A stretch of 64,000 nucleotides of DNA from positions 32,001 through 96,000 of IMG/VR virus record IMGVR_UViG_3300044844_000506; one strand, 5' to 3'. This DNA is from a virus. Numbering within the stretch: the first letter of the stretch is position 1; each line of letters opens with the position of its first letter. Below the pieces are notes generated by a model. It ran no database searches and was not told the DNA's origin. It saw only the letters and a program-made list of their open reading frames with translations. The position numbers were made by a program, and so were the translations under genes. Shown piece after piece: positions 1-64,000 of the stretch.

Positions 1-32
1 GTATGAGCAATCTCAATACATTGTAACTTTTT

Positions 33-1625
33 CTAATTTTTTAGTCTTGTAATACCGTTCTTTTTTACAAGAGAAATTTTAGAATGTTCAGCTAATAAAT
101 CCTTCAAGGTTGAATTATGAGTAATAACAAGGATTAGTTTATCCTTGGAAAGTTCTTGAAGTAGATTGTATATTCCTTGTATCGACTCATCATCTATAGA
201 TTCAACTACTTCATCAAGTAATAAGAGATTAAACTTATTCTTGTTAGTAAACCCAAGAAGACCTTGCAAAGCCAATAATACAGCAAAGTTAATTTTCTTT
301 CTTTCACCACCAGATAAAGATGCAAAAATTATTTCCTCTCCATTGACAAATACCTTCTCTTGTAGAGAATCATCAAACATTACCATAAACTTACCATTAG
401 TAGTATATGAAAGGTAATGATTGCATCTGTCGTTGAAGTAATTTAAAACATTGCGAATAATATACTTAACAAAACCCTGTTCAGAGAAAACAATCTCCCA
501 GAACTTAAGTATATCTATATCTTTTGTTACAGTTCCCTTATCGGTATAAACACCAGACAGATTAGAGTTGTACTGCTCTTTTAAGTTATTTAACGTCTGT
601 ATTGAAACTTGTAACGAATGTAATTCATCTAGCTTCTTAAAATCACTAGAGGAGATAGGGATGTTTATATTGTTTAACTGAGACTTATAAAAATTACAGT
701 CTCCTGTTAATTTCTGTAGCTGATCTTCAAGTCTGAGAAGATCTTGATTACAAGCATCTTTCCAGTTATCAGGCTTTTTATTTAAGATTGAGTTACACTG
801 GTAGCAGACTTCGTGATCCTTGTTATTCTTAATTTCCTTCTGGATAACTTTGATTTCAGTTTCCACAGAGGATTTCGAATTACTAAGGTCTGAGTACTCT
901 TTTTCGAGATTACGCTTCTTTGCTTCGAGTTGTTCGATTGATTCAAGGGTGATATTTCCAATAAGATTGTTATTACGTTTGATTGTATCAATCTTTTCGT
1001 TAGCTGCCTTTACTTTGGATTCAATGTCCTTGATATTTTTATTGTATTCATTAATCAATGCATCCTTAGATTTTAATACTGAAGACTGAGTAGACTTGTA
1101 ATCCTTGATCTTGTCTCTCATCTTAAAGACTTCATCTAAGTTAAGGAAGTTCTTTAAGATAATTCTCTTGTCTTCTAAAGACGCTGAAATGAAGTCGAAA
1201 TCATTCTGTTGACCCCATACCGTTGAAGCTACAAATGTCTTGTAGTTTAGGTTGAAGTATTTTTCTACTTCTGCCTGAGTCGCGGTAATGGATTCTTGAG
1301 TTCTATCGTCACCATTTACAATGAATCTCAAGAAATTGGGTCTACGGGTACGTTCAATAACTACTCTTCCGTTGTCTAGTTTAATCCTGACTAGACATTC
1401 CTTCTTATGTTTGTTATTTACTAATGCCTCTTCCGTAGACTTGCGAATCGTCTTTCCATAAAGACCCCAAACTATAGCCTCAAAAATAGACGATTTACCA
1501 CTACCGTTACTGCCACCGATATCCTTATTCTTGCCTTCTACAAATACAATTCCGCTGTCATTAAACTCTAAACTAATATCTCCGATAGAGTAAAAGTTCT
1601 TAATCTCAATATTACTTAGGTTCAT
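33..1625 (-). CDS. gp46: Recombination endonuclease ATPase subunit (T4 gp46 / SbcC / Rad50-like)
   Basis: Walker A GSNGSGKSS, coiled coil with CYQC zinc hook, LSGGE signature, Walker B LLLDE, ITH; adjacent to Mre11-like gene. Confidence 0.95.
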   Translation of the reverse strand: MNLSNIEIKNFYSIGDISLEFNDSGIVFVEGKNKDIGGSNGSGKSSIFEAIVWGLYGKTIRKSTEEALVNNKHKKECLVRIKLDNGRVVIERTRRPNFLRFIVNGDDRTQESITATQAEVEKYFNLNYKTFVASTVWGQQNDFDFISASLEDKRIILKNFLNLDEVFKMRDKIKDYKSTQSSVLKSKDALINEYNKNIKDIESKVKAANEKIDTIKRNNNLIGNITLESIEQLEAKKRNLEKEYSDLSNSKSSVETEIKVIQKEIKNNKDHEVCYQCNSILNKKPDNWKDACNQDLLRLEDQLQKLTGDCNFYKSQLNNINIPISSSDFKKLDELHSLQVSIQTLNNLKEQYNSNLSGVYTDKGTVTKDIDILKFWEIVFSEQGFVKYIIRNVLNYFNDRCNHYLSYTTNGKFMVMFDDSLQEKVFVNGEEIIFASLSGGERKKINFAVLLALQGLLGFTNKNKFNLLLLDEVVESIDDESIQGIYNLLQELSKDKLILVITHNSTLKDLLAEHSKISLVKKNGITRLKN

Positions 1626-2631
1626 TTAATTCTTTAACTTTATTAAGAATCCCCATAACTTCTTCCTTAGAGTACGGGAAATCTAGTTTACTTAGATACT
1701 CTTCAAACGTAGCATCATTAAATTCACCAGGAGATACTAAATAAGGATTTTGGTTAGCTACTAATTCTAGGTCTGGATTGATATATTTAATATCAACGTA
1801 GTTAACCTTATACTCTTCTATTAGTTTCTTAATTAGATCAGGGATGTATACTTTATCTGAGGGATTTAGTAACACCCTGACAATGTTATAATACTTAACT
1901 GTGTCTAATTTTTTTGGTAGATCCTGAAGTTCTTGCAGGGTACAGTTAATGTATCTAGGTCCGCCTACGAACGGAACTTTTTCAAATACCGTTTTATTTG
2001 AATAGACTTTTAGAAGCCCAAGATTTCCTTTATGTTCAGCTTCGAAAAACGACGTTGGATATGGGGTTCCAAGTATCTCAATGTTGTGGTGAACGGTAGG
2101 ACGATGGATATGCCCAAGAAAAGTACGAGCGCAAAGCTGGCTAGGGTCAATACTAAAATCGTAATCACCGATAGAATTAATGCAGCCTCGATAGCCGAAA
2201 TGACCAAAAACATAATCGTCGCTGGTAACTTTGTTATCGTAGAGATAGTTATAAATTTTTTGCTCATCTTCATAGTGCGGAATAAGGTGTGCCGTTCTAC
2301 CACCTATTTCAATTATATAGGGCTTATTACATATTTTTACGTTATCGCTATTAAATAGACTTAAATAAGTTAAACCGTCATCTGATTTATTTGATGCATC
2401 ATGATTGCCCATTAAAACATAGCAATCCATGTCAATGTAATCAAATAATTCTTTGATCTTAAGTAATACCTCTGGAGTAGGTTTTCTCTTATCTGAGATA
2501 TCTCCTAAAAAGATAACCTGTTGGGGTTTATGCTTGTTGATATTATCTTTAATAGCTTGTATTTGGTGATCTAAATATCCAGGATACTTGTTATCAAAAT
2601 GAGTATCACCAATAATAAGATATTTAATCAT
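1612..2631 (-). CDS. gp47: Recombination endonuclease nuclease subunit (T4 gp47 / SbcD / Mre11-like)
   Basis: Metallophosphoesterase motifs GDTH, GD, GNHD, GHF, GHIH. Confidence 0.95.
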   Translation of the reverse strand: MIKYLIIGDTHFDNKYPGYLDHQIQAIKDNINKHKPQQVIFLGDISDKRKPTPEVLLKIKELFDYIDMDCYVLMGNHDASNKSDDGLTYLSLFNSDNVKICNKPYIIEIGGRTAHLIPHYEDEQKIYNYLYDNKVTSDDYVFGHFGYRGCINSIGDYDFSIDPSQLCARTFLGHIHRPTVHHNIEILGTPYPTSFFEAEHKGNLGLLKVYSNKTVFEKVPFVGGPRYINCTLQELQDLPKKLDTVKYYNIVRVLLNPSDKVYIPDLIKKLIEEYKVNYVDIKYINPDLELVANQNPYLVSPGEFNDATFEEYLSKLDFPYSKEEVMGILNKVKELNEPK

Positions 2632-3011
2632 ACAGGTGTTTCCTCTTTTTCACATTCATCACATAGAGTTTTTTCCCATCCCCATACAGTCATGGTTTTT
2701 CCAGCCTGTCCACAATATTCGCAAACTTTAGCTGATTTTATCTCTGCTTCATCTACAAAATCATAAAACAAATCTATGCCTAAATTTCCCTGCAATCTAA
2801 GTGTTCCATATTTTTCTTTAACGACTACTATACCCTGAAATTGTTTTTCAGGAATATTCTCTGGAAATTTTTCCATGTAGTCCATCATCTTAGAACAAGT
2901 TTCATCTACTATAGTGTTCCAACCTCTGCCACATTCAAATCTCTCTTTACCACTTCGCAAGTTACGAAACAGCATAGGATACTTTTCAATGATTTCTTTT
3001 TGGGTAATCAT
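2628..3011 (-). CDS. Conserved phage hypothetical protein with C-terminal zinc ribbon
   Basis: ECGRGW..KEKYGTLR motif, CEYC..CDEC; ATGA-coupled to neighbours. Confidence 0.75.
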   Translation of the reverse strand: MITQKEIIEKYPMLFRNLRSGKERFECGRGWNTIVDETCSKMMDYMEKFPENIPEKQFQGIVVVKEKYGTLRLQGNLGIDLFYDFVDEAEIKSAKVCEYCGQAGKTMTVWGWEKTLCDECEKEETPV

Positions 3012-3709
3012 AGTTCTATACCTAATCTATCTAGGTCTGTATTAATTTGATCTTTAATTAGCTTCGCATACATCTGAATCTCTTTCTGTGCATCTGGCTT
3101 AAGTCTCTGATTAAGGAAATGCAGAACTGCCTGTAGAGATACAGTCCAATAAGATTCAGAGTAGATATTTTGTGGAAGAACCAATCGGGCTTGTTCTCTA
3201 GCTACACCAGAGTCAATGAATGCTTTATATGTTCTATATGCCTCATCGCACGCTAATTTAATTCTATACTGTAAAACAACCTGATCTAATTCTGGATTAG
3301 AATCTGAAGATTGTTTATTGTGTTTGGTATTAGATCTAAATTCGTTAGGATAGAAAAACTCTGGTTCCAATTCTGTGTATCTACCAGACACTTCATTCCA
3401 TGAGCAACCTTTATCTGAATCATAAAGTTCGTTACTCATCCATGTAGAACCTATTTGATATTTCTTCCACTGATTAAATACAAAAATAGGTGCCTTGATA
3501 TGGAAGGTATAGTAGGTATGCCTGAATGGGCTGGTATGCTCATTATCCCATAAAAACTTTACTAACTTCTCATCCTTTTCATCAAATGCTTCTTTACGTT
3601 TGCCATGAGAGATTCTAGCTGCATTGACTACCTTTAATGCAGTATCGTGCTGCATTTTATCAACTAGATCAACAAAGCCAACATAATCATGAATAAATAA
3701 ACGAGTCAC
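3008..3709 (-). CDS. thyX: Flavin-dependent thymidylate synthase (divergent)
   Basis: VVNAARIS, HTSPF, NEVSGRY, REQARLVLP, AQKEI; RHR motif replaced by KYQ. Confidence 0.9.
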   Translation of the reverse strand: MTRLFIHDYVGFVDLVDKMQHDTALKVVNAARISHGKRKEAFDEKDEKLVKFLWDNEHTSPFRHTYYTFHIKAPIFVFNQWKKYQIGSTWMSNELYDSDKGCSWNEVSGRYTELEPEFFYPNEFRSNTKHNKQSSDSNPELDQVVLQYRIKLACDEAYRTYKAFIDSGVAREQARLVLPQNIYSESYWTVSLQAVLHFLNQRLKPDAQKEIQMYAKLIKDQINTDLDRLGIEL

Positions 3710-3984
3710 TCTGAAATTCCTTTATTACAGTCGCATTTGTTTGGGATGTATCCATAATTACTTATTGCATTACTGTCATATCCACAAGTAAAGCAATTCA
3801 TATGAAGTACAACACCAACTACTCTAATTTTATTAGTATTCTTAACTAATCTTGAAACAGATTCAGCTACTAGTAGTAGTGGTGAATCAGTATTATCATC
3901 CCAATATGTTGTTGTAGCTGGGATGCCCTCATTATCTATCCAATCAATTTCTACTTTCCATCTTTTACCGCTTGGCATAATCAC
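3706..3984 (-). CDS. Hypothetical protein (CxxC..CxC)
   Basis: ORF with 4-bp overlaps to both neighbours. Confidence 0.6.
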   Translation of the reverse strand: MIMPSGKRWKVEIDWIDNEGIPATTTYWDDNTDSPLLLVAESVSRLVKNTNKIRVVGVVLHMNCFTCGYDSNAISNYGYIPNKCDCNKGISE

Positions 3985-5105
3985 CTGTTAAGTACTTCCT
4001 CTCTGTTAATAATAGAGCCTGAGTTGCTAAATTTTACTTCTGTCTTAGCAGCAAAGTTGTTTCCAATACAAACTTCAATCTCAAGTGGAACCTTAAAGTT
4101 AAATCCTAAGGACTTTAGGAGTGGGTAGTTCCTGAGTTTATTGTACATGATTTGTAGTGTCTCTTCAGTATCATTCTTGTTTGAGATAACTTCAATAGAG
4201 TCATGTACAGTACCACAAACGTAAGAATCCAATCCACGATATTTTAACTCCCTATCTAGGTCAATTAGTCCGTAACAAACAATATCTGATGCTGAACTTT
4301 GAATGCCAAAGTTAATACCTTGACGATAACATCCATCTCTAACTTGCTGAACTGGTGAATCTACGTCTGGTAGATTTCTACGTCTTCCGAATAGAGATGT
4401 ACAGTACTTATTTTCTGTGATGGTGTTTTTTACCTCATCCATCCACTCGAAGACTCTGGGATATACTTCTTGGAACTTAGCGATTGTTCTTTCAGCTACT
4501 TCCATAGATACGTTAGCTGTTTTACTAAGTTTCCATGCACCACCACCGTATACTACAAGGAAGGATACTGACTTCGCAATCTGTCTCTCGTCATCTGTAA
4601 CTTTGCTTATTTCTTTCTCGTAGATAAGTGATGCTGTATATCTGTGAAGGTCTGCTCCTGAGTTAAAGGCTTTGATCATGTTAGTCTCATTAGCAATATG
4701 AGCTAACACTCTAAGTTCCATAGCTTTGAAGTCAGCAGTGATGAAATCATAGCCGACAGGAGAGATACAGCACTCTCGGATACTATCTACTTTTTCTCTG
4801 GGTAAGGTATGAAAGGATAATCCGAGGGGGAAATCCTTACCGTTCTTGATAGCCTTGTAGGCACCACAAGACAATCTTCCAGTAATTGTGCCTTCAGGAC
4901 GATAGTCAAAGTAAATACGGTCATTACCTGTATTGCTAAGAGCCTTCTTGGCTCCTGTAACATAGGTAGAATAAAGTTTCTCCTTTGCGCGATAAGTTTT
5001 GAGAGATGTGAAGAACTCAAGAGCTTGCTCCAACTTAGCTGTTGGTAAAGTCTCGATGTGCATCTTTGCAATATCTTCATCAGTTAACTTTTTCTTGTAG
5101 GCCAT
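3981..5105 (-). CDS. polA: Family A DNA polymerase, part 3 (palm/fingers)
   Basis: TGRLS, motif A DFKAMELRVLAH, motif B RQIAKSVSFLVVYG, motif C VHDS; start placed at MAYKKK (5105) rather than 5120. Confidence 0.93.
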   Translation of the reverse strand: MAYKKKLTDEDIAKMHIETLPTAKLEQALEFFTSLKTYRAKEKLYSTYVTGAKKALSNTGNDRIYFDYRPEGTITGRLSCGAYKAIKNGKDFPLGLSFHTLPREKVDSIRECCISPVGYDFITADFKAMELRVLAHIANETNMIKAFNSGADLHRYTASLIYEKEISKVTDDERQIAKSVSFLVVYGGGAWKLSKTANVSMEVAERTIAKFQEVYPRVFEWMDEVKNTITENKYCTSLFGRRRNLPDVDSPVQQVRDGCYRQGINFGIQSSASDIVCYGLIDLDRELKYRGLDSYVCGTVHDSIEVISNKNDTEETLQIMYNKLRNYPLLKSLGFNFKVPLEIEVCIGNNFAAKTEVKFSNSGSIINREEVLNR

Positions 5106-5658
5106 TAAAAATCTCAGCAATTAGAGAGCGTACCGTAACTTCAAATTCCTTCTCTGTCCCATTATTATAGATATGAATGGCCCCTTCTTTCCATAAATCC
5201 GCATTTTGGAATGCTGTTTCACTAGGGCTATCCCATATCTTGCGATTATAGCCTCTCTTTAGTAATTCTTTTTCCTGAACATCAATTTCAATTATGTATA
5301 CAGGTCTATCCTTGTAGTGATTCTTTACAACTCTAAGTTCATTGGGGAATCTACAATCACTAAAGATAATAACTTCATCATTCTCTGTATAGTAATTCTT
5401 GCTAATAGCCATGTCAACCCATACATCAGGGTTTAAGGATCTAGCAAGCATACCACCAAAAATAATAAACTCTCGATACTTTTCTTTATCTCTTTCTAAC
5501 TCTTCTAATGTTAGACCTAAATTAATAGCTGCCATCTTTTTAAGTTCATCAGCAAAAGCTATACGACGAATCTTAGAGTATTCTTTTCTGGCATACTTTA
5601 TAAAGGTGTCTTTACCAGACTTACTTCTTCCAATTAATAAAATTACTGGCATCTTCAT
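5080..5658 (-). CDS. Deoxynucleoside monophosphate kinase (T4 gp1 / phosphomevalonate-kinase-like P-loop)
   Basis: GRSKSGKDT P-loop, AFADELK, DVWV, SDCRFPNE. Confidence 0.85.
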   Translation of the reverse strand: MKMPVILLIGRSKSGKDTFIKYARKEYSKIRRIAFADELKKMAAINLGLTLEELERDKEKYREFIIFGGMLARSLNPDVWVDMAISKNYYTENDEVIIFSDCRFPNELRVVKNHYKDRPVYIIEIDVQEKELLKRGYNRKIWDSPSETAFQNADLWKEGAIHIYNNGTEKEFEVTVRSLIAEIFNGLQEKVN

Positions 5659-6140
5659 TTGCTTGATCTCTTTTCTAGTTCTGCTTCAATTAAGTTTTCT
5701 AAAGTCTCCATAGCATTCTTATCAACACTAGGAGATCCCTTGTCGGTTTTAGTAGGAGGGTACAATCCTAAACCTTCAGAATCATGATAGAATATCTTAA
5801 TAAGATCCTTATTAGATGCAATATTATATTCTTCTTTTACAAAAGGGAACGATAGAACCTTGGACTTAGCCTCATCAACTTTACTCTTAACTCTTGAATC
5901 TAGATTGCCTAAGGTTCCATTATCAATCAGCATACCTCTATTTTCAATATCAGCTAATACTGGGATTAAAGGTGATAAAAGATTCTTGTAATGATCTGTT
6001 AGGTCCAACTTCTGAAGCTCAGAATACATCTTATGAAATAGCATTAAAGTATAATAGCTATCCATAGCATTACCTTTAGCCATCTCAGAAAGGGGCATTG
6101 ACTCCCAATCCTGCTTCTTTCCATCTTTTACTGTTAACAT
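5655..6140 (-). CDS. polA: Family A DNA polymerase, part 2 (ExoIII helix plus thumb)
   Basis: GNAMD (ExoIII position), LIPVLADIENRGMLID, NIAS..L..IFY..LGL, KGSPSVD. Confidence 0.88.
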   Translation of the reverse strand: MLTVKDGKKQDWESMPLSEMAKGNAMDSYYTLMLFHKMYSELQKLDLTDHYKNLLSPLIPVLADIENRGMLIDNGTLGNLDSRVKSKVDEAKSKVLSFPFVKEEYNIASNKDLIKIFYHDSEGLGLYPPTKTDKGSPSVDKNAMETLENLIEAELEKRSSK

Positions 6141-7159
6141 TATAAAACCTCAAGGTTTTCTGGGAAGTATCTCTTAACTAAGTTAATTAACTTAGTATTC
6201 TGGTTCTCATCAATTAGGTGAGCCATGCCAGCGGTGTCCCAGATATTCTCCAATAATATGCCCTCACGGTCTAAAAATTTGTAATCGAACTTGGCATTCT
6301 GTAGAACTTTAATGTTATTTGGGTTGCCAGTCACAGAGTTAATTAAAGCATATAGATCTGTCTTGTCTTTGTTCAAGAAAGGAGACTCTCTATGATAGAT
6401 AGGAATAACAACACTAGCTACCCCTTCCGCATCCTTGTAAGAGATTGAGATAGTAAGAATCTTATCTGTTAAGAAGTTTAATCCATTAGTCTCAATGTCA
6501 ACAGAGACTGCTTCATCGGTTGAGTCCAGAGAGTTAGTAGAAATAATCTGTTTAAATTCTTGGAGATCTTTTACAACCGAGTATCTTAACTTTAGTGGAG
6601 TAATACTCTTATGAATAATCTTATTCAGAGCTAAAGATACATCGCTGATAATAACATCTCTGTACTTAGGCTCAATAAATAAGATTGATAGGCTATAAGT
6701 TGGAATTACAGGAATCTCATTATAATTAAATTCTGAGCCGTGATTCTTCTCAATACCAGACTTCTTCATTAGCATCTTAAATGCTAAGTTTCCCATAGGA
6801 ATGATCAGCTTGGGCTTTACAGCCTCTACAGTCTCTTCCAAGTACTTTCTACATACTTTCATGCTCTCAGCATCCATGTGCTTATCCTGCACTTGTGGAC
6901 ACTTTACGGAGGCAGAGATTGTATACTTTATATTTCCTAGTAGAGGCCCGATCACATCATTAAATAATGCCTCTGTTTGCTCAGATAAAACTAAACCCTC
7001 AAACCCATTAAATTGAAATGAGTCTACAAGAAATAGTATATCCGACTGACTTAGGTCTACATAATCCTTATAGCAGTGAAACGGTTTATTAATAGAAAGA
7101 ATCTTGCAACCTTGACATTCAGGGTTCTCGTTTTTCTTGTATAAATCTAAAAGACTCAT
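6140..7159 (-). CDS. polA: Family A DNA polymerase, part 1 (degenerate UDG family-4-like domain plus 3'-5' exonuclease ExoI/II)
   Basis: CxxC..VKC..C Fe-S ligands, KPKLIIPMGNLA, VIPTY; then VDIETNGL and QNAKFD, WDT. Confidence 0.88.
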   Translation of the reverse strand: MSLLDLYKKNENPECQGCKILSINKPFHCYKDYVDLSQSDILFLVDSFQFNGFEGLVLSEQTEALFNDVIGPLLGNIKYTISASVKCPQVQDKHMDAESMKVCRKYLEETVEAVKPKLIIPMGNLAFKMLMKKSGIEKNHGSEFNYNEIPVIPTYSLSILFIEPKYRDVIISDVSLALNKIIHKSITPLKLRYSVVKDLQEFKQIISTNSLDSTDEAVSVDIETNGLNFLTDKILTISISYKDAEGVASVVIPIYHRESPFLNKDKTDLYALINSVTGNPNNIKVLQNAKFDYKFLDREGILLENIWDTAGMAHLIDENQNTKLINLVKRYFPENLEVL

Positions 7160-7162
7160 AAA

Positions 7163-7168
7163 TATAAT
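7163..7168 (+). promoter_or_regulatory. TATAAT -10-like box 5 nt before gp55 start
   Basis: In 14-bp spacer between divergent ATGs. Confidence 0.5.
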
Positions 7169-7173
7169 AAAGT

Positions 7174-7527
7174 ATGGCGCAGTATATAGACAATAAAAGG
7201 TTTGAGTTTTTAGTTAGTTCTTACATATATGAAAGAACTGACAAAATCGAGGCAGAGCTTATAGAAAATCTGGACAAGCTGATAGATAATATCTTCTTGT
7301 CCTTTAATTTTAAGATAGACCACGAAGATGCGAAGCAAGATTGTTATTTGTTAATCTTCCGCGTAATGCGGAACTTTAAACCAGAAAACGGTAGTGCGTT
7401 TAATTACTTCACTACCGTTATCGTAAACAATCTAAGGTTACTGTACACTAAGAATAAAATCTATGCACAGAAACTAGAAAACTACATGAATATAAAATCC
7501 AACGATAAAGATTTACTTACAAGTTGA
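7174..7527 (+). CDS. gp55: Late-transcription sigma factor (T4 gp55-like, minimal)
   Basis: YIDNK N-terminus; NFKPENGSAFNYFTTVIVN matches the gp55 NFDP..NPFAYFTQI pattern. Confidence 0.8.
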   Translation: MAQYIDNKRFEFLVSSYIYERTDKIEAELIENLDKLIDNIFLSFNFKIDHEDAKQDCYLLIFRVMRNFKPENGSAFNYFTTVIVNNLRLLYTKNKIYAQKLENYMNIKSNDKDLLTS

Positions 7528-7845
7528 ATTCTTAATCTTAGGACTTACGAAGCTGCGCCTAATCAAATGAGGAATATCGTAAGTTCTATATTGTCTGCTG
7601 TCGCCCCAATAAGTCACTAAGGAAGGCGACCTATTGATTTTAAATCTATTGCTAAGTTCTGGCAGATCAAATAGATTAACCTCGTAAATCTGATCGTTGG
7701 TAGGACTTGAATTTAACTGCTCAAGAAGAGCGGCGCAATTATTGTCCTGCCAAGGGCTGAAGAAATAGAAGGTCTTTGAATCCGAAGTTTCTTCTGCTTC
7801 CTTGAGAAGAGAATAAAATTCAGATACAGTTGTAATTTTCTTCAT
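7513..7845 (-). CDS. Thioredoxin-fold protein lacking CxxC
   Basis: FYFFSPW, YEVNL..PEL..RFKI..SPSLV pattern; WQDNNC instead of WCxxC. Confidence 0.6.
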   Translation of the reverse strand: MKKITTVSEFYSLLKEAEETSDSKTFYFFSPWQDNNCAALLEQLNSSPTNDQIYEVNLFDLPELSNRFKINRSPSLVTYWGDSRQYRTYDIPHLIRRSFVSPKIKNSTCK

Positions 7846-8213
7846 AGAACTTCAATCTTACTTGATGTTGGAGAACCAGAAGCATTTAACATTTCAGGAT
7901 GTTCAGAGAAATACTTCTTTGCTTCCTCTGTAATCTGAGTATTAACTGCTTCTACACCCTTAAGGAAGATTGTCTTAATAAAGTCTTGCTCTGAAAGACT
8001 TTCAGGCTTAATCATTTCCATAAATGACTTATAGCCTTCTGCTTCTTCTTTGGATAAATCAATATAAATCTTCATTTTTCTAACTATTCCTTTGTTGGAA
8101 ACTTTTTCACGAATACGAACACCACTATTTCTTAATGATAAATGTAAAACATCTTTACCTTTAACGGTAATATTTACATCATGATCATTAAGTGTACTTA
8201 AACTATTAGACAT
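7842..8213 (-). CDS. Hypothetical protein
   Basis: 123-aa ORF, ATGA-coupled downstream. Confidence 0.65.
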   Translation of the reverse strand: MSNSLSTLNDHDVNITVKGKDVLHLSLRNSGVRIREKVSNKGIVRKMKIYIDLSKEEAEGYKSFMEMIKPESLSEQDFIKTIFLKGVEAVNTQITEEAKKYFSEHPEMLNASGSPTSSKIEVL

Positions 8214-8231
8214 TTTTTTAAGCTCTGGATT

Positions 8232-8269
8232 CTATAATATACTCAGATAGATAATTCTATCTATTATAG
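8232..8269. promoter_or_regulatory. Palindromic bidirectional promoter region
   Basis: CTATAAT..AGATAGA-TAAT-TCTATCT-ATTATAG; TATAAT on both strands between divergent genes. Confidence 0.5.
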
Positions 8270-8289
8270 AGAGGACGAGTTTAAAAAAT

Positions 8290-8814
8290 ATGGAAGATCG
8301 AGTATCAGCAGAGGATTTGTTGAAGTTGAAGAAAAAGAAACGGGTCAATAGCCGTACAAAAGGTAATGCGTTTGAACGAAAGGTTGCATCAATACTAAAT
8401 GAGTACCATGAGACTTCAGACTTTTGCAGAACTCCAGGTTCAGGTGCATTCGCTACAACACACAAACTACCGAAGCATCTTCAAGTTAAAGGAGATTTAA
8501 TTACTCCAACAAACTATCCTTTTGTAATAGAGTGTAAGAAAGGTTATAAGTTCTCTATATCTGATTGTTTAAATCTTAAATCAGATTTTAGAGAAATTAT
8601 AAACAAGATAGAAAAAGAAGCTAAAGACAGTAATAAACTTCCATTACTAATCTTTCAACAAGATAGACAATCTGTATACTGTTTAACTACATTAAATAAC
8701 TACAGTATAAAGATAGACCTATCTACTGTAGATTCTTATCTTTTACTAGATAATAAATATCTAGTAATTCCGTTATCATACCTTCTAAAAACTCTTCCGA
8801 AATACTTTCATTAG
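8290..8814 (+). CDS. Holliday junction resolvase (Hjc-type PD-(D/E)XK)
   Basis: SRTKGNAFER, RTPGSGA, GDLI, IECK. Confidence 0.85.
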   Translation: MEDRVSAEDLLKLKKKKRVNSRTKGNAFERKVASILNEYHETSDFCRTPGSGAFATTHKLPKHLQVKGDLITPTNYPFVIECKKGYKFSISDCLNLKSDFREIINKIEKEAKDSNKLPLLIFQQDRQSVYCLTTLNNYSIKIDLSTVDSYLLLDNKYLVIPLSYLLKTLPKYFH

Positions 8815-11251
8815 TAGGAGCTACTGGATTTAGTCTGTGTCTTCTAATTGCATCTCTTCTTAGATAAATAGTATTTAATAAAGAAGATGAATCGTATTTA
8901 CGAGTTGTAACTGTAAACCAACAATTAATAACATTACCATATTGTTTTCCTGTACTAATGTGAATACCTTTTTTATCTGATGATATCTTGTATTCACCAT
9001 TTATAAATTTAGACAGTTCTTCTCGTAGAGCTTTGTTGTTGTTTATAATGTAATTATTACCAGTATTAAAGTATCTACACTCGGTAAGCATTTCTTTTTC
9101 ACTGGCAGCTTGACTATAGATCATTGTAGATACATACTTTCTCCAGTTAATAGCATCTTCTGTTAGCTTACCTTTTTTGTCTACTTTATTGCACTCAGTT
9201 TTAAGTTTCGACAATATAATTGCTCTCTTGATTCTGTTTGAGATAGCCCTCTTTACTGTAGCATTACTCAAGTCATCTGGTTTTATACCTTCAATTTTTG
9301 CTAGATCATCATAATTGCTATTCAACTTAAGTTTTTCCAAGAATCCATTTATAGTATTTATATTAACTTCTTCTCTACTATAACCAGGAACTATCTTATT
9401 TGTAAATAAATTTTCAACTCCTAACATTATAGTATCTACTTCTCTAACTTTAGATACAGCTATATTATGATCAAGTTGAAATGTTTCTAATGCCTTTATA
9501 GTATGCGGGTGATTTTCTTGTAATTTTCTGTGGAATGTTCCCATACCTCTTTCAGCTAATTTTGCTTTACCTTCTATAGTATAAGTCTTTAAACCTATAG
9601 GTAAAGCAGCTTTAAAATCACCATCACCGACATCTATTAGATTTCCTCTAAATGATTGAGCTTCTACTGGATTCATACCATACTTCTCTGTTAATAGAGA
9701 TTGTACATCGTCTTCTGATGAATAGAATTCAATCATGTCTGCATTAAAACCAAAGTCTTCTTTGTTACCTGTATGTTGAATTGCTTCAGGTTTTCGCAAG
9801 AATAATGAATCTTTCTCAAATCTAATTAATTTAGGTAAGATCTTATCTACAGTTGGAATATCTACTTCTTTTAAAATATTCTTACTTAGGTTTTTCTTTG
9901 GAGATTTCTCAGATCTAATGGCTCTGATATTATCAACTAATTGTTTTTTATCTATTACAAATCTATCAGCAGCAGCTTCACCTCTTTCAAAAGGTATTGC
10001 AATTTTGTATGCATCAATTAGTCCTTGTTCAAATTTGTCAGAAGCATCCTTTAGAGTAACTGCGGCAGATTTATAATCATTCTTGTACGCATGATCAATT
10101 ACTATTCTATAGTTCTCTGCTGAATTTCCTCTAACACTATTAAACTCTGCTGTCTCTCTTTCAGATATATTTTTAATTCTACTAATTCTAATTCCCTTAC
10201 TACCTCTAGTCATCTTCTGTTGTAGATCCCACTGATTTATTAGTCTATTTGTTTTACTAATAACGTGCTCTAAGAAAGGGAACAAATGTACATCTTGTCT
10301 ATAAGATCCTTCAACATTTGGTGGTGTAGTTCTTCCAACTAAACAAACTCCATCTTCTAATGCTGTATCTAAAATCCAGATACCATCCCCATCAACCTTC
10401 ATAGAGTTTTCTAAAAATTTCAAATCATCAGCAGTAAACTTACTGTTGTATAGTTTAGTTACGCAATCAGTAAATCTTTCAAACTTCTCTGCAACAATTT
10501 CTTTTTGTCTAGTGCTAAGTTGTTTTTGAACAGTTACCTTAGTCCCATCTTCTTTTCCTAAAATTTGAACAGAGATTGAATTTGCCATTTTATTTTTAAG
10601 ACTTAATGGATGATCCCCGTCAATATGATCCCTCAACATACTATAGTCTTCTTTACCACCAGGACCAATTGTTGAAATTGTTTTTTTGTATATTGATGGA
10701 TAAGTTAACATCAATGAATAGTTTTGAGCTAAATTGTATAGATTAGTTGAAGACTTAGATATTTTTTCGTGGAATAAATAAGATACAGGATTAACAGGCA
10801 AATTAAATAATGGATCTATTTGTTGACCCATCATTTCTTCTTCTGGTTGTTCTTCTGTTACTGACTGTTTTAGATCTTTACGAGTCTTGTCTAGACTTGC
10901 AGAAAACACTTTATAAGCAGGATGACTCCTAAGAGGAGTAAAGTTAAGATCCGTTACAGGCAAAGCAGCAGAGCCTCCTTGCTTTACTACGACTTGACCT
11001 GATCTCTTACCTTCTCTTGCAACGAATACTTGAGTTCCAGGATCTTTACTTTCTGGAACATCTACAACATAGTTATCTTGGTCTTTTAAAGATACCGCTC
11101 TGTTTATGTATTGTAAAGCAAGCTCATGTGCAGCATCACTTACAGTACTCTTTTTAGGTGCTGAAGTTCCGTCTTTAGCTTCATTTAATGGATTAAATGA
11201 TCTTTTTTTAATCTTACTGTATGATTGTAATAAATTGGTGTAATAATCCAT
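8723..11251 (-). CDS. Large hypothetical protein, possible internal virion protein
   Basis: 842 aa; N-terminal leader ending PLNE|A; weak PD-(D/E)XK-like pattern. Confidence 0.7.
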   Translation of the reverse strand: MDYYTNLLQSYSKIKKRSFNPLNEAKDGTSAPKKSTVSDAAHELALQYINRAVSLKDQDNYVVDVPESKDPGTQVFVAREGKRSGQVVVKQGGSAALPVTDLNFTPLRSHPAYKVFSASLDKTRKDLKQSVTEEQPEEEMMGQQIDPLFNLPVNPVSYLFHEKISKSSTNLYNLAQNYSLMLTYPSIYKKTISTIGPGGKEDYSMLRDHIDGDHPLSLKNKMANSISVQILGKEDGTKVTVQKQLSTRQKEIVAEKFERFTDCVTKLYNSKFTADDLKFLENSMKVDGDGIWILDTALEDGVCLVGRTTPPNVEGSYRQDVHLFPFLEHVISKTNRLINQWDLQQKMTRGSKGIRISRIKNISERETAEFNSVRGNSAENYRIVIDHAYKNDYKSAAVTLKDASDKFEQGLIDAYKIAIPFERGEAAADRFVIDKKQLVDNIRAIRSEKSPKKNLSKNILKEVDIPTVDKILPKLIRFEKDSLFLRKPEAIQHTGNKEDFGFNADMIEFYSSEDDVQSLLTEKYGMNPVEAQSFRGNLIDVGDGDFKAALPIGLKTYTIEGKAKLAERGMGTFHRKLQENHPHTIKALETFQLDHNIAVSKVREVDTIMLGVENLFTNKIVPGYSREEVNINTINGFLEKLKLNSNYDDLAKIEGIKPDDLSNATVKRAISNRIKRAIILSKLKTECNKVDKKGKLTEDAINWRKYVSTMIYSQAASEKEMLTECRYFNTGNNYIINNNKALREELSKFINGEYKISSDKKGIHISTGKQYGNVINCWFTVTTRKYDSSSLLNTIYLRRDAIRRHRLNPVAPTNESISEEFLEGMITELLDIYYLVKDKNLQ

Positions 11252-11260
11252 AAATTAATT

Positions 11261-11294
11261 AAGCCCACCCATACACTATTATATGGATGGGCTT
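11261..11294 (-). terminator. Stem-loop after tail tube gene
   Basis: GCCCAUCCAUAU-AAUAGU-GUAUGGGUGGGC; fully paired (two G-U pairs) only on the minus strand. Confidence 0.65.
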
Positions 11295-11314
11295 TCCTAA
11301 ATCAATTACTTAAA

Positions 11315-11905
11315 TTAAGTGTTAGCTGTTGGATTCTTAACAACGAAGTCGTATCTACAAGTTAATGTGATTGTATGGAAATCAGAAGCTGCGTAATCTC
11401 TTGTAGCCTCAGTCCAAGACTTGGGCCAAAGACCAACTAATCTTGTATGAGCCACTGGTTGACCTTGGTTATTTAATTCAATTACGTCAACGTGAATTTT
11501 AAAAGAGCCAGATCCTCTCTCATTTAAACCTGGAGTAAATTGACCAGTTGTTGGATTATAAATTGTCTTAATCCACTCGTACAAGTGAGTGCTTGTCTTT
11601 GTAGCAAAGATATTATCAAAGGTAAATGTAACATCCTTAGGACTTGACTTACCAGGATAGTAGAACTTATCGTTTACTCTATCTGCTACGATTTCTTCAA
11701 TATCAAAACCGATTTCAGATACGTTCTTGCAAGCCAATGTAAGTGGTTTATTTTCAGTTCCACCTACACCATCAAAGTTAGGAAGATAAAAAGTTACTTC
11801 CCACTGATAAGTTCTAACTGAATCTAATGCATGAGATAACTGAGGCATTTTCTTGCCTTCAATTGTTCTCTTTTCTGATGTTATAAAATAAGGTGTTGCA
11901 GCCAT
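11315..11905 (-). CDS. gp19: Tail tube protein (T4 gp19-like)
   Basis: YYPGK, VTFTFD, LYEW, LVGLWPKS, ITLTCRYD; follows sheath. Confidence 0.9.
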   Translation of the reverse strand: MAATPYFITSEKRTIEGKKMPQLSHALDSVRTYQWEVTFYLPNFDGVGGTENKPLTLACKNVSEIGFDIEEIVADRVNDKFYYPGKSSPKDVTFTFDNIFATKTSTHLYEWIKTIYNPTTGQFTPGLNERGSGSFKIHVDVIELNNQGQPVAHTRLVGLWPKSWTEATRDYAASDFHTITLTCRYDFVVKNPTANT

Positions 11906-11931
11906 TTTTTATCCTCTAAGATTTATATATA

Positions 11932-14004
11932 CTAGCTACCAAGTTTGGCACTATTTGAAGTTACGTTGATTTCGAATACAATTGCTTCGGCAGCTTTTGT
12001 AGGAATTAAGATTATCTTACACCAAACTTCGCTACGATCAATTCTAGCTGGAGTGTTGGTGGTTTCATCACAAACTACCTTGAAGTCTGTGATGCCTCTA
12101 CGACGGCGAATATCATCAAGAATTGTTTCAGCCGCAGTTTTAATATTCTGCCAAGTAATTACATCGTTTGGTTCGAATGTGAATCTCTGGGTAGAAGCTA
12201 GTAAGGTCTTTCTTAGTAGAATTAAGAGTCTACGGACGTTAACTCTATCAAGAGCACTTGGGTTTCTTTGAGCAGTTCTCTGACCAAAGATTGTGATGCC
12301 CTGTTGTGGGAATTCTACTATTGGGTTTATAGCGTTACCACCTGAGTATAGAGAATCACGATCACCTTGGTTTAGAACAATCTCAACATCATTTGGTTTA
12401 GTTAGTCTACCGCGAGTAAATCCAGCAGGAGCAAACCATGTTTCTGCTACGCTATCAGTATAGCACATTTGTCTTGCGGCATAGATTGCTGGATCCATCC
12501 ACTTATCTACACCATCGAATACCGAGAATACACGGACCCAAGGGAAGTAAATAGCAGCGTAAGATGAATTGATAGCAGCAGTTCTAGTCTCTGATTGACC
12601 ATTGTGCCAATCGAGTGCTTCTTGTACAGTATCAATTGAACCATATGGAGGTGATACAATTGCAATAAAGTTCTGACTCTGTTCAGCTAGAGTTACTAAA
12701 GCATTTTGTAAGTTCTGGTTGCTAAATCCAGGAACTAAAGCTATTGAGATATTGAGTGTATCATTATCTAAAGCGTAGATACCTTCCTTTGGACTAACTG
12801 TAGGATCACCAATTAATGCAGAAGCATTAGTGTCATTGTCCGTGGAAGTTCCATTAGTACCTGCTCCTAAGTTATAAGTACCATCAATTAATTTAAGGAA
12901 TCTTGGGTTAGCAGCACCAACAGCAGATGATCCTCTCTTGCCCTGAATATTAGTTAATCCAAGGTCTGATAATCTACCAATGAAGGATGTCAACTTAGTT
13001 GGAGTAAAGTCATTGAGTGATGATACAAGGTAAGCCTTGATTACATCTGACTTAGCATTATCAGTACCAACATTAATTAGATCTTCAATGAAAGCACCAG
13101 AAGCTAAGAAGTTAGGCTTAAAGTATTCTACGGCTGCACCATCCTCATTTACTTCTAATGAGAAACTAGCGAAGCCTAGGTTAGTAATTTCAACTGAGTT
13201 ACCACTTACAGAACCATCACCTGTTGTTCCACCATTATAACCAGCACCTGGGTATAAGGACTTGACTAAGTAAGAAACACCAGAAGTTGAGTCAGAATTA
13301 AGTGTTACACCAGAAGCTGTTACGGAAGATGCTACTGATCCTGTTGGAGAACCGTTCTCGTCCAAGGCAAAAAGTGCGCTTACTCCAGTTGTTCTAGTAG
13401 AGTTAGAATATGCGGTAACAGTTATTGTTGCACCAGAACCAGCATAGGAACCGAATACATAACCTGATGCTTGGCTGGCAGTATCAAATATAGATCCGAA
13501 GTGAGATTGATCTAAGCCGTTACCTATTGCTTTTACAAGAGCAGTACCCTGATTAGAAGTTGCAGCTACTGTTCCTGAAGGAATATTAACTTGTTTAGCT
13601 GATATTAACTTAGAAACCCCATTATTGTCAGTTACCTGTATATCTAGGTATAAGTTTTGAGTTACACCGAAGGAGTTACCAGATACTATTACAGCAGGAC
13701 AAGCACCCATTGGTACTGCTGCTGATGCTTCTAGTGCTGTGCTGGTAGTTCCTCTTACAAAGTAAACGGCATTAGTTGCTTCTAGAATCTCAACTGCACC
13801 TTCAAGACCCTGACCAGGAATTGCATTTGAAGGCTTACCGAAGATATTAATTAGGTTTTGAGGTGATGTAACTAAAGTAGCCTTGTTTACTGGTCCTTTA
13901 GAAGCATAACCTACAATACCGACGATACTAGAATCAATAGCAACTCCGTAGTCGCTAACATCTTTCTCGATAACATATACACCTGGGCTACTAAGTTTTA
14001 CCAT
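11932..14004 (-). CDS. gp18: Tail sheath protein (T4 gp18-like)
   Basis: SPGVYVIEKD, GPVN, WFAPAGFTRG, GQRT, DRVNVRRL, FEPND. Confidence 0.97.
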   Translation of the reverse strand: MVKLSSPGVYVIEKDVSDYGVAIDSSIVGIVGYASKGPVNKATLVTSPQNLINIFGKPSNAIPGQGLEGAVEILEATNAVYFVRGTTSTALEASAAVPMGACPAVIVSGNSFGVTQNLYLDIQVTDNNGVSKLISAKQVNIPSGTVAATSNQGTALVKAIGNGLDQSHFGSIFDTASQASGYVFGSYAGSGATITVTAYSNSTRTTGVSALFALDENGSPTGSVASSVTASGVTLNSDSTSGVSYLVKSLYPGAGYNGGTTGDGSVSGNSVEITNLGFASFSLEVNEDGAAVEYFKPNFLASGAFIEDLINVGTDNAKSDVIKAYLVSSLNDFTPTKLTSFIGRLSDLGLTNIQGKRGSSAVGAANPRFLKLIDGTYNLGAGTNGTSTDNDTNASALIGDPTVSPKEGIYALDNDTLNISIALVPGFSNQNLQNALVTLAEQSQNFIAIVSPPYGSIDTVQEALDWHNGQSETRTAAINSSYAAIYFPWVRVFSVFDGVDKWMDPAIYAARQMCYTDSVAETWFAPAGFTRGRLTKPNDVEIVLNQGDRDSLYSGGNAINPIVEFPQQGITIFGQRTAQRNPSALDRVNVRRLLILLRKTLLASTQRFTFEPNDVITWQNIKTAAETILDDIRRRRGITDFKVVCDETTNTPARIDRSEVWCKIILIPTKAAEAIVFEINVTSNSAKLGS

Positions 14005-14016
14005 ATTATAATCCTA

Positions 14017-14199
14017 TTAATTATTTGATATAGTTATCAATCTTCTTTTCTGAAGTTTTTTAACGTGTTCTGTTATAAATGATGCTGGAACAATCTTAGC
14101 ATCATGTGGTTGAAATAGATAACTCTTGAGTCCTTTTGGGGTTAGAAGATAAACTTCAAGAGTTTGTAATGAATCGTTTCTAATTACTTTTGTTTCCAT
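14017..14199 (-). CDS. Small hypothetical protein
   Basis: 60-aa ORF in the late operon. Confidence 0.65.
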   Translation of the reverse strand: METKVIRNDSLQTLEVYLLTPKGLKSYLFQPHDAKIVPASFITEHVKKLQKRRLITISNN

Positions 14200-14204
14200 A
14201 ATGC

Positions 14205-14594
14205 TTACTTTACGCCTTTACGAGCTTTTTTTCCAGCTTTTCTACCTGCTCGAAGAGCAAATCTATGTTGATGCATATCTTTATTACGAGTTTTTCTAAG
14301 TAATTCTTGTTCAGAGGTATCTATATCTGGAGAAGCTCTTAATCTTGCAACAAACTCTTCTGGAGCACCAGGAAATTCAGGATACCTAGGCGATAATGGT
14401 CTTGTACCTGAACCAGTTGTTTTCTTACCTCTACTAGAACGATGTACTGATTGTCTACCTGGCTCACTTAGAGCTAATCTGTTTTGTCTAATTAGTTTTT
14501 TTGCTCTTGTACTTAGACCTTTATCTACTTTAGCCTCTAATAGATTACCTAAATCAAGCGATTCGTAGAGTAATATTTTACCTGCTGTTATCAT
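14205..14594 (-). CDS. Basic protein with LLE| leader (putative internal head protein)
   Basis: NLLE|AK then K/R-rich body. Confidence 0.65.
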   Translation of the reverse strand: MITAGKILLYESLDLGNLLEAKVDKGLSTRAKKLIRQNRLALSEPGRQSVHRSSRGKKTTGSGTRPLSPRYPEFPGAPEEFVARLRASPDIDTSEQELLRKTRNKDMHQHRFALRAGRKAGKKARKGVK

Positions 14595-14637
14595 AATTTA
14601 ATCTTCCTATATTATATACTTTATATATATTTGTAAA

Positions 14638-14949
14638 TTAACTATTTTTTAGCGATAACGAATTATTTATTGCCTTATTATACCAGTTAATTTTAAGCTG
14701 TTTGTATTTCTCGGTCTTCCTAAATTGATCCCTATCTGGTTTAGTAGGAATTAAATTTCTAATTTTATAAAGTTTATTTTGTAAGTTACGTCTTATTAAG
14801 ACTATTTCTGGATCAATAAAACCGTCTTGAGAATTAAGTGAATGCTCAACCGTCAAGTTTATTATTTTTCTATAAAGTCTTTTATATGCTAAGGTAGCAC
14901 TTGAAGGCTGGGTGTAAGGACTGCTAATAATATAATCTACATAATCCAT
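14638..14949 (-). CDS. Hypothetical protein
   Basis: TAATG-coupled to gp15-like gene. Confidence 0.6.
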   Translation of the reverse strand: MDYVDYIISSPYTQPSSATLAYKRLYRKIINLTVEHSLNSQDGFIDPEIVLIRRNLQNKLYKIRNLIPTKPDRDQFRKTEKYKQLKINWYNKAINNSLSLKNS

Positions 14950-15695
14950 TAGCTAGTACGAGGTTTTGTATAGATACCTCCTTCTAAGTATATACGTTCG
15001 ATCTTTCCCGTACTAGTCATTAAAAATTTTGGATATGGTATATGTGTTTCTACTTTTAACCCAAATAATTTATTTAAAAGTCTATCTTCTCCATCTCCAG
15101 CCTCTAAACTTGACATATTCTGTTCTGAAGCTAAGAATATCTTACCATATTTAGTAAATGGAGTATTAACGTCCATAGAAGGATGGAACATTCTTTGAAT
15201 TTGTTCAGTAATTTGATCCATATCTTCTTTAAATTTAGTCCACACAGAAATATCGTATTCGATTGATACGGCTTTAGGAACTAAACTAACTACTCTAATA
15301 GCTCTTTGTTTGTCATTATCCCAGTATTTCTCACTGGTTATTAATGGTGTATATCTTCTTTGTTCTGCTTCCTCAGTTGTCTGCGTTTGATCAACAGCTA
15401 TTATTGGTAATACCACCAGAGTATCTTTATTTAATTTAGCGATAGTTCTTTCTGGTGATCCTGGAACACACTTAACATTTTTAATACTTTTATCTGGAAG
15501 CTGAATAACAATATTATTAAATAGCGATAATATGTTCCTAAGTTGCTCTTGATAAAACGAAGTAATTAAAGATTCTTTTCTAACGCTTTCAAGAATTAAT
15601 TGACGAACATAGTATTCTGGAGAATAATCGCTTCCAATGTCAAATGATGAAGTATTATATTCAGACAGACTTAATGTGTTAGATGATGTAGTCAT
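14949..15695 (-). CDS. gp15: Tail terminator / sheath stabiliser (T4 gp15-like)
   Basis: LPIIA, PKAVSIEYDISVWTK..DMDQITEQI..F.P; synteny with neck genes. Confidence 0.8.
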   Translation of the reverse strand: MTTSSNTLSLSEYNTSSFDIGSDYSPEYYVRQLILESVRKESLITSFYQEQLRNILSLFNNIVIQLPDKSIKNVKCVPGSPERTIAKLNKDTLVVLPIIAVDQTQTTEEAEQRRYTPLITSEKYWDNDKQRAIRVVSLVPKAVSIEYDISVWTKFKEDMDQITEQIQRMFHPSMDVNTPFTKYGKIFLASEQNMSSLEAGDGEDRLLNKLFGLKVETHIPYPKFLMTSTGKIERIYLEGGIYTKPRTS

Positions 15696-16210
15696 TGTCC
15701 TATATCTATGTTGCCTACGGAATCAGGAGTTATCAAGTTTGGTTTATCTACTATTTCTTCGTGACCTCTTAAGAACTTAGCAGTGCAAACATAATGATAA
15801 ATTCCATAGTTCTCGAATCCATCTTCTTGAACTTCATAAATCTCAAATTTTACTTTTTGAAACTTAGGCTCAATTACATCTCCAGGAATTGGAGGTCTAT
15901 TTAAGGTCTTAATGATATATGCTTTATTAAAAGTAAATACCTGTTCAGATTCTAATTCCAAACCAAACTTACTAAGTTTTTCTTCAATTGCTTTAGGGTC
16001 ATAGTGACCATGAACTAATATAGGAACTTTAGAGATACTTTTTATTCTCTCTTCTAAGTAGACATCACTATAAGTTTTATCCTGATAGTATTTGTAGTAT
16101 AACATTTCAGATCCAGATAATTTGATTAACTCATCGTCTACAGAGTTAAACATTTCTATATCAGGATTTTTTAAATCAAATAGATTTAACTTATAAGATC
16201 TCTCGGTCAT
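15692..16210 (-). CDS. gp14: Neck / head-closure protein (T4 gp14-like)
   Basis: ELIKLSG..YY, VYLE, KFGL, PIPGDVI, FEI. Confidence 0.8.
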   Translation of the reverse strand: MTERSYKLNLFDLKNPDIEMFNSVDDELIKLSGSEMLYYKYYQDKTYSDVYLEERIKSISKVPILVHGHYDPKAIEEKLSKFGLELESEQVFTFNKAYIIKTLNRPPIPGDVIEPKFQKVKFEIYEVQEDGFENYGIYHYVCTAKFLRGHEEIVDKPNLITPDSVGNIDIGQ

Positions 16211-16213
16211 TTA

Positions 16214-17083
16214 TTAACCCCAAGAAATATACGGAGGCTCTTCAATCTCATCTACCAGTTCTCTCTCCAGCTTTTCCATTTCTGCTTGAGCTTGTTGAAC
16301 TAATTCACCACCGTTCAATTGTGCTCCACCAGCGGGAGAAGGTACTGTTTTATACTTACCTCTGATCTGTCCTAAAGTTTCTCTAGATACTGCCAAGGCA
16401 TATCTATCAATCCAATTAAGATAAGCAGGGTGAATAGTCTCTGTATTTAATCCTCTGAATATTACAATAACTTCTTCTCCACCATACTGAGGAGAAGGAT
16501 ATAACTGTAGATATTTTCCATCTATAACATCCCAAGAGCCATCGTTACCTAATATTCTTCTAGTCATCTCTAAGTGGGATTGAAGCAAGTAAAAGTCTCC
16601 CATGCTAAAGTCTGAGAATAAAAAGTTTTCTTGGAAGTATTTAATGAAGAAATCGAACTCTAGTGTACCAGCTTGAGATTGAACACTAAGAAAGTTCTTT
16701 TTATAACCAACATATTCTAGGTTATCTAGTATGTACTTAGGTAGTTCGTATAGATTTACCCCATAGACAGATTTAAATGCCATCATCTGGGTATTCCATC
16801 TAGGAGCATGATAGCTTAATTTAGTAATAGCAGAATGGATAGCTTGTTTAATATTAAAATCAGCTAACTCAACTTTAATTACTGGATGACCTAATCTGCC
16901 TAACACATAGTTCTTAATTCCATTTTCAAAATCTGTAAACTCTGTTGATTCAGCAGCATCTACTTTACCTAACTTATCTCTATCAATTTGAGTGTTAGGT
17001 ATAGTATCTGTAACTAGATTTCCAGGAGATTTGCCGAAGCTATTTCCATATCCAGTTAATTCAGGTCTAATTGCTTCTGTCAT
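16214..17083 (-). CDS. gp13: Neck protein (T4 gp13-like)
   Basis: YVLGRLGHPVIKVEL, WIDRYALA, RGKY..P.GGAQLNG. Confidence 0.9.
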   Translation of the reverse strand: MTEAIRPELTGYGNSFGKSPGNLVTDTIPNTQIDRDKLGKVDAAESTEFTDFENGIKNYVLGRLGHPVIKVELADFNIKQAIHSAITKLSYHAPRWNTQMMAFKSVYGVNLYELPKYILDNLEYVGYKKNFLSVQSQAGTLEFDFFIKYFQENFLFSDFSMGDFYLLQSHLEMTRRILGNDGSWDVIDGKYLQLYPSPQYGGEEVIVIFRGLNTETIHPAYLNWIDRYALAVSRETLGQIRGKYKTVPSPAGGAQLNGGELVQQAQAEMEKLERELVDEIEEPPYISWG

Positions 17084-17086
17084 ACT

Positions 17087-17212
17087 TTACCCTTTACTAG
17101 CTAAATAAGCTCTCAATGCCTTCTTAAATTTTTTACCAGCAACTATATTCCTAGGTCTTTCCTCAAGAAGAAGTCGTTCGATTAATAATTTTAATCTAAC
17201 TTTATAATTCAT
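17087..17212 (-). CDS. 41-aa basic peptide with LLLE| leader (not in ORF track)
   Basis: MNYKVRLKLLIERLLLE|ERPRNIVAGKKFKKALRAYLASKG; ATGA-coupled to upstream ORF. Confidence 0.65.
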   Translation of the reverse strand: MNYKVRLKLLIERLLLEERPRNIVAGKKFKKALRAYLASKG

Positions 17213-17370
17213 TTCTTTTTAGTCTTTTTAATTTCTGCTTTAACTTCTTCTACTACAGGTTCTGGCTGTACTTTTGGCTCTTCTTTAGCAGCTATTTGAG
17301 CAGCCTTTTGAGCAGCTTTAATTCTGTTTCTTTCTTGTAGTCGTAGGTGCATCATGTTTCTCGGGTTCAT
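17209..17370 (-). CDS. 53-aa A/K/E-rich peptide (not in ORF track)
   Basis: GGAGG SD; MNPRNMMHLRLQERNRIKAAQKAAQIAAKEEPKVQPEPVVEEVKAEIKKTKKK. Confidence 0.65.
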   Translation of the reverse strand: MNPRNMMHLRLQERNRIKAAQKAAQIAAKEEPKVQPEPVVEEVKAEIKKTKKK

Positions 17371-17509
17371 TGTTGTCCTCCATTAAAATTAAATTAGGAA
17401 AATTTAATAATTCATTTGACTCAAGTACTTGATTAGGGAAAACCTCAATTACTTGATTATTAACTGCGATTAAAAAAGGAAATCGGCATTTTGATTTGTA
17501 CAAAAACAT
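17318..17509 (-). CDS. Small hypothetical protein
   Basis: 63 aa, immediately downstream of a TATAAATA box. Confidence 0.6.
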   Translation of the reverse strand: MFLYKSKCRFPFLIAVNNQVIEVFPNQVLESNELLNFPNLILMEDNNEPEKHDAPTTTRKKQN

Positions 17510-17523
17510 CTATTTATATATAG
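17510..17523 (-). promoter_or_regulatory. Putative late promoter CTATATATAAATAG
   Basis: Contains the T4 late consensus TATAAATA. Confidence 0.55.
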
Positions 17524-17533
17524 CCTATAAAAT

Positions 17534-17571
17534 AAGGATGGGCAGCTTTTTTTATTTAGCTGCCCATCCTT
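17534..17571 (-). terminator. Intrinsic terminator after major capsid gene
   Basis: 14-bp perfect stem AAGGATGGGCAGCT/AGCTGCCCATCCTT followed by a U-rich tract. Confidence 0.85.
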
Positions 17572-17592
17572 TTAAGTTACCCTACTTAGTTA

Positions 17593-19128
17593 TTAGACTA
17601 AGTTACCAATTGTCTTTCTGAAAGGCTGGTAGAGGTAGTTGCTGCTGGGACCGATGATTCTAAGAATTCTATAGAACTTAGCTTCGGGAGCGATTGCTAA
17701 CATACCGTAACGAGTCATGATACCCTTACGAGGTTGGAATGTAGCAGGATCAACTACTGTGGGGAGGTTCTCAATTGGGATGTAAGGAGCGTAAACGAAT
17801 CCTGTATCCATTGGACCAGAACCCTTATAACCCATGAGGATTTCGTCTTCGGGCCAGAGTGGGTCGATGTAAAGATCGAACTTACCACCGAGCTTGCCCT
17901 TGAACTGAATCTGAGTACCCATGTTTGATGGACCTTCAACCTTGGAACCACCATTACCACCCATACCACCACCGAGTTGAGCGGCAGTTTCGAGCATTGC
18001 ACCAATGAGTGGTGAGGTAACAATCCAAGTACCAGGACCACGATGAGTGGTCTTGAAGATGTCCTGTGACATGAGATTTAATGTTGCCCACATATTCGAC
18101 CAAACATGACCGATGTGTTGTGGGCTAAAAGGTATTGCTGAAGATGTGAAGTCAATTACCCATACGTTCGTACCTGCACCTGAGGGGTTAGTTACACCAG
18201 TGATACCACCAGTGGTATTGTTGTAATCCCACATGAACTTAGCAGGATTGAAGGTATCTGCACCACCAGTGTTGCCGATTGACTGGCTATTAGCTAAGTC
18301 TAGTGCATTTCTGTACCAACCACCTAAGCCGTTAGCAATGTTGCTATCGTAAGCAATACCACGGAGGTTTTCGAGAAGCTCACGGTCGATTTCGAGACGG
18401 AGTTCGTTACCCATGAGTTCAGTGAGTTCCTGTTCAAGATCAAGGTTGTGATAAGCCTTGAGATCCTGTGAAGCCTCAATTGTCCAGAGGGTACGCATCT
18501 TACGGGTACGAGCAACAACTGGCTGCTGTTCGATTGTAAGGTTTACTTCTGGAATAGCTGAACCTGAGAGGAATTCACCTGCTGAAATGCTGAAACCATG
18601 AGTTCTATCTGTTAGAGGCCAAGCAGCAATCTTACCACCGAATGTGGTCGAGGCTGAACCTCTTGTAGCACCATAAATAGTGCTCAATTGAACGTCATCA
18701 TCACCATCGGCACTATTAGCACCTACTGGGTTAGTTGTTAAACCACCGTAGGTTAACTGGTACTTGCTATAGACACCTTCTCTTGCTACACCGTATTGAC
18801 GGCCAGAGCCAAGGTAGAATACCTGACCAACTGGACCCTGCATGGGCTGCTGAGAAACTATTGCGTTTGCAATTAGCTGAGGGTAAACTCTACGGATTAG
18901 AGGGAATGCAAACTTCTGGAAGGTTCCAATTGAACCTGTTGAAGTTGCACCTTCAAAACCTGCTACGTTAGTTTCATCAATTCTCTTTGACTTCTCAAGA
19001 AGAATTGCCTTTGCTTGGTTCTCATAAAGAGTAGCTACGACTTTGCGAGTGTAAGAGTCATCAATGCCTTTTAATGCGGCACCCCACTTACCTACAAGGT
19101 CTTCGCCATTTTCAATTAATTCGCTCAT
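17593..19128 (-). CDS. gp23: Major capsid protein (T4 gp23-like)
   Basis: LIRRVYP, QPMQGPVG, ARTRK, QDLKAYH, EIDRE, GFVYAPYIP, FQPRKGIMTRYG. Confidence 0.98.
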   Translation of the reverse strand: MSELIENGEDLVGKWGAALKGIDDSYTRKVVATLYENQAKAILLEKSKRIDETNVAGFEGATSTGSIGTFQKFAFPLIRRVYPQLIANAIVSQQPMQGPVGQVFYLGSGRQYGVAREGVYSKYQLTYGGLTTNPVGANSADGDDDVQLSTIYGATRGSASTTFGGKIAAWPLTDRTHGFSISAGEFLSGSAIPEVNLTIEQQPVVARTRKMRTLWTIEASQDLKAYHNLDLEQELTELMGNELRLEIDRELLENLRGIAYDSNIANGLGGWYRNALDLANSQSIGNTGGADTFNPAKFMWDYNNTTGGITGVTNPSGAGTNVWVIDFTSSAIPFSPQHIGHVWSNMWATLNLMSQDIFKTTHRGPGTWIVTSPLIGAMLETAAQLGGGMGGNGGSKVEGPSNMGTQIQFKGKLGGKFDLYIDPLWPEDEILMGYKGSGPMDTGFVYAPYIPIENLPTVVDPATFQPRKGIMTRYGMLAIAPEAKFYRILRIIGPSSNYLYQPFRKTIGNLV

Positions 19129-19139
19129 AATTTTTTATC

Positions 19140-19766
19140 CTATTTATTAGGCATCAATGCCATTACATTCTCGTTGAGGAATGGATTAGAACGATCTAAT
19201 CCGAATTGTTCATCCTTAATTTGTTCCTCTGCAAGAATTAAGGCTTTTTCACTGGACTTAAACGGTCTTCGTGTATCGAGAAGTTCCTCAACTTGCTCAG
19301 TTAAAGGAACTAATTGTTCTTCTAAAGTTGAGGCAGTCTTCTTGTACTTACCTGCTAACTTTCTGTACTTTTCTAATTCTGGAACTAAATTATTTAATTG
19401 TTCAATTAAAATCTGATTTTCTTCAATGAGAGAATCTATCTGCTCATTTACTTCAGCTTCAGCTTCTAACTCTTGGTCATCTAATTCAATAGAATCTTCT
19501 AATCCTAATAAAGACTTAAGTTTACGGAATTGAGCAGCATCTCTGTGGAGATCACTTTCGTCCTCTAATTCCTTCTCAGCTTGTTCTTTTAATAGGTCTA
19601 TGTTGCCTCTAATAAAAGCTACTGTTTTAGCTTCTAATAGTTTTACTCTTTGTGTTACTTCCTCATTAATAAAACCTGAAATGAGGGTAGCTATTTCGTC
19701 TAAGCTATCCTCACTTAAATTATCGGGAAGAAGATCACTTAATTTATCTAATTTATTTGCGTTCAT
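19140..19766 (-). CDS. gp22: Prohead core scaffold (T4 gp22-like)
   Basis: Acidic coiled coil immediately upstream of the capsid gene. Confidence 0.75.
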   Translation of the reverse strand: MNANKLDKLSDLLPDNLSEDSLDEIATLISGFINEEVTQRVKLLEAKTVAFIRGNIDLLKEQAEKELEDESDLHRDAAQFRKLKSLLGLEDSIELDDQELEAEAEVNEQIDSLIEENQILIEQLNNLVPELEKYRKLAGKYKKTASTLEEQLVPLTEQVEELLDTRRPFKSSEKALILAEEQIKDEQFGLDRSNPFLNENVMALMPNK

Positions 19767-19773
19767 AGTTTAC

Positions 19774-19786
19774 CTATCTGTATTTA
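19774..19786 (-). promoter_or_regulatory. Putative late promoter TAAATA-N4-TAG
   Basis: Same motif upstream of several structural genes. Confidence 0.45.
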
Positions 19787-19826
19787 TTCTAGCTAACTTT
19801 ATTTAAAGATTTTTTTTATTTTTTGT

Positions 19827-20849
19827 TTAAGAGTCTTCAAATTCACTAAGATGACCTCTTAACTGTTGTAAACTTCGATGTAACGATTGCCTAACTGTAT
19901 CAGGATTACTATTTAAAACTTTTGCTATTTGTATTGTATCATACCCTTTTAAATAATATAATTTAACTATGTTTTGTTGTGTTGGATTTAGTCTTGAGAT
20001 AGCTTTACCCAATTTAGCTCTAACTTCTGATCCAGCTATTCCAGAAGATGGATCTTCATATTCTTTAGGTCCAGAAATAGTAGATCCAAATTCTTTTTCA
20101 GTACCTGCTATAGGAGCATTTAATGAGCCTCCCTCTTTAGATCTAGCTCTTTTTTCTTGTGTATGATATCGTAAAGCATCTCCTACTCTAGCGTTTATAA
20201 TTTTAGATAAAAATCTAGGAAAAGATTCAACATTAAAATCTAGTTTTTCTAAATTTTGAAACCCTTCTTCAAATGCTTGTTGAACTATATCTTCAGCAGA
20301 TACCTTTGATTGAAGACTACCTAACCTACTTCTAGCAAATGCAATTAACTTTTTACTATGTTTATTAAATAGTTTATTAGTTGAATCTTCATCGCCTAAG
20401 CTGTGAGCCTGAAGTAATTCATGATCTTCTTTGTCATGAGGAACATTTCTTTGTGCCGCTTTAGCAGCTTCTTTATCAGCTATTGCTTTTTTAACTACCT
20501 TTTCTGGAATGTCTTCAGATGGTGTTTCTGATTTAGGTTTTACTTTTTTAGGTGGAAGTTCTAATGGTACTTTCCAGTAGTCATCACTTTTATCTTTTTG
20601 ATCTTCTGATTTCGGCTCTTTTTGTTCTGGCTTCTTAATTACTGGGGTAGCTGTAGGTTTTTCAACTTTAGGAGTAACTTTAGGTTCTTTAGTCTTTGGA
20701 GTAGGTTTTTTAGAAACAATCTTAGGTTTTTCTTTTTTAGGTAGAGGTTCTATTGGTTCTTCAATATCTTCTCCCTCATCTTCTTCAAGAAGAAACTCTT
20801 GAATTAAATGAATTGAATTTTCGTCTAAGATATTTTTAAAACTAATCAT
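19827..20849 (-). CDS. ECF sigma-70 factor with N-terminal leader and P/K/E-rich linker
   Basis: Sigma2 (AEDIVQ..F, F..FL..I..RVGDALR) and sigma4 HTH (RL..QQNIV.L.Y..G...QIA..L....TVR..LHR) in the C-terminal ~200 aa. Confidence 0.9.
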   Translation of the reverse strand: MISFKNILDENSIHLIQEFLLEEDEGEDIEEPIEPLPKKEKPKIVSKKPTPKTKEPKVTPKVEKPTATPVIKKPEQKEPKSEDQKDKSDDYWKVPLELPPKKVKPKSETPSEDIPEKVVKKAIADKEAAKAAQRNVPHDKEDHELLQAHSLGDEDSTNKLFNKHSKKLIAFARSRLGSLQSKVSAEDIVQQAFEEGFQNLEKLDFNVESFPRFLSKIINARVGDALRYHTQEKRARSKEGGSLNAPIAGTEKEFGSTISGPKEYEDPSSGIAGSEVRAKLGKAISRLNPTQQNIVKLYYLKGYDTIQIAKVLNSNPDTVRQSLHRSLQQLRGHLSEFEDS

Positions 20850-20850
20850 A

Positions 20851-22017
20851 CTAACAATTCCACTTTCTTAAAGCCTTGTTAATTCTGCTGTTAGGATCAT
20901 TGGCTGTTTTTGATGAGGTACGACTTCTTTTCATTCCACCCATACGAGCGCAGAATGATTTACGTCTCTTAGCAGATTTGCTGCCCTTTTTTAATTTAGA
21001 TGGATCTGTAGTTACAGCAGTCTTTAATTTAGAACCAGGATTAGCTCTGCGGTATGCTTCAACTCCTTTTTGAGTTAAACCACCAGCTCTGCTTTTATGT
21101 ACACCCATTTTCATTTTGGGCATTACACCTTTACCTTCTACTAAAATGTTTTTTATGAGTTTGGTATAGGCTTCTACTAAATCTGCTTTAGATTTAACAT
21201 CCATTACACATCTTTCAAATTTTTTAGGATCTCTTCCTTTACCAAGAGAAGCATTACACACTGCCCAAGGGTTTACTTTAGATGTGCGTTTAGCTTCATT
21301 AACAGGTTTACTAGGAACACAATTAGGTACTTTTCTCTTACCCTTCATCTTCATACCTACTTGCTGATATCCTTTCCAGCAAGGATCTTTCTTTTCAAAG
21401 ATTTTAGAGATTCTATCATCCTTAACTGTATTTAATCTGGATTCAAGTAAGTTTAGTAATACCTTATTATTTAATGCAGCCTTTTTTGTTTTTTCTAGTA
21501 ACACAGACTCATTTACTTGAGATGGATGAGCACCTCTTGTTGAAGGATCCGCAACTAAATCAAATGTTACCGCACGGAAATCTTCATTAACTTCAAATTT
21601 GCCTGGAGAATCTTGACATGGCTTTAATGATCCAAGACCTCTACTGGAAACACCAATTCGTACTCCGTCCTTAATTAACTGTTGAGCTACTTTACCAGCA
21701 GGAGTATTTAATAGTTGAGATTCCCCTATTAAAACATCTCCTTGCCAGTATAGCTTAGTTACCATGTGTGATGCGTTAGTTAATTTAACTGTTGGACTAT
21801 CTGGGTGATCTAATTCACCTAAAAGTCTATTTTCAGTTACTAATGGCATTAATCTGGTAACTTCTCTTTCTAAAATTGGTTTTGGGTAGCGTCTGTTATT
21901 CTTATTGAATTCTCCAGCACGACCAAAGATACCTCTAATCTTAATAGTACCAGACTCTGTAGACTCTGATATTACTTGAACTGGATCTAATCTAAAGTAA
22001 TCAATAAGTAATTCCAT
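20851..22017 (-). CDS. gp21: Prohead protease (T4 gp21-like) with C-terminal basic peptide modules
   Basis: NKNNRRY, GELDHP, SHMV, TPAG, GVSSRGLGS, FDLVADPS. Confidence 0.95.
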   Translation of the reverse strand: MELLIDYFRLDPVQVISESTESGTIKIRGIFGRAGEFNKNNRRYPKPILEREVTRLMPLVTENRLLGELDHPDSPTVKLTNASHMVTKLYWQGDVLIGESQLLNTPAGKVAQQLIKDGVRIGVSSRGLGSLKPCQDSPGKFEVNEDFRAVTFDLVADPSTRGAHPSQVNESVLLEKTKKAALNNKVLLNLLESRLNTVKDDRISKIFEKKDPCWKGYQQVGMKMKGKRKVPNCVPSKPVNEAKRTSKVNPWAVCNASLGKGRDPKKFERCVMDVKSKADLVEAYTKLIKNILVEGKGVMPKMKMGVHKSRAGGLTQKGVEAYRRANPGSKLKTAVTTDPSKLKKGSKSAKRRKSFCARMGGMKRSRTSSKTANDPNSRINKALRKWNC

Positions 22018-22045
22018 TTTTTATCCTTTATATTTCTTATTAAAA

Positions 22046-22288
22046 TTATGCACCATAAAATGGTCTGCGTCTAATTGTAGCTCCAGTCGGACCTTTTTTT
22101 GGATTTCCTTCTATAAATTTCTGAAATGCAGAAGGCTTTGGAGATTGTGGTTTTTTAGGTTTATCTCCTTTTTTATGATGTGGTAATGATGCAAATTCTC
22201 CTTTACCAGATCTAGGATCGTCTGAAGGATAATTAGCTTCAGCTAAAAGTAAATCATAAATATAGTCAAAATAATTTATTTTATTCAT
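22046..22288 (-). CDS. Basic peptide with LLLAE| leader
   Basis: MNKINYFDYIYDLLLAE|AN..., K/P-rich. Confidence 0.65.
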   Translation of the reverse strand: MNKINYFDYIYDLLLAEANYPSDDPRSGKGEFASLPHHKKGDKPKKPQSPKPSAFQKFIEGNPKKGPTGATIRRRPFYGA

Positions 22289-22317
22289 AGGTTAACTTTC
22301 CCAAAGTAATTCTATAA

Positions 22318-23349
22318 TTATTCCTCCCAAGATTCTTCTTTATCTTTCTTGGCTCTCTCTCTTTCCATTTCTGATTGATAAGCCGCAGTAAGTTCAGCAG
22401 ATTTCCCACCTTTAGCCTTAGCAGCAGCCGCTATTTCTTTAGATCGTAAATCTTGTAAAGCACGCTTTTTACGATCTCTTTCTGCTTGTTTTATAGCAGC
22501 GACGCCAGTTTTCTTGGGTTTTACTTTAGAAGAAACTACTTTACCATGTTTGTCTATTTCAATTGGAGTCATTCCACCTGATGCACTTAGTTTATGACCT
22601 AACTGCTTTTCAGCAGACGATAGTCTCTTTCTTCTTGATTCCAATGCCTTCTTTCGTCTACTTAATCTTGTTTCAGCCTCTTTTTCCATTTTAGGAAACT
22701 CTGAGGGACTGGCTTCTCTATAAGCCTGTCTAGCTTTTTTAAGTTCTTGTGCTTTTGCAGCTAAATCACCTTTAGCTCTAGCTGTTCCAGCACCTTTTTC
22801 TCCAGGTTTTAATAACTTATCTTCTGTAGCTTCCTTATGTGCTTTTAATGCATCTCTTAATCTTTGTCTTGTTTTTTCAGATGCAGAAGAATATGCGTCT
22901 ATTCTAGCTTTTCTACCTGCTGCTACTGCCTCTCGTCTCTTACGTCTTAATGATCCCTTCTTAGCTTTAGGATCAGAAGCTAATTTTGTTTTAGCTTCTT
23001 CTGCCTTAGATTTTTTAGACTGGTATTCCTCTCGTTTTTTTCTAATTGCTCTTAATTTAGCTTGCTCTCTTGATAGTTTTCTTTCGTGACCAGATACTCT
23101 TCTAGTAGATAGTCTAAGACCTTTTTCTACTTCTGACTCATAGGTATCCTCTGTTTGTCTTGGTTTTTTATATGATTGTTCACTTTCTTTTTGAGATAGA
23201 GGTTTATCTTTTTTTAAAGCCTCTGCTGCTTTTATATTATGTTTACGTCTTTCTGATCTTACTCCAAACTGTTTTTCTTTAATTGCATCTATCTCTTTTT
23301 GACTAAGTTCTAAAAGTAAAGAAGCAATGCTATTATATGTATTGTTCAT
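22318..23349 (-). CDS. Highly basic helical protein with LLLE| leader (putative DNA-binding internal protein)
   Basis: MNNTYNSIASLLLE|; extremely K/R/A-rich. Confidence 0.7.
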   Translation of the reverse strand: MNNTYNSIASLLLELSQKEIDAIKEKQFGVRSERRKHNIKAAEALKKDKPLSQKESEQSYKKPRQTEDTYESEVEKGLRLSTRRVSGHERKLSREQAKLRAIRKKREEYQSKKSKAEEAKTKLASDPKAKKGSLRRKRREAVAAGRKARIDAYSSASEKTRQRLRDALKAHKEATEDKLLKPGEKGAGTARAKGDLAAKAQELKKARQAYREASPSEFPKMEKEAETRLSRRKKALESRRKRLSSAEKQLGHKLSASGGMTPIEIDKHGKVVSSKVKPKKTGVAAIKQAERDRKKRALQDLRSKEIAAAAKAKGGKSAELTAAYQSEMERERAKKDKEESWEE

Positions 23350-23351
23350 GT

Positions 23352-23741
23352 TTAATAACCTTTTCTAGTTATTTTTTTCTTTTTAGCTTTAACTTTAGGA
23401 GTTCCTCCCATATTAGTTCCGATACTCCCGCAAGTGGTCATTTCATCAATAAGGTTTTTAGCTTCTTGAATTAAATGCATTAACTTTTTAACGTATACTT
23501 CAGGATTAACTGTCTGATTGGATTCTCTTACGACAGGAGAAACTTTTTTAGTTGTCTTCTCACCAAATGAATGTTCTAATATAGTATTAGTATACGAATG
23601 AGGAACTGTTACCTTAGATATATCAGGAGCATTAGGTCTTATAATACCTTGGGGAGTCGAAACAAGTTTTCCTTGTTTCGACTCACTTTTAAGTATTGAT
23701 TCTGCTATATTAGCTATATCAAAATCTTTTTGCTTAGGCAT
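23352..23741 (-). CDS. Putative head-core protein
   Basis: ILE, VRE, IDE sites; basic C-terminus; head cluster. Confidence 0.65.
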   Translation of the reverse strand: MPKQKDFDIANIAESILKSESKQGKLVSTPQGIIRPNAPDISKVTVPHSYTNTILEHSFGEKTTKKVSPVVRESNQTVNPEVYVKKLMHLIQEAKNLIDEMTTCGSIGTNMGGTPKVKAKKKKITRKGY

Positions 23742-23746
23742 AAAAA

Positions 23747-24625
23747 TTATCTTCGTGTAACTGGAGAAGCTCCAGTCATTAGATTTTTAAGAGTTCCGTG
23801 TAATCCACCTAAGTTAACCTTTGCTAATGCTTTAGATCTTTGTGGATTACTATGTTGACCAAATTCACTTACACCTTTTTTAAATTTAGGAGAAATGGCT
23901 CCACCTATTTTAGCTGCAACACCAGCGAGTTTACTTCCGCCATGACGAGCAGCGCCGACTCTTCTACCAGCTTTTTCCATAGCACTAACTTCAACTAGTA
24001 AATGAGCAATTTGTACATATGTCTCGTTCATTGGTTCGCCTTCTATTTCATTGTGTGTAAATCTCATGCCAACTCTCTTATATCTTTCTTCGGTTGCTTT
24101 ACGTTTTTCTGGATCAATAAAAGTTTGTGCTTTTTGTCCTGGAGCCGTCTGCTTTTTAAAATAACCTAAAGCTGTATTTTGCTTCTTACCCTTACTTTTT
24201 GTGATTTGAGCCTGTGTTGGTTGTGAACTCAATGTACCTGCTCTACCATGCATTAATCTATTTGTTTGGCGAGCTTTTAATAGGTCAGCATATGCTTTAT
24301 TTCTGCCTTTCTCATCTTTACCTCTTACAGCTTTACCATAAGCCTTAACAGCTTCACCGTGCTTCATTTTTGCACCTTTTTGTAACTGCGCTTGTTTCCA
24401 TTGGCCTCCCTTAGATCTTAAGGCAGAACCAATCTTCTTCATTCCCCCACCAACCATACCCTTTAATGCGGTTAAAAACTCTTGTAATAATTCCTCGTCT
24501 TCTAAGAGAATAGGAATGAGTTCTTGCTGGTGATCAAGAGGAACACCTTCTTCTGTGAGAAGAGCACTTAAATTTCTTTTCTCTTCTTCTAATAGAAGAG
24601 ATTCTTTAATTATGGAATAATACAT
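23747..24625 (-). CDS. Basic protein with two leader motifs (putative internal head polyprotein)
   Basis: MYYSIIKESLLLE| and internal MNETYVQIAHLLVE|. Confidence 0.7.
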   Translation of the reverse strand: MYYSIIKESLLLEEEKRNLSALLTEEGVPLDHQQELIPILLEDEELLQEFLTALKGMVGGGMKKIGSALRSKGGQWKQAQLQKGAKMKHGEAVKAYGKAVRGKDEKGRNKAYADLLKARQTNRLMHGRAGTLSSQPTQAQITKSKGKKQNTALGYFKKQTAPGQKAQTFIDPEKRKATEERYKRVGMRFTHNEIEGEPMNETYVQIAHLLVEVSAMEKAGRRVGAARHGGSKLAGVAAKIGGAISPKFKKGVSEFGQHSNPQRSKALAKVNLGGLHGTLKNLMTGASPVTRR

Positions 24626-24631
24626 GGGGTA

Positions 24632-24985
24632 TTACTCCTCGTCTTCGTCTTCAGATTCTTCGTCGTACTCTTCTTCGTCGTACTCTTCACCATCGTCTTC
24701 TGATTCTTCTTCTGATTCTTCATCTGAATCGTCTTCTTCAGACTCTTCTAATGATTCATTTAGAGTATCTTCAACAGCAGTGAATACTTCTAACATAGCT
24801 GCGCTGTGCTCTAATAAAGCCTCTTCGCTGATTGGTTCAGCGAGATTTGATTGGCATAGAGGACAAACATGAGCTTCTGTTACGGGAGCCTGATCTGAGC
24901 ATTCAGTTAATGCGTCTTTTTCAGTGGGTAGCCAGCTTGCACCCTCAGTAATAGCCTTTACATAATTTTTAGAAACGTGTGACAT
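24632..24985 (-). CDS. Acidic prohead core-like protein with CxxC
   Basis: AITE site, HVCPLC, poly-D/E tail; AGGAG SD. Confidence 0.7.
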   Translation of the reverse strand: MSHVSKNYVKAITEGASWLPTEKDALTECSDQAPVTEAHVCPLCQSNLAEPISEEALLEHSAAMLEVFTAVEDTLNESLEESEEDDSDEESEEESEDDGEEYDEEEYDEESEDEDEE

Positions 24986-25006
24986 AAATTCTCCTTAAGA
25001 GTAATC

Positions 25007-25020
25007 CTATCATTATTTAG
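25007..25020 (-). promoter_or_regulatory. Putative late promoter CTAAATA-N4-TAG
   Basis: Upstream of the head operon. Confidence 0.5.
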
Positions 25021-25066
25021 AATCCAATAAGATAAAATGAAAGAATATTTTATTTTTTGAATTATT

Positions 25067-25864
25067 TTAAGTACAGTCAAATGATCGTATAGTACCACCT
25101 TGGTTGCCAAAATAAATAGGTCTTGATGCTGTACTTAAATAAAATGTTACTATTGTAGGACGTTCAAAGTATTCAGAAACGTAATTATTAACTGTAATAA
25201 CATGAACACTACTTAAATAAAAGTTAGTTACATCCCCAGTTAAAGTTATAACTCCAGTATTTAAATCTATTTTATATGGATAGGGGAAAGGGGGATCAAC
25301 ACTCATTATTTTAGGTATAGTTTCATCTTTAATGTCTTTTCCAGTATCTTCCTCTTTAATTGGAGTATAGTATTCTGGAACTACTGCTAATCTTCCAACA
25401 GAAGATAGCCATGATTCGACATAAATTTTATTACAAGTTTGATATGTAATTAAATCAAGACTGTTAAGTTTATAATCTAAAACAGGAAGTCCAACGGTAT
25501 AACCGATAGTGTTTTCAGGATCTTGTATATCTGTATATGCGTTAGCAGATTGACTCTGAGATACGGATACACCTTCATCTATCAATACATCTGTAGATCC
25601 ATTATCACCTACATCTCCACATGAGATTTTATCTCCGTCTCTATGAATCCCTTTTCCATTAGCAAAAACTGTAGTAGATCCACCTAACACTGGACCCATT
25701 TGATGACAAGCTGGACCACAACAATGAGTTTGACCATAATTATCATCTATTCTAACAACAGGCTTATCATTAACAAAAACGTCTGGGGAACCATTTACTG
25801 AGAATGTTGGAGAGTAGCAGTGTCCCTGAGACACATCAGTTAAAGCTCTTATTGGTCTTGGCAT
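25067..25864 (-). CDS. PAAR spike-tip protein (T4 gp5.4-like) with C-terminal extension
   Basis: GH, GSPDVFVNDKPVVR, GSTTVFANGKGIHRDGD..CGD..GSTDV. Confidence 0.88.
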   Translation of the reverse strand: MPRPIRALTDVSQGHCYSPTFSVNGSPDVFVNDKPVVRIDDNYGQTHCCGPACHQMGPVLGGSTTVFANGKGIHRDGDKISCGDVGDNGSTDVLIDEGVSVSQSQSANAYTDIQDPENTIGYTVGLPVLDYKLNSLDLITYQTCNKIYVESWLSSVGRLAVVPEYYTPIKEEDTGKDIKDETIPKIMSVDPPFPYPYKIDLNTGVITLTGDVTNFYLSSVHVITVNNYVSEYFERPTIVTFYLSTASRPIYFGNQGGTIRSFDCT

Positions 25865-28800
25865 TATAGTAAGGATTCTTCTTCAGGTGGTACAGGAGGT
25901 CTTACAGGAACTTCTATAGCGTATGATAACTGGATATCTTGAAGCCCCTTACTAGATACAATTCTAGTCGGGTTTCTTCTGGATGAAGCGTCTTTATTTT
26001 TAGGGGATTTAACATGATAAATTTTGGTGTTAGTTTTTTCACCATTTTTAAGTTTATTAATAACTTTAACATCCGCTCTTTTATTTAAAGTATACATATG
26101 CTTTCTGTCTAATCTAGCTAATAAGTCATACCATGTAATCCCATTATCAATTTCATAATTCTCTTTAATTTCTTCAACTTTAATAACTGCGGCTCGGACT
26201 GGATCCAACTCTCTTTCTGGTATTTCTTCTGGATTCTTATATGTTTTAGTATAGTTTGTCGTATCTCCGTACCTGCAAATATAAGATTGAGTGCTATAAT
26301 CTCCTGACTTACTTTCACCTTCAGAATGTATGTAAGAGTTAAGAACCTCAAATGGGTGCTGTAACAGTCCGATATCGTTTAGCTTTTTATCTGGAGACAT
26401 CTCCCATCTTAGTTCTCTAACATTCCAATCTTTTAACAATGAGTTAGCATTATAGAAGTTGTAGAAAGTTCTATTCGTTGGAGTTATTACTATAAATCTA
26501 GGAATTTTTCTTACTAAGAAAGGATCAGTCTCATCATCTTTAAATCCAAACCCATCATAAGTTACATCTCTAAATGTAAATTTAAATGTCGTTCCACTAA
26601 CAGAAGAATTACTGTAATCAAAATAGTCCCATATAGGATCATCGTGGTTAATAGTTAACACTAACCAAGGGTATGCTCTATAAATGATATCATCATTTAA
26701 ATCTTGAATATCTTGCTGGCTACTAGTTACGATATTATAATACGCATCTGTTTCTTTTATAAATGGGGAAAGCTCTGAATTATCATCAATTATTGTAGAC
26801 GTATTTAATTGTAATATATAGTGGCTTAGTGGTGGATTAACACTGCTAGTTATTTCTACGTTTACATCTGGGCATGAAGCGGTTAAAAGAACCTGTTTAT
26901 CAAACCCCAAATGATACATAATTAAATGTTCATCATCATTTCTTAATACGTTAGCATTAGCTATATTTGATTCAGTTGGTATATTTATTTCTTCAGACGA
27001 GGTAATGTAACACTGCAAAGTATCGTTGATAGTTAATTCTAATAGTACCTTGTTTCCAGATGAATCTAAAGCCTCAATAGAATCAGTGTTTTGAACATAA
27101 AAGTTTTCTTCCCCACTAGATGTAATAAAAACACATCTCTTGTTTATATCGGTAGGTAATGTATACCATAGATCTAATAAGTTTTTTGAATCATCTGTGT
27201 ATTTATTTGGATCTATAGAAAGCATTTTTTTGGGTATTAAAGACTCTCCATAGTTTCTATTCCTACTAACTGTTGTATCTATATCTGCTGATCGTGTAGA
27301 GATAGTTCTATTTGTAGCTAATGAAGATTTACTAATTCCATATCTAGATTTTTCTACTGAAGTAATATTAGGTCTAACAGTATTTACTAAAGGGATTTCT
27401 TTAGTTAATTCTTGAATATAGTCTGAATCTAGTTTATCTACCGAATCAGTTTCTATTGATCTACGAATAATATTAGAGATTTTAGTAGCATCTACAGGGA
27501 CGCCATTAGTATATTTTAAATTATAGAGTCTTCTAAATGAACTATTTAAGCTATTTTTTATGTGGTCATCAGATATGTTAGTAGCATCTATTACTGCTTC
27601 TTCAAATGTTCCTGATTCTTTATTGATAATACGATTTATACTATAGTGGCGGATCTTACCAAATATGTTTGAGTTTTTTTCACCGTAAGTGGGTAAAAAC
27701 TGAGATGGACTTAAAGAATATTTAGTATATTTTAGATCGTACTCACTTTCTGCGGTGTAACTTGATCTTGTAATTTGATCATAGTATTTTTTACCATCGC
27801 TAGTATTCAAGTTCCCAACAGGAGAATTTTCATCATAGTAAAGATTAGATATTATATTAGTGTCTATGTTTTCAGTATTAGAAATTGCTGTGAGGGTAAT
27901 GGTATAAACAGTATTAACTAATAAATTATTAAACACACAAGTATGAACATCATCAGGAACACTTAAATTAATTGTTTGAGAATTATTATTTTGATCTGTT
28001 AAAATAACTTGAGCAGTGGTATTTAATGGATTTTGTGTTGTTTGTTCTACAGTTTCAAAACCTACGTTTAATGATAGAGAGTTATTTGAAAAACTAAATA
28101 ATGCTTCTTCATTTAAAATTACAGGTATTTCTTCTTGTGGTTGTCCGTAATTAGGACATTGTACATCTACAGATAATTGATCAGATTGACCACCAAGTCC
28201 AAAAGACTGTATATTAACTCTATAATTTCTTAGAGGTATTAAACTAGGGTAATTTATACTTTGAGAAAAAGGAGAAACTGTTCCTATTAAATCAAAAGCA
28301 TCTATAGTTTGATTATTAAATAAATCAGTTATGATAACCGTAGAATCTGCTTGAATGTGCTGGTTAGTTGCTAAGTTAATTACTTCCCAATAAATGTTTA
28401 ATACAGGAGAATTATTTTGAATAATAATTTGTATGTCAGAATTAACAATCTCTAAATCATCTACTGGAGGTGTAGAATTAGTTGTGATTGTTCTTGTAAT
28501 TGTTGCAGGATTATACTGTACATATTGATTCCAATTTAAGTTTTTAGTAACAGTGATAGAGTAAGTATATTGTTCTCCAGGAGTTAAGCCATTAAAGTTT
28601 ATAACGTGAGTTTTAGATAAATTATTATTGGTAACTTGAGCTAATATAACAGATGGGTTAGATGTTAAAAATATAAAAGCTGTAAGTCGAACTGTAAAAT
28701 TTGATTGAGTAATACAAGTTAAACTATTTTCTGATACTTGTTCTTGTGTTACAACTACAGTCAAATCTTCTTCATACGGTGGTAAATCAGGAGGAATAGG

Positions 28801-28947
28801 TCCACTAGGCTCAATAGGTTGTGGACCATCAGGAGGAGCGGGAGGAATAACAATACCGCCATCTATCCCACCAGGAAGTGGTGGGGGCAATTCCCCTGGA
28901 GGACCAAATCCACAGGGAACTCGAAAAACAATATCTAAATCATTCAT
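25864..28947 (-). CDS. Virion protein with Pro-rich N-terminus and FN3/Ig-like repeats
   Basis: GLTPGEQYTYSIT, LIPLRNYRVNI, NLLVNTVYTITL. Confidence 0.75.
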   Translation of the reverse strand: MNDLDIVFRVPCGFGPPGELPPPLPGGIDGGIVIPPAPPDGPQPIEPSGPIPPDLPPYEEDLTVVVTQEQVSENSLTCITQSNFTVRLTAFIFLTSNPSVILAQVTNNNLSKTHVINFNGLTPGEQYTYSITVTKNLNWNQYVQYNPATITRTITTNSTPPVDDLEIVNSDIQIIIQNNSPVLNIYWEVINLATNQHIQADSTVIITDLFNNQTIDAFDLIGTVSPFSQSINYPSLIPLRNYRVNIQSFGLGGQSDQLSVDVQCPNYGQPQEEIPVILNEEALFSFSNNSLSLNVGFETVEQTTQNPLNTTAQVILTDQNNNSQTINLSVPDDVHTCVFNNLLVNTVYTITLTAISNTENIDTNIISNLYYDENSPVGNLNTSDGKKYYDQITRSSYTAESEYDLKYTKYSLSPSQFLPTYGEKNSNIFGKIRHYSINRIINKESGTFEEAVIDATNISDDHIKNSLNSSFRRLYNLKYTNGVPVDATKISNIIRRSIETDSVDKLDSDYIQELTKEIPLVNTVRPNITSVEKSRYGISKSSLATNRTISTRSADIDTTVSRNRNYGESLIPKKMLSIDPNKYTDDSKNLLDLWYTLPTDINKRCVFITSSGEENFYVQNTDSIEALDSSGNKVLLELTINDTLQCYITSSEEINIPTESNIANANVLRNDDEHLIMYHLGFDKQVLLTASCPDVNVEITSSVNPPLSHYILQLNTSTIIDDNSELSPFIKETDAYYNIVTSSQQDIQDLNDDIIYRAYPWLVLTINHDDPIWDYFDYSNSSVSGTTFKFTFRDVTYDGFGFKDDETDPFLVRKIPRFIVITPTNRTFYNFYNANSLLKDWNVRELRWEMSPDKKLNDIGLLQHPFEVLNSYIHSEGESKSGDYSTQSYICRYGDTTNYTKTYKNPEEIPERELDPVRAAVIKVEEIKENYEIDNGITWYDLLARLDRKHMYTLNKRADVKVINKLKNGEKTNTKIYHVKSPKNKDASSRRNPTRIVSSKGLQDIQLSYAIEVPVRPPVPPEEESLL

Positions 28948-28950
28948 CGT

Positions 28951-31230
28951 TTACTTTAAAGTAATTACGGATTGAGATGTGCCTTGAGCTAGTGTCTTAA
29001 AGAAATAAGTTGTTGGATATGCAGTAACTTTAAAAGATACTGTAGGATAGGTGCATACTCCCATGTAAGGAGCTTTAGTTGTAGCAGCACCTCCTAAGAA
29101 GTTAGATATAGACATATTATTAGTTGATCCTGTAGGTAATCCCATATCTGAGTTTCTAACTACAAAACCAGAATACCCATAAGAATCTCTATTTAGCCTA
29201 GGTTCAAATCCTTGGCCTATTGCAATTACAGCATTGTTAGTTCTTGGGGTTACAGCACTCCATGCAACATAAATAATAAATCTATCAGATTTCTTTTCCA
29301 CCCAAATTCCAGCGGAAGAGCCATCATCTAAGTTATATTGATTTCCTGATTCACTGCTTTTTTTAGTTTGAGGAATACAATTTTCAAATTGACACTCAAC
29401 TGTATAATCATTCATCCAAGGAACAGCAGCTTTATCAATTATAATTTCCTTCTTACACCAATGCATACCCCAAGTTAATGTACTACCATTAACATAAACT
29501 CCAGTTCCTAATCTTTTTTCTGCTGAAGATATACTATTTCCATTAGTACCAGAATCAAATTGACGATTTTGATTTAATAAATAAGTATTTATGTAGTCAT
29601 TTCTTCTTTGACCTTTATCAGTAGTTGATCCTGTTGGGGGGTTCATAGTCCAATATTCAGCATAATCCCAATCAGGTAAAACAGGAGCTTCAGAAAAAGG
29701 TAAGGCAGAATCTCCAATACCATTTAATTCTTTTGCTGCTAATCTGATAGCACCCTCAGGACCAAACTTTCTGCCTCCCCAAATTGTTCCACCAGCAACT
29801 ACTCTAGGCTTTAAATCCTGAGATCCCCCTGATCCAGTATTAACAGTTTGAATAACTTTATCGTATAAGTCTCGTAATTCTCTATCTAATTGTGCTGTTC
29901 CTACTACGCTATTAGCTGGAGAAATAGGAGGAGTTGCCATTAAAATACCAGCACGTTCGTTGTATGTTAATTCAGCAGTTCTAAAGAATGGTCTAATATC
30001 AATAACATCTGATGGTGCTATGACTGGTTGACCACCTACATTTATAGTTGCATTCTTTCTTACTACTACATAGCAAACTGGAAATACAGATTGACCAACT
30101 AATTGAATATTATCTGATTCTAGATTCTCAACAATATTTGGAGCCATATTCATCAGATCTTCTGGTGAAGGGAAAGATCCATGAATACCTAAACTCTTAA
30201 AACCATTATTAGTATTTTGTTGGTCTGCTACGCTTGCTAATATCTCAAATGGCTCAGATGGAGCACTTTCACTAATTACATAGTGAGTAGGGTTTCCTGG
30301 AGTATTAGATTCCTTGATGGTAAATAATCCAGCACCTTTAACTAAACCTAAAATAGGTTTGTTAATAGTTTGTGGTTCGTAAGTTGCACCAGGATATTTA
30401 GCAATTGTTGTAGACGATGCATCTATTGGATGTGAATAAATGAAAACTAAATCTATTCGGTAGTCAGCATCAATTAATTCATCTTCACCAGTATCACTAT
30501 TTCTAACTTTAAAATCATTGGGATCGTATGCAGGTACTTCTAATGTTAGTTCTTCATCTACACTTACTACAGCTAATCTGCCTACACCTCTGTACATTCT
30601 GACTAATTCTGTAGATAATTTTTGAAGAACAGAAGGCTCTAGTAGTTGATTAATTATTAATGGAGTATAGTTTACCTTAGCATACAAAGGTAAATCGTAA
30701 CTTCCTGGACCAGTTGAGATATTAGTATTAGCATTTGCATTATATGCTGTCTCTAATGTGCTTCCTTCAGGATAATCAGGTTGCCAAAAAGAAGTTTGTT
30801 CTGTTAAACCGTTCAAGAATAAAGCATCTCCAGCAACATTACTTCTAATTCTGCGAATGATTTCTTTTAAACTAGCGTAAGGAAAATCTGTAGTATTGTC
30901 ATAATACTTTCCTACACCTGGAATCCAGTTTAACAATTTAAGACTCTGCATACGAGTCTTACCGTAAGCGTCATTTATACGAGCATGGTACTGACCAGGA
31001 TTAACGTGAATTACATTATCCGATCCATTTGCATAGGGTTTTAGTTCCTGGAATCCTGCTCTAGTTCCACTTTCATCTGTAATCCCTGAGTCAATTTGAT
31101 CTTTTAACCATCTATCATTTTCCATTAGCTGCTGTAGAGGTAAATTATCTACAACATAATGATAAGGATCATTTGCTTTAAATACTCGGATAGGGTCTGT
31201 AAATTTGTGTGAGCTACTCTTAAATGTCAT
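28951..31230 (-). CDS. Tail fibre / baseplate-attached structural protein
   Basis: N-terminal DNLPLQQL..DRWL attachment motif; DIRPF. Confidence 0.7.
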   Translation of the reverse strand: MTFKSSSHKFTDPIRVFKANDPYHYVVDNLPLQQLMENDRWLKDQIDSGITDESGTRAGFQELKPYANGSDNVIHVNPGQYHARINDAYGKTRMQSLKLLNWIPGVGKYYDNTTDFPYASLKEIIRRIRSNVAGDALFLNGLTEQTSFWQPDYPEGSTLETAYNANANTNISTGPGSYDLPLYAKVNYTPLIINQLLEPSVLQKLSTELVRMYRGVGRLAVVSVDEELTLEVPAYDPNDFKVRNSDTGEDELIDADYRIDLVFIYSHPIDASSTTIAKYPGATYEPQTINKPILGLVKGAGLFTIKESNTPGNPTHYVISESAPSEPFEILASVADQQNTNNGFKSLGIHGSFPSPEDLMNMAPNIVENLESDNIQLVGQSVFPVCYVVVRKNATINVGGQPVIAPSDVIDIRPFFRTAELTYNERAGILMATPPISPANSVVGTAQLDRELRDLYDKVIQTVNTGSGGSQDLKPRVVAGGTIWGGRKFGPEGAIRLAAKELNGIGDSALPFSEAPVLPDWDYAEYWTMNPPTGSTTDKGQRRNDYINTYLLNQNRQFDSGTNGNSISSAEKRLGTGVYVNGSTLTWGMHWCKKEIIIDKAAVPWMNDYTVECQFENCIPQTKKSSESGNQYNLDDGSSAGIWVEKKSDRFIIYVAWSAVTPRTNNAVIAIGQGFEPRLNRDSYGYSGFVVRNSDMGLPTGSTNNMSISNFLGGAATTKAPYMGVCTYPTVSFKVTAYPTTYFFKTLAQGTSQSVITLK

Positions 31231-31309
31231 AGTTTAACACCTCACGGGCATTATTTTGGTTTGGGGCATCAGCCACCTGGTTTTTTTGTTTTTATTCTGA
31301 TTGTGCCCA

Positions 31310-34300
31310 TTAATTTTTCCTTGACAAATCAAAGATATTTACTGACAACAATCCAAATCCATGTCCAATAGCTGAAGTAGAGAAAGACTCAGAGCCTTCA
31401 GTATTTCTACTTCTATAAATAGTGCAGAATGGTACTCTTCCTGATCTAGCGGTAGCTCCGTTCTTTGCATTAGCAAAAGTATCTGCTGCGGATTCATCAA
31501 GTCTAATTCTAGTTCTATAGGAAGAATCAATCATAGCAGAAGTTGTTAAGAAAGCTGAAGCAGATCCTAACGTCTTATAGATCGAGGATACTTCAGGTGC
31601 AGCACTTACTGATCCAGAAGGATTGTATCCTTGTGCCCAAGTTTGATACGCAGAGTTATAAATTAAACCTGTGGTGTAGTAGTTTAAGAACTTAGCTGCA
31701 CCATCAACTGCAACCATGAGCCTGAATGGTCCGTAGTTTGTTCCTGCTGTAGCTCCTGAAGCTCCATAGAAGTCTAGAACACTTAGCCTACCTGTATCAG
31801 GGACCGTAGTTGGAGCAGCAGAGGCTGGAACTCCACCAGATAAGTATACAGCAGAAGGACCATAGTAACCTGCTAAACTTGGATATAAACCACTTACTGA
31901 ACAGTAAGAAGCATTTAAGAATGAGTCAGGGCCAATGTTCCATATTCTTAATAAATCACAATTACCACCAGAACTGACATCATACAAGATTCCTGAGGTA
32001 TTATCCCATCCACAAGGGAAGTGTACGTTCTTAACATTAACAATACTTCCATCAATGGCTCTTACACACATACCACCAGTAGAATACTTGAGTATATCTG
32101 CGTTAGCCCCAACTAAATTCCAATCTAGTAATATACTATCAGTAGTTACTACGTTATTAGTTTCTAGTCCAGCGTTACCACCAGTTTCTCCAATATCATA
32201 TCTTGTAGGAGTTCCTATTACAGCAGTTTCATCTTGTCCATTTGGATAAAACTGCATATAGCCAGCAGAAACATAAGTTTGAATGTTTAGTCCATTATTC
32301 TGATTATAGTCTGTTGATGAGGTTTGTGATGCGGGCCAGAAAGAATTAAAATCTCCTAAGTTTTCCATATTGATTATGGAATTCTTATTAGCAACTAAAC
32401 AAGCTCTTGTTGAATGTAATTCAATCAAGCTATGATTAGTAGCTGATGATAGATCAAACGAGGATGCTAATATATTACCTTCATCGTCTCTGTGTGGTAC
32501 AAAGTTAATTACAGATCCATTCTCTGCTAGTACGTCAATACCTGCATTACAAATTAAAGTTGGACCTTGGAATTCAACTATTGAATTATTATTAGCATAT
32601 ACGTTTGCAGTGTATTTCTGTGCAGCATAGATAGGTGGACCTTGTAAGAACGAGATCTTACTACCATCACCAGCACAAACTAATTTAGAGTTATCACTTA
32701 CGTTTGCAAGTAATCCATAGATTACTTTATTAGATCCTGCAAATCCACTTTGATTATTTGTTATGTAAGGTCTAATAAGTTTAGCTGTAGAGTTATTTGA
32801 AATCTTTACTGCTGGAACGCTAATCTCATTTCCTAACTCCTCTACTGTTCCTGTAGAATACTTAACATAGAATGGACCGTACTTAGTTGGTAAACTTGCC
32901 CCTTCTGTGTACATTAACTGACTATTATTAAGATCTAAGTTTATTCCGTTACGATGGAAATACAACTGACCATAGCCATCTAAATCTACTGACTTAGTAA
33001 ATTGATATAAGTCTGGGTTATATTGTATATGAGACTGATCAGCTTTTAATCCAGCAGTTTGATTATATTCAAATGTTCCTTCATTTAAAGATAAGTCAGA
33101 TTCTACCATCCACATTCCAATATCATTAGAATGCACATCTAGTCTTCCAGGAACTTCCATAGTAGATTCATTCATCTTAATTCCTATGTTGTTATGGAAA
33201 GATTGAATGAATGTCATTCCTGATGCAGAAGTTACGTCTTTTCTTGAAGTTCCACCAGACCACTTAGAATTAATTAACTCAATACCATAGTAATTTTTAG
33301 TAGAATGAATTATAGCCTCTACACCTGAAACATAAGGTGAACTACTAACAACAATATTACTATTTATTGCTCTAATGCCAGCAGATTTATATGAAGATTT
33401 AATTCTAGAAGTTACGAGTGTATAGTTACGCATTGAAACTATACCTCTATTGATTACTACTTCAGATGATGTAAATTTAAATCCTGCTTCTTTACAACGA
33501 ATTGCTAAAGAGTTTTCTAATATTACTCTACTATTCTGAATATCAAAACCATTTACAGTATTGTGTTCTAAGTTTGATAGTTGTGCTAATCCACCATCTA
33601 CGGCAAAATTTCTAATATAGATAGGTCCATTACAATTTGTAACATTTATTTGATTAAAATAGTTACCGTAGAAATAACCTGTAATTGGATAAGAGGAGAC
33701 TGTTGCTACCTTAATATCAACTCGACCATTAGTTTCTACGTTAGTATTGCTACCAGTCATATAACTGTCATCTAACGTATTATAAGATTTAAAGTCTGCA
33801 CTACTTGAGAAGTCTCTAGTTTCATCATACTCTAAAGGATTCAAAGAACTAGCATTAGCATTACTAAAAATTGTTGCACTTGTACTAGTTGATGGAACAG
33901 ATAATATGGAAGAGCCTGGGCCTGTTGCAACTGCTAAATCTTGATATCCATGTGCTCTATTGTAATAAACAATACAATTTGATTTATTCCATCTAGTATC
34001 AGCAGATACATCAACTGAACTACAAACTTTTGTATTTATAGATACAGCACTTGTTGCAGCAAGTGTATCAAATAAATCACCTGAAGAAGGTTGTGAGTTA
34101 ACACCAACTAATACAGTCTTAAGTCCTGTAGAAGTTTTACCATAAATTTTAGAGAAGTTTCGGTTTACTATTTCTAATCCACCGTTATCTTTAAATTTTA
34201 GGTTTCTTAAATCTAAAGTACCTAAGTTTCCGAAACTAGCAACTTCAATAATTATAGGATGAGCAATAACTTCAGGTAGTGCTAAAATAGCTGCACTTAC

Positions 34301-34576
34301 AGACTTATAAACTAAACCACTTGATTCACCTGCAAATCCAGCATCAGCAGAAACAGCCATCATCATTCCAGGGATACCACTAAATCCATTAGCTGTAGGA
34401 TACCCCATCTTCTCCCAAAGATAATGGGTACGCTCATCTAGATCATAGAGTGGTTCGTTGTCTTGTTCCCAGTTATAAAATGAACTGGAATCAAATTTTG
34501 TAACGTGATCTGTCCAGCTATTATAAAGAGAGGCTGTTCCGCTTGCTAAGTAAAGATCTGATGCTATAAATGCCAT
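31310..34576 (-). CDS. Tailspike-like parallel beta-helix protein
   Basis: DNEPLYDLDERTHYL; repeated GI....S.I turns typical of pectin-lyase folds. Confidence 0.75.
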   Translation of the reverse strand: MAFIASDLYLASGTASLYNSWTDHVTKFDSSSFYNWEQDNEPLYDLDERTHYLWEKMGYPTANGFSGIPGMMMAVSADAGFAGESSGLVYKSVSAAILALPEVIAHPIIIEVASFGNLGTLDLRNLKFKDNGGLEIVNRNFSKIYGKTSTGLKTVLVGVNSQPSSGDLFDTLAATSAVSINTKVCSSVDVSADTRWNKSNCIVYYNRAHGYQDLAVATGPGSSILSVPSTSTSATIFSNANASSLNPLEYDETRDFSSSADFKSYNTLDDSYMTGSNTNVETNGRVDIKVATVSSYPITGYFYGNYFNQINVTNCNGPIYIRNFAVDGGLAQLSNLEHNTVNGFDIQNSRVILENSLAIRCKEAGFKFTSSEVVINRGIVSMRNYTLVTSRIKSSYKSAGIRAINSNIVVSSSPYVSGVEAIIHSTKNYYGIELINSKWSGGTSRKDVTSASGMTFIQSFHNNIGIKMNESTMEVPGRLDVHSNDIGMWMVESDLSLNEGTFEYNQTAGLKADQSHIQYNPDLYQFTKSVDLDGYGQLYFHRNGINLDLNNSQLMYTEGASLPTKYGPFYVKYSTGTVEELGNEISVPAVKISNNSTAKLIRPYITNNQSGFAGSNKVIYGLLANVSDNSKLVCAGDGSKISFLQGPPIYAAQKYTANVYANNNSIVEFQGPTLICNAGIDVLAENGSVINFVPHRDDEGNILASSFDLSSATNHSLIELHSTRACLVANKNSIINMENLGDFNSFWPASQTSSTDYNQNNGLNIQTYVSAGYMQFYPNGQDETAVIGTPTRYDIGETGGNAGLETNNVVTTDSILLDWNLVGANADILKYSTGGMCVRAIDGSIVNVKNVHFPCGWDNTSGILYDVSSGGNCDLLRIWNIGPDSFLNASYCSVSGLYPSLAGYYGPSAVYLSGGVPASAAPTTVPDTGRLSVLDFYGASGATAGTNYGPFRLMVAVDGAAKFLNYYTTGLIYNSAYQTWAQGYNPSGSVSAAPEVSSIYKTLGSASAFLTTSAMIDSSYRTRIRLDESAADTFANAKNGATARSGRVPFCTIYRSRNTEGSESFSTSAIGHGFGLLSVNIFDLSRKN

Positions 34577-34586
34577 ATTTTATACT

Positions 34587-35159
34587 CTAGAAATGTATTG
34601 TCCATCTAAACAAAATGCTAAAATCATTAGTCTTTTCAAGACTTGTAAAATACCTATAAGCGACTAATACAGATTCTGTCGTAGCCTGCCCTGTTGGATT
34701 TTTCATGAAAAGCCCAATTTCATTTAGTGGTTCAGTTATATTTAGGGCATTTTCAGGTATTACTATATTAAATCTAACACTAGTAGCAGATGCTTTTTGT
34801 ATGTTCTGCGCTGGTATGATTATAAATGGTTGATCTGTAACAACAGACCCGTTTTGATAATGACTATGTTGAGTAACAGGTAAATCTGTACCGCTTAGTT
34901 GATTAAAAGGAACACAGGAGGCTAATTTAAAAGTAGAAACCCCGTAGTTTGAAGTTCCTGATATACCTAACTGAGAATACTTAATTTGATAGTCTAAAAT
35001 ATTAGTAGAGCCTAATTCACTAAATAAATGAGCTAGTCCGTAACCCATTCCAGATACAATGACGTTATGGTCTTTCCAATGGATCTCTTCTCGCCCATCT
35101 GAATAGACTTTAATAATTTCTAAGTAGCCCCGTGTTTTTAAACTATCTTCTTTTCTCAT
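34587..35159 (-). CDS. Baseplate/tail-collar protein (paralog 1)
   Basis: RGYLEII, NVIV, EIGLF, LVAYRYF, KT..F.I..RW.I. Confidence 0.7.
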   Translation of the reverse strand: MRKEDSLKTRGYLEIIKVYSDGREEIHWKDHNVIVSGMGYGLAHLFSELGSTNILDYQIKYSQLGISGTSNYGVSTFKLASCVPFNQLSGTDLPVTQHSHYQNGSVVTDQPFIIIPAQNIQKASATSVRFNIVIPENALNITEPLNEIGLFMKNPTGQATTESVLVAYRYFTSLEKTNDFSILFRWTIHF

Positions 35160-35163
35160 CTCT

Positions 35164-35174
35164 TATTTATATAG
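35164..35174 (-). promoter_or_regulatory. Putative late promoter CTATATAAATA
   Basis: TATAAATA match in a 17-bp spacer. Confidence 0.55.
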
Positions 35175-35176
35175 GG

Positions 35177-37648
35177 TTAAGGGTATATTTCATAGTAACC
35201 TAATCTGTTCAAAGTTAAAGTAGTTTGACCACTTGAATAAGTACAAATTACTCCAGAAACAGTAGGGCGTCTAAAATTATTTCCATTTTTTATTAAAATT
35301 TCAGAGGTAGCTAATGAACCATTAACATATCTAGAATAAATTATCTTAGATGGAATAGATTCTATATTACTTATATTTAGTATTCTGTTTTCCGTTGAGG
35401 GATAAAGCGTAGAAGATAAATTATAAATTTTTAATGGGTTAGTATTACTTATGTTAAAATCTGCTAAAATAGGATCAAAGTAAGGAGAGTTAATTGCTGC
35501 TCCTGTATTAATTAAAGAATTAATAGCTGAAACCCATAAGGTATTAGCGGGCCTATCTATTTTCCAATTAAATACTCCTAGTCCTGAAGTAAGCAAACTT
35601 GAGCTATATTGATTAAACGAAGCAGACATCTTTAATCTAAAATAAAAATAATTATCATTACCCACTACCATTGTTGAGGCTTCTGTTGGAAAATTTAAAG
35701 TAGCACTAGATAAGAAATTTAACATATCATTTTGATTTACCATTCCAAGATGGTGAGTGCCTGTTTTAATATCTACCTGCTTATAAACATCATCTCCACT
35801 TGCATCTTTACCTGGACCATAACCAATATTACTACTAACAGGTAATCCATCAAAAGCCGCTGAAACCATTCCAAGTCCTATCCACATATTTTCTATATCA
35901 TCAGCAGATGAGACTTGTAACTTATAATTAGAATGTATATTATTAGAAGATAACTCATGAGCTAATAAATTACTAGCATATGTAACAATATCACCCTGAC
36001 TATCTTCAGGAGAATACATTACATAAAGCGGTAAATGCTTTAAATTATTAAACATTCCAGTAGACGCAACATAAGTACTAGCCACTAGATTAGATCCAAC
36101 AGTAGTAGTTCTATTATAAATAAATGGTGCATCGCTTGGAGTAAAAGATGATAACTCATTAGCAGAAACACCTGATCCAGCACCACCATGAGTTAATTCA
36201 ACTGGTAGATAATCTAAATTACCGCTACAATTATTCCAGAAAATTAAAACATCTCCTGCGGGAGCATTAGATTCATCTCTTCCAGGAGTATTCCAATAAG
36301 GAGACGCTGAATGAATTGAAGAAGCTGCATATTTCTCCCATAATTTCCATGTATTAAATGTTCCACCTACAGAAGCTACGGCAGCGGGGCAAATAGCACT
36401 GGGATTAGCATCATTTAATTGTGCAGCAAAATTTAAAGCGCATCCTCCACCTTGGGAGAATCCAACAAAATAAATTCTTGTTTTATCTATTGGATAATGA
36501 TTAACTGTATACTCTAATATTTTTTTAAATTGTTCAAAAACAATAATATTGTTCCAATTATTAGGAGTTCCCTTAGCATGAGGATAAATAGAAGATCCTG
36601 TTAAAGGTGGATTTACTTCATCTTGTGGTGTACCAAAATAAGGTTGCCAATCTGGATCTAATGCAGAATTTGGCGGTCCCACTCTTCCGTGAGGAGCCAT
36701 ATAAAACCATCCTCTATCTAATACATCTTGATATAAAGTAGGTTTAACTATAGTTGGTGGATCAAAGAGTACTAAAGAGGAAAGAAGACCATCATACCAT
36801 CCATTACTTACAGTAACATTTCCAGTAAGCCTCCATTGGTTTTGAGACTGACCAATACCATGAAATGCTACAACTAGTGGGGCACCTTGGTAATCATAAG
36901 TTGGAGGGATACCAACTTCAAATCTATCTGGAAAATCAGTAGTAGTATTAAAATCACCTACACCACTTAACATATCAAAGGTATAATACCTTCTTTCATT
37001 TAATCCTAAGAAGCCTAAACTGTTATTACCTATATCCTCAACAGTTATTCTCCAAAGAATTACAAAACTAAAATCTGAAGTTTTAGTAATTGGCTCAAAA
37101 GATTTATACGCAACTAATATTGGTCTGTTATTGTTAGGCGATCCATCTGGATTACTCATAAACAATCCAACCTCAGAAATAGGCATTGAGTTTGCCATAG
37201 TCTTATCAAGGACTAAACGGGTAGAAAAGCCTTTAGAGGAAAAAATAGATCTACTCTTTGCATCTATACCTACAAAGGTGTTTACTTTGGTAGTGTAATT
37301 AATTGGAGAGACAAAGTTACCATATTCTGCTACTACTTGATTTAGATTGACTATTTCTTGAATAGATCCGTCTCCACCTAATTCAGCAGCGGTTAATGCA
37401 TCATCTAATTCGTAAAAAGACCTATTAATATAATTAGTTGTTGTAGGAAAATTTGCTGATAAGTTGCCAACTCCTACTTGAAAATATGAAATTTTGTAAT
37501 CATCAAGGTCTGTTGATCCATAACCAGAAAATAAATTAGCTAAACCATAACCTAAACCTTCAGCTATGTTATTCTTAGAACGATGGACTATCTCACATCT
37601 ACCATCGTCATATTCTTTAATAATCTCTACTTCACCTATAAATTTCAT
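35177..37648 (-). CDS. Baseplate/tail-collar domain (paralog 2) fused to alpha/beta-hydrolase esterase
   Basis: PLVVAFHG, IDKTRIYFVGFSQGG nucleophile elbow. Confidence 0.8.
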   Translation of the reverse strand: MKFIGEVEIIKEYDDGRCEIVHRSKNNIAEGLGYGLANLFSGYGSTDLDDYKISYFQVGVGNLSANFPTTTNYINRSFYELDDALTAAELGGDGSIQEIVNLNQVVAEYGNFVSPINYTTKVNTFVGIDAKSRSIFSSKGFSTRLVLDKTMANSMPISEVGLFMSNPDGSPNNNRPILVAYKSFEPITKTSDFSFVILWRITVEDIGNNSLGFLGLNERRYYTFDMLSGVGDFNTTTDFPDRFEVGIPPTYDYQGAPLVVAFHGIGQSQNQWRLTGNVTVSNGWYDGLLSSLVLFDPPTIVKPTLYQDVLDRGWFYMAPHGRVGPPNSALDPDWQPYFGTPQDEVNPPLTGSSIYPHAKGTPNNWNNIIVFEQFKKILEYTVNHYPIDKTRIYFVGFSQGGGCALNFAAQLNDANPSAICPAAVASVGGTFNTWKLWEKYAASSIHSASPYWNTPGRDESNAPAGDVLIFWNNCSGNLDYLPVELTHGGAGSGVSANELSSFTPSDAPFIYNRTTTVGSNLVASTYVASTGMFNNLKHLPLYVMYSPEDSQGDIVTYASNLLAHELSSNNIHSNYKLQVSSADDIENMWIGLGMVSAAFDGLPVSSNIGYGPGKDASGDDVYKQVDIKTGTHHLGMVNQNDMLNFLSSATLNFPTEASTMVVGNDNYFYFRLKMSASFNQYSSSLLTSGLGVFNWKIDRPANTLWVSAINSLINTGAAINSPYFDPILADFNISNTNPLKIYNLSSTLYPSTENRILNISNIESIPSKIIYSRYVNGSLATSEILIKNGNNFRRPTVSGVICTYSSGQTTLTLNRLGYYEIYP

Positions 37649-38664
37649 ATAAAATAAATACTCCAGTTAATCTCCATCGTAGTACCTATGTTTAAGCCAG
37701 CATTAGTTCCTGAATCTTGTACCCTACAAATGTTTGTGTTAAATACTTTTTTAGCAAATAACTTATATACCCTTTTAGGGTATAGCGTATTTAATTGATC
37801 TCCTGTGCTCGGGAAAGATCCTCCATTTTTTAGTGTGTTTTCTATATCAATATACCACAGACCCATTGTTGATATTCCACCATATAGATTAGCTAATTTA
37901 AAATTGGTACTATCTATTTTAGTAGAATACTTAACTTTACCTAAGCTACTAACTAATTCATCATCTGCTGAAACAGAGTTTACTACAAATCCTCCTAAAC
38001 CATTTGACCCATGTTTAGTAATAAAACCTCTCCAATCTATTGCAGAAAAAGTATTATAGTTTAATGTACTATTTAGAATAGTAGATGTAACAGTATTTAA
38101 ACCAGAACTGTCTCTTAAAAAAATTCTAGCTCTAGCTGTTCCCGTGAAAATACTCGCATCCTCTGCATAACATCCAAAATAAGGTATAGAGGATATATTT
38201 AAAGAACTAAACAGAGGAACAGCAGAAAGACCTTCTCTCCATAATCCAAAAATATTTAGATTCTGTTTATAATCTGGAATATATGGAAGTAAAGATGAGA
38301 CTTCAGATTGAAGATGTCTATCTAATGGGTCAGGATACTCTGGAAGGCTGTTAATAGGTGCATAACTAGATGTGGCACCACTTGTATTATTTACATATAA
38401 TTCAAATCTAGTTCCTGTGTAAACCGAACTCATTATACTTGATGAGTGTGAGTTAGTTGAGTAAGCAAATCCATCTTTACCAAATGAGATAGCTTGAACA
38501 GTATAATTTGAGGAGTCTAATAAAGCAGAAGCTGTGGGTATGTTCTGTAAACTTGGAGAGATGGTCATTATATCTGTTAATAATTCAGCACCTCCATCTA
38601 CTATTAAGTTTTCGGATTCTAAAACTTTAACTCCATCATAGACTAATTCTACTACACCTCTCAT
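37645..38664 (-). CDS. Baseplate/tail-collar protein (paralog 3)
   Basis: Start re-placed at MRGVVEL (TAATG overlap at 38664); NLIVDG, MGLW, LFAKKVF, INWSI. Confidence 0.7.
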   Translation of the reverse strand: MRGVVELVYDGVKVLESENLIVDGGAELLTDIMTISPSLQNIPTASALLDSSNYTVQAISFGKDGFAYSTNSHSSSIMSSVYTGTRFELYVNNTSGATSSYAPINSLPEYPDPLDRHLQSEVSSLLPYIPDYKQNLNIFGLWREGLSAVPLFSSLNISSIPYFGCYAEDASIFTGTARARIFLRDSSGLNTVTSTILNSTLNYNTFSAIDWRGFITKHGSNGLGGFVVNSVSADDELVSSLGKVKYSTKIDSTNFKLANLYGGISTMGLWYIDIENTLKNGGSFPSTGDQLNTLYPKRVYKLFAKKVFNTNICRVQDSGTNAGLNIGTTMEINWSIYFI

Positions 38665-41600
38665 TAGTTTTCTACCTCTATGAACGAGAATGATGTTGGA
38701 TATGTTCCATTGTAAGTAGCAGATACCCAACCAGGGTGTTCTCTATAGTTAACTCTGCTTCCACCTGATACCCCATAGGTAGAAGAAGTAATAGAAGCTA
38801 CTCTACTTGCTTTATCATCTGAAATTGTTTTCATATAGTTTAAGCTCTTTAAAAGCAACTCAGGAGAATACTCTTCACTATAATTATTAAGAGTTTTATC
38901 TACTAGATTAACTTCATCAAATAATATGTACTCATTAGAAGAGTTTTGTGGTATCTTAAAGATTTCTATTACATATTTCTGATTTACAGTATGAACTTGA
39001 TTAAAGTTTTTAAAGTAAACTTGAGGAATCTTAATAAGTTGATTGAAGGTGTTAAAAGATACAGTCAAAGTGCTGAACAAGTCAGAAGTTAAATTTTCTA
39101 ATGTTATTCTAGATGCGGTTTGAGCTTCTTTATTATAGCACTGACCTGCATATCCACCAATTAAATCTAAAGGTACTTCTTGTCTTGGTTGATAACTAGT
39201 ATGAATATATTGAAATATTTTACCATAAGTTAGTTTTGTTGGAATAGTAAATAATTCCCATTTATTATTTTTAGTCCAACACCAAACTAATCCATTTTGT
39301 GGTTCGGTATGAATCCAAACTCCTATACCTCCACCACCCATACTATCTCCTGTTTCATATCCAGCAAAATACCTTACATTTAGCTCAAACTCATGTTCAG
39401 GAATTAAAATATTAGATGTAGAACTTAGATGGTATATTAATCTGGGGAAACCGTTTACAGCTTTTTGTTTAACTATAGGATTTTCAATAGGGAAGGGTGA
39501 ATAAGCGGTAGACCTTTCTCTATTGTTAATGTAGTAATATCTAAATTCGTTATCCTGTGAAGCTCCTGAGGTTCCTACAATTTCTACATTATTAATAATG
39601 TCTTTATTTCTATATTCTCTTCCAAACGCTAATCCTGTAGATACAATATAAGTTCCCCAAGTTGCTCCACTTACTTCACTGAGTATACCAGAACCGCTAT
39701 TGTTGTTTATAGCTGATCCTTCATTAAATGAAGATGCAGTTATACTAGGATCTGTAACGGTTATTGCACTTCCAAATTGATCAAACTTAGAGTTATAAAC
39801 TAATGAACCAAAAGTGTGGGAGAAGATATCTTTTCCACCACTAAGATTTAATGAAGCGTAGTTTATGTTGGATCGTCCAAAGAACTTTACCCAATCATTA
39901 TAAATCTTGTGAATTCCTCTTCCAAACTCAAAATCTTCGTATTGAGAGTAAGAAGAAATAGAGAAACTGGAGTTAGCTAAACTTAATGGGACATTCTTAT
40001 AGTAAGTATCTTTTCCATAAGTAGCCCATCCAGCAGAGGTATTAAGATAATCAGTCCAATAATTTATTTCTCTATTATACAATACATCATGTACCAACTC
40101 AAAAATATCATTAGTGTCTTTTCTCATGATGTATCTTACACAACCAGTTGTATCTAATGCACTCAACCCTCTAGAAGGGAATGTAGAACTTACAGACACA
40201 CCACTGTATACAGATGAAGAATTTAAGTTTTCACATTTAGAATAGATATCTGGTATTGAGCTTATTACAGGAATCTCTACGAAGGCATAGGCTGAAGGGA
40301 TGTAGCCCAAGGGAAGATATCCAACATTACTAAGAGAGTGCTCTGTTGTAGAGGGCTGTAGCTGTAGAGGGGCGTTCCAACCAGTTCTTGTATATAACTC
40401 CTCTCTAGGAAGGACATAATGCAATGATCTTCGACGTATGCTATTTCTAGGTAAATTACCTAATCCAACAGACGTAGACATATAAGCATCTGTAAAATTA
40501 TTTACTGCATCTCTTCCAAAGGTTTTTCCGAGAGCAGACATATTTATACCCGATGCATAATAACCTGGAACTAATCCAGATCCAGGATATGTCTCATTAA
40601 TTGCAAAATTAATTTGATTGCACTGAATTTCATCATAATCAGTATAATCATTTTGACCTAATATCAAATTAATATCAGGAATAGAATGTGCAGGAGTAAA
40701 AGTATTTACAGCCCTTACAGCTTCTTGTACGGCTAATGTAGAACTAGTATTTAAAGATCTATTATCAAATGTAAACGATGATGCAAATAAATCTAAATTA
40801 AAGTGGGATGAGTCTGCACTCCACAAACCAACGTAGTCTATTCTACTATTTTCAAATTCTTCTAACAAAGAATCGTAATTAGGTGGAGTTTGTAGTCCTG
40901 AATAGAAAAACAACCATCTATTATCTATATGAGTATAATCTTCAGACTCTAATGTATATGTTAAAATATACTGCTCTAGATCCTCAGCAAAATCTTCTGA
41001 GACACCAAAACAAGAAACTCTATCTATTATTAATCTTACAAGTTCAGAAGTAATTTCTAAATCTTTGTAATAGTTTATTTCTTCAAATGGTGGGATTGGA
41101 AATATTCTGTCTCTATAATTGAATCTAAAGTTAGGATCATTAATATCCCACTGAACATTACCTAGTTTAAATAATTCAGGATATCTTCTAACACAATCAA
41201 GTAATATATGATCTACAGCATAACGTAAGTTTTGATCTATACTCTTAGTAGAGTAATCGTTTACTCCTAAAGATCTAGCTAATTCAGGAGTCCAAGTATC
41301 AAAACTCTTAAATAGTGGAGAAGCAGTAGCTAAGGCATAGTAGATTAAGTTTGGTATGTAAGATTCATGAAGTTCTAAAATACTTCCAGAAAGGTTCATG
41401 AAACTTTCAGAGAAGATAGAATCAATAGCTAACTGTAAAGATCTTTTGGTTCCCTTAGCTTTGTATATACTTACAGCGTTTCTAAGCTGTAGTCTCCATC
41501 TATTAGGATCATAACCAAAAAGGTGCCACCCTAAAATCTCTGCTAAGTAAGGTAAATATTCATCAGGGCACTTATCAATATCATAAAGTGTTTCTAACTT

Positions 41601-42473
41601 AGCTAATTCATTGTCTACATCATGCTGTAAGTATGATACAGCTTTTAAAAACTTATAAAGAGGTCCACGACTTTCTAAACTGTCTAATAATGAGTTTGCT
41701 GAATTATAATCTGCGAAAGCATCTTTTATATATGTGCTCTTTTCACTCAAATAATCATCAGAATAAACTACGTCGGTTAGAGTTAGTAATTTGTCAAGCT
41801 GCTGAGTTCCACTTGTATATGTCGTAGTTCCAGACAAGAATGAAGCCGGAACTAAACCAAGATTTTGAAATGTAGTACAAGTGTTGTAGTTTCTCCACAG
41901 GTAAGTCTCTAATCCTTTTATTCCATCTTTTAGTGTTAGAGTATTTCCATAATAAAGTTCAGTTAGTTTATCTAGGACGTAAGAAGAAGGTGAATAATTA
42001 GTAGAACTAAAATTTAAAAAGTAGAACCATCCGAGTCTATCAATTAAATATTCATGAGTTTTAGATGCTGTATTCTGTAAACCCGCTGAAGGATAGTTTA
42101 ATCTAATTGAAGGTAAAAAGGTGCCGCTTAAGTACGATTTAAAGGTCGTACTGGTAGCGAAGTTCCCAAAGTTTTGCCCAAGCGGCACCAGGATTTCATC
42201 CTCAAAACCAAAAGGAGTAATATGAGTTAAATTGTTTTGAGGAATAAAGAAAGGACTAATACCTGACAAGGTATTAATTGAAGGGTAATTAGTCGTAGCT
42301 GAAACATTTATTATACTTGAAATATTTTTAGCTAACAACAGGTGAGTATTAAGTAATTGATCTTCTAACTTTACACTGACCCCAGAAGAAATTATTTCAT
42401 CATCCAAGTAAAATCTTGGAGTTAAGATTTCAAAAACTTCTGCTTTATTGTGTTTGAAATAATTTTGAGTCAT
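38664..42473 (-). CDS. Baseplate wedge protein (gp7 / P2 gpI-like)
   Basis: DIDKCPDEYLPYLAEILGW..YKAKGT, PAH. Confidence 0.8.
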   Translation of the reverse strand: MTQNYFKHNKAEVFEILTPRFYLDDEIISSGVSVKLEDQLLNTHLLLAKNISSIINVSATTNYPSINTLSGISPFFIPQNNLTHITPFGFEDEILVPLGQNFGNFATSTTFKSYLSGTFLPSIRLNYPSAGLQNTASKTHEYLIDRLGWFYFLNFSSTNYSPSSYVLDKLTELYYGNTLTLKDGIKGLETYLWRNYNTCTTFQNLGLVPASFLSGTTTYTSGTQQLDKLLTLTDVVYSDDYLSEKSTYIKDAFADYNSANSLLDSLESRGPLYKFLKAVSYLQHDVDNELAKLETLYDIDKCPDEYLPYLAEILGWHLFGYDPNRWRLQLRNAVSIYKAKGTKRSLQLAIDSIFSESFMNLSGSILELHESYIPNLIYYALATASPLFKSFDTWTPELARSLGVNDYSTKSIDQNLRYAVDHILLDCVRRYPELFKLGNVQWDINDPNFRFNYRDRIFPIPPFEEINYYKDLEITSELVRLIIDRVSCFGVSEDFAEDLEQYILTYTLESEDYTHIDNRWLFFYSGLQTPPNYDSLLEEFENSRIDYVGLWSADSSHFNLDLFASSFTFDNRSLNTSSTLAVQEAVRAVNTFTPAHSIPDINLILGQNDYTDYDEIQCNQINFAINETYPGSGLVPGYYASGINMSALGKTFGRDAVNNFTDAYMSTSVGLGNLPRNSIRRRSLHYVLPREELYTRTGWNAPLQLQPSTTEHSLSNVGYLPLGYIPSAYAFVEIPVISSIPDIYSKCENLNSSSVYSGVSVSSTFPSRGLSALDTTGCVRYIMRKDTNDIFELVHDVLYNREINYWTDYLNTSAGWATYGKDTYYKNVPLSLANSSFSISSYSQYEDFEFGRGIHKIYNDWVKFFGRSNINYASLNLSGGKDIFSHTFGSLVYNSKFDQFGSAITVTDPSITASSFNEGSAINNNSGSGILSEVSGATWGTYIVSTGLAFGREYRNKDIINNVEIVGTSGASQDNEFRYYYINNRERSTAYSPFPIENPIVKQKAVNGFPRLIYHLSSTSNILIPEHEFELNVRYFAGYETGDSMGGGGIGVWIHTEPQNGLVWCWTKNNKWELFTIPTKLTYGKIFQYIHTSYQPRQEVPLDLIGGYAGQCYNKEAQTASRITLENLTSDLFSTLTVSFNTFNQLIKIPQVYFKNFNQVHTVNQKYVIEIFKIPQNSSNEYILFDEVNLVDKTLNNYSEEYSPELLLKSLNYMKTISDDKASRVASITSSTYGVSGGSRVNYREHPGWVSATYNGTYPTSFSFIEVEN

Positions 42474-44047
42474 TAGACAAATAGCATATTAATTGTAAAG
42501 TTATTTAGTTGAATAATTTCATTCATTTCGACAACTACATCAGAATCTAAATTATCCACAGTGGCGTATCTTACTTCATCAAGTTTAAATATTGCTCTAT
42601 TTAATTCAGAAATAACTAAAGTTTTACCAAAATCAAAGTTATCTACATTGAAAAACTTAAATAGTTCCTGCTGAATCTTACCTTTAATAACTTCTTCTTT
42701 AGGCTTTAGTTCTTTATCTATTCTAACAGTCATAATGAGATCTAAAGTTCTTATTAGACCATCAACAATTACAACCTTTGTGTTCATGAGCCTCTTAGGT
42801 TCAATTGCTTGTAATAGATTCAATTTAAAAGCTGTAGTAGCTTGTTGAAGTTGAGTATTGGATGCTTTTTGAAGAAGATAGATATCTACTATATTTGCGG
42901 AACCATGTGCAGTTCTAGTAACCGCTCTTGCTTTTCCTGTAGCTCCTGTAGAAGTAACATAAGTGTTTGCAAAAGAAGTAAAGTCTTCTAAAGTTACAAG
43001 ACGATCCTGTTGTTTAAAAGTATATGGAGCATATTTCTTTGCGTGTTCTACAGTCTCCGCATCTTGACCACCAGTAGCAATAGATATATTCTCGACTACA
43101 GCGGTGTAGCCTTCTGTTATATTTACTGAAGTGTTAATCGCTTCTGATTGTAGATTACCTCTGGATCCACCACCTACTCTATAAGTTACTACATATCCAG
43201 TATTTATTCCTGGAGAACTTCCCAATACTCCATCACCAAAGTTTACTGTTGCAGTTAGATCATCATTATAAACTACTTCAAAGATTTGATCCCCTGCACC
43301 AGAAGCAAATAATAAGCTATCAACAAATCTCCATGCTCCAGATACCGAAACACCATCAGTGACGTATACCTGAACGCTATTTTGTATTACTGGAGTCTGT
43401 GATAATTGAATTCTCTTGATAGTCTGTGAATCTGTAAAAGATCCACTTTCTACGATTAAAGATCCTTCTAAATAAGCTAAATTAGTCCATACAGAACTTG
43501 TAGAAGAATCACTTTCAGAAACTCCTAAACTTAAAGATGCATTTGAATTAAGATCTGCTATCTGACCATTTACAACTTTATATAATGTAAAGTTTAGTGG
43601 TCCTCCATCTTCAGGAGAAGCAATAGTAACAGTTCTTTGACTAGCAGGTACAGTAATTGTGGCAACTGTTGCTGGAGTATTTAATGTTAGCTTTGCATTG
43701 GCAGAAGAACCTATTGGTCCTTTCATATTTACACCAATGAGTTGTAAAAGTTTACGAACATTATTTCTATTCTTAGCAGTTTTTAAGAATGCTTCTTGAG
43801 CTAACATATCTGCCTTTAAAGAGTTTACAGCAGCACAGTATGCTACAACTTCTACTAACATCATTCCTAAATCTGACTCTACAAAGTTTTGATACTCTAA
43901 AGGGTAAACAGCTTTAATATATTCAATAAGTCTATTTCTAAAAGTTAAAAAGTCTGTAGCAGCAAAATCAATAAAATCAGCCTTCTTGCCATCTGGAATA
44001 TTAACTAATTTTAAATAATCTGATGTTACTTGTCCTGTGAATACCAT
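42473..44047 (-). CDS. gp6: Baseplate wedge subunit (T4 gp6 / P2 gpJ-like)
   Basis: DFAATDF, EAFLKTA, FGDG, YRVGGG..GN, GGQDAET, QDRLVTLEDF. Confidence 0.92.
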   Translation of the reverse strand: MVFTGQVTSDYLKLVNIPDGKKADFIDFAATDFLTFRNRLIEYIKAVYPLEYQNFVESDLGMMLVEVVAYCAAVNSLKADMLAQEAFLKTAKNRNNVRKLLQLIGVNMKGPIGSSANAKLTLNTPATVATITVPASQRTVTIASPEDGGPLNFTLYKVVNGQIADLNSNASLSLGVSESDSSTSSVWTNLAYLEGSLIVESGSFTDSQTIKRIQLSQTPVIQNSVQVYVTDGVSVSGAWRFVDSLLFASGAGDQIFEVVYNDDLTATVNFGDGVLGSSPGINTGYVVTYRVGGGSRGNLQSEAINTSVNITEGYTAVVENISIATGGQDAETVEHAKKYAPYTFKQQDRLVTLEDFTSFANTYVTSTGATGKARAVTRTAHGSANIVDIYLLQKASNTQLQQATTAFKLNLLQAIEPKRLMNTKVVIVDGLIRTLDLIMTVRIDKELKPKEEVIKGKIQQELFKFFNVDNFDFGKTLVISELNRAIFKLDEVRYATVDNLDSDVVVEMNEIIQLNNFTINMLFV

Positions 44048-44049
44048 TG

Positions 44050-44496
44050 TTATCCTATTCTAACTGTAGTTTCAATTAAACTCTCTGGAGACTCTTTTAA
44101 TCTTACAACTAATGTAATTACGATTGCAGATATACCCTCTAAACTTACTGTATCCGAATTAATAACTTTTAATTTCATTATCTCTACAGAAGGAGCATAA
44201 CGAGTTATTGAAGTTATTATTTCTTCTTTTATAGCTCTAAATGTTTCTTCATCTAAAGGCTGAAATAAAAATTTCTTTAAGTTACACCCGTAGTTTGGTA
44301 ACATAACTCTTTCACCTCGTTCAGTTTTAAGTATTTGAGTTAAATTACCCCTAACTAAAGCTGTTCCCGTTTGTTTAGAAAAATAACCTCTTCCACCACC
44401 AATAGGGTATTTTAAACCATAGACTTTATTGTCTATGACTTTAATATCATTTTTAATAGTATTGGAAGATGATTTTCCGTATATTGAAATAGCCAT
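44050..44496 (-). CDS. gp25: Baseplate sheath initiator (T4 gp25-like)
   Basis: ILKTERGERVMLPNYGCNL..LFQP. Confidence 0.93.
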   Translation of the reverse strand: MAISIYGKSSSNTIKNDIKVIDNKVYGLKYPIGGGRGYFSKQTGTALVRGNLTQILKTERGERVMLPNYGCNLKKFLFQPLDEETFRAIKEEIITSITRYAPSVEIMKLKVINSDTVSLEGISAIVITLVVRLKESPESLIETTVRIG

Positions 44497-47108
44497 TAGA
44501 TTTGTATATTCTTAAAGAATGGAGATTGATTACGATAATTATAATCTACCTCATTACTATCTAGTGCTCTAGAATAGAATTTAAAACTACCGACGAATCC
44601 CTTTAATCCACTTTCTATTCCCGAATCAGCACCCATGAAGCCACCTAAATTAACCGCTCCATCAGTAAATCCAGAGCCTATAATCCAAGGTGTAAAGCTG
44701 CTAACAGTAGGGCCATCTTCAAATATACTTAGTCCTGTGGAACTTAAACTATATTCAAAACTGTTACTTTGAACAAACGAGGGTATCTTGGGTGCTGTAA
44801 ATGATTCTACGCCAAAGACCTCTGGAATGCTAGAAGTAGTCATCAACACTCCATCAAGATAAATCTTTACTGAGTTATCTAATGGAGCAGTTACTACTGC
44901 AACATGAACGAATGCTCCAGAAGCATCTCCAAATTTTTTGCCACTAACTTCATAAGTTAGTGGAACTGAGCATTTAAGGGTTTTATATGTTGGAGATGCA
45001 CAATCTACTGTTATAGTATCTCGTATAAAACCAACATCGGATCCGTTTATAGATCTGGTAGGAGCAATATAGAAATGTATACCAGATGCTTCAACAGGAT
45101 TAGATTCATTAGTTGAATCTGGAGTTAAATTATTAACTATCTGACGATCTCTTGTAAAACCACAAACCAAACCACGAACGGTTTCTACTCCATAATCGAC
45201 TTGAGCATAAGTTGGATTTAAGTTCTGATTTATTCCGCCTGTGTTTTCACACCCAAATACAATTCTATGTAAAGTTGATGTACCCCAATAAGAGTCATAA
45301 TATGTATTAAGTGTTGACGCTAAAAGATTTGGCATATGAACCCAAAAATCTACTGTACACCCCTCTTTTCTGTAGAATAGATCTTGGTATTCTTTTACTT
45401 CTGGCAATTTAATTACAGATCCTAATCCATCTGGAGTATCTGTATCGTTATTTATTGTTACCATTCCCTTCAAATACGGAATGCCTAGTCCACTAATAAA
45501 AACATCTTGTGGTGAGTTAGCATATAGCTGTGCTGCTTTGTCTTTATTTGTTTTTGAAATACAGTTTAGTGTCGTATAAACATCTGAACCAGGAGTTGTA
45601 ACATCTGATTCTAAGAAGTTATAAATTGCTATTAGATCTTTTGTTATTACTGAATCAGTCAAGCTGAGAACATTTCCTGAAGTGTTTTGACCTCCATATA
45701 TTATAGATCCAGCACCAACTGGAGGAACAACTAAGTGATCTAAGGTTGCCACAGCTTGACCTTCTGCTGCTTTTACAAACTTAGGATTTAAAGGTAAAAC
45801 AACCCCCGAAACCTCTGCCTGTTTGAAAACTAATCTTCTCTGATTTTCGTATGCTACAGCTAAGTTAAGATTAGAAAGATAAGAAAAGTCATTAATAGGG
45901 ATTTGACCAAATTCAAAAACTTTTCTAGCTCCAACTAATGTAGGAGCCTTTACTGCAACCTCTATTTGTTTTTTTCTTTTGTTAATCTTCTTATTATGTT
46001 GAGAAGCAACAGATTGAATTTGCTGTTTGGTATTTATTACCATAGCAGAATCTTCTGTATAACCTTGACTAATTAGTTCACTTATTTTTTTAGAAATGGA
46101 ATCTAAATTTCTATGCTTTTGTCCAAGTAGAACTTGTAAAAAGTGATCTGCTTCGTAATGTTTTTGTAACTCTAAACTATCATCTACTACGTCTGGATCA
46201 AAAATGGTATCAATATATTTGTTTAGATCTTCTAAAGATACCATTTCACCTTTACCACCTAAGTTGGCATTATACTCAAACTTATATTTATCAGGTATAG
46301 AGAGGACACCTGATACGGTAGGTAATCCACCTGTTTGTGAATCATAGTATAATCCATCAACTGAGAAAAGAAACTGACCCGATTTAGATTTTGGTGGACC
46401 AAACACTAATCTAAATACTGGCTCTTCAACTACAGAGCTAGTAGATACACCTGATGTAGTATTAAATACTGGTTCTAAACTTGGATTCTTAATTCTCTCT
46501 ACTAGGATTGAACCAATATCATTTAGAACTCTGTCAGCCTTAGCTATGAACTCTCTAGCCTCTCTTGCTTGAGCTATTTCTACTTCATACCTAGCTAATA
46601 CTTCGGCTGTAGATCTTTTAGAGCTAGATGGCCCTTTTTGTAAATCAAGATATAATTTATAAGAATCTAAACAGTCTTTTACCCCATTTAATATATTAGC
46701 AGCATTTTGATAGTTAGTGTATAACTGAGTACCAACTCCAAGTGCAAATCCTACTGCATCACTAATTTGACCAAAAGTTCCTGCTGCGTTATTTAGGTTA
46801 TTGTCTAATTTATTTTTAGACGAGTCTGAAAATAATCTGAATGATCCATTCTCTAAATCTATCTCTATGATGCCTGAATCTAATCTAACTTTATTTGCTA
46901 AATAAGCAATAGCATTATTAGCAGCTTGCTTACCTTCCTTGATTGAGTCTGCAAATGACCCTAATGCGCCTGTTGGAAGCAAGTTTAGAACATCTTTAGA
47001 TATAGACAGTAAACATTCAGGAACTCCGAATGCCATTCCTAAAGAATCTACAGGAGAGTTCCCTATACCTAGAGATCGTACCGCAGTGTCTAAATCAAAT
47101 ACGCCCAT
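44496..47108 (-). CDS. Structural protein with C-terminal LamG/concanavalin-like domain
   Basis: TVDFWV, HVAVV, KIYLDG, FKFYSRAL..EV..NY. Confidence 0.75.
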   Translation of the reverse strand: MGVFDLDTAVRSLGIGNSPVDSLGMAFGVPECLLSISKDVLNLLPTGALGSFADSIKEGKQAANNAIAYLANKVRLDSGIIEIDLENGSFRLFSDSSKNKLDNNLNNAAGTFGQISDAVGFALGVGTQLYTNYQNAANILNGVKDCLDSYKLYLDLQKGPSSSKRSTAEVLARYEVEIAQAREAREFIAKADRVLNDIGSILVERIKNPSLEPVFNTTSGVSTSSVVEEPVFRLVFGPPKSKSGQFLFSVDGLYYDSQTGGLPTVSGVLSIPDKYKFEYNANLGGKGEMVSLEDLNKYIDTIFDPDVVDDSLELQKHYEADHFLQVLLGQKHRNLDSISKKISELISQGYTEDSAMVINTKQQIQSVASQHNKKINKRKKQIEVAVKAPTLVGARKVFEFGQIPINDFSYLSNLNLAVAYENQRRLVFKQAEVSGVVLPLNPKFVKAAEGQAVATLDHLVVPPVGAGSIIYGGQNTSGNVLSLTDSVITKDLIAIYNFLESDVTTPGSDVYTTLNCISKTNKDKAAQLYANSPQDVFISGLGIPYLKGMVTINNDTDTPDGLGSVIKLPEVKEYQDLFYRKEGCTVDFWVHMPNLLASTLNTYYDSYWGTSTLHRIVFGCENTGGINQNLNPTYAQVDYGVETVRGLVCGFTRDRQIVNNLTPDSTNESNPVEASGIHFYIAPTRSINGSDVGFIRDTITVDCASPTYKTLKCSVPLTYEVSGKKFGDASGAFVHVAVVTAPLDNSVKIYLDGVLMTTSSIPEVFGVESFTAPKIPSFVQSNSFEYSLSSTGLSIFEDGPTVSSFTPWIIGSGFTDGAVNLGGFMGADSGIESGLKGFVGSFKFYSRALDSNEVDYNYRNQSPFFKNIQI

Positions 47109-47109
47109 T

Positions 47110-48003
47110 TTAGTTTAAATAAATTTTAGATCCTGTTATTTTAATATCAGCTTCAGAGGATATATTTACACCTTTGTCGCCAATGATATCTACTGTTCCA
47201 GATGACTTTAGCACAATATGACCGTTAGATCCTTGTGCCTCTAAGTATATAGTGCCTGTGTTATCTTTAACAGTTAAGTTAATATCGCCTGTATTGGATG
47301 TAATATTTATATTTCCAGGAGTAGAATCATTAGGCCCAGATCTTTGCGCTCCAGTAGATTCATTAATTATATTAATTTCTGTGCCATCTAATACAGTTAA
47401 ATTCATTCTACCTTTTCTAGCAATTAAGTCTATAGAGCCATTACATTCTACTAATGCACTTCTTGCTCCTATTGAACTGTCTTCAGGTTTAACATCAGCA
47501 GATATTTTAAGTCCATCCCCGTGTTCATTAGTTAAAATAACACAGTCAATTTTAGGGCTATCATTTAAACTTAATTTTTTACCAGCAGCAGAAATAACTT
47601 CGGCTTTTGTATTAAAGAATTTCTCATTATACTCCGCAGATAGAACTATCTTGTTTTGACTCTCATCGCTCATTGATACGCGCATGGGAGAGCCTCTAGC
47701 TCTATATAATTGATTGTCTGGCAATCCTTTGTTCTTGGTTACTGTATCTGGATTGGATAGAGAAGCCGACATTGGAGGTGCGGTAGTAGTACACAAGTAA
47801 TGCCACTGGTTATCATTATCTGGTAAACATATTAAAACTCTAGATTTATTTGGCGGTATTGCTAATAAACCATTAAACTTACCAAGATAAGGAGAGGTAT
47901 AATAAACTTGATAAATGTTATCTGAATTATCATCTCTGACCCAGAGTAATCCTGTTTTTGTAATATCTGAGTTATTTTCTACTACTGCAATTTTTATATC
48001 CAT
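47110..48003 (-). CDS. Baseplate central spike (gp5 / gpV / VgrG-like, no lysozyme domain)
   Basis: OB-fold IPP..SRVLI, beta-helix repeats, C-terminal KIYLN. Confidence 0.75.
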   Translation of the reverse strand: MDIKIAVVENNSDITKTGLLWVRDDNSDNIYQVYYTSPYLGKFNGLLAIPPNKSRVLICLPDNDNQWHYLCTTTAPPMSASLSNPDTVTKNKGLPDNQLYRARGSPMRVSMSDESQNKIVLSAEYNEKFFNTKAEVISAAGKKLSLNDSPKIDCVILTNEHGDGLKISADVKPEDSSIGARSALVECNGSIDLIARKGRMNLTVLDGTEINIINESTGAQRSGPNDSTPGNINITSNTGDINLTVKDNTGTIYLEAQGSNGHIVLKSSGTVDIIGDKGVNISSEADIKITGSKIYLN

Positions 48004-48004
48004 A

Positions 48005-50791
48005 CTATAAACCTTCTAACTCTTCTGACTCATTATTTTTAACTTTTGCTAAAACATAAGGAGCAGGTTTCATATCGGCATTCTTAGTTAATGAAAAAGA
48101 TGAATGTATTTCATCTGGAGTTATAGTGTGTTTAAATCCTACTATATTCCAAACTCCGCTAAACATTCTAGATTGAATACTATTCATCGGTTTATTATAT
48201 GTCTGATCATAAACTTTTGCTTCATTTATAATCAGGTAAACAGGATAATTCATAACATGAGCCATCTTGTATATTTTAAAGAATGGAACGGTCTTGATAT
48301 TGGCTGTAAATGGAACACGATTTAATTTATTAAACAATTCTAACTGTCTTTTTAAGACGCTACTCTTGATTAATTCATTAGTTTTATATGAAATGCCCAC
48401 AGGTTTATCCCCTACAGTATTCATAACCATTTGAAATAATAAACTTTCACTTACTTCTGATTCAAATCCTTCTGGAACTTGACCGAAATCTGCTTGAATC
48501 TCTGTAGCATATCTAGCTATTTCATGTGGACTATACTTATTGGCTTGACCTATGTAGTCCTTAATTCTATACTCAATATTATCTACAGTATATTCTTTAC
48601 CCTTCATCAGTTCTTGTAAACCAGAAACAACATCACCTGCTGCTACCGAATAAGGAGATTCCATATCTAATAATGTTGGTGTGATTGCGCCATTAAGGAA
48701 ATTAAAGTAAGTTCCTTCTATATCAACATCAATTCCTAATATATTAGAGTTCTTTACACCATGTTTAAAGACAGGAATTCTAAGATTCTTTTTAGGATTA
48801 TCAACTATCTGACCATCAGGATCTTGATATGCATACTCATCAGGTAAACTGTATACTAAATTATCATAAGTATCTTCTTCTGTTCTTAAGTCTAATACTA
48901 TGGATCTCATTTCTTCTCTATAGTTATTATCCGTCATCCATACTGTATCAGTATTAAATAATCTACCTAAGTTTTGAGCAACTATATCTTCATTGCTTTT
49001 TTCTGTACCTGTAAATTGTGTAGCATAGAACCAGTTAGTTAAAAATCTACTTTCTCCATAAATAACTAAAGGCGAGGTTTGGTCAAACTCAAAATTTGGA
49101 CTTATATATCTTTGTAAAGTTTTTTCAATTAATTTAACTATTTCAACATCTGATTCATAAAATAAATCAAATGATTCTAGAGACTCGTCAGAATTAGTTT
49201 TTAATCCAAGTTCAATTTTACCTAATCCATCTAAAAAAGTTTCTGTCTCATTTAATGTAAATGTTACCACTGATTTACTTATAGCAGTTTGTAAATGAGG
49301 ATTTACTGTAGCTAAAAACATAGAGTCATCTAACACAATAGAAGATAACATATGATCTCTAAGTGCTTCATTGTAATCATTAATAAAATTAGCACCAGAA
49401 CTTTTATTTGTAAGAGTTTTAGTTAACGCCCCTGTCTCATCTGGCAACAAAGCAATTATTGGGCCATTCTCTGTTAGACCAAAATCTAATGGCTTTAAAA
49501 AATCATTTAAAGCATTTGCCGTATAGTAAAAAGATGTCCCCATAAACTCTTCAAAAGATCCAGTTTTATCTGTGCCAAATACTAACTTTTTTGCTTGAGC
49601 TTGTAAGTTTCTATCAATGTAATCTTGTAATACCATATCACCATAACCAACAGATAGATTCATTTGGCCTAACGTCATTAATCTTTCTTGAAAGTCTATA
49701 AGTACATTAGGTTTAGTATTTTTTATAGTTTTTTTATTAACTTCTATTTGCTCACGTTTTGCATTGTCTACATCAGGTAATAACACTAAAACATTTCTTT
49801 CAGGAACAGATAAGGATTTTGATAAATAATCTGTAATCACACCAGTGACAGTAGTATGTAAGCTCTTCTTAAGAGGATAAGAAGCGGTTATAGTTCTTCC
49901 CATACCTTTTATAATTATTTTTTCTTGAGAACTAGTAAATGTTCCTGTGTCTAATGCTGTATAGGATACTTTTAAAACTCTAATTCCCCCATCACCATTA
50001 TAGATATATTGAACTCCCTTTAATTGACCATAAACAGGACCAGCCCAAGCATCAGGATTATCCCCTACTCCATAATAAAAATATACTTCAGGTTGAATAT
50101 CTCTCTTTAGATCTTTTATTTGATTTCTTAGCTTTTCTCTATAACCTTCTGCTGACTTAGCTACTTCTTGAATTAATCTTTCTCTTAAAGTATCTCTGGT
50201 GTTAGCTAAGTTTTGTAATTCTTTTTGTGTTTTTTCTGTTTCCTGCTTTTCTAGCATTTCATAAGCTGGTAATATATCCAATAAGTTTATATCTTTACCA
50301 AACTGATTAGTAGAATCTTTAAATTGTTTTTTTCTTGAAAATGCTTCTAAATCATTTTGAATTTTAGATATAGCATAGTTAGTTTTTTTTAATTCATTAG
50401 ATACTTTTTTTACCTCATCAGTTAATTTATACTCACTCTTGTCTAATAATTCTGTTAATCTGTAATATTCTTCTGCTACCTTTTTATTAGATCCTAATAA
50501 ACTTTTTAATGGTAGTGCAAGTAAGTTAGATTCAAAAGTCTCTAATGGATCTATAAGTTCAACATCAATCTTAATTTCTTTTCCTGCACTTCCTTCAGAA
50601 TAACCTAAGCATTCATGAGTGAATGATAAAAAAGTATCTCCCTTATTATCAAATAGTACCCATTGATTTTCTCTAGCAAACTCAATAGTTTGACTAACAG
50701 TTTTATTACTGATTACTCTGGCTAAAGCAGGGGTTTTTAATAATGCAATAACATTGCCAGTTCCAATAGATCTATTAACAGGATAAGACAT
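48005..50791 (-). CDS. Baseplate hub-like protein with coiled-coil insertion
   Basis: C-terminal FSGVWNIVGFKHTI..SSFSL; position between gp53-like gene and spike. Confidence 0.6.
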   Translation of the reverse strand: MSYPVNRSIGTGNVIALLKTPALARVISNKTVSQTIEFARENQWVLFDNKGDTFLSFTHECLGYSEGSAGKEIKIDVELIDPLETFESNLLALPLKSLLGSNKKVAEEYYRLTELLDKSEYKLTDEVKKVSNELKKTNYAISKIQNDLEAFSRKKQFKDSTNQFGKDINLLDILPAYEMLEKQETEKTQKELQNLANTRDTLRERLIQEVAKSAEGYREKLRNQIKDLKRDIQPEVYFYYGVGDNPDAWAGPVYGQLKGVQYIYNGDGGIRVLKVSYTALDTGTFTSSQEKIIIKGMGRTITASYPLKKSLHTTVTGVITDYLSKSLSVPERNVLVLLPDVDNAKREQIEVNKKTIKNTKPNVLIDFQERLMTLGQMNLSVGYGDMVLQDYIDRNLQAQAKKLVFGTDKTGSFEEFMGTSFYYTANALNDFLKPLDFGLTENGPIIALLPDETGALTKTLTNKSSGANFINDYNEALRDHMLSSIVLDDSMFLATVNPHLQTAISKSVVTFTLNETETFLDGLGKIELGLKTNSDESLESFDLFYESDVEIVKLIEKTLQRYISPNFEFDQTSPLVIYGESRFLTNWFYATQFTGTEKSNEDIVAQNLGRLFNTDTVWMTDNNYREEMRSIVLDLRTEEDTYDNLVYSLPDEYAYQDPDGQIVDNPKKNLRIPVFKHGVKNSNILGIDVDIEGTYFNFLNGAITPTLLDMESPYSVAAGDVVSGLQELMKGKEYTVDNIEYRIKDYIGQANKYSPHEIARYATEIQADFGQVPEGFESEVSESLLFQMVMNTVGDKPVGISYKTNELIKSSVLKRQLELFNKLNRVPFTANIKTVPFFKIYKMAHVMNYPVYLIINEAKVYDQTYNKPMNSIQSRMFSGVWNIVGFKHTITPDEIHSSFSLTKNADMKPAPYVLAKVKNNESEELEGL

Positions 50792-50793
50792 AA

Positions 50794-51087
50794 TTATAAT
50801 TTAGGTATTTTGATTTGATCCCCGACATTTAAACCCTCAAAAGGATCTGAAATGTTATTAACTAACATTATTAACCACCAGTAACCTACAGAACCATAGA
50901 ATACTTGAGATATAATATCTGGTCTATGTTGTGCTCCTGCTGGAATGTATCCCACCTCATATTCAAATTGAGTATCTAAGTTTTCCACAAACTTATCATA
51001 TGTATTAGATCCTAATGTTGTATAAATCGTTTGATTATTATGCAACATTTGAACTTTTCCAAAATCTAATCTATTTTTACTTATCAT
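50794..51087 (-). CDS. gp53: Baseplate wedge gp53 / LysM-like protein
   Basis: RPDIISQVFYG..YWWLIMLVNNISDPF..GDQIKIP. Confidence 0.9.
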   Translation of the reverse strand: MISKNRLDFGKVQMLHNNQTIYTTLGSNTYDKFVENLDTQFEYEVGYIPAGAQHRPDIISQVFYGSVGYWWLIMLVNNISDPFEGLNVGDQIKIPKL

Positions 51088-51090
51088 TCA

Positions 51091-51957
51091 TTAACCCTCA
51101 CTGCTTTTTATAGGAAGAGGATCCATAGTTACAGAATACTTAGAATCTGGCTTAATAATAGCTTCCCAGCCTATTATATTATCTCTTGCTATTGGAGTAT
51201 TAGGCTCATAATCTGCGAAGTTGCCATGACGTAATTCCATTAAATCTAATGATACGTTTATTATTCTAGGAAGTAATGTGGCATTATCAAGTCCAGCATC
51301 ATCATCTTTGTCTATGGTGTAACCATTGCATAAACAAGGTACACCTTGGTACATTACACCATGTGTAATTCTTATTATTGGTGGACCTTGATATACTGTT
51401 GTGGAATTATTAACCACAGATGCTCTGATTAAGTTCAACCAATATACTATCACATCTATAATTTTACGATTAAATATGTTCAGGGATGCTGGGGATTCTT
51501 CATCAAAAAAAACAAATCCACCTAAGTTAACCTTTGGTGGTGGTGATACTAAAGTTAAGTAATCATTATTAAACGCTTGTGCATCTGCATTAGTTACTTT
51601 ATAATTATAATTATCCGAAGGTTTACTTCCTACTTTAAAATCTTGTTTAGTTATTGTACCATCAGATTTAGAGTTCTTAGAAAAAGTAAGAGAAACTAAA
51701 TCTTTAGATACCATCTCTTGAATTAGAGGTAAAGTAATTTTAAAATCTAGTTTAATTTGTTTAGCATCTGAACCTGTGTAAGATACTATAGGACTTGATC
51801 TTCCTAGTGGTTGATACTTAACATAATTTGCTTTTTTTGATTCTGAAATATTTATATTTTCAAAAAAAGGTAATACCCTAATATCACCTCCAGGAAACTC
51901 AAAAGTGATTTTACTACGTTCTTCTAATTTTTGATTTAATCTACCTTTTAATACCAT
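51091..51957 (-). CDS. Tail tube initiator (gp48/gp54-like)
   Basis: ISESKKANY, GRSSPI..Y, PPIIRI..G, LPR. Confidence 0.75.
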   Translation of the reverse strand: MVLKGRLNQKLEERSKITFEFPGGDIRVLPFFENINISESKKANYVKYQPLGRSSPIVSYTGSDAKQIKLDFKITLPLIQEMVSKDLVSLTFSKNSKSDGTITKQDFKVGSKPSDNYNYKVTNADAQAFNNDYLTLVSPPPKVNLGGFVFFDEESPASLNIFNRKIIDVIVYWLNLIRASVVNNSTTVYQGPPIIRITHGVMYQGVPCLCNGYTIDKDDDAGLDNATLLPRIINVSLDLMELRHGNFADYEPNTPIARDNIIGWEAIIKPDSKYSVTMDPLPIKSSEG

Positions 51958-51964
51958 AATTTAC

Positions 51965-54031
51965 CTATTCTGATTGTCTTACCCCTGTGAGAGGTGTTTT
52001 TCTTGTTTCAGCCTTTGGTCTAGTTTGAGCAGCTATTTTTTCCGTAGCTTCCGTCTGTCTTCTTGCTAATTCTAATCTTTCTTGATCCATTTCCCAATCA
52101 TTTCTCAAATCAGCAGCTTCCACATCACCTCTTTTTCTTCCATTTGGAGCGTAAGTGAAATCAGGGGTTCCGTCTGAATACCTTCCACCAGCAAAATCTG
52201 CAAGATCTCCTCCATCTGGACCACCAGTCCAAGTTGTAAGCTCAACCTCTTTATTTCCAGATCGGGCTTTTTGTTGTTGTATATTCTTAGCACCTTGATT
52301 TTTTAATTCCTCAAGGTCTAATGATTTGTTAAGTTCCGAAATTTGTTCTTTAGTATTAGCTTGAGATTGTAATGAATCTGTAAGTTTCGAAATTTGTTTT
52401 TGAGCATCAGCTTGTTGGAAAGTTTTTTGTGCCCTTATTTTTTGTAATTGATTTCGTTTAGTATCATATTCTAAATTTCTTTCAATCATACTAGCTTTAG
52501 CTTGGTTAGCTGCTTCTTGATTTTGTTTTAATTTATCTTCTATAGATTGTAATCTGTCTGCCTCTTTTTTATCTGCTTTTTCTACAAGGTCCATTATACC
52601 ACCAACAATAGCTATAGTACCTCCTACAACAAATGCACCTTTTGCAAATTTTCCTACATTCTTTAATAGAGATCCTGCTTTAAAAACATTTTTTCCAGAT
52701 GCTTCAGCAGCTTTTTCTAGTGCACCTTCTGCTGCTTCTGTTGCGGCTTCTGCTGCCGCTTCTGCTGCTTCTGTTGCAGCTTTTGCTTTTCCTCCTTTGT
52801 TTAATACTTTTCCGAGTATTCCTCTACCTTCTTTACCTAGTGAATAAGTTTTAGATGCTAATTTAAGTCCTTCTGCTGCTGATATAGCTATTATAAGAGT
52901 TTTTAATAAATCTCTCTGCTCTACAGCAACATCAATCATTGAATCTGTTCCATTATATAAAAACTCTTGTTGCTTACTAAAAGTCTCATCAATAGAAGTT
53001 TGAAGTGTCTGATTCGCTTTTTTTCTATCAGCCTCGTCTCTTGGTTGTCTTTGCTCAATTTTTGACATAGCATTAGCCATAAGACCTAATTTACCAAACA
53101 TATCTTCCGTTACAGCCAATCCTTGTACAGCTAAGTTATTCCCTGAAATAGCTGTCTTATTAAATGTTCTGGTGGTTTCTGCCGCTTTATTAGCTATCGT
53201 AGTTAATAGTCTAGCTTGTTCTTCTGGATTAGAAGATTTTAAAAATTTATCTACTTCTTGTTCAATACCTAATCTAACTTGATTAGGTAATGATTCTATG
53301 GTTGTCATTTCAGAAACGAACTGAGCTAAACTTTCTTCTGAACCTTCACCTAATTGAGCAGCCGCAATAGCTATTCCTTCTTGAAATGATCCTGCGGTAT
53401 CTAATAAATTAAACTTAAGTAACTCCCCTTGAACCCCTTCTAAAGCAGCAACTATAGTTTCAGTTTTAGTTCCATAAGTTGCTGAATTTGTTGAAACTGT
53501 TTTAGCTAAATTAGATAACTCCTCATTAGTCATACCTCCAAGTACCTGACTTTTTCTCATAGCACCAAACATTCTACGAGAATCTTGGTTTGTAAGAATC
53601 ATGGTTGCCCCTAATTCTCTCATGCTATCTGGGAGATCAACAAAACCTGCCTCTAAACCTTGTAAGTTAGATTCTACTTGCTTTAAAAATCCACCAGTCC
53701 CTTGTATAAACTTTTCTTCCTTTCCTTTAGTTAAATCTCTAGAAGTTCTACCAAACGCTAAGGCTCTAGTTCGGTCTTCTATAGACTTAAACCCTGCTGC
53801 GGTAAGCTGTTTAAGCATTTGACCTGAACCAATAGGATTCATTGTAGCAGCATAATAATTAAGTCGTTGCTTAGATAATAATGAACCTAATTGTAATTCT
53901 TTTTTAAGTTGTTTTTCTTTCTCTCTACCTAATTTTAGGTTTTCTATTTCTCTACGAATTTCCTCTTTCTTGATCTGAGTCTCAAGTTTTTTTATGCGTT
54001 TTTCATCAATTTCTTCTGGTGTTGGAGCCAT
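51965..54031 (-). CDS. Tape measure protein
   Basis: Helical A/K/E-rich, hydrophobic segment, upstream of tube initiator. Confidence 0.7.
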   Translation of the reverse strand: MAPTPEEIDEKRIKKLETQIKKEEIRREIENLKLGREKEKQLKKELQLGSLLSKQRLNYYAATMNPIGSGQMLKQLTAAGFKSIEDRTRALAFGRTSRDLTKGKEEKFIQGTGGFLKQVESNLQGLEAGFVDLPDSMRELGATMILTNQDSRRMFGAMRKSQVLGGMTNEELSNLAKTVSTNSATYGTKTETIVAALEGVQGELLKFNLLDTAGSFQEGIAIAAAQLGEGSEESLAQFVSEMTTIESLPNQVRLGIEQEVDKFLKSSNPEEQARLLTTIANKAAETTRTFNKTAISGNNLAVQGLAVTEDMFGKLGLMANAMSKIEQRQPRDEADRKKANQTLQTSIDETFSKQQEFLYNGTDSMIDVAVEQRDLLKTLIIAISAAEGLKLASKTYSLGKEGRGILGKVLNKGGKAKAATEAAEAAAEAATEAAEGALEKAAEASGKNVFKAGSLLKNVGKFAKGAFVVGGTIAIVGGIMDLVEKADKKEADRLQSIEDKLKQNQEAANQAKASMIERNLEYDTKRNQLQKIRAQKTFQQADAQKQISKLTDSLQSQANTKEQISELNKSLDLEELKNQGAKNIQQQKARSGNKEVELTTWTGGPDGGDLADFAGGRYSDGTPDFTYAPNGRKRGDVEAADLRNDWEMDQERLELARRQTEATEKIAAQTRPKAETRKTPLTGVRQSE
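52722..52785 (-). repeat. Low-complexity coding repeat (AATEAAEAAAEAATEAAE)
   Basis: Imperfect GCTGCTTCTG repeats. Confidence 0.6.
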
Positions 54032-54618
54032 TATTTTTTCTTACCCTTTTTAATTGTATAAGCCTTTTTAGCAGGAGAAGATTTCTTAGTTTGCTTCTTG
54101 ACGGTAAATTCGAATGTGGATTCTTCTTCCTCGTCTTCTTTTTGTCTAATGTAGTCTTCGGAGTATTCTGTTAAGGCTTCTATATCGTCTTGAGGTAGCT
54201 TTTTAACTACAAGATAAATCTTGTTAAGCTCTCTCATACTATTTAGCTTATAAGTGCGATAATTTAAAGATCCTAATAATGCCACTAAACCCTCTTGAAC
54301 TGCCTGTCTTTCAGCTAATGCTGGTTTATTATAAAGTTTTCTTAGTATAAAACTAGTGACGAAAGTAGGTGCTTGTTCTATCCTAAAACAAGATAAAAGT
54401 TTATTTCCACGTTCAGATACATACCCTATTCTACCTAAATCATTTTTAACTACTAAGCAAAACCTAAATCCTGTATAACCATCTATAAGATTATACTTAA
54501 AAGCAATCACATTTCCAGGTCTTAAGAATGCATAAGATGGAGTAAGAGCAGTAGTTTCAAACTCTTCTTGATTTAATTTCTTTAAAATAGATCTGATTTC
54601 TTTATTTAATTTAGCCAT
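54031..54618 (-). CDS. Hypothetical protein, possibly T4 gp2 (DNA end protector)-like
   Basis: PGNVIAFKY..LVV..YRTY weakly resembles gp2; function uncertain. Confidence 0.5.
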   Translation of the reverse strand: MAKLNKEIRSILKKLNQEEFETTALTPSYAFLRPGNVIAFKYNLIDGYTGFRFCLVVKNDLGRIGYVSERGNKLLSCFRIEQAPTFVTSFILRKLYNKPALAERQAVQEGLVALLGSLNYRTYKLNSMRELNKIYLVVKKLPQDDIEALTEYSEDYIRQKEDEEEESTFEFTVKKQTKKSSPAKKAYTIKKGKKK

Positions 54619-54638
54619 AGGATCTCTATTATATTTAG

Positions 54639-54932
54639 ATGGATTCTATAGAAGCTGAATTAATAGATTTAATAGATTTGCTAAATTATACACTAAGTGA
54701 TCAGTTTGTTGAGGCTTGGAGATATAAGTTTAGTGAAAAATTTATTAGACAGTTTCAATTAAAAGTTTTAACAACTTTAAAAGACAATAAACCAATTAAA
54801 ATTAAAACTTTAACTTATTTTTTAAGAAAAAATAACAAGTATTCCCCTGAACAGATAAAAAACTTCTACAGATCCATAAACATATCTTTATATAACCCCA
54901 TCATTCAAGGAAACATTCATGACGCTTTTTGA
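54639..54932 (+). CDS. Hypothetical protein
   Basis: 97-aa ORF with TATTAT 6 nt upstream. Confidence 0.65.
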   Translation: MDSIEAELIDLIDLLNYTLSDQFVEAWRYKFSEKFIRQFQLKVLTTLKDNKPIKIKTLTYFLRKNNKYSPEQIKNFYRSINISLYNPIIQGNIHDAF

Positions 54933-55059
54933 TAACGATTGGCTAGATTTAAACTTTAAACTAGATTATATAGAAAGTAGAGAACCAGGGTTAGGTGGTT
55001 GTCTTGTTTTGTGTTTCTTTGCTGCTGCTGCTATTTGCCTCGTTAGTACTCTGTTTTGA
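54919..55059 (+). CDS. 46-aa putative membrane peptide (not in ORF track)
   Basis: AAGGA SD; MTLFDNDWLDLNFKLDYIESREPGLGGCLVLCFFAAAAICLVSTLF. Confidence 0.45.
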   Translation: MTLFDNDWLDLNFKLDYIESREPGLGGCLVLCFFAAAAICLVSTLF

Positions 55060-55821
55060 TCTGGTTTCTTTATTCTCTTGAATCAAGCGGATAATAGTAT
55101 TCTGATCCGTAAATAGTGGGCATACATATTTAAACCCACACCAATCGCAAAACCGATTTCTAATAGGCTGGAAATCGGCTTTAGCTTTTTTTCTAATTGT
55201 CCAAACCTCATTCTTGATGTCTTGGATGAATTTAGACACTTGAGGATATTGGAAAGTTACATAAACAAAATTACCTGTAATAGGATAAAAGTGTCCACAG
55301 GTAATTTTGTTTATTGGAACATTCCAATTTTTACTAATCGAAACAGCATAGCCTATTAGCTGCTTATCAGTAAAAAGCTCTAACTTAGTCTTTTCTCTCT
55401 TACTAGTTTTATAGTCTACAATCATGATAGAGCCGTCTTCAGCTTTAAGAACTCTATCTATAATACCGATATAAGCAAAGTCATCAATCTTTAACTCTTC
55501 GTTTAGCTCAATCCCGACAGTTTGTGCCTTTGAAATCTTAGAATTAAACTCAAAGAAGTTTTTTAGACACTTTGGAATAACCTTGTCGTAATCCTGATCG
55601 TACTTATAAGTTGGCTTAACTTCTTCAGCTATCTTAGTTAAATCTTCTAAGGAACTGGTGTTTACTCCCAACTCAAAGACTTTATGGATGTAGCTTCCAA
55701 AAGCCATAGCAGTGTCGCTTCTCTGCTCTGGCATCTTTTCATGATACCTCACATAGTACTTGTAAGGACATTCCCTGTAGTTATCTAGTTTGCTATTACT
55801 TGCTTGTACGATGAAGACCAT
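54991..55821 (-). CDS. RecB/AddB/Cas4-like PD-(D/E)XK exonuclease with Fe-S cysteines
   Basis: ECPYKY, FGSYIH, GIIDRV, IVDYKTS, QL..Y, CDWC..VCP. Confidence 0.9.
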   Translation of the reverse strand: MVFIVQASNSKLDNYRECPYKYYVRYHEKMPEQRSDTAMAFGSYIHKVFELGVNTSSLEDLTKIAEEVKPTYKYDQDYDKVIPKCLKNFFEFNSKISKAQTVGIELNEELKIDDFAYIGIIDRVLKAEDGSIMIVDYKTSKREKTKLELFTDKQLIGYAVSISKNWNVPINKITCGHFYPITGNFVYVTFQYPQVSKFIQDIKNEVWTIRKKAKADFQPIRNRFCDWCGFKYVCPLFTDQNTIIRLIQENKETRSKQSTNEANSSSSKETQNKTTT

Positions 55822-55842
55822 GCTTTTGTTACCTTTGGTTAC

Positions 55843-55854
55843 ATATAATTATAT
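55843..55854. promoter_or_regulatory. Perfect palindrome ATATAATTATAT giving TATAAT on both strands
   Basis: In 34-bp spacer between exonuclease and primase. Confidence 0.55.
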
Positions 55855-55855
55855 T

Positions 55856-56851
55856 ATGAACTCCATAAACTTAGTTGACTTTCTAGAGCCTTATCTGGTA
55901 TCTAAGTTTACTAACTATAAACTTTCTGGTCAGAATTTTATGACTAATTGTCCTTTCTGTGACGATTATAAAAGAAAGCTAGGAGTTCATCTTGATACTG
56001 GTCAATACCATTGTTTTATTTGTGATGCTAGGGGAGAGTTTGTTAGCTTATACTCTAAGCTGGAAAACATCTCTGTATTTCAAGCTCAGATACAGCTAAA
56101 TTATAAGACTTTCTTAGCAAAACCAAAAGAAGCTAACGCTAAGAAAGTTGTATCAATAAATTCTATCGAAGACGAGATTAACACCTTCGATACTGTGACT
56201 TTAGAATCTTTTGACAGTCCTGATTCTTTAGTTCAACAAGCATGGTGTTACCTATATTCTCGGAAGCTATTCGATTTACATAATCTAGATAATAATAGCT
56301 TCTATATTGGTAGACAGGGGAAATTTGACAACCGTCTAATAATACCTTATATCTACAAACAACATATTCTCTACTTTCAAGGTCGATCACTACTTGAAGG
56401 AGTAAAACCAAAGTATCTAAGTCTAGATGCATCTTACGGAGTTCGCGCCGCAGATATTCTTTATCCTTTTGAATTAAACTCAAAGGAAGTAGTAGTTTGT
56501 GAGGGTCCGATTGATGCTCGTTCATTACAACTTAGAGGAGTAAACGCTACCTGCACAACAGGATGCTCTATGTCCAACAACCAGATTGAAATTCTTAAGA
56601 ACTGGGGAGGAAAAATCATCATCGGTTACGATAATGATAAAGCAGGACTTAGAGGCATTGAAGAGGTTGATAAGTTGAGAAGGAAAAAGAATATGCCACC
56701 TATTCACGTTTGTCATCCTCCAAAGCAGCATAAAGATTGGAATGCCGCACATATAGAAAATGTCAACCTTAGTGAGTGGGTGGCATCAAATACGTTTGAA
56801 TATAAATTTGAAAATATTATAGAAGAAAAATTACGTCAGTTGGAAATGTAA
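55856..56851 (+). CDS. DNA primase (Zn finger plus TOPRIM)
   Basis: CPFC..CFIC, RLIIP, FQGR, PKYL, CEGPID, YDND.AG, KDWN; start re-placed at MNSINL. Confidence 0.92.
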   Translation: MNSINLVDFLEPYLVSKFTNYKLSGQNFMTNCPFCDDYKRKLGVHLDTGQYHCFICDARGEFVSLYSKLENISVFQAQIQLNYKTFLAKPKEANAKKVVSINSIEDEINTFDTVTLESFDSPDSLVQQAWCYLYSRKLFDLHNLDNNSFYIGRQGKFDNRLIIPYIYKQHILYFQGRSLLEGVKPKYLSLDASYGVRAADILYPFELNSKEVVVCEGPIDARSLQLRGVNATCTTGCSMSNNQIEILKNWGGKIIIGYDNDKAGLRGIEEVDKLRRKKNMPPIHVCHPPKQHKDWNAAHIENVNLSEWVASNTFEYKFENIIEEKLRQLEM

Positions 56852-57760
56852 TAAGTCTGTAACAAATGTTTGATTTAGTATATCAAACTTAGCTTGTAGA
56901 GCGTATGTTCCAACAACCGATCCCATATTACCTGCAAGAGCTTCTGGATGTGTTGCAAGAGCATTAGTATCAAAGTTGAAGACTAATGTATTATCGCTTG
57001 TAATTTCTATAGTAGAGCTAGTTTGTGCAAAAGACGATACTGTAACCTGTGCTGGTAAGTTTGGTGTTCCGTCGTTAATTTTTAGTATCTTAAATTGAGG
57101 ATTCTGTATTACGCTATCTCGGAAGATATTCTTAACTTCCTGAGGTAGATCTGTATTTCCTATAGTAATATCTGTTCCAACTTTTAAATCGACTTTTGAT
57201 CCTAATCTTAGATACTTAGGATGTAATTGGTTTCTAACTGTAAGTAGTAGTGGCTCATTTAATGTATAGAATGTATCATTAAATAAGTGGAACTTTTGAA
57301 TTATTGTCTGCCAAGACCCTGATTGGAATAGCTTGGCAGTCCATACGGCAATATAGTCACCAACTGCGCTGGCGCTGTTTGCTACAGTGCTTCCTTCGTA
57401 AACACCTGATAGAGATGCTCCACCATCAAGAACTACAGCGTAGAGTCCTGTAGAAATCTTGAAAATACCACTAGCTGTAGACCCTGGAGTATAATTAGAA
57501 GCGTTAAATGCTGAGTTAGAAGTTAGAGTAGATGAATTAGCAAAATTCATCTTAGGAGTTAATCCAGATGTTAAAAGATTATCTGAGTTTAATACAGTAT
57601 CAGGATAAGTATTAGAAGATAGATCAAAGATAGTTATAGAAGAAATCTGGTAAGGATCCGTATAGATTCCACCATTTAAAAAGTAAGCACGGATACCTAC
57701 CTTCTGTAAAACAGAAGGTCTATTATTAACATCTACTATAGAATAACCGTTTATCTGCAT
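56831..57760 (-). CDS. Hypothetical beta-rich structural protein
   Basis: S/T/N-rich composition, late-gene orientation. Confidence 0.65.
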   Translation of the reverse strand: MQINGYSIVDVNNRPSVLQKVGIRAYFLNGGIYTDPYQISSITIFDLSSNTYPDTVLNSDNLLTSGLTPKMNFANSSTLTSNSAFNASNYTPGSTASGIFKISTGLYAVVLDGGASLSGVYEGSTVANSASAVGDYIAVWTAKLFQSGSWQTIIQKFHLFNDTFYTLNEPLLLTVRNQLHPKYLRLGSKVDLKVGTDITIGNTDLPQEVKNIFRDSVIQNPQFKILKINDGTPNLPAQVTVSSFAQTSSTIEITSDNTLVFNFDTNALATHPEALAGNMGSVVGTYALQAKFDILNQTFVTDLLHFQLT

Positions 57761-57761
57761 A

Positions 57762-57950
57762 TTACTTCTTCATGTATTCTAGCTTCTTTTTACACTCTTC
57801 ATGATAAAAGTCTATAAATAAACTTCTTTCAAGATAAGTAAGATCTTTTATATCTTTAAAACTGGAAAATCCAACTTTACTTATCAATATATAGGCTTCT
57901 TCATACAGATCTTTTAAGTTTAAATTATTAATTAGCTGATTGAAAAAAAA
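57762..57950 (-). CDS. gp51-like baseplate hub chaperone region, reachable by -1 frameshift from gp26
   Basis: 62 open codons, no usable ATG: LYEEAYILISKVGFSSFKDIKDLTYLERSLFIDF. Confidence 0.75.
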   Translation of the reverse strand, partial: FFFNQLINNLNLKDLYEEAYILISKVGFSSFKDIKDLTYLERSLFIDFYHEECKKKLEYMKK

Positions 57951-58651
57951 TCAACACCTACATTCATAGTAACAGTGCTAATTTGTTCACATTCTTTATT
58001 ACAACAGCTATACTGAGCATCCGTTACCATGCCATAATCACTTAAAGATATAGAATTAATTAACATTTTAATATCTTTTAATGGGAATCTAGGATCACCT
58101 AATAATTCAGCAATCTGAGCCTTATCTAAGCAATCGTCTACAGATTCAACAAATCTCCATAGGTTATCTACAGATACAACGTAGTTTTTATCATCTGATC
58201 TTCTTGGAGTTCTAACTTTAGCTTTTACGTTTGTAACTGGAAGTAATATCTCTCTAGGATCAGTAATAGTATCTTCAACAAAATTTATTGGCAACTGACT
58301 CATCTTAAAATCTAAGACGTTCTCTGTATTGCAATAAGGGCATTTAGTTGTTACTTTATAATTATCTCCATAAGATATTTCTCTAATCTTAAACAAGATG
58401 GCTAAAATATCCATAGAAACTAATTCTTGAGGATCTACACCTTGAACACAGTTTTCTAAAAGATAGTCAATCGGGGATTCATTATTTGATCTTTGTAAAA
58501 TCCCTGCTTCATCTTTAAAAGCCATAGGACGGACTCTAACACCGTTTGCTGCATCAAATGACTTATAAAATATACCTTTAGAAGGTAACATAACTTTAAA
58601 TGATAAGTCCTTTGGGATGTGATTAAGTAACTTATCTACTAGCTTTACCAT
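57932..58651 (-). CDS. gp26: Baseplate hub assembly chaperone (T4 gp26-like)
   Basis: LPSKG, RPM..DE, D..IL..IREISYG, CPYC, C..C, ends DFF. Confidence 0.88.
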   Translation of the reverse strand: MVKLVDKLLNHIPKDLSFKVMLPSKGIFYKSFDAANGVRVRPMAFKDEAGILQRSNNESPIDYLLENCVQGVDPQELVSMDILAILFKIREISYGDNYKVTTKCPYCNTENVLDFKMSQLPINFVEDTITDPREILLPVTNVKAKVRTPRRSDDKNYVVSVDNLWRFVESVDDCLDKAQIAELLGDPRFPLKDIKMLINSISLSDYGMVTDAQYSCCNKECEQISTVTMNVGVDFFSIS

Positions 58652-58810
58652 AAATTTAACTCCATTTTAACTTTTTTTAAGTTTTTGCCGGATTTTTTAA
58701 CTCGGACATATAATATATAGGATTGATTATAAACTGATTAATGTACTGTAGATACATGAATAAACCATATATAACTATAATATGTAAAGAAAGTTATAAT
58801 TGATTTATTT

Positions 58811-60193
58811 ATGTTGATTAAGTGTGATGTATTAAAATCCCAAATATTTACAGATAATCCAGAATTACTTAAGTCTCTTTGTTCGTTGTATGCTTTTAAG
58901 GTTGAAGGTGCAGCATACTCACCACAGTACAAAAGAAGAGTTTGGGATGGAAAGAAACACTTCATTTCTGGTACTGGAGTATTTTCCACAGGGTTACTAA
59001 GTAGGCTACTAGAAGATTTAAATAGAATAAATATAAAGCCTAAAGTTGAAACCGATTTTGAAACTAGTAACCTTCCTGAGATTCCTGTAGAATTACAAAA
59101 TTGGAAATTTAGACCACATCAAGAAGAACTAATAAAAAGAGCTTTAGAGGTTAAAAGAGGTATACTGAAAGCTCCTACAGGATTTGGTAAGACCAGTGTT
59201 ATTGCTTACCTTATTGATAGATTTAAAGACAAGAATGTTTTAGTATTGTTTAACAGAACTCAGTTAATTACACAAACGTATGAGTTTTTAACTAAAACAA
59301 TAAAAGTTCCTTACAAGATAGGTTTAGCTTTTGGTGGAGTTGATGAAGGAAGTAATATTACATTAGCTTCTGTTCATAGTTTAGAGAAAGTTGTAGGAAC
59401 TCCTGCTGAACATCCAGATTTACTAATTGTTGATGAAGTACATGAATTCTGTAGCGGTAAGTTTACTAGTCAAGTAATTAATGCGTTTCCTTCAGCTAAA
59501 TATAGGTTTGGTTTAACTGCAACTGTTCCTACAGATAAAGTAAAGTTATACACTTTAGAAGGAGCCTTTGGTCCTGTAGTATCTTCTGTAGGAACACAGG
59601 AATTAATTGATGAAGGTTATCTGGCTAAACCAGTAATACAAATAATTCCTGTAAGTTGTAGCTCTGCACCTTCTGATACAGTTTACATTGATTGGTACAA
59701 AGATTATATCGTAAATAACGATTACAGAAACAATCTTATTAAAACGATTGTTGTTAAAGCATTGGAGAAACCTAATGCTAAAATAGCGATCATTGCGAAC
59801 AGCCTAGAACACGCCGAGAAGCTGAATGATCTCTTACCCCATTCTGTCAAGCTGGAGGGCAAGAACTCGATCTCAGAGAGAACTGAGGCTATTCAGGAGT
59901 TTGTGGCAGGTAAGTATAGAGTGTTGATAGGCACAACGATCCTTCAAACGGGTATAGACATCAAAGAGATCACTCACTTAATTAATGCCAGAGGATTAAA
60001 GTCTGAGACTCCAACCATACAAGCCTTAGGAAGAGTCTTAAGAAAAGATAAAGATCCTAAAGTATACTTTTATGATTTCTTAGATGAAGATGGTTGGTTA
60101 ATGGAAAAGCATTCTAGATCTAGAATTAAAGCATACAAAAAAGAGGGACATATAGTAACTATTATGCCAAGGATCTCTGATGGAACAAAATAA
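58811..60193 (+). CDS. uvsW: Superfamily 2 helicase (UvsW-like)
   Basis: WDGK, RPHQ, APTGFGKT, DEVH, GLTAT, TGIDI, QALGRVLR. Confidence 0.93.
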   Translation: MLIKCDVLKSQIFTDNPELLKSLCSLYAFKVEGAAYSPQYKRRVWDGKKHFISGTGVFSTGLLSRLLEDLNRINIKPKVETDFETSNLPEIPVELQNWKFRPHQEELIKRALEVKRGILKAPTGFGKTSVIAYLIDRFKDKNVLVLFNRTQLITQTYEFLTKTIKVPYKIGLAFGGVDEGSNITLASVHSLEKVVGTPAEHPDLLIVDEVHEFCSGKFTSQVINAFPSAKYRFGLTATVPTDKVKLYTLEGAFGPVVSSVGTQELIDEGYLAKPVIQIIPVSCSSAPSDTVYIDWYKDYIVNNDYRNNLIKTIVVKALEKPNAKIAIIANSLEHAEKLNDLLPHSVKLEGKNSISERTEAIQEFVAGKYRVLIGTTILQTGIDIKEITHLINARGLKSETPTIQALGRVLRKDKDPKVYFYDFLDEDGWLMEKHSRSRIKAYKKEGHIVTIMPRISDGTK

Positions 60194-60407
60194 ACTACAA
60201 AAATTTATTGAGAATCAACTAGGTGAATTACATTCAACCGAAAAAGAAGAATTAGAATCTATAGTAAATACTATACAAGTAGTTGTAAATCAAAAAGTAA
60301 TAAATGAAGATACTTTAAGTGTATTAAAAAACGCAGAGGATTCAGTAAGAATCCTCCGTGATAAACTAGTAAATCGTTATATTAATTTACTTAAAACTAC
60401 AAAATAA
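60180..60407 (+). CDS. Small hypothetical protein
   Basis: 75-aa helical ORF overlapping the uvsW end. Confidence 0.6.
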   Translation: MEQNKLQKFIENQLGELHSTEKEELESIVNTIQVVVNQKVINEDTLSVLKNAEDSVRILRDKLVNRYINLLKTTK

Positions 60408-61385
60408 TTAGAATGTAAATCCTTGGGATAATGGAACTTTCTTCCAGACTCTATATACTCCGTCAGTTGCCATCTTGAATATAGTGATTTCTCCTGATCC
60501 TGTGCAGTTACGGATATCAACTTTCTTAGTTGTATCATCGAGTCTTAGGCAAATACCATTGTTATGATCAAAAGTAACTCCATCAATACTTATCTCTTCT
60601 GGACCTGTCTGTTTATTTGATTTATTAGCAAAATCAAATAACTGTACGGAAGTCATCTTTGGATTTTTATATCCAATATAACCACCAGTCCAAGTTAGAG
60701 ACTTACAGTATTCAATACAAACAGCAGCAAAGCTATCAGCCCAAGTTCCATCGCTTCTCTTAGCTACATTAGTTTGCTGTATTGTTCTAAGGAATGGATC
60801 TCTAAGTTCTACAATACCGTTTGGTCCTGAGTCTTTTATTGATACTGCAAAAGCTGCTCTACCTGCACCACGAAGCTGACCTACTTCATCTCCGTGAATA
60901 CTATTAACAATTATCTGACGAGCGTTTGTCCATTTAGGGTCAGATCTATTTCCTGCTAATCTTATCTGTAATAGTTGTGCTGGAATATTCTTACCTGAGC
61001 AACTTTCGTATACTGCTATTCCGCTTTCAATCTCATCATAGATTGCGTGCTCCTTCATATTAGTTGTAGGAGCATCTGGTCTGGTAGTATCGACAACTCT
61101 AACTCTTGTAGTAACTGGATTACGCAACATATGTCTGCGTACCCCCCACATCGTTATGGCTTTATCACCTTTATTAACTGTAATTAATACATCTCTTAAT
61201 ATAGGATTAGTAAAAACAGGAGACATATCGGAAATAACCCCTGCACGACCACCACTCATTATTATTTGAGTGTTTGTTAAAGAACAGTTAGAGGCTTGAG
61301 CGGATTTCCAATAAACTCCATCTCTATCTGTTTGTGCAGTTAATATTACTAGTGGTTCTTGAGGTAATTGTGGTCTTGTTATCAT
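60408..61385 (-). CDS. Hypothetical protein, possibly beta-helix
   Basis: Beta-strand periodicity; no clear motif. Confidence 0.6.
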   Translation of the reverse strand: MITRPQLPQEPLVILTAQTDRDGVYWKSAQASNCSLTNTQIIMSGGRAGVISDMSPVFTNPILRDVLITVNKGDKAITMWGVRRHMLRNPVTTRVRVVDTTRPDAPTTNMKEHAIYDEIESGIAVYESCSGKNIPAQLLQIRLAGNRSDPKWTNARQIIVNSIHGDEVGQLRGAGRAAFAVSIKDSGPNGIVELRDPFLRTIQQTNVAKRSDGTWADSFAAVCIEYCKSLTWTGGYIGYKNPKMTSVQLFDFANKSNKQTGPEEISIDGVTFDHNNGICLRLDDTTKKVDIRNCTGSGEITIFKMATDGVYRVWKKVPLSQGFTF

Positions 61386-61386
61386 G

Positions 61387-61608
61387 TTATTTTACCAAAT
61401 AAGAGAAAATATAAGAAGCTATTAAGGATATAACTGATGCAACACCTAATAACCAAGACTTATATGCTTCAATTTTATTAAGTCTATCTTCTAATTCAAT
61501 TAATTTATTAGATTGTCTATGGCTTTGACTTATTAAAGCATCTAATTTTCCTTCTAATCTTCCAATTAAAAGTATTAAATCTGGGTCTAGGTTAGAGTTT
61601 GAGTTCAT
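61387..61608 (-). CDS. Coiled coil plus C-terminal TM protein (holin / XhlA-like)
   Basis: IGRLEGKLD..RL..IE..WLLG followed by a TM helix. Confidence 0.6.
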   Translation of the reverse strand: MNSNSNLDPDLILLIGRLEGKLDALISQSHRQSNKLIELEDRLNKIEAYKSWLLGVASVISLIASYIFSYLVK

Positions 61609-61620
61609 AAAAATTCTTTC

Positions 61621-61797
61621 TTATTTCCAAGTTCCGCTTACTTTTATATATGGCCTTGAATACGCATAAGTACCCATTTTATTAAAATAAACTGTAGTTC
61701 TTCTCCAAGTACCGTTATCTTTTATCCACAAAAAGGTCACTCCTCCCGCTTGCGGGGTTGGAGGAGCAGCTTGCGGTGATAATAAAGTAAGTAACAT
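61621..61797 (-). CDS. 58-aa peptide with WIKxxGxW-type repeats (not in ORF track)
   Basis: MLLTLLSP..WIKDNGTWR..YIKVSGTWK. Confidence 0.65.
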   Translation of the reverse strand: MLLTLLSPQAAPPTPQAGGVTFLWIKDNGTWRRTTVYFNKMGTYAYSRPYIKVSGTWK

Positions 61798-61800
61798 TTA

Positions 61801-61965
61801 TTAAGAGTGAGGTCTTAAAGTTGTTAGTGTGGTTTGAGTTTCTTGTAGCTCTAACTCATATTGATTGTATCTATCTAAATCACCTTCTGCGTATGAAGCA
61901 GCTTTAAGACTTTCTAAATAGATAACACGTTTTTCTAATACACTAATTATTTCTGATATCTTCAT
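61801..61965 (-). CDS. 54-aa helical hairpin protein (not in ORF track)
   Basis: MKISEIISVLEKRVIYLESLK..GDL..ETQTTL; tiles between neighbours. Confidence 0.65.
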   Translation of the reverse strand: MKISEIISVLEKRVIYLESLKAASYAEGDLDRYNQYELELQETQTTLTTLRPHS

Positions 61966-61966
61966 A

Positions 61967-63406
61967 TTAAATCACCATTTGTCTTAATAATGCTGTACCT
62001 GTATTAATTAAGAAATACATATATATAATTTTAGTTGCACCATCTGTATATGTAATGTCAAACATTGTATCCCCAGCAGCAGCAGCACCTTGAGTATAAA
62101 GCAAGGCTCCCCAAGGATCCATCTCAGAAGTTACAAAGTTATATCTAAAGAATCTACCTGTTGCATCCTTTTGAATGTATAGATAATCTCCATTATAGGA
62201 ATATTTAGTTCCTGTACTAAAAGTCTCTACGTTAGGACTAAATGTAATACCGTTAGTCCACGCATTTGATGGGATATCATAATAATCTAATCCAACTGTA
62301 CCTGCTCCTCTGAATGAGTATATTCTTCTACCATTAATTATTGCACTCTCAGAAGTCCAAGAACTATCAGTAGATCCCCAAACCCAGTGAGCACTACATC
62401 CCGTTCCTGCGGAACTAGTTCTTGCTGTTGCAGGAGACAGTGTAGTCCAAGTATTAGATGTAATAGAATATCTATACAAAGTGATTGCGTTATTACCAAT
62501 ATAATAAATGTAGTCATCATTACCTTGAATAGCGTACACAGAATCCGTGCTAGGGTTAGTTCCCCAAGAGGATCCTACCGTAATAACTGTGCCTGTGTTA
62601 CTTGCGATAGATCTAATTTGACCAGCACCTGTTCCAGATATAATTCTAATTTGATAATTGGTCCACTGGTTTGTAGTCCAAGACTTTCCTGAATCAGTTA
62701 GAGTTGTAGCAGCACCCGCAGTAGCTGTTCCTGAAGCAAAGTTTAAATAATCATTATTCATCCAAGATGGAGTTGTAATTAATTTACCATCAGTACCTAA
62801 AGTAGCGGCTAATCCAGTTTGAGTTAAAGTAGTCCAAGTGTTAGTAGCATAATCATATTTTTTAAAAGAACCAGAAGCAAGAGTACCTGCACCTACAACA
62901 TACCACACTGGAGTTACGAGTCTATAGGTTGTTGAAGCTGTAGGTGAGGATGAGAAAGCACTTGTGACTGTAATTGTAGCGTTTGTTCCAATAGTATTTG
63001 ATGCAATAGTTCTTGTATCTCCAGCACCAGGACCACCAACTAGTTGAATACTATAACCTCTTAAATCTCTAGCTAAAGTTTGGTTGGTGATAAGCGTAGT
63101 AGTCGATCCACCTGTAGCAGTTAAAGTAAAAACTCCTGTGGTATTACCTGTACTATATGATCCAGCAACAGCAGCAGCACCACCTCCGAAAGTTCCCGCA
63201 AGAGCAGGGCTTGTTATTTGTATAAATCCATCTTCAGATGCATTATATAAATAAGACTCAGTGTTACTTCTTAAATAAAGTTGTTGCTGTCTGTAGTTTC
63301 TAGATGATGCAAGACAAGAACCACCTTGAGTGGCAAGAGGAGCAGTCGTAACATACTCCCATCTTTTCAAATCTAATATTTTTCTATTTCCGTTTGTTGT
63401 TGGCAT
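61967..63406 (-). CDS. Kelch-like beta-propeller adhesin with duplicated beta-sandwich inserts
   Basis: KYDYATNTWTTL, YRYSITSNTWTTL, YYDIPSNAW; G(P/T)GAG..R.IASNT twice. Confidence 0.75.
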   Translation of the reverse strand: MPTTNGNRKILDLKRWEYVTTAPLATQGGSCLASSRNYRQQQLYLRSNTESYLYNASEDGFIQITSPALAGTFGGGAAAVAGSYSTGNTTGVFTLTATGGSTTTLITNQTLARDLRGYSIQLVGGPGAGDTRTIASNTIGTNATITVTSAFSSSPTASTTYRLVTPVWYVVGAGTLASGSFKKYDYATNTWTTLTQTGLAATLGTDGKLITTPSWMNNDYLNFASGTATAGAATTLTDSGKSWTTNQWTNYQIRIISGTGAGQIRSIASNTGTVITVGSSWGTNPSTDSVYAIQGNDDYIYYIGNNAITLYRYSITSNTWTTLSPATARTSSAGTGCSAHWVWGSTDSSWTSESAIINGRRIYSFRGAGTVGLDYYDIPSNAWTNGITFSPNVETFSTGTKYSYNGDYLYIQKDATGRFFRYNFVTSEMDPWGALLYTQGAAAAGDTMFDITYTDGATKIIYMYFLINTGTALLRQMVI

Positions 63407-63409
63407 AAT

Positions 63410-63853
63410 TTAGCTCACTGAAATATTTCTTCTTAATCCATCACCAGATATTCTCATAATATCTGTTATTTGCTGTAAAGCTGTTACGCTACCTATTTGT
63501 GTTTGATTAGATAGCGTTGTTACAGTTGCTACCGTAGTTACGTTGGATAATGTAGGTAACGAGGTAATAGCTACGTTTGCACCTGTTTCTACGTTTACTC
63601 TCAATCTACCAGTAGTATCAGGTAATACTACTCCTATTGTTTTAGCTAGTGATTGAACAGCCATTCTAAGTGCTTCAATAGCTTCAACAAGTTCACCTGT
63701 TTCTTGTGTAGGCATAGGATTAGACTGCGATACATCTGTAGCTGTACCATCTGCTCCTACACCTATTTTTACTCTTTGATGCAGTACGCCACCTATATCG
63801 TCTGCTGCGACGGTAGCTCCTGTTCCTGGTGTGTATCCTATATTGTCTGCCAT
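63410..63853 (-). CDS. Virion fibre-associated protein
   Basis: MADN..TPGTGA.VAADDIGGVLHQRVK; V/T-rich repeats. Confidence 0.7.
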   Translation of the reverse strand: MADNIGYTPGTGATVAADDIGGVLHQRVKIGVGADGTATDVSQSNPMPTQETGELVEAIEALRMAVQSLAKTIGVVLPDTTGRLRVNVETGANVAITSLPTLSNVTTVATVTTLSNQTQIGSVTALQQITDIMRISGDGLRRNISVS

Positions 63854-63863
63854 AGTTTAATCC

Positions 63864-64000
63864 TTAGCTATAATTTATTTGTTTTGCATCAAAAGTATCT
63901 AATAAAGTTCCAGAATCACTATCATTATATACTGAAACTGTATCTAAAAAATTTGAATTATCAGGGTTTAATAATCCAAAAGATACATATTGGTTATTAG
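63864..64000 (-). CDS. Partial ORF (3' end) entering from the window edge
   Basis: Open frame ..NNQYVSFGLL..KQINYS* ending just before the next SD. Confidence 0.5.
   Translation of the reverse strand, partial: NNQYVSFGLLNPDNSNFLDTVSVYNDSDSGTLLDTFDAKQINYS

Follow-up and report, generated by a model that had tools for sequence, protein, structure and literature searches.

Split DNA polymerase genes in bacteriophages

The family A DNA polymerase of the textbooks is a single chain. PolA split at the gene level was first reported in 2023, and at a domain boundary only (PMC10201439); the split exonuclease and polymerase pieces are those of T7-like cyanophages, S-SBP1 and S-TIP37-like, of clade B (Czernecki et al. 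2023, PMC10201439; PMC12695635), and their non-covalent association was inferred from an AlphaFold model (PMC10201439). The split PolA of the OM43 phages MEP401 and MEP402 is common to most of the related metagenomic genomes (PMC10580990). A family B enzyme divided into gp43A and gp43B is described for T4-related Aeromonas phages and for Rhodothermus phage RM378, with the two genes 2 bp to 3 kb apart and the cut placed in an exposed subdomain tip (Petrov et al., summarised in PMC3061061). Enzymes of the UDG-PolA type are known from N4-like cluster 17 and from SPO1, SP-10 and SP-15 (Czernecki et al. 2023, PMC10201439). A literature search for a three-part PolA returned nothing relevant.

The window analysed here is a 64,000-nt stretch of a metagenome-assembled IMG/VR virus record. 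We think it quite likely that it encodes a UDG-type PolA naturally fissioned into three chains (P1, P2 and P3), which are made from one translationally coupled operon and most likely assemble as a non-covalent heterotrimer, with a kinase gene in the operon as a passenger. In such a trimer the UDG-like domain and the half of the proofreading site that holds ExoI and ExoII would come from P1, and the palm, the fingers and the remainder of the thumb from P3; P2, with the ExoIII helix and the first helix of the thumb, would bridge the exonuclease and polymerase domains. The analysis shows the gene structure, its conservation, purifying selection and where the cuts lie; trimer assembly, activity and the order of events are what we infer.

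Organization of the locus

Four tightly coupled ORFs, all on the minus strand, make up the locus, and their coordinates, their domains and the profile match described below agree with the initial annotation of a PolA split into three genes with a dNMP kinase gene inside. The first, P1 (6140-7159, 339 aa), has a UDG-like N-terminus followed by ExoI (DIET) and ExoII (NAKFD). P2 (5655-6140, 161 aa) holds the ExoIII helix (GNAMD), connecting helices, thumb helix H and a tail helix. It is followed by a P-loop, dNMP-kinase-like gene (5080-5658, 192 aa), inserted between P2 and P3 as an accessory, and by P3 (3981-5105), with a head helix, thumb helix I, palm, fingers and motifs A, B and C. P3 is 374 aa long from its ATG and 379 aa from a TTG at 5120, and alignments with its homologues in two related contigs, L082 and L084, begin at residue 1 of the ATG form.

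There is zero intergenic non-coding sequence between the genes. At the P1/P2 junction (6138-6153, minus strand; GAGGttttaTAATG) a GAGG Shine-Dalgarno sequence leads into TAATG, in which stop and start share a single base, and P2 and the kinase gene overlap by the 4 nt of an ATGA (5655-5658, minus strand) that reads AAATGA in context, so that both of the couplings proposed earlier can be read directly from the DNA. The kinase/P3 junction (5080-5105, minus strand) places the P3 ATG, at 5105, 26 nt inside the kinase gene and behind GAGatttttA, and the starts of both P2 and P3 are preceded by a Shine-Dalgarno sequence. A ThyX gene lies just downstream of the polymerase genes. Promoter and terminator scans gave matches at chance level.

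Domains and active sites

Pfam searches match P1 to a uracil-DNA glycosylase family (UDG, PF03167, 4e-08) and to an exonuclease family (PF01612, 6.4e-16, profile positions 3-128 of 173), and P1 aligns colinearly with the fused UDG-PolA P0295 over residues 107-311 of the latter. P2 covers positions 4-70 of the 381 in PF00476, below the curated cut-off, and aligns with Klenow residues 485-617 at 4e-11; its secondary structure, read from the model of a natural P2+P3 fusion (P0223), includes thumb helix H with a KT.KG.PS motif and an amphipathic C-terminal tail helix, ENLIEAELEKRSSK. P3 covers positions 60-380 of PF00476 at 3e-71 and aligns with the Bst and Klenow polymerase domains at ~1e-34. The three proteins tile a single profile, phrog_17, colinearly and with no gaps (P1 478-784, P2 793-927, P3 927-1238), an arrangement far beyond chance; PF01612 and PF00476 are tiled by the pieces too, and it takes P2 and P3 together to complete the thumb-palm-fingers fold. 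Family A identity is borne out in P3 by motif A (ADFKAMELR, with the aspartate at Klenow D705), motif B (RQIAKSVSFLVVYGG) and motif C (VHDS), which vary little or not at all among 65 unique homologues, and the residue at the B3 position is Phe, as in UDG-PolA enzymes.

The proofreading site is divided over two chains, with DIET and NAKFD in P1 and the aspartate of GNAMD in P2. The ExoIII tyrosine (the Klenow Y497 position) is Gly in the window and in every split form, by phmmer and by MAFFT, whereas fused relatives retain Y-x3-D, so the proofreading chemistry of the split forms may be altered or weak. The UDG motifs differ as well. Motif A (GE[AG]PG) is replaced by LVDSF in the window and by LSDS in the clade consensus, and motif B reads YSLS in the window, its histidine lost, and HP[YA] in marine relatives; fused relatives keep GEAPG and YHP[TAS]. 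With motif A and the motif-B histidine not conserved, the N-terminal domain of P1 is UDG-like but probably no glycosylase. The clade conserves four of its cysteines (C15, C18, C86 and C102), which line up with the [4Fe-4S] cysteines of fused UDG-PolA enzymes.

These losses could be taken to mean that P2 and P3 constitute the polymerase and that P1 acts independently, for example as a factor for DNA binding or processivity derived from a dead UDG fold, with proofreading lost or reduced; the distance between P1 and P2, which reaches 2.4 kb in some relatives, would fit such a role. Nevertheless, we find this very unlikely. The ExoI D/E and ExoII D of P1 and the ExoIII D of P2 are at least 95% conserved (over 56-65 unique homologues for the catalytic residues, 56 in the case of P1), a pattern that is hard to explain without a metal site shared by the two proteins. 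Moreover, 48 loci couple the stop of P1 to the start of P2, and P1 is missing the last helix of its own exonuclease fold, which is carried by P2.

Position of the cuts

The initial annotation placed the splits inside the exonuclease and thumb domains, and this is where they fall: the exonuclease cut corresponds to Klenow ~470/471, between ExoII and ExoIII, and the thumb cut to Klenow ~618-626. The AlphaFold model of P0223 superposes on Bst and Klenow polymerases with Z scores of 38.9-39.4 (434-438 residues aligned, rmsd 2.2-2.7), and its residue 1 falls on Klenow 471 and Bst 423. In this model the thumb cut is a disordered linker (residues 171-179, pLDDT < 50) flanked by helices 149-168 and 183-197. 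The exonuclease cut maps to a low-confidence segment, residues 314-403, in the model of P0295, where the low pLDDT may partly come from a thin alignment. Both cuts fall in loops that are flexible and prone to insertion.

The ends of the pieces (P1 ...ENLEVL; P2 MLTVKD to ...EKRSSK; P3 MAYKKK) are helical in the P0223 model, in keeping with the helical ends predicted for the thumb. The thumb cut carries about 14 extra residues in the P2 tail and about 30 in the P3 head, against 3-5 in unsplit PolAs; this extra sequence is modest, which corrects a detail of the initial annotation. The opposite mean charges of the P2 tail (-1.0) and the P3 head (+2.0) amount to a weak, variable complementarity, which was not used as evidence.

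Conservation of the split

Searches with P3 found 836 homologues, the best 120 of which are all 246-394 aa long and 44-94% identical to it. A contiguous PolA in close relatives had been named beforehand as grounds for doubting the split, yet the best match among proteins of at least 656 aa is only 36% identical, against up to 94% for split relatives; the closest fused UDG-PolA, P0295, is 36% identical to P3 and 27% to P1. Stand-alone homologues of P2 (157-181 aa) form about 90 clusters at 50% identity. The breakpoints themselves are conserved, as the initial annotation had asked of related contigs: across 80 IMG/VR loci, 75 with P2 and P3 and 69 with all three pieces, the cuts are the same and the pieces are never in one frame.

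The junctions are conserved as well. P2 starts with an ATG overlapping the P1 stop in 66 of 75 loci; the overlap is 1 nt in 43 loci and 4 nt in five, and reads TAATG 34 times and TGATG 7 times. In relatives P3 begins with ATG or GTG at a homologous site, overlapping the P2 stop by 4-8 nt. In more than 20 loci 184-2403 nt separate P1 from P2, and some of these inserts hold genes on the opposite strand, which excludes read-through.

Such regularity bears on whether the pieces end up in one chain, be it through RNA splicing (the kinase gene being an intron ORF), programmed frameshifting or bypassing, or split-intein trans-splicing. The short overlaps between the genes would be compatible with this, and phage PolA genes are described as often carrying group I introns and inteins (PMC10580990). 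We judge it highly improbable. The absence of intron and intein hallmarks noted at the outset extends to profile searches: positions 3000-8500 matched no Rfam family on either strand at E values up to 1, P1, P2 and P3 gave no Hint or intein Pfam match, and their ends have neither the Cys/Ser start of an intein nor the HN + Cys/Ser/Thr residues of its junction. In relatives with no kinase gene P2 and P3 overlap directly, leaving nothing to splice. Both junctions have conserved start codons and Shine-Dalgarno sequences, and in several loci the inserts between P1 and P2 carry genes on the opposite strand.

A metagenome-assembled record could also contain single frameshift errors, and the locus could then be an assembly or sequencing artefact, or else a decaying pseudogene. 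Either is effectively refuted. The same frames and breakpoints recur in 75 independent contigs from many samples, and L082 and L084, two independent metagenome contigs with ~77% DNA identity to the window, keep the order P1|P2|kinase|P3. Compared with these two, pN is 0.07-0.20 and pS 0.57-0.81, with dN/dS < 0.1 where it could be calculated, and the locus is under purifying selection. Finally, no DNA polymerase other than the split PolA is recognisable in the complete 111.6-kb genome, that of a freshwater Far-T4-like myovirus, and a search of it for PolB found none. A search for a gp45-type clamp (PF02916) came back blank, as did its controls.

Comparison of the whole region with cultured phages by blastn produced no match, and the best cultured-phage matches to P3 are PolAs of Gordonia phages and SPO1-like Bacillus phages (31-34%). 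Scanning viral contigs with a single protein found nothing, a scan with P0239 gave no useful locus, and one with a sub-clade alignment (A2) recovered distant PolAs only (26-31%).

History of the fission

Two-part forms, in which P2 and P3 are fused, all begin with MLT[VI], as P2 does, and are basal in a tree rooted on fused PolAs. One such locus, L097, is arranged as a P1-like gene, a 92-aa ORF, a fused P2+P3 and ThyX; its 92-aa ORF was compared with the ORF of the same length that follows P3 in the window, and homology between the two was rejected. Since a related virus has the first cut only, the fission was probably stepwise, with the exonuclease cut first and the thumb cut later. That said, branches in the tree are long at the two-part and fused rows, and its support is SH-aLRT only, so P0223 could be a secondary re-fusion and the order of the cuts is not secure.

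The kinase gene at the P2|P3 junction

The kinase matches the phrog_139 profile ("deoxynucleoside monophosphate kinase") over residues 1-183 at 6e-31 and PF04275 at 6.8e-12 (45.8 bits), whereas the score against the T4 gp1-like family PF21448 (17.9 bits) is below the cut-off of 27.1. Its P-loop is GRSKSGKDT, and it is 25-34% identical to phage proteins annotated as dNMP kinases; no solved structure related to it by sequence was found.

The kinase gene occupies this junction only in the window's lineage (L082 and L084) and in a sister lineage (L002/3/4/7), and the kinases of the two lineages are only 34% identical. About 70 of 75 informative loci lack it, a count that leaves out P0003-P0011 (the closest protein matches, 56-67% identity), and those without it include L005/L006, nested beside L002. 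Four long related genomes, including one that is 100% complete, gave no homologue in protein or phrog_139 profile searches. Other relatives carry other genes at the P1|P2 junction: L017 has an HNH_3 endonuclease gene there, the single endonuclease among 69 loci, and further loci have ORFan genes.

By its distribution, the kinase appears to be a lineage-specific passenger rather than a polymerase subunit. It would be co-transcribed and translationally coupled with the polymerase in the window's lineage and a passenger all the same, the gene junctions made by the cuts having become later landing sites for accessory genes. That two sister lineages have it at exactly this junction could reflect long retention, with the position conferring some selective benefit.

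The initial annotation went further and suggested a heterotrimer coupled to nucleotide supply; the trimer is favoured by the present data, if by inference, and the coupling is not, about 70 of 75 loci being kinase-less. As a functional fourth component, the kinase would dock on the polymerase, for instance at the new helical ends of the thumb, or be co-produced with it stoichiometrically, which would tie dNMP phosphorylation to DNA synthesis. Translational coupling on both sides, purifying selection on the kinase (pN 0.13 against pS 0.72-0.77), the identical junction in both lineages despite 34% identity and the ThyX gene just downstream can all be read in this way. We nonetheless regard such a role as unlikely, given the many kinase-less loci (L005/L006 among them) and related genomes, the presence of unrelated genes at the other polymerase junction in relatives, and the lack of any further domain outside the kinase fold (residues 1-183 match phrog_139). 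In a more specific version, the kinase binds the P2 tail and P3 head, and the four proteins form a replicase in which phosphorylated nucleotides are handed straight to the polymerase. This seems quite improbable; were it true, an essential enzyme would have gained new subunits through the places where it was cut.

Implications

On the preferred reading, that of a three-chain polymerase with a passenger kinase, PolB appears to have been replaced by a three-chain PolA in a large, widespread clade of uncultured T4-like aquatic phages. The metal site for proofreading would be built from two polypeptides, with the 161-residue P2 stapling the exonuclease and polymerase domains together. If the pieces do assemble, they would show to what extent natural proteins can have an active-site fold broken up, and would offer natural split points for engineered split Pol I enzymes. 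Fission junctions in an essential operon have become insertion sites, which in these phages hold a kinase, an HNH endonuclease or ORFan genes. In practice, polA marker surveys and annotation pipelines will log the polymerases of these phages as truncated or exonuclease-less.

Comparison with known systems

Splitting of an essential phage enzyme gene has a counterpart in nrdA of phage Aeh1, which Friedrich and colleagues reportedly described in 2007 as split by a free-standing homing endonuclease, mobE, with products that reassemble. The HNH_3 gene at P1|P2 in L017 recalls that arrangement. Unlike Aeh1, however, the split polymerases have an endonuclease in only 1 of 69 loci, the gap in the window holds a kinase, and nothing found here ties an endonuclease to the original fission.

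Like the split PolB phages, the window distributes the replicative polymerase of a T4-type phage over adjacent genes, but those enzymes are family B and in two pieces (Petrov et al., summarised in PMC3061061), and this one is family A and in three; a search of Rhodothermus phage RM378 for a P3 homologue found none. MEP401 and MEP402 likewise have a PolA cut inside PF00476 with an unrelated gene in the gap (PMC10580990). Their cut lies at PF00476 132/154, compared with 60-70 in the window, and an identity of the two breakpoints was rejected because these coordinates differ; they are also podoviruses with two pieces, and their inserted small ORF is without known function.

In domain order the locus resembles the UDG-PolA enzymes, with a family-4-UDG-like N-terminus followed by a 3'-5' exonuclease and a polymerase with Phe at B3, and it shares with the N4-like members UDG catalytic motifs that are not conserved. 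The known enzymes, unlike that of the window, are single chains of ~800-900 aa. A parallel in gene structure is the split PolA of the cyanophages, where fission likewise left adjacent genes with a start codon overlapping the new stop. In those podoviruses, an unrelated lineage, there are two pieces, cut at the boundary between exonuclease and polymerase, whereas the window has three, with both cuts inside domains, in a UDG-PolA of a T4-like myovirus.

Gene layout of the polymerase locus

The window spans bases 32001-96000 of an IMG/VR virus record of 111,612 bp with direct terminal repeats and a completeness rating of 100%. The genome is that of a myovirus, encoding a tail sheath, a gp23-type major head protein and a gp21-type prohead protease. 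The capsid protein is 26-34% identical to its counterparts in Rhodothermus phage RM378 and KVP40-type phages, which groups the virus with the uncultured 'Far-T4' phages; the study of these phages (Roux et al. 2015, PMC4360716) says nothing of a split polymerase. No PolB is detectable across the complete 111,612-bp genome.

The initial annotation described a family A DNA polymerase (PolA) divided among three genes with a kinase gene inside, and the reading frames, the tiling of profiles and the conserved breakpoints all confirm that description. Four genes, all on the minus strand, occupy the stretch 3981-7159. The first, P1 (6140-7159), matches the uracil-DNA glycosylase family PF03167 (UDG) and positions 3-128 of 173 in PF01612; P2 (5655-6140) has a weak match to positions 4-70 of 381 in PF00476; the kinase (5080-5658) matches the dNMP kinase profile phrog_139 (6e-31); and P3 (3981-5105) matches PF00476 positions 60-380 of 381 (3e-71). 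The genes are tightly coupled: the P1/P2 junction reads GAGGttttaTAATG, the P2/kinase junction reads AAATGA, and the P3 ATG at 5105 lies 26 nt within the 3' end of the kinase gene, preceded by GAGatttttA. Since the three pieces tile phrog_17 colinearly (P1 478-784, P2 793-927, P3 927-1238), they would together make up one complete UDG-exonuclease-polymerase enzyme.

Downstream of P3, the minus strand of 33-3709 holds a 92-aa ORFan, ThyX (3008-3709; PF02511, 2.6e-41), a 127-aa Cys-rich ORFan, and SbcD/gp47-like and SbcC/gp46-like nuclease subunits. Directly upstream of the polymerase operon, a lone 117-aa ORF on the plus strand (7174-7527) sits amid minus-strand genes and has no Pfam or PHROG match. 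Its middle, NGSAFNYFTTVIVNNL, may resemble the region-2-like motif found in late sigma factors of the T4 gp55 type.

Conservation of the split

When P3 was searched against 5.8 billion proteins, 836 matches were obtained; the best 120 are all 246-394 aa long and 44-94% identical, with query coverage mostly above 90%. The P3 homologues P0003-P0011 are 56-67% identical. A contiguous PolA in relatives, together with assembly errors in the reads, had been named as a finding that would count against the split, but the best proteins of at least 656 aa are only 28-36% identical to P3. A full HMMER scan with P2 likewise recovered about 90 clusters (at 50% identity) of stand-alone proteins of 157-181 aa, aligned end to end.

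Using the P3 alignment, 80 IMG/VR loci were collected. P2 and P3 occur together at 75 loci, and 69 carry the full set of three; at none of the 80 do two pieces share one open frame. Conservation of the breakpoints, proposed at the outset as a check, proved uniform over these loci, with matches that reach about residue 337-339 in P1, span 1 to about 158 in P2 and begin at about 1-12 in P3. In 43 loci the P1 stop and P2 ATG overlap by a single nucleotide, and in 5 the overlap is 4 nt. In related loci P3 starts with ATG or GTG at a homologous position, and its overlap with the P2 stop is 4-8 nt.

L082 and L084, metagenome contigs recovered from different samples, are about 77% identical in DNA and keep the order P1, P2, kinase, P3 with frames intact. 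This comparison gives 0.07-0.20 non-synonymous vs 0.57-0.81 synonymous differences per site, and dN/dS is below 0.1 wherever dS could be calculated. Shared breakpoints, intact frames at this level of divergence and the low dN/dS exclude an assembly error or a pseudogene. The three-gene split is natural and conserved. In a related locus, L069, P2 is broken (6590-7040), with residues 1-87 in one frame and 108-139 in another, and upstream of it basic ORFan genes make up an insert of 1.6 kb; this P2 may reflect a sequencing error or a decaying copy.

The pieces show no sign of being rejoined. As the initial annotation had noted, intein and intron hallmarks are absent: a comparison of 3000-8500 with Rfam gives no match at E up to 1, the pieces contain no intein or Hint domain, and their ends lack splicing residues. 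Where a locus has no kinase, P2 runs straight into P3 with an overlap, which leaves no sequence to splice out. At more than 20 loci P1 and P2 are 184-2403 nt apart, with opposite-strand genes within several of the inserts, which makes a frameshift fusion impossible at those loci; P1 and P2 nevertheless remain intact. These observations argue that the pieces are not re-joined into one chain. The heterotrimeric PolA first proposed from the window, a predicted assembly of the three chains, is well supported by comparative evidence.

Position of the cuts

Both cuts had been placed inside folded domains, the exonuclease and the thumb, and alignment and modeling agree. P2 aligns to Klenow residues 485-617 and P3 to Klenow 627 onward. 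A natural fusion of P2 and P3, P0223 (563 aa, sharing 31% identity with P2 and 39% with P3), was modeled from an alignment that took in split pieces (mean pLDDT 89.9). Residue 1 of the model superposes on Klenow 471 and Bst 423 (Z 38.9-39.4, 434-438 residues aligned), so that the first cut divides the exonuclease domain: ExoII (Klenow D424) is on the P1 side and ExoIII (Y497/D501) on the P2 side. In the model of a fused UDG-PolA, P0295 (pLDDT 77), residues 198-847 lie on Klenow 326-926 (Z 41.8). The segment matching the first cut, 314-403, has a pLDDT below 50, but since the alignment is thin there, this hints only weakly that the region may be a flexible loop.

The second cut is in the thumb. 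The stretch from the ...PS[TV]D....L motif to helix I measures 3-5 residues in unsplit PolAs, 12-16 in two-part forms (P2 and P3 fused, P1 apart) and about 45 in P0223 and the three-part forms. In the P0223 model, residues 149-168 form a helix that corresponds to the P2 tail and residues 183-197 one that corresponds to the P3 head; a disordered linker (171-179, pLDDT below 50) separates the two, and a long helix (200-237) follows. The second cut maps to this linker. With one cut in the exonuclease domain and the other in the thumb, P2 is part of both and is the piece that ties P1 to P3.

Altered exonuclease and UDG motifs

All split forms, whether two-part or three-part, carry G-N-A-x-D at ExoIII, whereas fused relatives carry Y-x3-D, and this Tyr-to-Gly change coincides with the cut in the exonuclease domain. 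In the window the motif is GNAMD (6063-6077; P2 residues 22-26), with glycine at the position of Klenow Y497. The four acidic exonuclease residues are retained in split forms.

In the UDG-like domain of P1 (6680-7120), [SV]D[SA] replaces motif A (GEAPG), the window having LVDSF, and the motif-B histidine, found as HP[YA] in marine relatives, is missing from the window (YSLS). The four cysteines of Fe-S type remain conserved. The domain probably has a structural role and no catalytic one, resembling the inactive UDG domain of N4-like UDG-PolAs (Czernecki et al. 2023, PMC10201439).

History of the fission

The two-part forms P0239, P0236, P0244 and P0223 begin with MLT[VI], exactly as P2 does. 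At the P0223 locus (L097:2734-6384), a P1-like gene (38% identical to P1 of the window; UDG plus PF01612 positions 1-128) is followed by a 92-aa ORFan, the fused gene and ThyX, in synteny with the window, and the fused gene retains equivalents of the P2 tail and P3 head. The order P3, small ORF, ThyX is common to the window and L097. When the tree is rooted on fused PolAs, the two-part forms diverge earliest and the clade of three-part forms falls within them. The likeliest order is that the exonuclease cut came first and the thumb cut later, within a lineage-specific thumb insertion. A secondary re-fusion giving rise to P0223 is also conceivable, as the PolA tree has long branches and SH-aLRT support only.

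The kinase and other junction cargo

The kinase lies between P2 and P3 solely in the lineage of the window, L082 and L084 and in four further loci (L002, L003, L004 and L007), where it is 34% identical. Two loci that group with L002 (L005 and L006) do not have it, and in them the stop of P2 and the ATG of P3 overlap without any intervening gene. A single gain with one loss is as parsimonious as two separate gains. Nor was a homologue found in four long related genomes, one of them 100% complete, by protein search or the phrog_139 profile. The protein has no extension outside the kinase fold. Given these absences, the suggested coupling of the polymerase to nucleotide supply is not supported, and the most plausible reading of the kinase is an accessory gene of nucleotide metabolism within the replication operon, near ThyX.

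The P1/P2 junction of relatives holds a variety of inserts. In L017 a 205-aa HNH_3 homing endonuclease gene (5844-6461, plus strand; PF13392 4.9e-10, phrog_20891 1.9e-30) lies precisely at the P1/P2 boundary, which would fit movement of endonucleases at the site of fission. Several marine relatives carry a family of opposite-strand ORFs (L009:5960-6454, L010:5988-6542 and L030:5913-6536, all minus) that encode 164-207 aa, including a lipoprotein-like signal and a stretch rich in Gly/Ala; neither Pfam nor PHROG gives a match for them. A 91-aa hydrophobic, membrane-like ORF on the same strand as the polymerase genes (L032:695-970, L033:6257-6532 and L049:6217-6492, all plus) has ATGA-type overlaps on both sides and occurs on two separate branches of the P3 tree. 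Basic ORFan genes are found there as well. From this range of inserts, the polymerase gene junctions are insertion sites for varied cargo.

Comparison with known split polymerases

Literature searches turned up neither a three-piece PolA nor a cut within the exonuclease site. Split PolB enzymes have been described in T4-related phages and RM378 (PMC3061061). Among PolAs, the exo|pol fission of S-SBP1-like T7-like cyanophages was reported as the first gene split (Czernecki et al. 2023, PMC10201439); unlike the polymerase of the window, that enzyme consists of two pieces and is cut at a domain boundary (see also PMC12695635). The OM43 phages MEP401 and MEP402 likewise have a two-piece PolA, with a small ORF filling the gap (PMC10580990), but their cut lies at PF00476 positions 132/154, whereas that of the window lies at 60-70.

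Follow-up and report, generated by a model that had tools for sequence, protein, structure and literature searches.

Short N-terminal leaders on diverse head-region proteins of an environmental T4-like phage as probable capsid-targeting propeptides

Introduction

The internal proteins of phage T4 reportedly carry a capsid targeting sequence, described by Mullaney and Black in 1996. Such a sequence (CTS) is present on IPI, IPII, IPIII and Alt, from which the prohead protease gp21 cleaves it; its 10 residues are enough to package a protein, the proteins packaged in this way are varied, and in Alt cleavage takes place at ITE-6 and LTE-619 (PMC9026906, PMC3012670, PMC5694885). Within the tag, residues 4 and 7 serve targeting and residues 8 and 10 serve processing, and gp21 itself has an LIE-9 site (PMC9026906).

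The locus described here lies in a 64,000-nt window (the whole stretch of DNA that was analysed) of an uncultured freshwater T4-like phage. Searches turned up no relative in culture, and even the top matches of its capsid protein in the phage collection fall below 35% identity. A preliminary description of this locus had proposed an exchangeable N-terminal tag on unrelated cargo, like that of T4 IPI-III but in a larger system, and comparative evidence together with the T4 precedent (PMC9026906) supports this proposal. We consider it likely that the leaders are T4-type capsid-targeting propeptides of an internal-protein system. The principle is known from T4; here it would be enlarged with tandem and protease-fused cargo, and with an ECF sigma factor as one candidate.

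Results

Distribution of the leader motif

The ten motifs listed in the preliminary description were all found in place (Table 1). N-terminal leaders open the ORFs starting at 24985, 24625, 23349, 22288, 20849, 17212 and 14594, and internal copies lie at Met199 (nt 24031) of ORF 23747-24625 and at residues 283-294 of gp21. In six genes of the region and the two internal copies, the leader spans 11-22 residues and consists of Y/F-x2-I/L followed by LL-x-E. The leaders do not represent one tag but form a family of at least three or four related subtypes, the 20-residue leader at 14594 being a separate one. Because the leaders differ in subtype and length, a single shared receptor is an assumption.

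Table 1. Head-module features between positions 14205 and 24985 of the window
Coordinates	Strand	Feature	Remarks
14205..14594	-	putative cargo protein, 129 aa, pI 11	distinct 20-residue leader ending NLLE20
17087..17212	-	putative mini cargo ORF, 41 aa	leader ending LLLE17
17593..19128	-	major capsid protein gp23, N-terminal propeptide	Pfam Gp23 5e-72
19140..19766	-	gp22-like scaffolding protein, 208 aa, acidic, coiled-coil-like	between gp21 and gp23, clade-conserved
19827..20849	-	ECF-type sigma factor, 340 aa	22-residue leader ending FLLE22
20851..22017	-	prohead protease gp21 and three basic two-cysteine modules	S77 domain, residues 1 to ~205
22046..22288	-	putative small cargo protein, 80 aa	leader ending LLLAE17; directly upstream of the protease gene
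22318..23349	-	putative cargo protein, 343 aa	leader residues 1-14 (Y5, I8, LLLE14)
23352..23741	-	head-module protein, 129 aa, conserved	orthologues with 26-57% identity in nearly all related loci
23747..24625	-	putative two-module cargo protein, 292 aa	leader ending LLLE13, body A, internal leader, body B
24632..24985	-	acidic 117-aa protein, NYVKAITE	hydrophobic-x-Glu site at residue 14

Enrichment was assessed over the genome set of 142 ORFs (35,411 aa). An LL-x-E ending lies within the first 30 residues of 9 genes, whereas internal frequency or shuffles predict 2.1-2.2 (P ~5e-4), and 6 of the 9 fall among the 16 genes of the region 14205-24985 (hypergeometric P 5e-5). All three occurrences of LLLE in the proteome fall at residues 10-17 of genes within this region. 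When every pattern of 3 or 4 residues was scanned without bias in the plain alphabet, LLE (N-termini of 5/16 region genes vs 0/126 others, P 1e-5) and LL-x-E (6/16 vs 2/126, P 2e-5) came out on top, both significant after Bonferroni correction over 1,439 patterns; the comparison with other N-termini that had been suggested for the motif thus came out in its favor. A coarser reduced-alphabet de novo scan over all N-termini of the genome did not single out the motif, and a broad hh-x-E rule gave an odds ratio of only 2.1. The shorter pattern [LI]-x-E is common, with 409 sites genome-wide and 48 genes that have one in their first 30 residues.

The closest pair of leaders, that of 22318-23349 and that at Met199 of 23747-24625, is similar also at the nucleotide level, and these two are near paralogues. 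The remaining leaders use differing Leu codons, which indicates conservation at the peptide level. Position matrices built from the leaders of this phage performed weakly in relatives, the 12-column version giving no matches there and the 8-column version only ~2.8-fold N-terminal enrichment, because the leader consensus drifts between lineages. The T4 late-promoter word TATAAATA was not enriched within the window.

Three LL-x-E genes lie outside the region, including ORF 7513-7845 and an 82-aa ORF ~7 kb upstream of the window start. The match in ORF 7513-7845 is probably a false positive and was not accepted as a leader, since the orthologue does not conserve it.

The bodies and their exchange between phages

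The K+R content of the bodies behind the leaders is 0.17-0.33, compared with a genome mean of 0.124, and pairwise BLAST among them detected no similarity. The earlier characterization of the bodies as unrelated and K/R-rich is therefore sound for most, but not for the protein at 24632-24985, which is acidic and conserved. At most one further [LI]-x-E site occurs over the 60-330 residues of most basic bodies; the depletion expected if they survived the protease did not reach significance (9 sites against 12.3 expected, P 0.19). The body of 22318-23349 (29% K+R, a single further [LI]-x-E site) is predicted to be helical or disordered; it has no Pfam or PHROG family, and its Atlas model was of low confidence with no informative neighbour. 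In 23747-24625 the first leader gives way to an acidic stretch, where four additional hh-x-E sites occur as far as residue 49; basic body A, a second leader from Met199 to LLVE212 and basic body B follow. The body of this protein is homologous to L082:4845-5810 (L numbers denote related IMG/VR loci; z 9.8).

In related IMG/VR phages, leaders are conserved before unrelated bodies, in the same slot or in a different one. Every relative has its leaders grouped near gp21 and gp22. The slots differ even between phages whose capsid proteins are 81-91% identical, so that the cargo turnover that the preliminary description had proposed to look for was indeed observed, with bodies replaced behind conserved leaders. 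The slot of 22046-22288 is occupied in L084, L092, L096, L100 and L105 by a similar leader (I-Y-D-L-L-T/V-E) attached to unrelated 93-147-aa bodies; against these syntenic ORFs the leader scores z 5-15 and the body z 0.7 or less. The predicted mature product of 17087-17212 would be a 24-residue basic peptide. Its counterpart in L081 is a syntenic 42-aa ORF with a leader ending LITE, and L082 has a 162-aa leader-bearing ORF in this slot. The gene at 14205-14594 is inserted among neck and tail-completion genes and is absent there in the closest relative, L081. Its leader matches that of L082:8333-9337 (z 11.7), which is located between gp21 and gp22 and has an unrelated 334-aa body (z -0.1).

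Modules fused in one phage were found as separate leader-starting ORFs in another, and this was seen in both directions. The two halves of a 423-aa two-module protein (genome positions 109261-110532) match standalone proteins that begin with leaders. As read from these sequences, the internal leaders mark the fusion joints between modules. A full HMMER search recovered six relatives of the 423-aa protein; a word-based search returned only the protein itself. Its second half is possibly an ADP-ribosyltransferase-like domain with a role like that of T4 Alt. Among its Atlas neighbours are Tox-ART-HYD1, DarT, PARP and Arr clusters, at lead level only (score 0.87, TM 0.40-0.48), and an H-x-T-S and Y-F/W pattern is conserved in an alignment of only two sequences. 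This half had no Pfam or PHROG match, and its AlphaFold model (pLDDT 49.5) was unusable. A GNAT identity for the first half was discarded, as neither Pfam nor PHROG supported it.

The prohead protease and its fused modules

The protease was identified by Pfam (Peptidase_S77, PF03420, 1e-24) and PHROG (207, head maturation protease, 7e-50), and its catalytic His (E-L-D-H-P) and Ser (S-S-R-G-L-G-S) align to T4 gp21 (5JBL). The tail consists of a C-W-x-G-Y module (residues 206-238), an N-P-W-A-V-C module (239-282) and a DUF6321 module (307-388; Pfam 4e-17), the last of which is preceded by a leader-like segment ending ILVE294. Each of these modules is a separate leader-bearing ORF in relatives. 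K/R-rich protease tails occur throughout the clade, and an N-terminal [LIV]-x-E of gp21 is conserved across it. Since the widespread DUF6321 tail swamped searches with gp21, the relatives were collected with the capsid protein as the query.

Among 69 ORFs with a DUF6321 domain, 61 have a hydrophobic-x-Glu just upstream of it, compared with 50% in shuffles. Many of these ORFs begin with M-K-T-F-K-Q-F-L-x-E, an architecture that is the same as that of the T4 tag MKTYQEFIAE (PMC8442874), and an S77 protease was present in four of five sampled records with DUF6321 ORFs.

Conserved head proteins

The listed motifs belong for the most part to putative cargo leaders, but those of 24632-24985, 23352-23741 and the capsid propeptide look like prohead-core proteins or maturation sites. 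The protein at 24632-24985 has orthologues in most related loci, most of them with [LI]-[LI]-E ahead of a conserved S-A-W. Its D+E content is 0.38 overall and 0.42 in the body after residue 14, it is enriched in [LI]-x-E sites (7 vs 3.0 expected), and it matched no Pfam or PHROG family. Its acidity and clade-wide conservation set it apart from basic cargo; it is probably a prohead-core protein with a role like that of gp67/68. The protein at 23352-23741 is also enriched in [LI]-x-E sites (4 vs 1.1 expected), and its orthologues have starts of the type D-F-A-x-S-L-I-E, which makes it a likely processed core protein. No family HMM from Pfam or PHROG, including those of any scaffold family, matched the protein at 19140-19766 (pI 4.4; 12 [LI]-x-E sites vs 7.2 expected), so its gp22-like assignment is one of position and composition; it is the presumed docking partner of the leaders.

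The candidate maturation cuts of gp23 are after ILLE45 and RIDE52. These sites lie 1-8 residues before the stretch aligned to the N-terminus of mature T4 gp23*, of which residue 12 aligns with residue 53 here. A [LIVM]-x-E at the T4 gp23 maturation position is kept in 55/55 unique related capsid proteins. ILLE/RIDE is a predicted capsid maturation site and not a cargo tag.

A leader-bearing sigma factor

The gene at 19827-20849 begins 1 nt after the protease stop codon. Its leader is followed by an acidic patch, a Lys/Pro/Glu-rich linker of ~100 aa, and sigma regions 2 and 4. Matches were obtained to Pfam Sigma70_r2 (1.4e-8), Sigma70_r4_2 (3.5e-10), Sigma70_ECF (3.8e-7) and Sigma70_r4, and to the PHROG sigma factor family (2.6e-19). 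The protein has regions 2 and 4 without region 1.1 or region 3, as defines ECF (group 4) sigma factors. Its 130-residue N-terminal extension is atypical for that group. The leader belongs to the sigma protein, given that the protein contains no other Met. The only homologue found, L081:1280-2047, occupies the same slot and opens with a leader of 23 residues that ends LLIE; searches returned only the L081 contig or the protein itself, and the gene is absent from five other relatives.

We put forward only tentatively, as unlikely, that this sigma factor is capsid cargo. On this view the head operon would supply it late, its leader would load it, gp21 would trim it, and after injection it would redirect the RNA polymerase core of the new host to GC-rich elements. 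A conserved element of this kind (TGTCAC-N16-CGAC type) is present in three copies, two of them in a small-gene block upstream of the window. If the proposal is correct, this would be the first virion-delivered sigma factor and a new takeover mechanism, providing a third route to host-independent early transcription beside the packaged single-subunit (N4) and multisubunit (phiKZ) RNA polymerases.

Discussion

By analogy with T4, about ten unrelated, mostly very basic proteins with leaders probably belong to the virion as cargo that the head protease trims. This reading draws support from the position and enrichment of the motif, the S77 protease, the conserved capsid cut site, the exchange of bodies behind leaders, the modules that are fused here and separate leader-starting ORFs in relatives (and the reverse), and the hydrophobic-x-Glu upstream of DUF6321, often with a T4-tag-like start. 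It also draws on the basic bodies, which resemble T4 internal proteins, on the placement of the genes within the late structural operon, and on the precedent of a T4 tag that is sufficient to package diverse cargo. The leader would be a short amphipathic N-terminal segment of two parts, in which the Y-x2-I aromatic/hydrophobic pair (i, i+3) may correspond to the targeting residues 4 and 7 of the T4 IPIII tag and the LL-x-E end to the processing residues 8 and 10. We infer docking, cleavage, packaging, retention and injection as follows. The leader would dock the protein onto the gp22-like scaffolding core during prohead assembly; the gp21-type serine protease would then cut after the leader Glu and, at internal copies, free the tandem and protease-fused modules; the basic bodies would stay alongside the DNA inside the head and pass into the host together with it. 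As to the cargo classes named earlier, the sigma fold is confirmed by Pfam, but DNA condensation, anti-defence and injection are proposals.

Alternatively, the tagged proteins could be disposable prohead-core or scaffold accessories like T4 gp67, gp68 and gp22, which are fragmented and whose pieces leave the head, the leader being the first of several cuts. The abundance of [LI]-x-E in 24632-24985, in 23352-23741 and in the first 49 residues of 23747-24625 is consistent with such a role, as are the gene placement, which is that of gp67/gp68 upstream of gene 21 in T4 (PMC5694885), and the non-significant depletion of sites in the bodies. However, most basic bodies have few sites or none beyond the leader, and they are basic like the T4 internal proteins, in contrast to the acidic putative scaffold of this phage. 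It is not obvious what a sigma factor or a possible ADP-ribosyltransferase-like domain would do in a scaffold, and rapid turnover between phages with such similar capsids is unlike structural core components. We therefore regard this explanation as unlikely.

It is far less probable still that the leader is a tag for another enzyme (RiPP-like modification), or a nucleotide-level recombination linker that moves cassettes, with no role in capsid loading. The nucleotide-level likeness of the two closest leaders would fit a linker, but the Leu codons of the others differ. Moreover, the leaders always end in a protease-type hydrophobic-x-Glu and keep to the surroundings of gp21 and gp22, the internal copies are located exactly at module joints, and no modifying enzyme is consistently adjacent across the related loci. 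That the motif arose by chance or composition, from N-terminal helices rich in Leu and Glu in an AT-rich genome, is largely refuted and scarcely credible, since chance is rejected by each of four tests (shuffle, Poisson, hypergeometric, unbiased k-mer) and leaders are conserved ahead of unrelated bodies in relatives, despite the frequency of [LI]-x-E and the coarse scan that did not put the motif first.

If the capsid-loading interpretation is correct, the T4 tag would be an ancient, clade-wide plug-in system that extends to distant environmental T4-like phages with capsids less than 35% identical to any cultured phage. A hydrophobic-x-Glu leader beside an S77 protease would then mark a candidate injected protein, an annotation rule under which DUF6321 and the small two-cysteine modules would gain a likely role and the long basic tails on the proteases of the clade would be explained. 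Because injected proteins act before phage gene expression, the leader proteins would be a good starting point in a search for anti-defence factors and enzymes of host takeover.

Comparison with known systems

Like the T4 CTS, the leaders are putative 10-20-residue N-terminal propeptides that end in hydrophobic-x-Glu, with an aromatic/hydrophobic pair three apart upstream of the predicted cut site; they precede diverse, mostly basic, non-homologous bodies encoded in the late head module, in the context of a homologous S77 protease, a gp23 capsid protein and a putative scaffold. Unlike in T4, the leader is longer, Leu-rich (Y-x2-I-x2-3-LL-x-E vs Y-x2-F-I-x-E) and of several subtypes. The putative tagged modules number about ten or more, where T4 has three IPs and Alt. 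Internal leaders lie between tandem modules, the protease itself carries three putative cargo modules, and one tagged protein is a sigma factor.

The giant phages phiKZ, 201phi2-1 and SPN3US likewise have many head-internal proteins that a gp21-related protease cleaves behind a Glu; N-terminal propeptides are common to paralogues, several cut sites lie within some of these propeptides, and the protease processes its own C-terminus (PMC5694885, PMC7411985, PMC10052503). Their motif, however, is S/A/G-x-E, their propeptides are much longer, and their cargo includes a multisubunit virion RNA polymerase and not a sigma factor, whereas the genome here is 112 kb with T4-like head genes. In the Dar (defence against restriction) system of P1, anti-defence and accessory proteins also enter the head during assembly and are delivered with the DNA (PMC9024508, PMC12810830), but their incorporation is hierarchical via DarA and Hdf, uses no shared cleavable N-terminal tag, and involves proteins that are not homologous to those described here.

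Genomic setting of the leaders

The window covers bases 32001-96000 of an IMG/VR virus record that is 111.6 kb long with a GC content of 35%, and nearly all genes in the window lie on the minus strand. The genes around the leaders form a T4-like head and neck module. No close cultured phage was found in the phage collection that we searched, where the best matches to the capsid protein were below 35% identity. The acidic gp22-like protein is a candidate scaffold, an assignment for which no HMM support was obtained. Genes for a PAAR-like protein (PHROG 281; 25067-25864) and for a protein of 1027 aa containing fn3-like repeats (25864-28947) lie immediately upstream of the head cargo block, a gene order also found in relatives. 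The head module thus borders on baseplate spike genes, which is unlike T4. An exact copy of the T4 late-promoter word TATAAATA, the only one in the head module, is located on the minus strand at 17511-17518, directly upstream of a small conserved ORF (17318-17509); across the window as a whole, this word shows no enrichment. Both ends of the record (genome 1-127 and 111477-111612) consist of tandem copies of the 12-mer ACTAATAATCGA, and its apparent terminal overlap, and hence its apparent completeness, therefore rests on a tandem repeat.

Features of the head module and of the flanks of the same record outside the window (L161, L162)
Feature	Window position	Genome position	Strand	Flank position	Support or property
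gp23-type capsid protein	17593-19128				Pfam Gp23, 5e-72
gp22-like protein	19140-19766				acidic
ECF-type sigma factor	19827-20849
gp21-type S77 protease with DUF6321 tail	20851-22017				PHROG 207
Head-tail adaptor	16214-17083
gp15-like protein	14949-15695
Tail sheath	11932-14004
423-aa basic protein		109261-110532	plus	L161:762-2033	two leader-plus-body modules
GC-rich element		5518-5543	minus	L162:5440-5640
GC-rich element		12685-12710	minus	L162:12610-12810
GC-rich element		111318-111343	minus	L161:2740-2940

Enrichment of the leader motif

The preliminary description had proposed that one interchangeable tag precedes diverse basic proteins in the head region, and all the motifs it listed were found in place. 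The proteome of 35,411 residues contains LLLE at three places, each of them at residues 10-17 of a gene in the 14205-24985 region. An LL-x-E end within the first 30 residues was detected in nine genes, against an expectation of about 2.1 (P 0.0005 by shuffling; Poisson 5e-4), and six of these fall among the 16 genes of that region (hypergeometric 5e-5). When all three- and four-residue patterns were scanned in the N-termini of the region and in N-termini elsewhere, the top two were LLE, in 5/16 N-termini of the region against 0/126 elsewhere, and LL-x-E, in 6/16 against 2/126; each of them passes Bonferroni correction. A coarser scan with a reduced alphabet did not single out the motif, so the signal is specific to Leu-Leu-x-Glu. 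The bodies, that is, the remainder of each protein behind its leader, have K+R fractions of 0.17-0.33 (genome mean 0.124), and no pairwise similarity was found among them. A single tag is a simplification, because the leaders fall into several subtypes.

Modularity across relatives

A search with the capsid protein returned 429 related IMG/VR stretches, from which 80 loci with 49-91% identity were kept. The structural genes are syntenic across all of these loci and the genes around the protease are not. K/R-rich ORFs whose short N-terminal segment terminates in [LI]-x-E are present in every locus; the next residue is usually Ala, Ser, Gly or Lys. Leaders and bodies were scored separately (z). 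In 14205-14594, the 20-residue leader matches (z 11.7) the leader of an ORF in a different gene slot of a related locus (L082:8333-9337), and the two bodies are unrelated (z -0.1). The ORFs directly upstream of gp21 in two other relatives (L096 and L100) have near-identical leaders (z 15) and unrelated bodies (z 0.7); 22046-22288 has the same leader type (z 5-6) and a body that is different again. The three basic two-cysteine modules of this phage's protease are separate mini-genes in relatives, each with its own leader immediately before the module. In the 423-aa protein, a leader at the N-terminus is followed by another at residues 204-215, and a full HMMER search matched each half to standalone proteins, all beginning with a leader. 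These four comparisons (two of swapped bodies, the split protease modules and the two-module protein) show modularity. The leader inside 23747-24625, at Met199, is nearly a nucleotide-level copy of the 22318-23349 leader; the remaining leaders differ in their Leu codons, so it is the peptide that is under selection.

For the second half of the 423-aa protein, the ESM Atlas lists neighbours that are ADP-ribosyltransferase-like. This half also shows a conserved H-x-T-S / Y-F pattern, and no Pfam family matched it. Residues 206-388 of gp21 comprise DUF6321 and two small two-cysteine modules (C-W-x-G-Y...P-N-C-V-P and N-P-W-A-V-C). On hundreds of IMG/VR contigs these domains are standalone, in tandem, or fused to proteases or other proteins, usually just after a hydrophobic-x-Glu site, and they behave as mobile mini-domains.

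A sigma factor among the cargo candidates

The sigma factor contains sigma regions 2 and 4, has Met only at residue 1, and begins 1 nt beyond the stop codon of the protease gene. Its sigma domains are preceded by a 22-residue leader ending in FLLE, an acidic patch and a Lys/Pro/Glu-rich stretch of about 100 residues. The only homologue found is in the same slot of the L081 contig, whose capsid protein is 91% identical to that of this phage, and has a 23-residue leader ending in LLIE. The slot is occupied by a leader-bearing basic protein in L082 and is empty in more distant relatives; the sigma factor is absent from five relatives' records, one of them complete. With its same-slot homologue and a slot that is swapped or empty in relatives, it thus behaves like other exchangeable cargo.

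A conserved 33-nt GC-rich element of the type TGTCAC-N16-CGAC is present in three copies on the coding strand (T-T-C-C-TGTCAC-G-T-T, three variable bases, G-C-G-C-G-G-A-A/G-T-A-CGAC-C-C), two of them within GC-rich pseudo-ORFs in the small-gene block upstream of the window. Its sequence resembles an ECF-type promoter. Five other related records searched (four sigma-less records and the short L081 fragment) contained chance-level matches only. This distribution fits a sigma factor that is injected and drives early promoters, a role that we consider rather unlikely.

Protease and cut sites

The catalytic His and Ser known from T4 gp21 are retained in the gp21 of this phage; sites in the capsid propeptide, their conservation in relatives and sites in the clade's proteases connect the leaders with it. 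ILLE45 and RIDE52 of the capsid propeptide lie shortly before the stretch aligned to the start of mature T4 gp23*, and [LIVM]-x-E at the maturation position is kept in 55 of 55 unique related capsid proteins, so the clade's protease, like that of T4, very probably cleaves after hydrophobic-x-Glu. Cargo surviving the protease is expected to avoid internal cut sites; the bodies contain 9 compared with 12.3 expected, a depletion that is not significant. 23352-23741 and the acidic 24632-24985 are rich in cut sites and conserved across the clade, and look like core proteins in a gp67/68 role rather than cargo. Near residue 18, the clade's proteases themselves retain an N-terminal [LIV]-x-E, and their K/R-rich tails, 100-370 residues long, contain internal hh-x-E sites (h, hydrophobic). 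T4 gp21 and Alt offer a parallel in the terminal processing that has been discussed for them (PMC9026906, PMC5694885).

Comparison with the T4 internal proteins

The tag of T4 IPIII, its first 10 residues MKTYQEFIAE, is enough to load foreign proteins into the head; targeting involves residues 4 and 7, processing involves residues 8 and 10, and the tag is the only part that the internal proteins share (PMC9026906, PMC8442874, PMC3012670). The leaders described here have the same two-part build, an aromatic/hydrophobic pair at i and i+3 and a hydrophobic-x-Glu end, but with 2-3 extra residues between the parts. Exchanging the Glu of the T4 tag for Asp stops processing but leaves targeting intact. 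DUF6321 proteins of other phages have a near-exact T4 tag architecture, such as M-K-T-F-K-Q-F-L-x-E. A hydrophobic-x-Glu was present at most 35 residues upstream of the domain in 61 of 69 unique DUF6321 ORFs (50% in shuffles), and four of five sampled records with DUF6321 encode an S77 protease. A T4-type capsid-targeting and internal-protein system is therefore the best-supported reading of the leaders and bodies. The leader would dock the protein on the scaffold and be cleaved by the protease, and the body would be retained in the head and later ejected. Reviews have already proposed that the tag principle, established for T4, applies to T4-like phages in general (PMC9026906). The new elements here are its extension to a distant clade of uncultured freshwater phages, the longer and different leader consensus, the number of tagged modules, their tandem and protease-fused arrangements, and a sigma factor among the cargo candidates.

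Follow-up and report, generated by a model that had tools for sequence, protein, structure and literature searches.

The gene at positions 19827–20849 of the window encodes an ECF-type sigma factor of the sigma-70 family, assigned by its domains and its fold, which lies among the head genes of a very distant T4-like phage and carries a leader resembling a capsid-targeting peptide. The anatomy and gene context of this protein lend partial support to a role as capsid-targeted cargo, and the proposal that the sigma factor is packaged, processed and ejected, and that transcription in the host is started with it, is given an even chance of being correct. The window, the whole stretch of 64,000 nucleotides that was analysed, comprises bases 32001–96000 of a virus record that is complete, 111.6 kb long and bounded by terminal repeats. 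The phage is known solely from an uncultured metagenomic contig, and its gp23-type capsid protein shares no more than about 35% identity with those of deposited phages. The first and the last ~250 nt of the record each consist of an array of 12-nt tandem repeats, which may be what gave rise to the "direct terminal repeat" call.

Among the proteins that phages are known to inject are whole RNA polymerases, in N4 and phiKZ-like phages, and, in T4, the host-polymerase-modifying enzyme Alt. The virion RNA polymerases of N4 and of phiKZ/AR9 are late products that are packaged and, once injected, start early transcription in the next cell. Such phages supply a whole polymerase independent of the host enzyme, whereas here only a specificity subunit would be carried, which is proposed to reprogram the host core. 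A full-text search of the literature turned up no sigma factor described as capsid-targeted or delivered in the virion, and the candidate ECF sigma payload plausibly extends the range of T4-type capsid cargo. If true, the proposal would describe a compact strategy for the immediate takeover of host transcription and would make regulatory proteins a natural cargo of the T4-type capsid-targeting system. It could also explain the use of non-sigma70 early promoters by the phage and would offer a leader-tether-cargo design of natural origin for delivering proteins with phage capsids.

Domains and fold of the sigma factor

The original prediction placed a complete ECF sigma factor, with sigma2 and sigma4, at 19827–20849, behind a cleavable leader and a disordered linker. 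The ORF was recovered on the minus strand with exactly these limits and a length of 340 aa, its N-terminus matches the letters quoted, and the two sigma domains were found by Pfam, NCBIfam, PHROG, AlphaFold and Foldseek. The parts of the protein are as follows.

19827..20849, minus strand: whole ORF, precursor of leader, linker and ECF sigma factor, 340 aa (ORF list; Pfam, PHROG and NCBIfam; structure; fold search)
20784..20849, minus strand: leader, aa 1–22, putative targeting peptide with a predicted cut after E22 (sequence, AlphaFold helix, hydrophobic-x-E rule)
20445..20783, minus strand: linker, aa 23–135 (no secondary structure at 23–115, no database match)
20124..20441, minus strand: sigma2 domain, aa 137–242 (PF04542; pLDDT >90; ECF columns D187 and Q190 kept)
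19833..20051, minus strand: sigma4 domain, aa 267–339 (PF08281, PF04545; pLDDT >90)

Pfam located Sigma70_r2 at aa 160–229 (1.4e-8) and Sigma70_r4_2 at aa 279–330 (3.5e-10), and the ORF exceeds every Pfam cut-off for Sigma70_r2, Sigma70_r4_2, Sigma70_r4 and Sigma70_ECF, with 34.8 bits against a cut-off of 24 for PF04542 (sigma2) and 39.8 bits against 25.7 for PF08281 (sigma4). The NCBIfam ECF superfamily model TIGR02937 gave 83.7 bits (cut-off 42.9) while none of the curated NCBIfam sigma subfamilies was reached, and PHROG 1740, a sigma factor family, matched as well. The AlphaFold model, built from 71 sequences, consists of a helix at 10–22, an unstructured stretch at 23–115, a second helix at 116–134, sigma2 at 137–242 and sigma4 at 267–339. 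Both sigma domains are helical, have pLDDT values above 90 and are separated by a 24-aa loop, with sigma3 and region 1.1 absent. The top ten Foldseek matches in the PDB (SigW, AlgU, sigmaE, SigL, SigH and similar) are all ECF sigmas with a probability of 1.00, and the near-invariant ECF region 2 columns D187 and Q190 are preserved. In an exhaustive HMMER search of 1.8 billion representatives, residues 136–337 matched bacterial ECF sigmas of ~200 aa at ~30% identity, and aa 1–135 matched nothing.

The protein thus resembles bacterial ECF (group 4) sigmas in having only sigma2 and sigma4, in the ECF-conserved columns and in the ECF fold, but differs from them in its 135-aa N-terminal extension without matches, in falling into no curated subfamily, in its location within a virus head operon and in that no anti-sigma gene was found beside it. 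Membership of ECF41 was rejected because the protein stops one residue past sigma4, leaving out the ~100-aa C-terminal extension that defines this group (PMC3426412). A T4 gp55-type late sigma was also ruled out, as a full sigma4 is present and T4 gp55 does not match the ORF; the best matches to T4 gp55 in the genome fall outside it. Bacillus pro-sigmaE and pro-sigmaK carry an N-terminal pro-sequence of about 20–27 residues whose removal by a dedicated protease releases the active factor, and the window sigma would likewise be a precursor with a short pro-sequence. The Bacillus proteases SpoIIGA and SpoIVFB and the sigma group concerned are unrelated, and here the cut would be made by the prohead protease and would serve packaging.

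The head operon and the leader

Pfam and PHROG matches on both flanks bear out the predicted location of the sigma gene between the prohead protease and scaffold genes, two genes that are adjacent in T4. The surrounding head genes and the leader-bearing ORFs are listed below.

20851..22017, minus strand: prohead protease (Peptidase_S77, gp21-like) with a C-terminal Cys-rich segment and DUF6321 (Pfam, PHROG; PF03420 at 9.6e-25)
19140..19766, minus strand: scaffold, a gp22-like coiled coil (tblastn, 71 of 80 relatives; sits between the protease and capsid genes)
17593..19128, minus strand: major capsid protein of the gp23 family, its propeptide site aligned to T4 E65 (PF07068 at 5e-72; alignment with T4 gp23)
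22046..23349, minus strand: two lysine-rich leader-bearing ORFs of 80 and 343 aa with T4-CTS-like N-termini (leader profile; no Pfam family)
23352..24985, minus strand: three further head-core ORFs of 129, 292 and 117 aa (ORF list, conservation, T4 gp67 comparison)
14205..14594, minus strand: 129-aa basic ORF with a 24-aa leader, near the neck genes (leader profile, E = 6e-18)

The sigma ATG lies one base past the stop codon of the protease gene, and the two genes are predicted from this arrangement to be translationally coupled. No terminator was found on the coding strand from about 25,100 to 17,593, nor any sigma70-like promoter immediately upstream of sigma within the head operon. Operon position, coupling and the absence of a terminator argue for expression of sigma together with the head genes. 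The window contains 11 late-promoter boxes of the form TATAAATA, where 13.5 are expected, and hence no excess of them. Translation from an internal start that would omit the leader had been named as a finding that would speak against packaging, and the sigma ORF has no internal ATG or methionine.

Upstream of the protease gene stand five lysine-rich or acidic ORFs that belong to no Pfam family, several of them with leaders like the T4 capsid-targeting sequence (CTS). The first two (22046–22288 and 22318–23349) are the top two matches of a leader profile built from relatives only (E = 7e-4 and 0.076) and are probable internal or cargo proteins. Among the other three, the 117-aa ORF has an acidic tail like that of the T4 gp67 sequence, and both it and the 129-aa ORF are conserved in about 20 relatives. 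The 292-aa ORF (23747–24625, minus strand) possesses an N-terminal leader and a second, Met-initiated leader-like motif inside, and looks as if two cargo genes had been fused. Directly upstream of this head-core block lies a gene for a PAAR-motif protein (25067–25864, minus strand; PF05488, PHROG 281). In the protease itself, each of the two C-terminal modules, the Cys-rich segment and DUF6321, is preceded by a cleavage-like motif, and both modules occur as separate leader-bearing ORFs in two relatives (L081 and L082). DUF6321 is very common in viral contigs (>550 matches), and a homolog search with the whole protease was swamped by this promiscuous domain.

In T4, IPI, IPII, IPIII and Alt are CTS cargo, cut by gp21 and ejected with the DNA. 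This phage has in common with that system a gp21-family (S77) protease, a scaffold core and a gp23-type capsid protein, and the window sigma shares with the T4 cargo a short N-terminal leader ending in hydrophobic-x-E and a variable, fast-evolving gene; in addition, T4 Alt acts on host RNA polymerase at entry, as a sigma would. It departs from T4 cargo in that the putative payload is a sigma factor and that the leader has 22 aa instead of 10 and is followed by a tether of ~113 aa. The T4 leader MKTYQEFIAE named in the original prediction was verified for ipII and ipIII in the T4 record, and the gp21 cleavage rule that had been invoked for T4 leaders agrees with the account of CTS function and cleavage in PMC9026906. 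T4 CTS leaders are 10–19 aa long according to the same source, a range exceeded by the 22-aa leader of the window sigma. The site at which T4 gp23 is cut, after residue 65, falls in the alignment on a conserved [IVL]-[DN]-E column of the clade's capsid proteins, indicating that the hydrophobic-x-E rule carries over to this group.

The leader helix (10–22) runs to F-L-L-E, with L-L-E at aa 20–22. The linker then proceeds from an acidic run through a P/K/E-rich disordered stretch (23–115) to the helix at 116–134, and has pLDDT values of 49–61. The linker of about 115 disordered P/K/E residues in the original prediction corresponds to about 113 residues, mostly disordered in the model. A further motif, I-P-E at aa 114–116, stands just ahead of the helix preceding sigma2, where a cut would fall after E116.

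A leader motif, defined on the window as a Glu preceded by two or three hydrophobic residues and located in the first 30 aa, was tested on relatives. Of the 176 ORFs lying upstream of their scaffold gene 34 had it, compared with 21 of the 368 on the downstream side of the capsid gene (Fisher p = 2e-6), and the leaders retrieved were stereotyped and T4 CTS-like. Within the phage's own genome the motif occurs in 7 of 143 genes, four of the seven lying in the 5 kb head-core block; by chance, the four-residue motif is expected in about 5% of ORFs. The 24-aa leader of the ORF at 14205–14594 is homologous to that of the protein in the protease–scaffold slot of a relative (L082:6333-7337; E = 6e-18), showing that the same leader is used at different loci. 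The sigma leader had appeared by eye to resemble these two leaders, a likeness that the profile test did not support. With two profiles built from non-sigma leaders, one of them the class-1 leader profile, the sigma N-termini came at ranks 7, 8 and 10 of 145 with E >1, which is not significant. These tests leave the sigma leader with the cleavage-type end and the helical character of leaders, its homology to them being not demonstrable. Of the predicted capsid-targeting-like leader, the ending in a T4-type protease motif and the fitting context thus stand, and a relationship to other leaders (profiles, E >1) does not.

The lack of a significant match to other leaders and the frequency of so short a motif by chance are both in keeping with an ordinary late regulatory sigma that is never packaged and works in the cytoplasm of the cell that made it, for example on very-late or host genes, its extension being a spacer or regulatory segment and its leader-like end a coincidence. 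Some phages do encode ECF-type sigmas that act within one infection, phiEco32 gp36 and its SU10 homolog among them; a virion preparation of SU10 contained one ECF sigma peptide among non-structural proteins, and its authors treat the sigma as a middle-gene product. An unpackaged sigma is nonetheless considered rather unlikely, as it would leave unexplained the translational coupling to the protease gene, the near-absence of cleavage motifs in the folded domains, and the features of the relatives and promoter-like elements given below.

The folded part of a sigma that is exposed to the protease is expected to shun the cleavage motif [LIV]-x-E. One such motif is present in the sigma domain of the window protein, with its Glu four residues from the C-terminus, and none in the L081-type domains, whereas 131 bacterial ECF sigmas contain a mean of 4.2 (one at most in 8.4%, none in 0.8%). 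The median ratio of observed to expected motifs in the phage proteome is 1.11, and six motifs lie in the N-terminal 135 aa of the window protein. Against composition-matched shuffles the depletion is modest, with p about 0.07–0.10 per lineage, and is therefore supportive rather than decisive.

Relatives and the protease–scaffold slot

To place the arrangement among relatives, 80 IMG/VR loci found via the capsid protein were compared. The protease, scaffold and capsid genes are directly adjacent in about 30 relatives, and this is the order in most of those at ~55–60% capsid identity, while a subset of relatives carries inserts of variable size at the protease–scaffold junction. The closest relative, L081 (91% capsid identity), encodes directly upstream of its scaffold gene a 255-aa protein composed of a leader, an acidic linker and an ECF sigma, the leader having 23 aa and ending in L-L-I-E. 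The two sigmas are only 29% identical, against 91% for the capsid proteins; ejected or arms-race proteins diverge fast. In L082 and L083 (81% capsid identity) the slot is occupied by an unrelated basic protein of 334 aa with its own leader ending in L-L-E. A third leader and sigma protein, P0057, is 68% identical to that of L081, and between these two the leader is 78% identical, with conservative changes only, and the sigma domain 69%, which indicates that the leader is under constraint.

Whether relatives keep the leader and sigma fusion in the gp21–gp22 slot, a check proposed with the original prediction, thus has a divided answer: L081 keeps the arrangement, and a sigma profile run over the head loci of 160 relatives found it in no other, so that only rarely does a sigma fill this variable cargo slot. 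Comparative data support the reading of the protease–scaffold junction as a cargo slot in this group. The linkers of the two sigma lineages differ in charge, one being basic and the other acidic, and an unfinished tree of phage and bacterial ECF sigmas did not show a single origin of the window and L081-type sigmas. A word-index homolog search and an IMG/VR scan with the sigma returned the window's own protein only, an IMG/VR profile scan with the sigma returned only L081, and a metagenome scan gave the same contigs again and no new close relatives.

For an unpackaged sigma, these comparisons leave two facts unexplained, namely that leader and tether are kept in the sigma of a 29%-identical relative in the same slot, and that the sigma is exchanged in L082 for another leader-bearing protein. 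The variability of the slot, together with bacterial ECF sigmas as closest homologs at about 30% identity, would also suit a recently acquired, decaying or functionless bacterial sigma gene, a moron, in a permissive position. Such an origin is very improbable: the ORF is intact and its domains are of high confidence, its composition is like that of the phage (about 34% GC), and two diverged lineages retain the arrangement with a conserved leader. Delivery in the virion is a plausible reading, strengthened by synteny, by the variability of the cargo slot, by the conservation of the leader and by motif depletion, and weakened by the absence of leader homology.

Promoter-like elements and the proposed delivery route

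The genome contains three copies of a GC-rich box of ~40 nt with the form TGTCAC-N16-CGAC, compared with 0.86 bipartite matches expected.

Genome 5518-5543, 12685-12710 and 111318-111343, minus strand: ECF-like elements (bipartite motif count; all outside the window)

All three lie on the coding strand, 56–140 nt ahead of an ORF start and with a GC-rich inverted repeat upstream of each, and they head early-looking blocks of small genes in a genome of 34% GC. Their geometry agrees with published ECF promoters such as that of ECF41, TGTCACA-n16-CGTC (PMC3426412). Resemblance and occurrence in three copies are what mark these elements as candidate targets of the sigma. The order of inverted repeat and then promoter-like box ahead of small variable genes recalls the T4-type PeSL cassettes (PMC2839356, PMC4122927), but the PeSL box is a sigma70 early promoter and the box here has the ECF geometry TGTCAC-N16-CGAC. 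A sigma54-type reading was set aside by eye, as the element lacks the GG and GC dinucleotides. The region of the elements shows no enrichment of sigma70-type sites, and no Rfam family matches the GC-rich boxes. The element was not found in IMG/VR or in the contigs of five relatives, all of which are fragments.

The second element (12685-12710) precedes the better of two gp55-like candidates, a pistol ribozyme and three tRNAs. The candidate (genome 12042-12548, minus strand, outside the window) matches T4 gp55 with a phmmer E value of 1.9e-4 in the set of 143 proteins, and its sole PDB match is T4 gp55 (E = 0.3). The other is a 117-aa ORF at 7174–7527 of the window (plus strand) with a sub-threshold, sigma2-only match (23 bits to TIGR02937, 16 bits to PF04542), possibly a sigma2-only analog of a late sigma. 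Neither was confirmed by PHROGs, Pfam, NCBIfam, tblastn against phages or the protein Atlas, and the separate gp55 late sigma of the original prediction comes down to these two weak candidates; with no family library behind either, it remains an assumption. No other ORF rose above a sigma cut-off.

In the proposed route, the sigma would be made late, as a precursor, within the head operon, and its helical leader and long flexible tether would carry it into the core of the prohead along with the scaffold and the internal proteins of the neighbouring genes. A cut by the S77 (gp21-like) prohead protease after Glu22, and perhaps a second one after Glu116, would then free the sigma inside the head. 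After ejection with the DNA, the sigma would bind the host RNA polymerase core and initiate at ECF-type promoters, the best candidates being the three TGTCAC-N16-CGAC elements. Targeting, cleavage, retention, ejection, core binding and promoter choice are all steps that we infer.

A packaged and processed head protein need not have a promoter-specific role, as it might sequester the host core polymerase after ejection for host shut-off, or bind DNA or fill the core as an internal protein within the head. As cargo it is supported by the same evidence as in the proposed route, the roles of T4 internal proteins are varied and in part structural (PMC9026906), and the assignment of promoters is weak. 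Both DNA-recognition domains and the ECF-conserved columns are kept, though, and the genome has a three-copy bipartite element with ECF geometry, so that cargo of this kind is considered improbable. The elements also bear on an unpackaged late sigma, as the sole repeated ECF-like elements precede small early-looking genes and tRNAs and not late genes.

Promoter recognition by the delivered sigma could take the form of a self-priming relay, in which the injected ECF sigma alone would activate the three early promoters, one of them driving the gp55-like late-sigma candidate, the pistol ribozyme and the tRNA cluster, and the late programme would remake and repack the sigma. With all of its parts taken jointly the relay is unlikely; it accounts for slightly over half of the even chance given above to packaging, processing and ejection, the remainder of which falls to packaging with other targets. 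If true, it would provide the first known virion-delivered sigma factor and a start of phage transcription that is independent of host sigmas without a polymerase being carried.

Several further genes of the record were noted. A T7-like RNA polymerase was not found, in a search whose control was also silent. For a 161-aa ORF in the window (5655–6140, minus strand), the match to DNA polymerase profiles (PHROG 17) is confined to an internal portion of them. The pistol ribozyme (Rfam RF02679; 56.1 bits against a gathering score of 34.5) occupies genome 11951-12036 on the minus strand (L163:11951-12036), ~20 kb before the window, a few bases past the stop of the gp55-like ORF and upstream of the three tRNA genes. 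Near the other end of the record, a 423-aa ORF of no Pfam family (genome 109261-110532, plus strand; L165:13261-14532) has a leader-type N-terminus ending in L-L-I-E.
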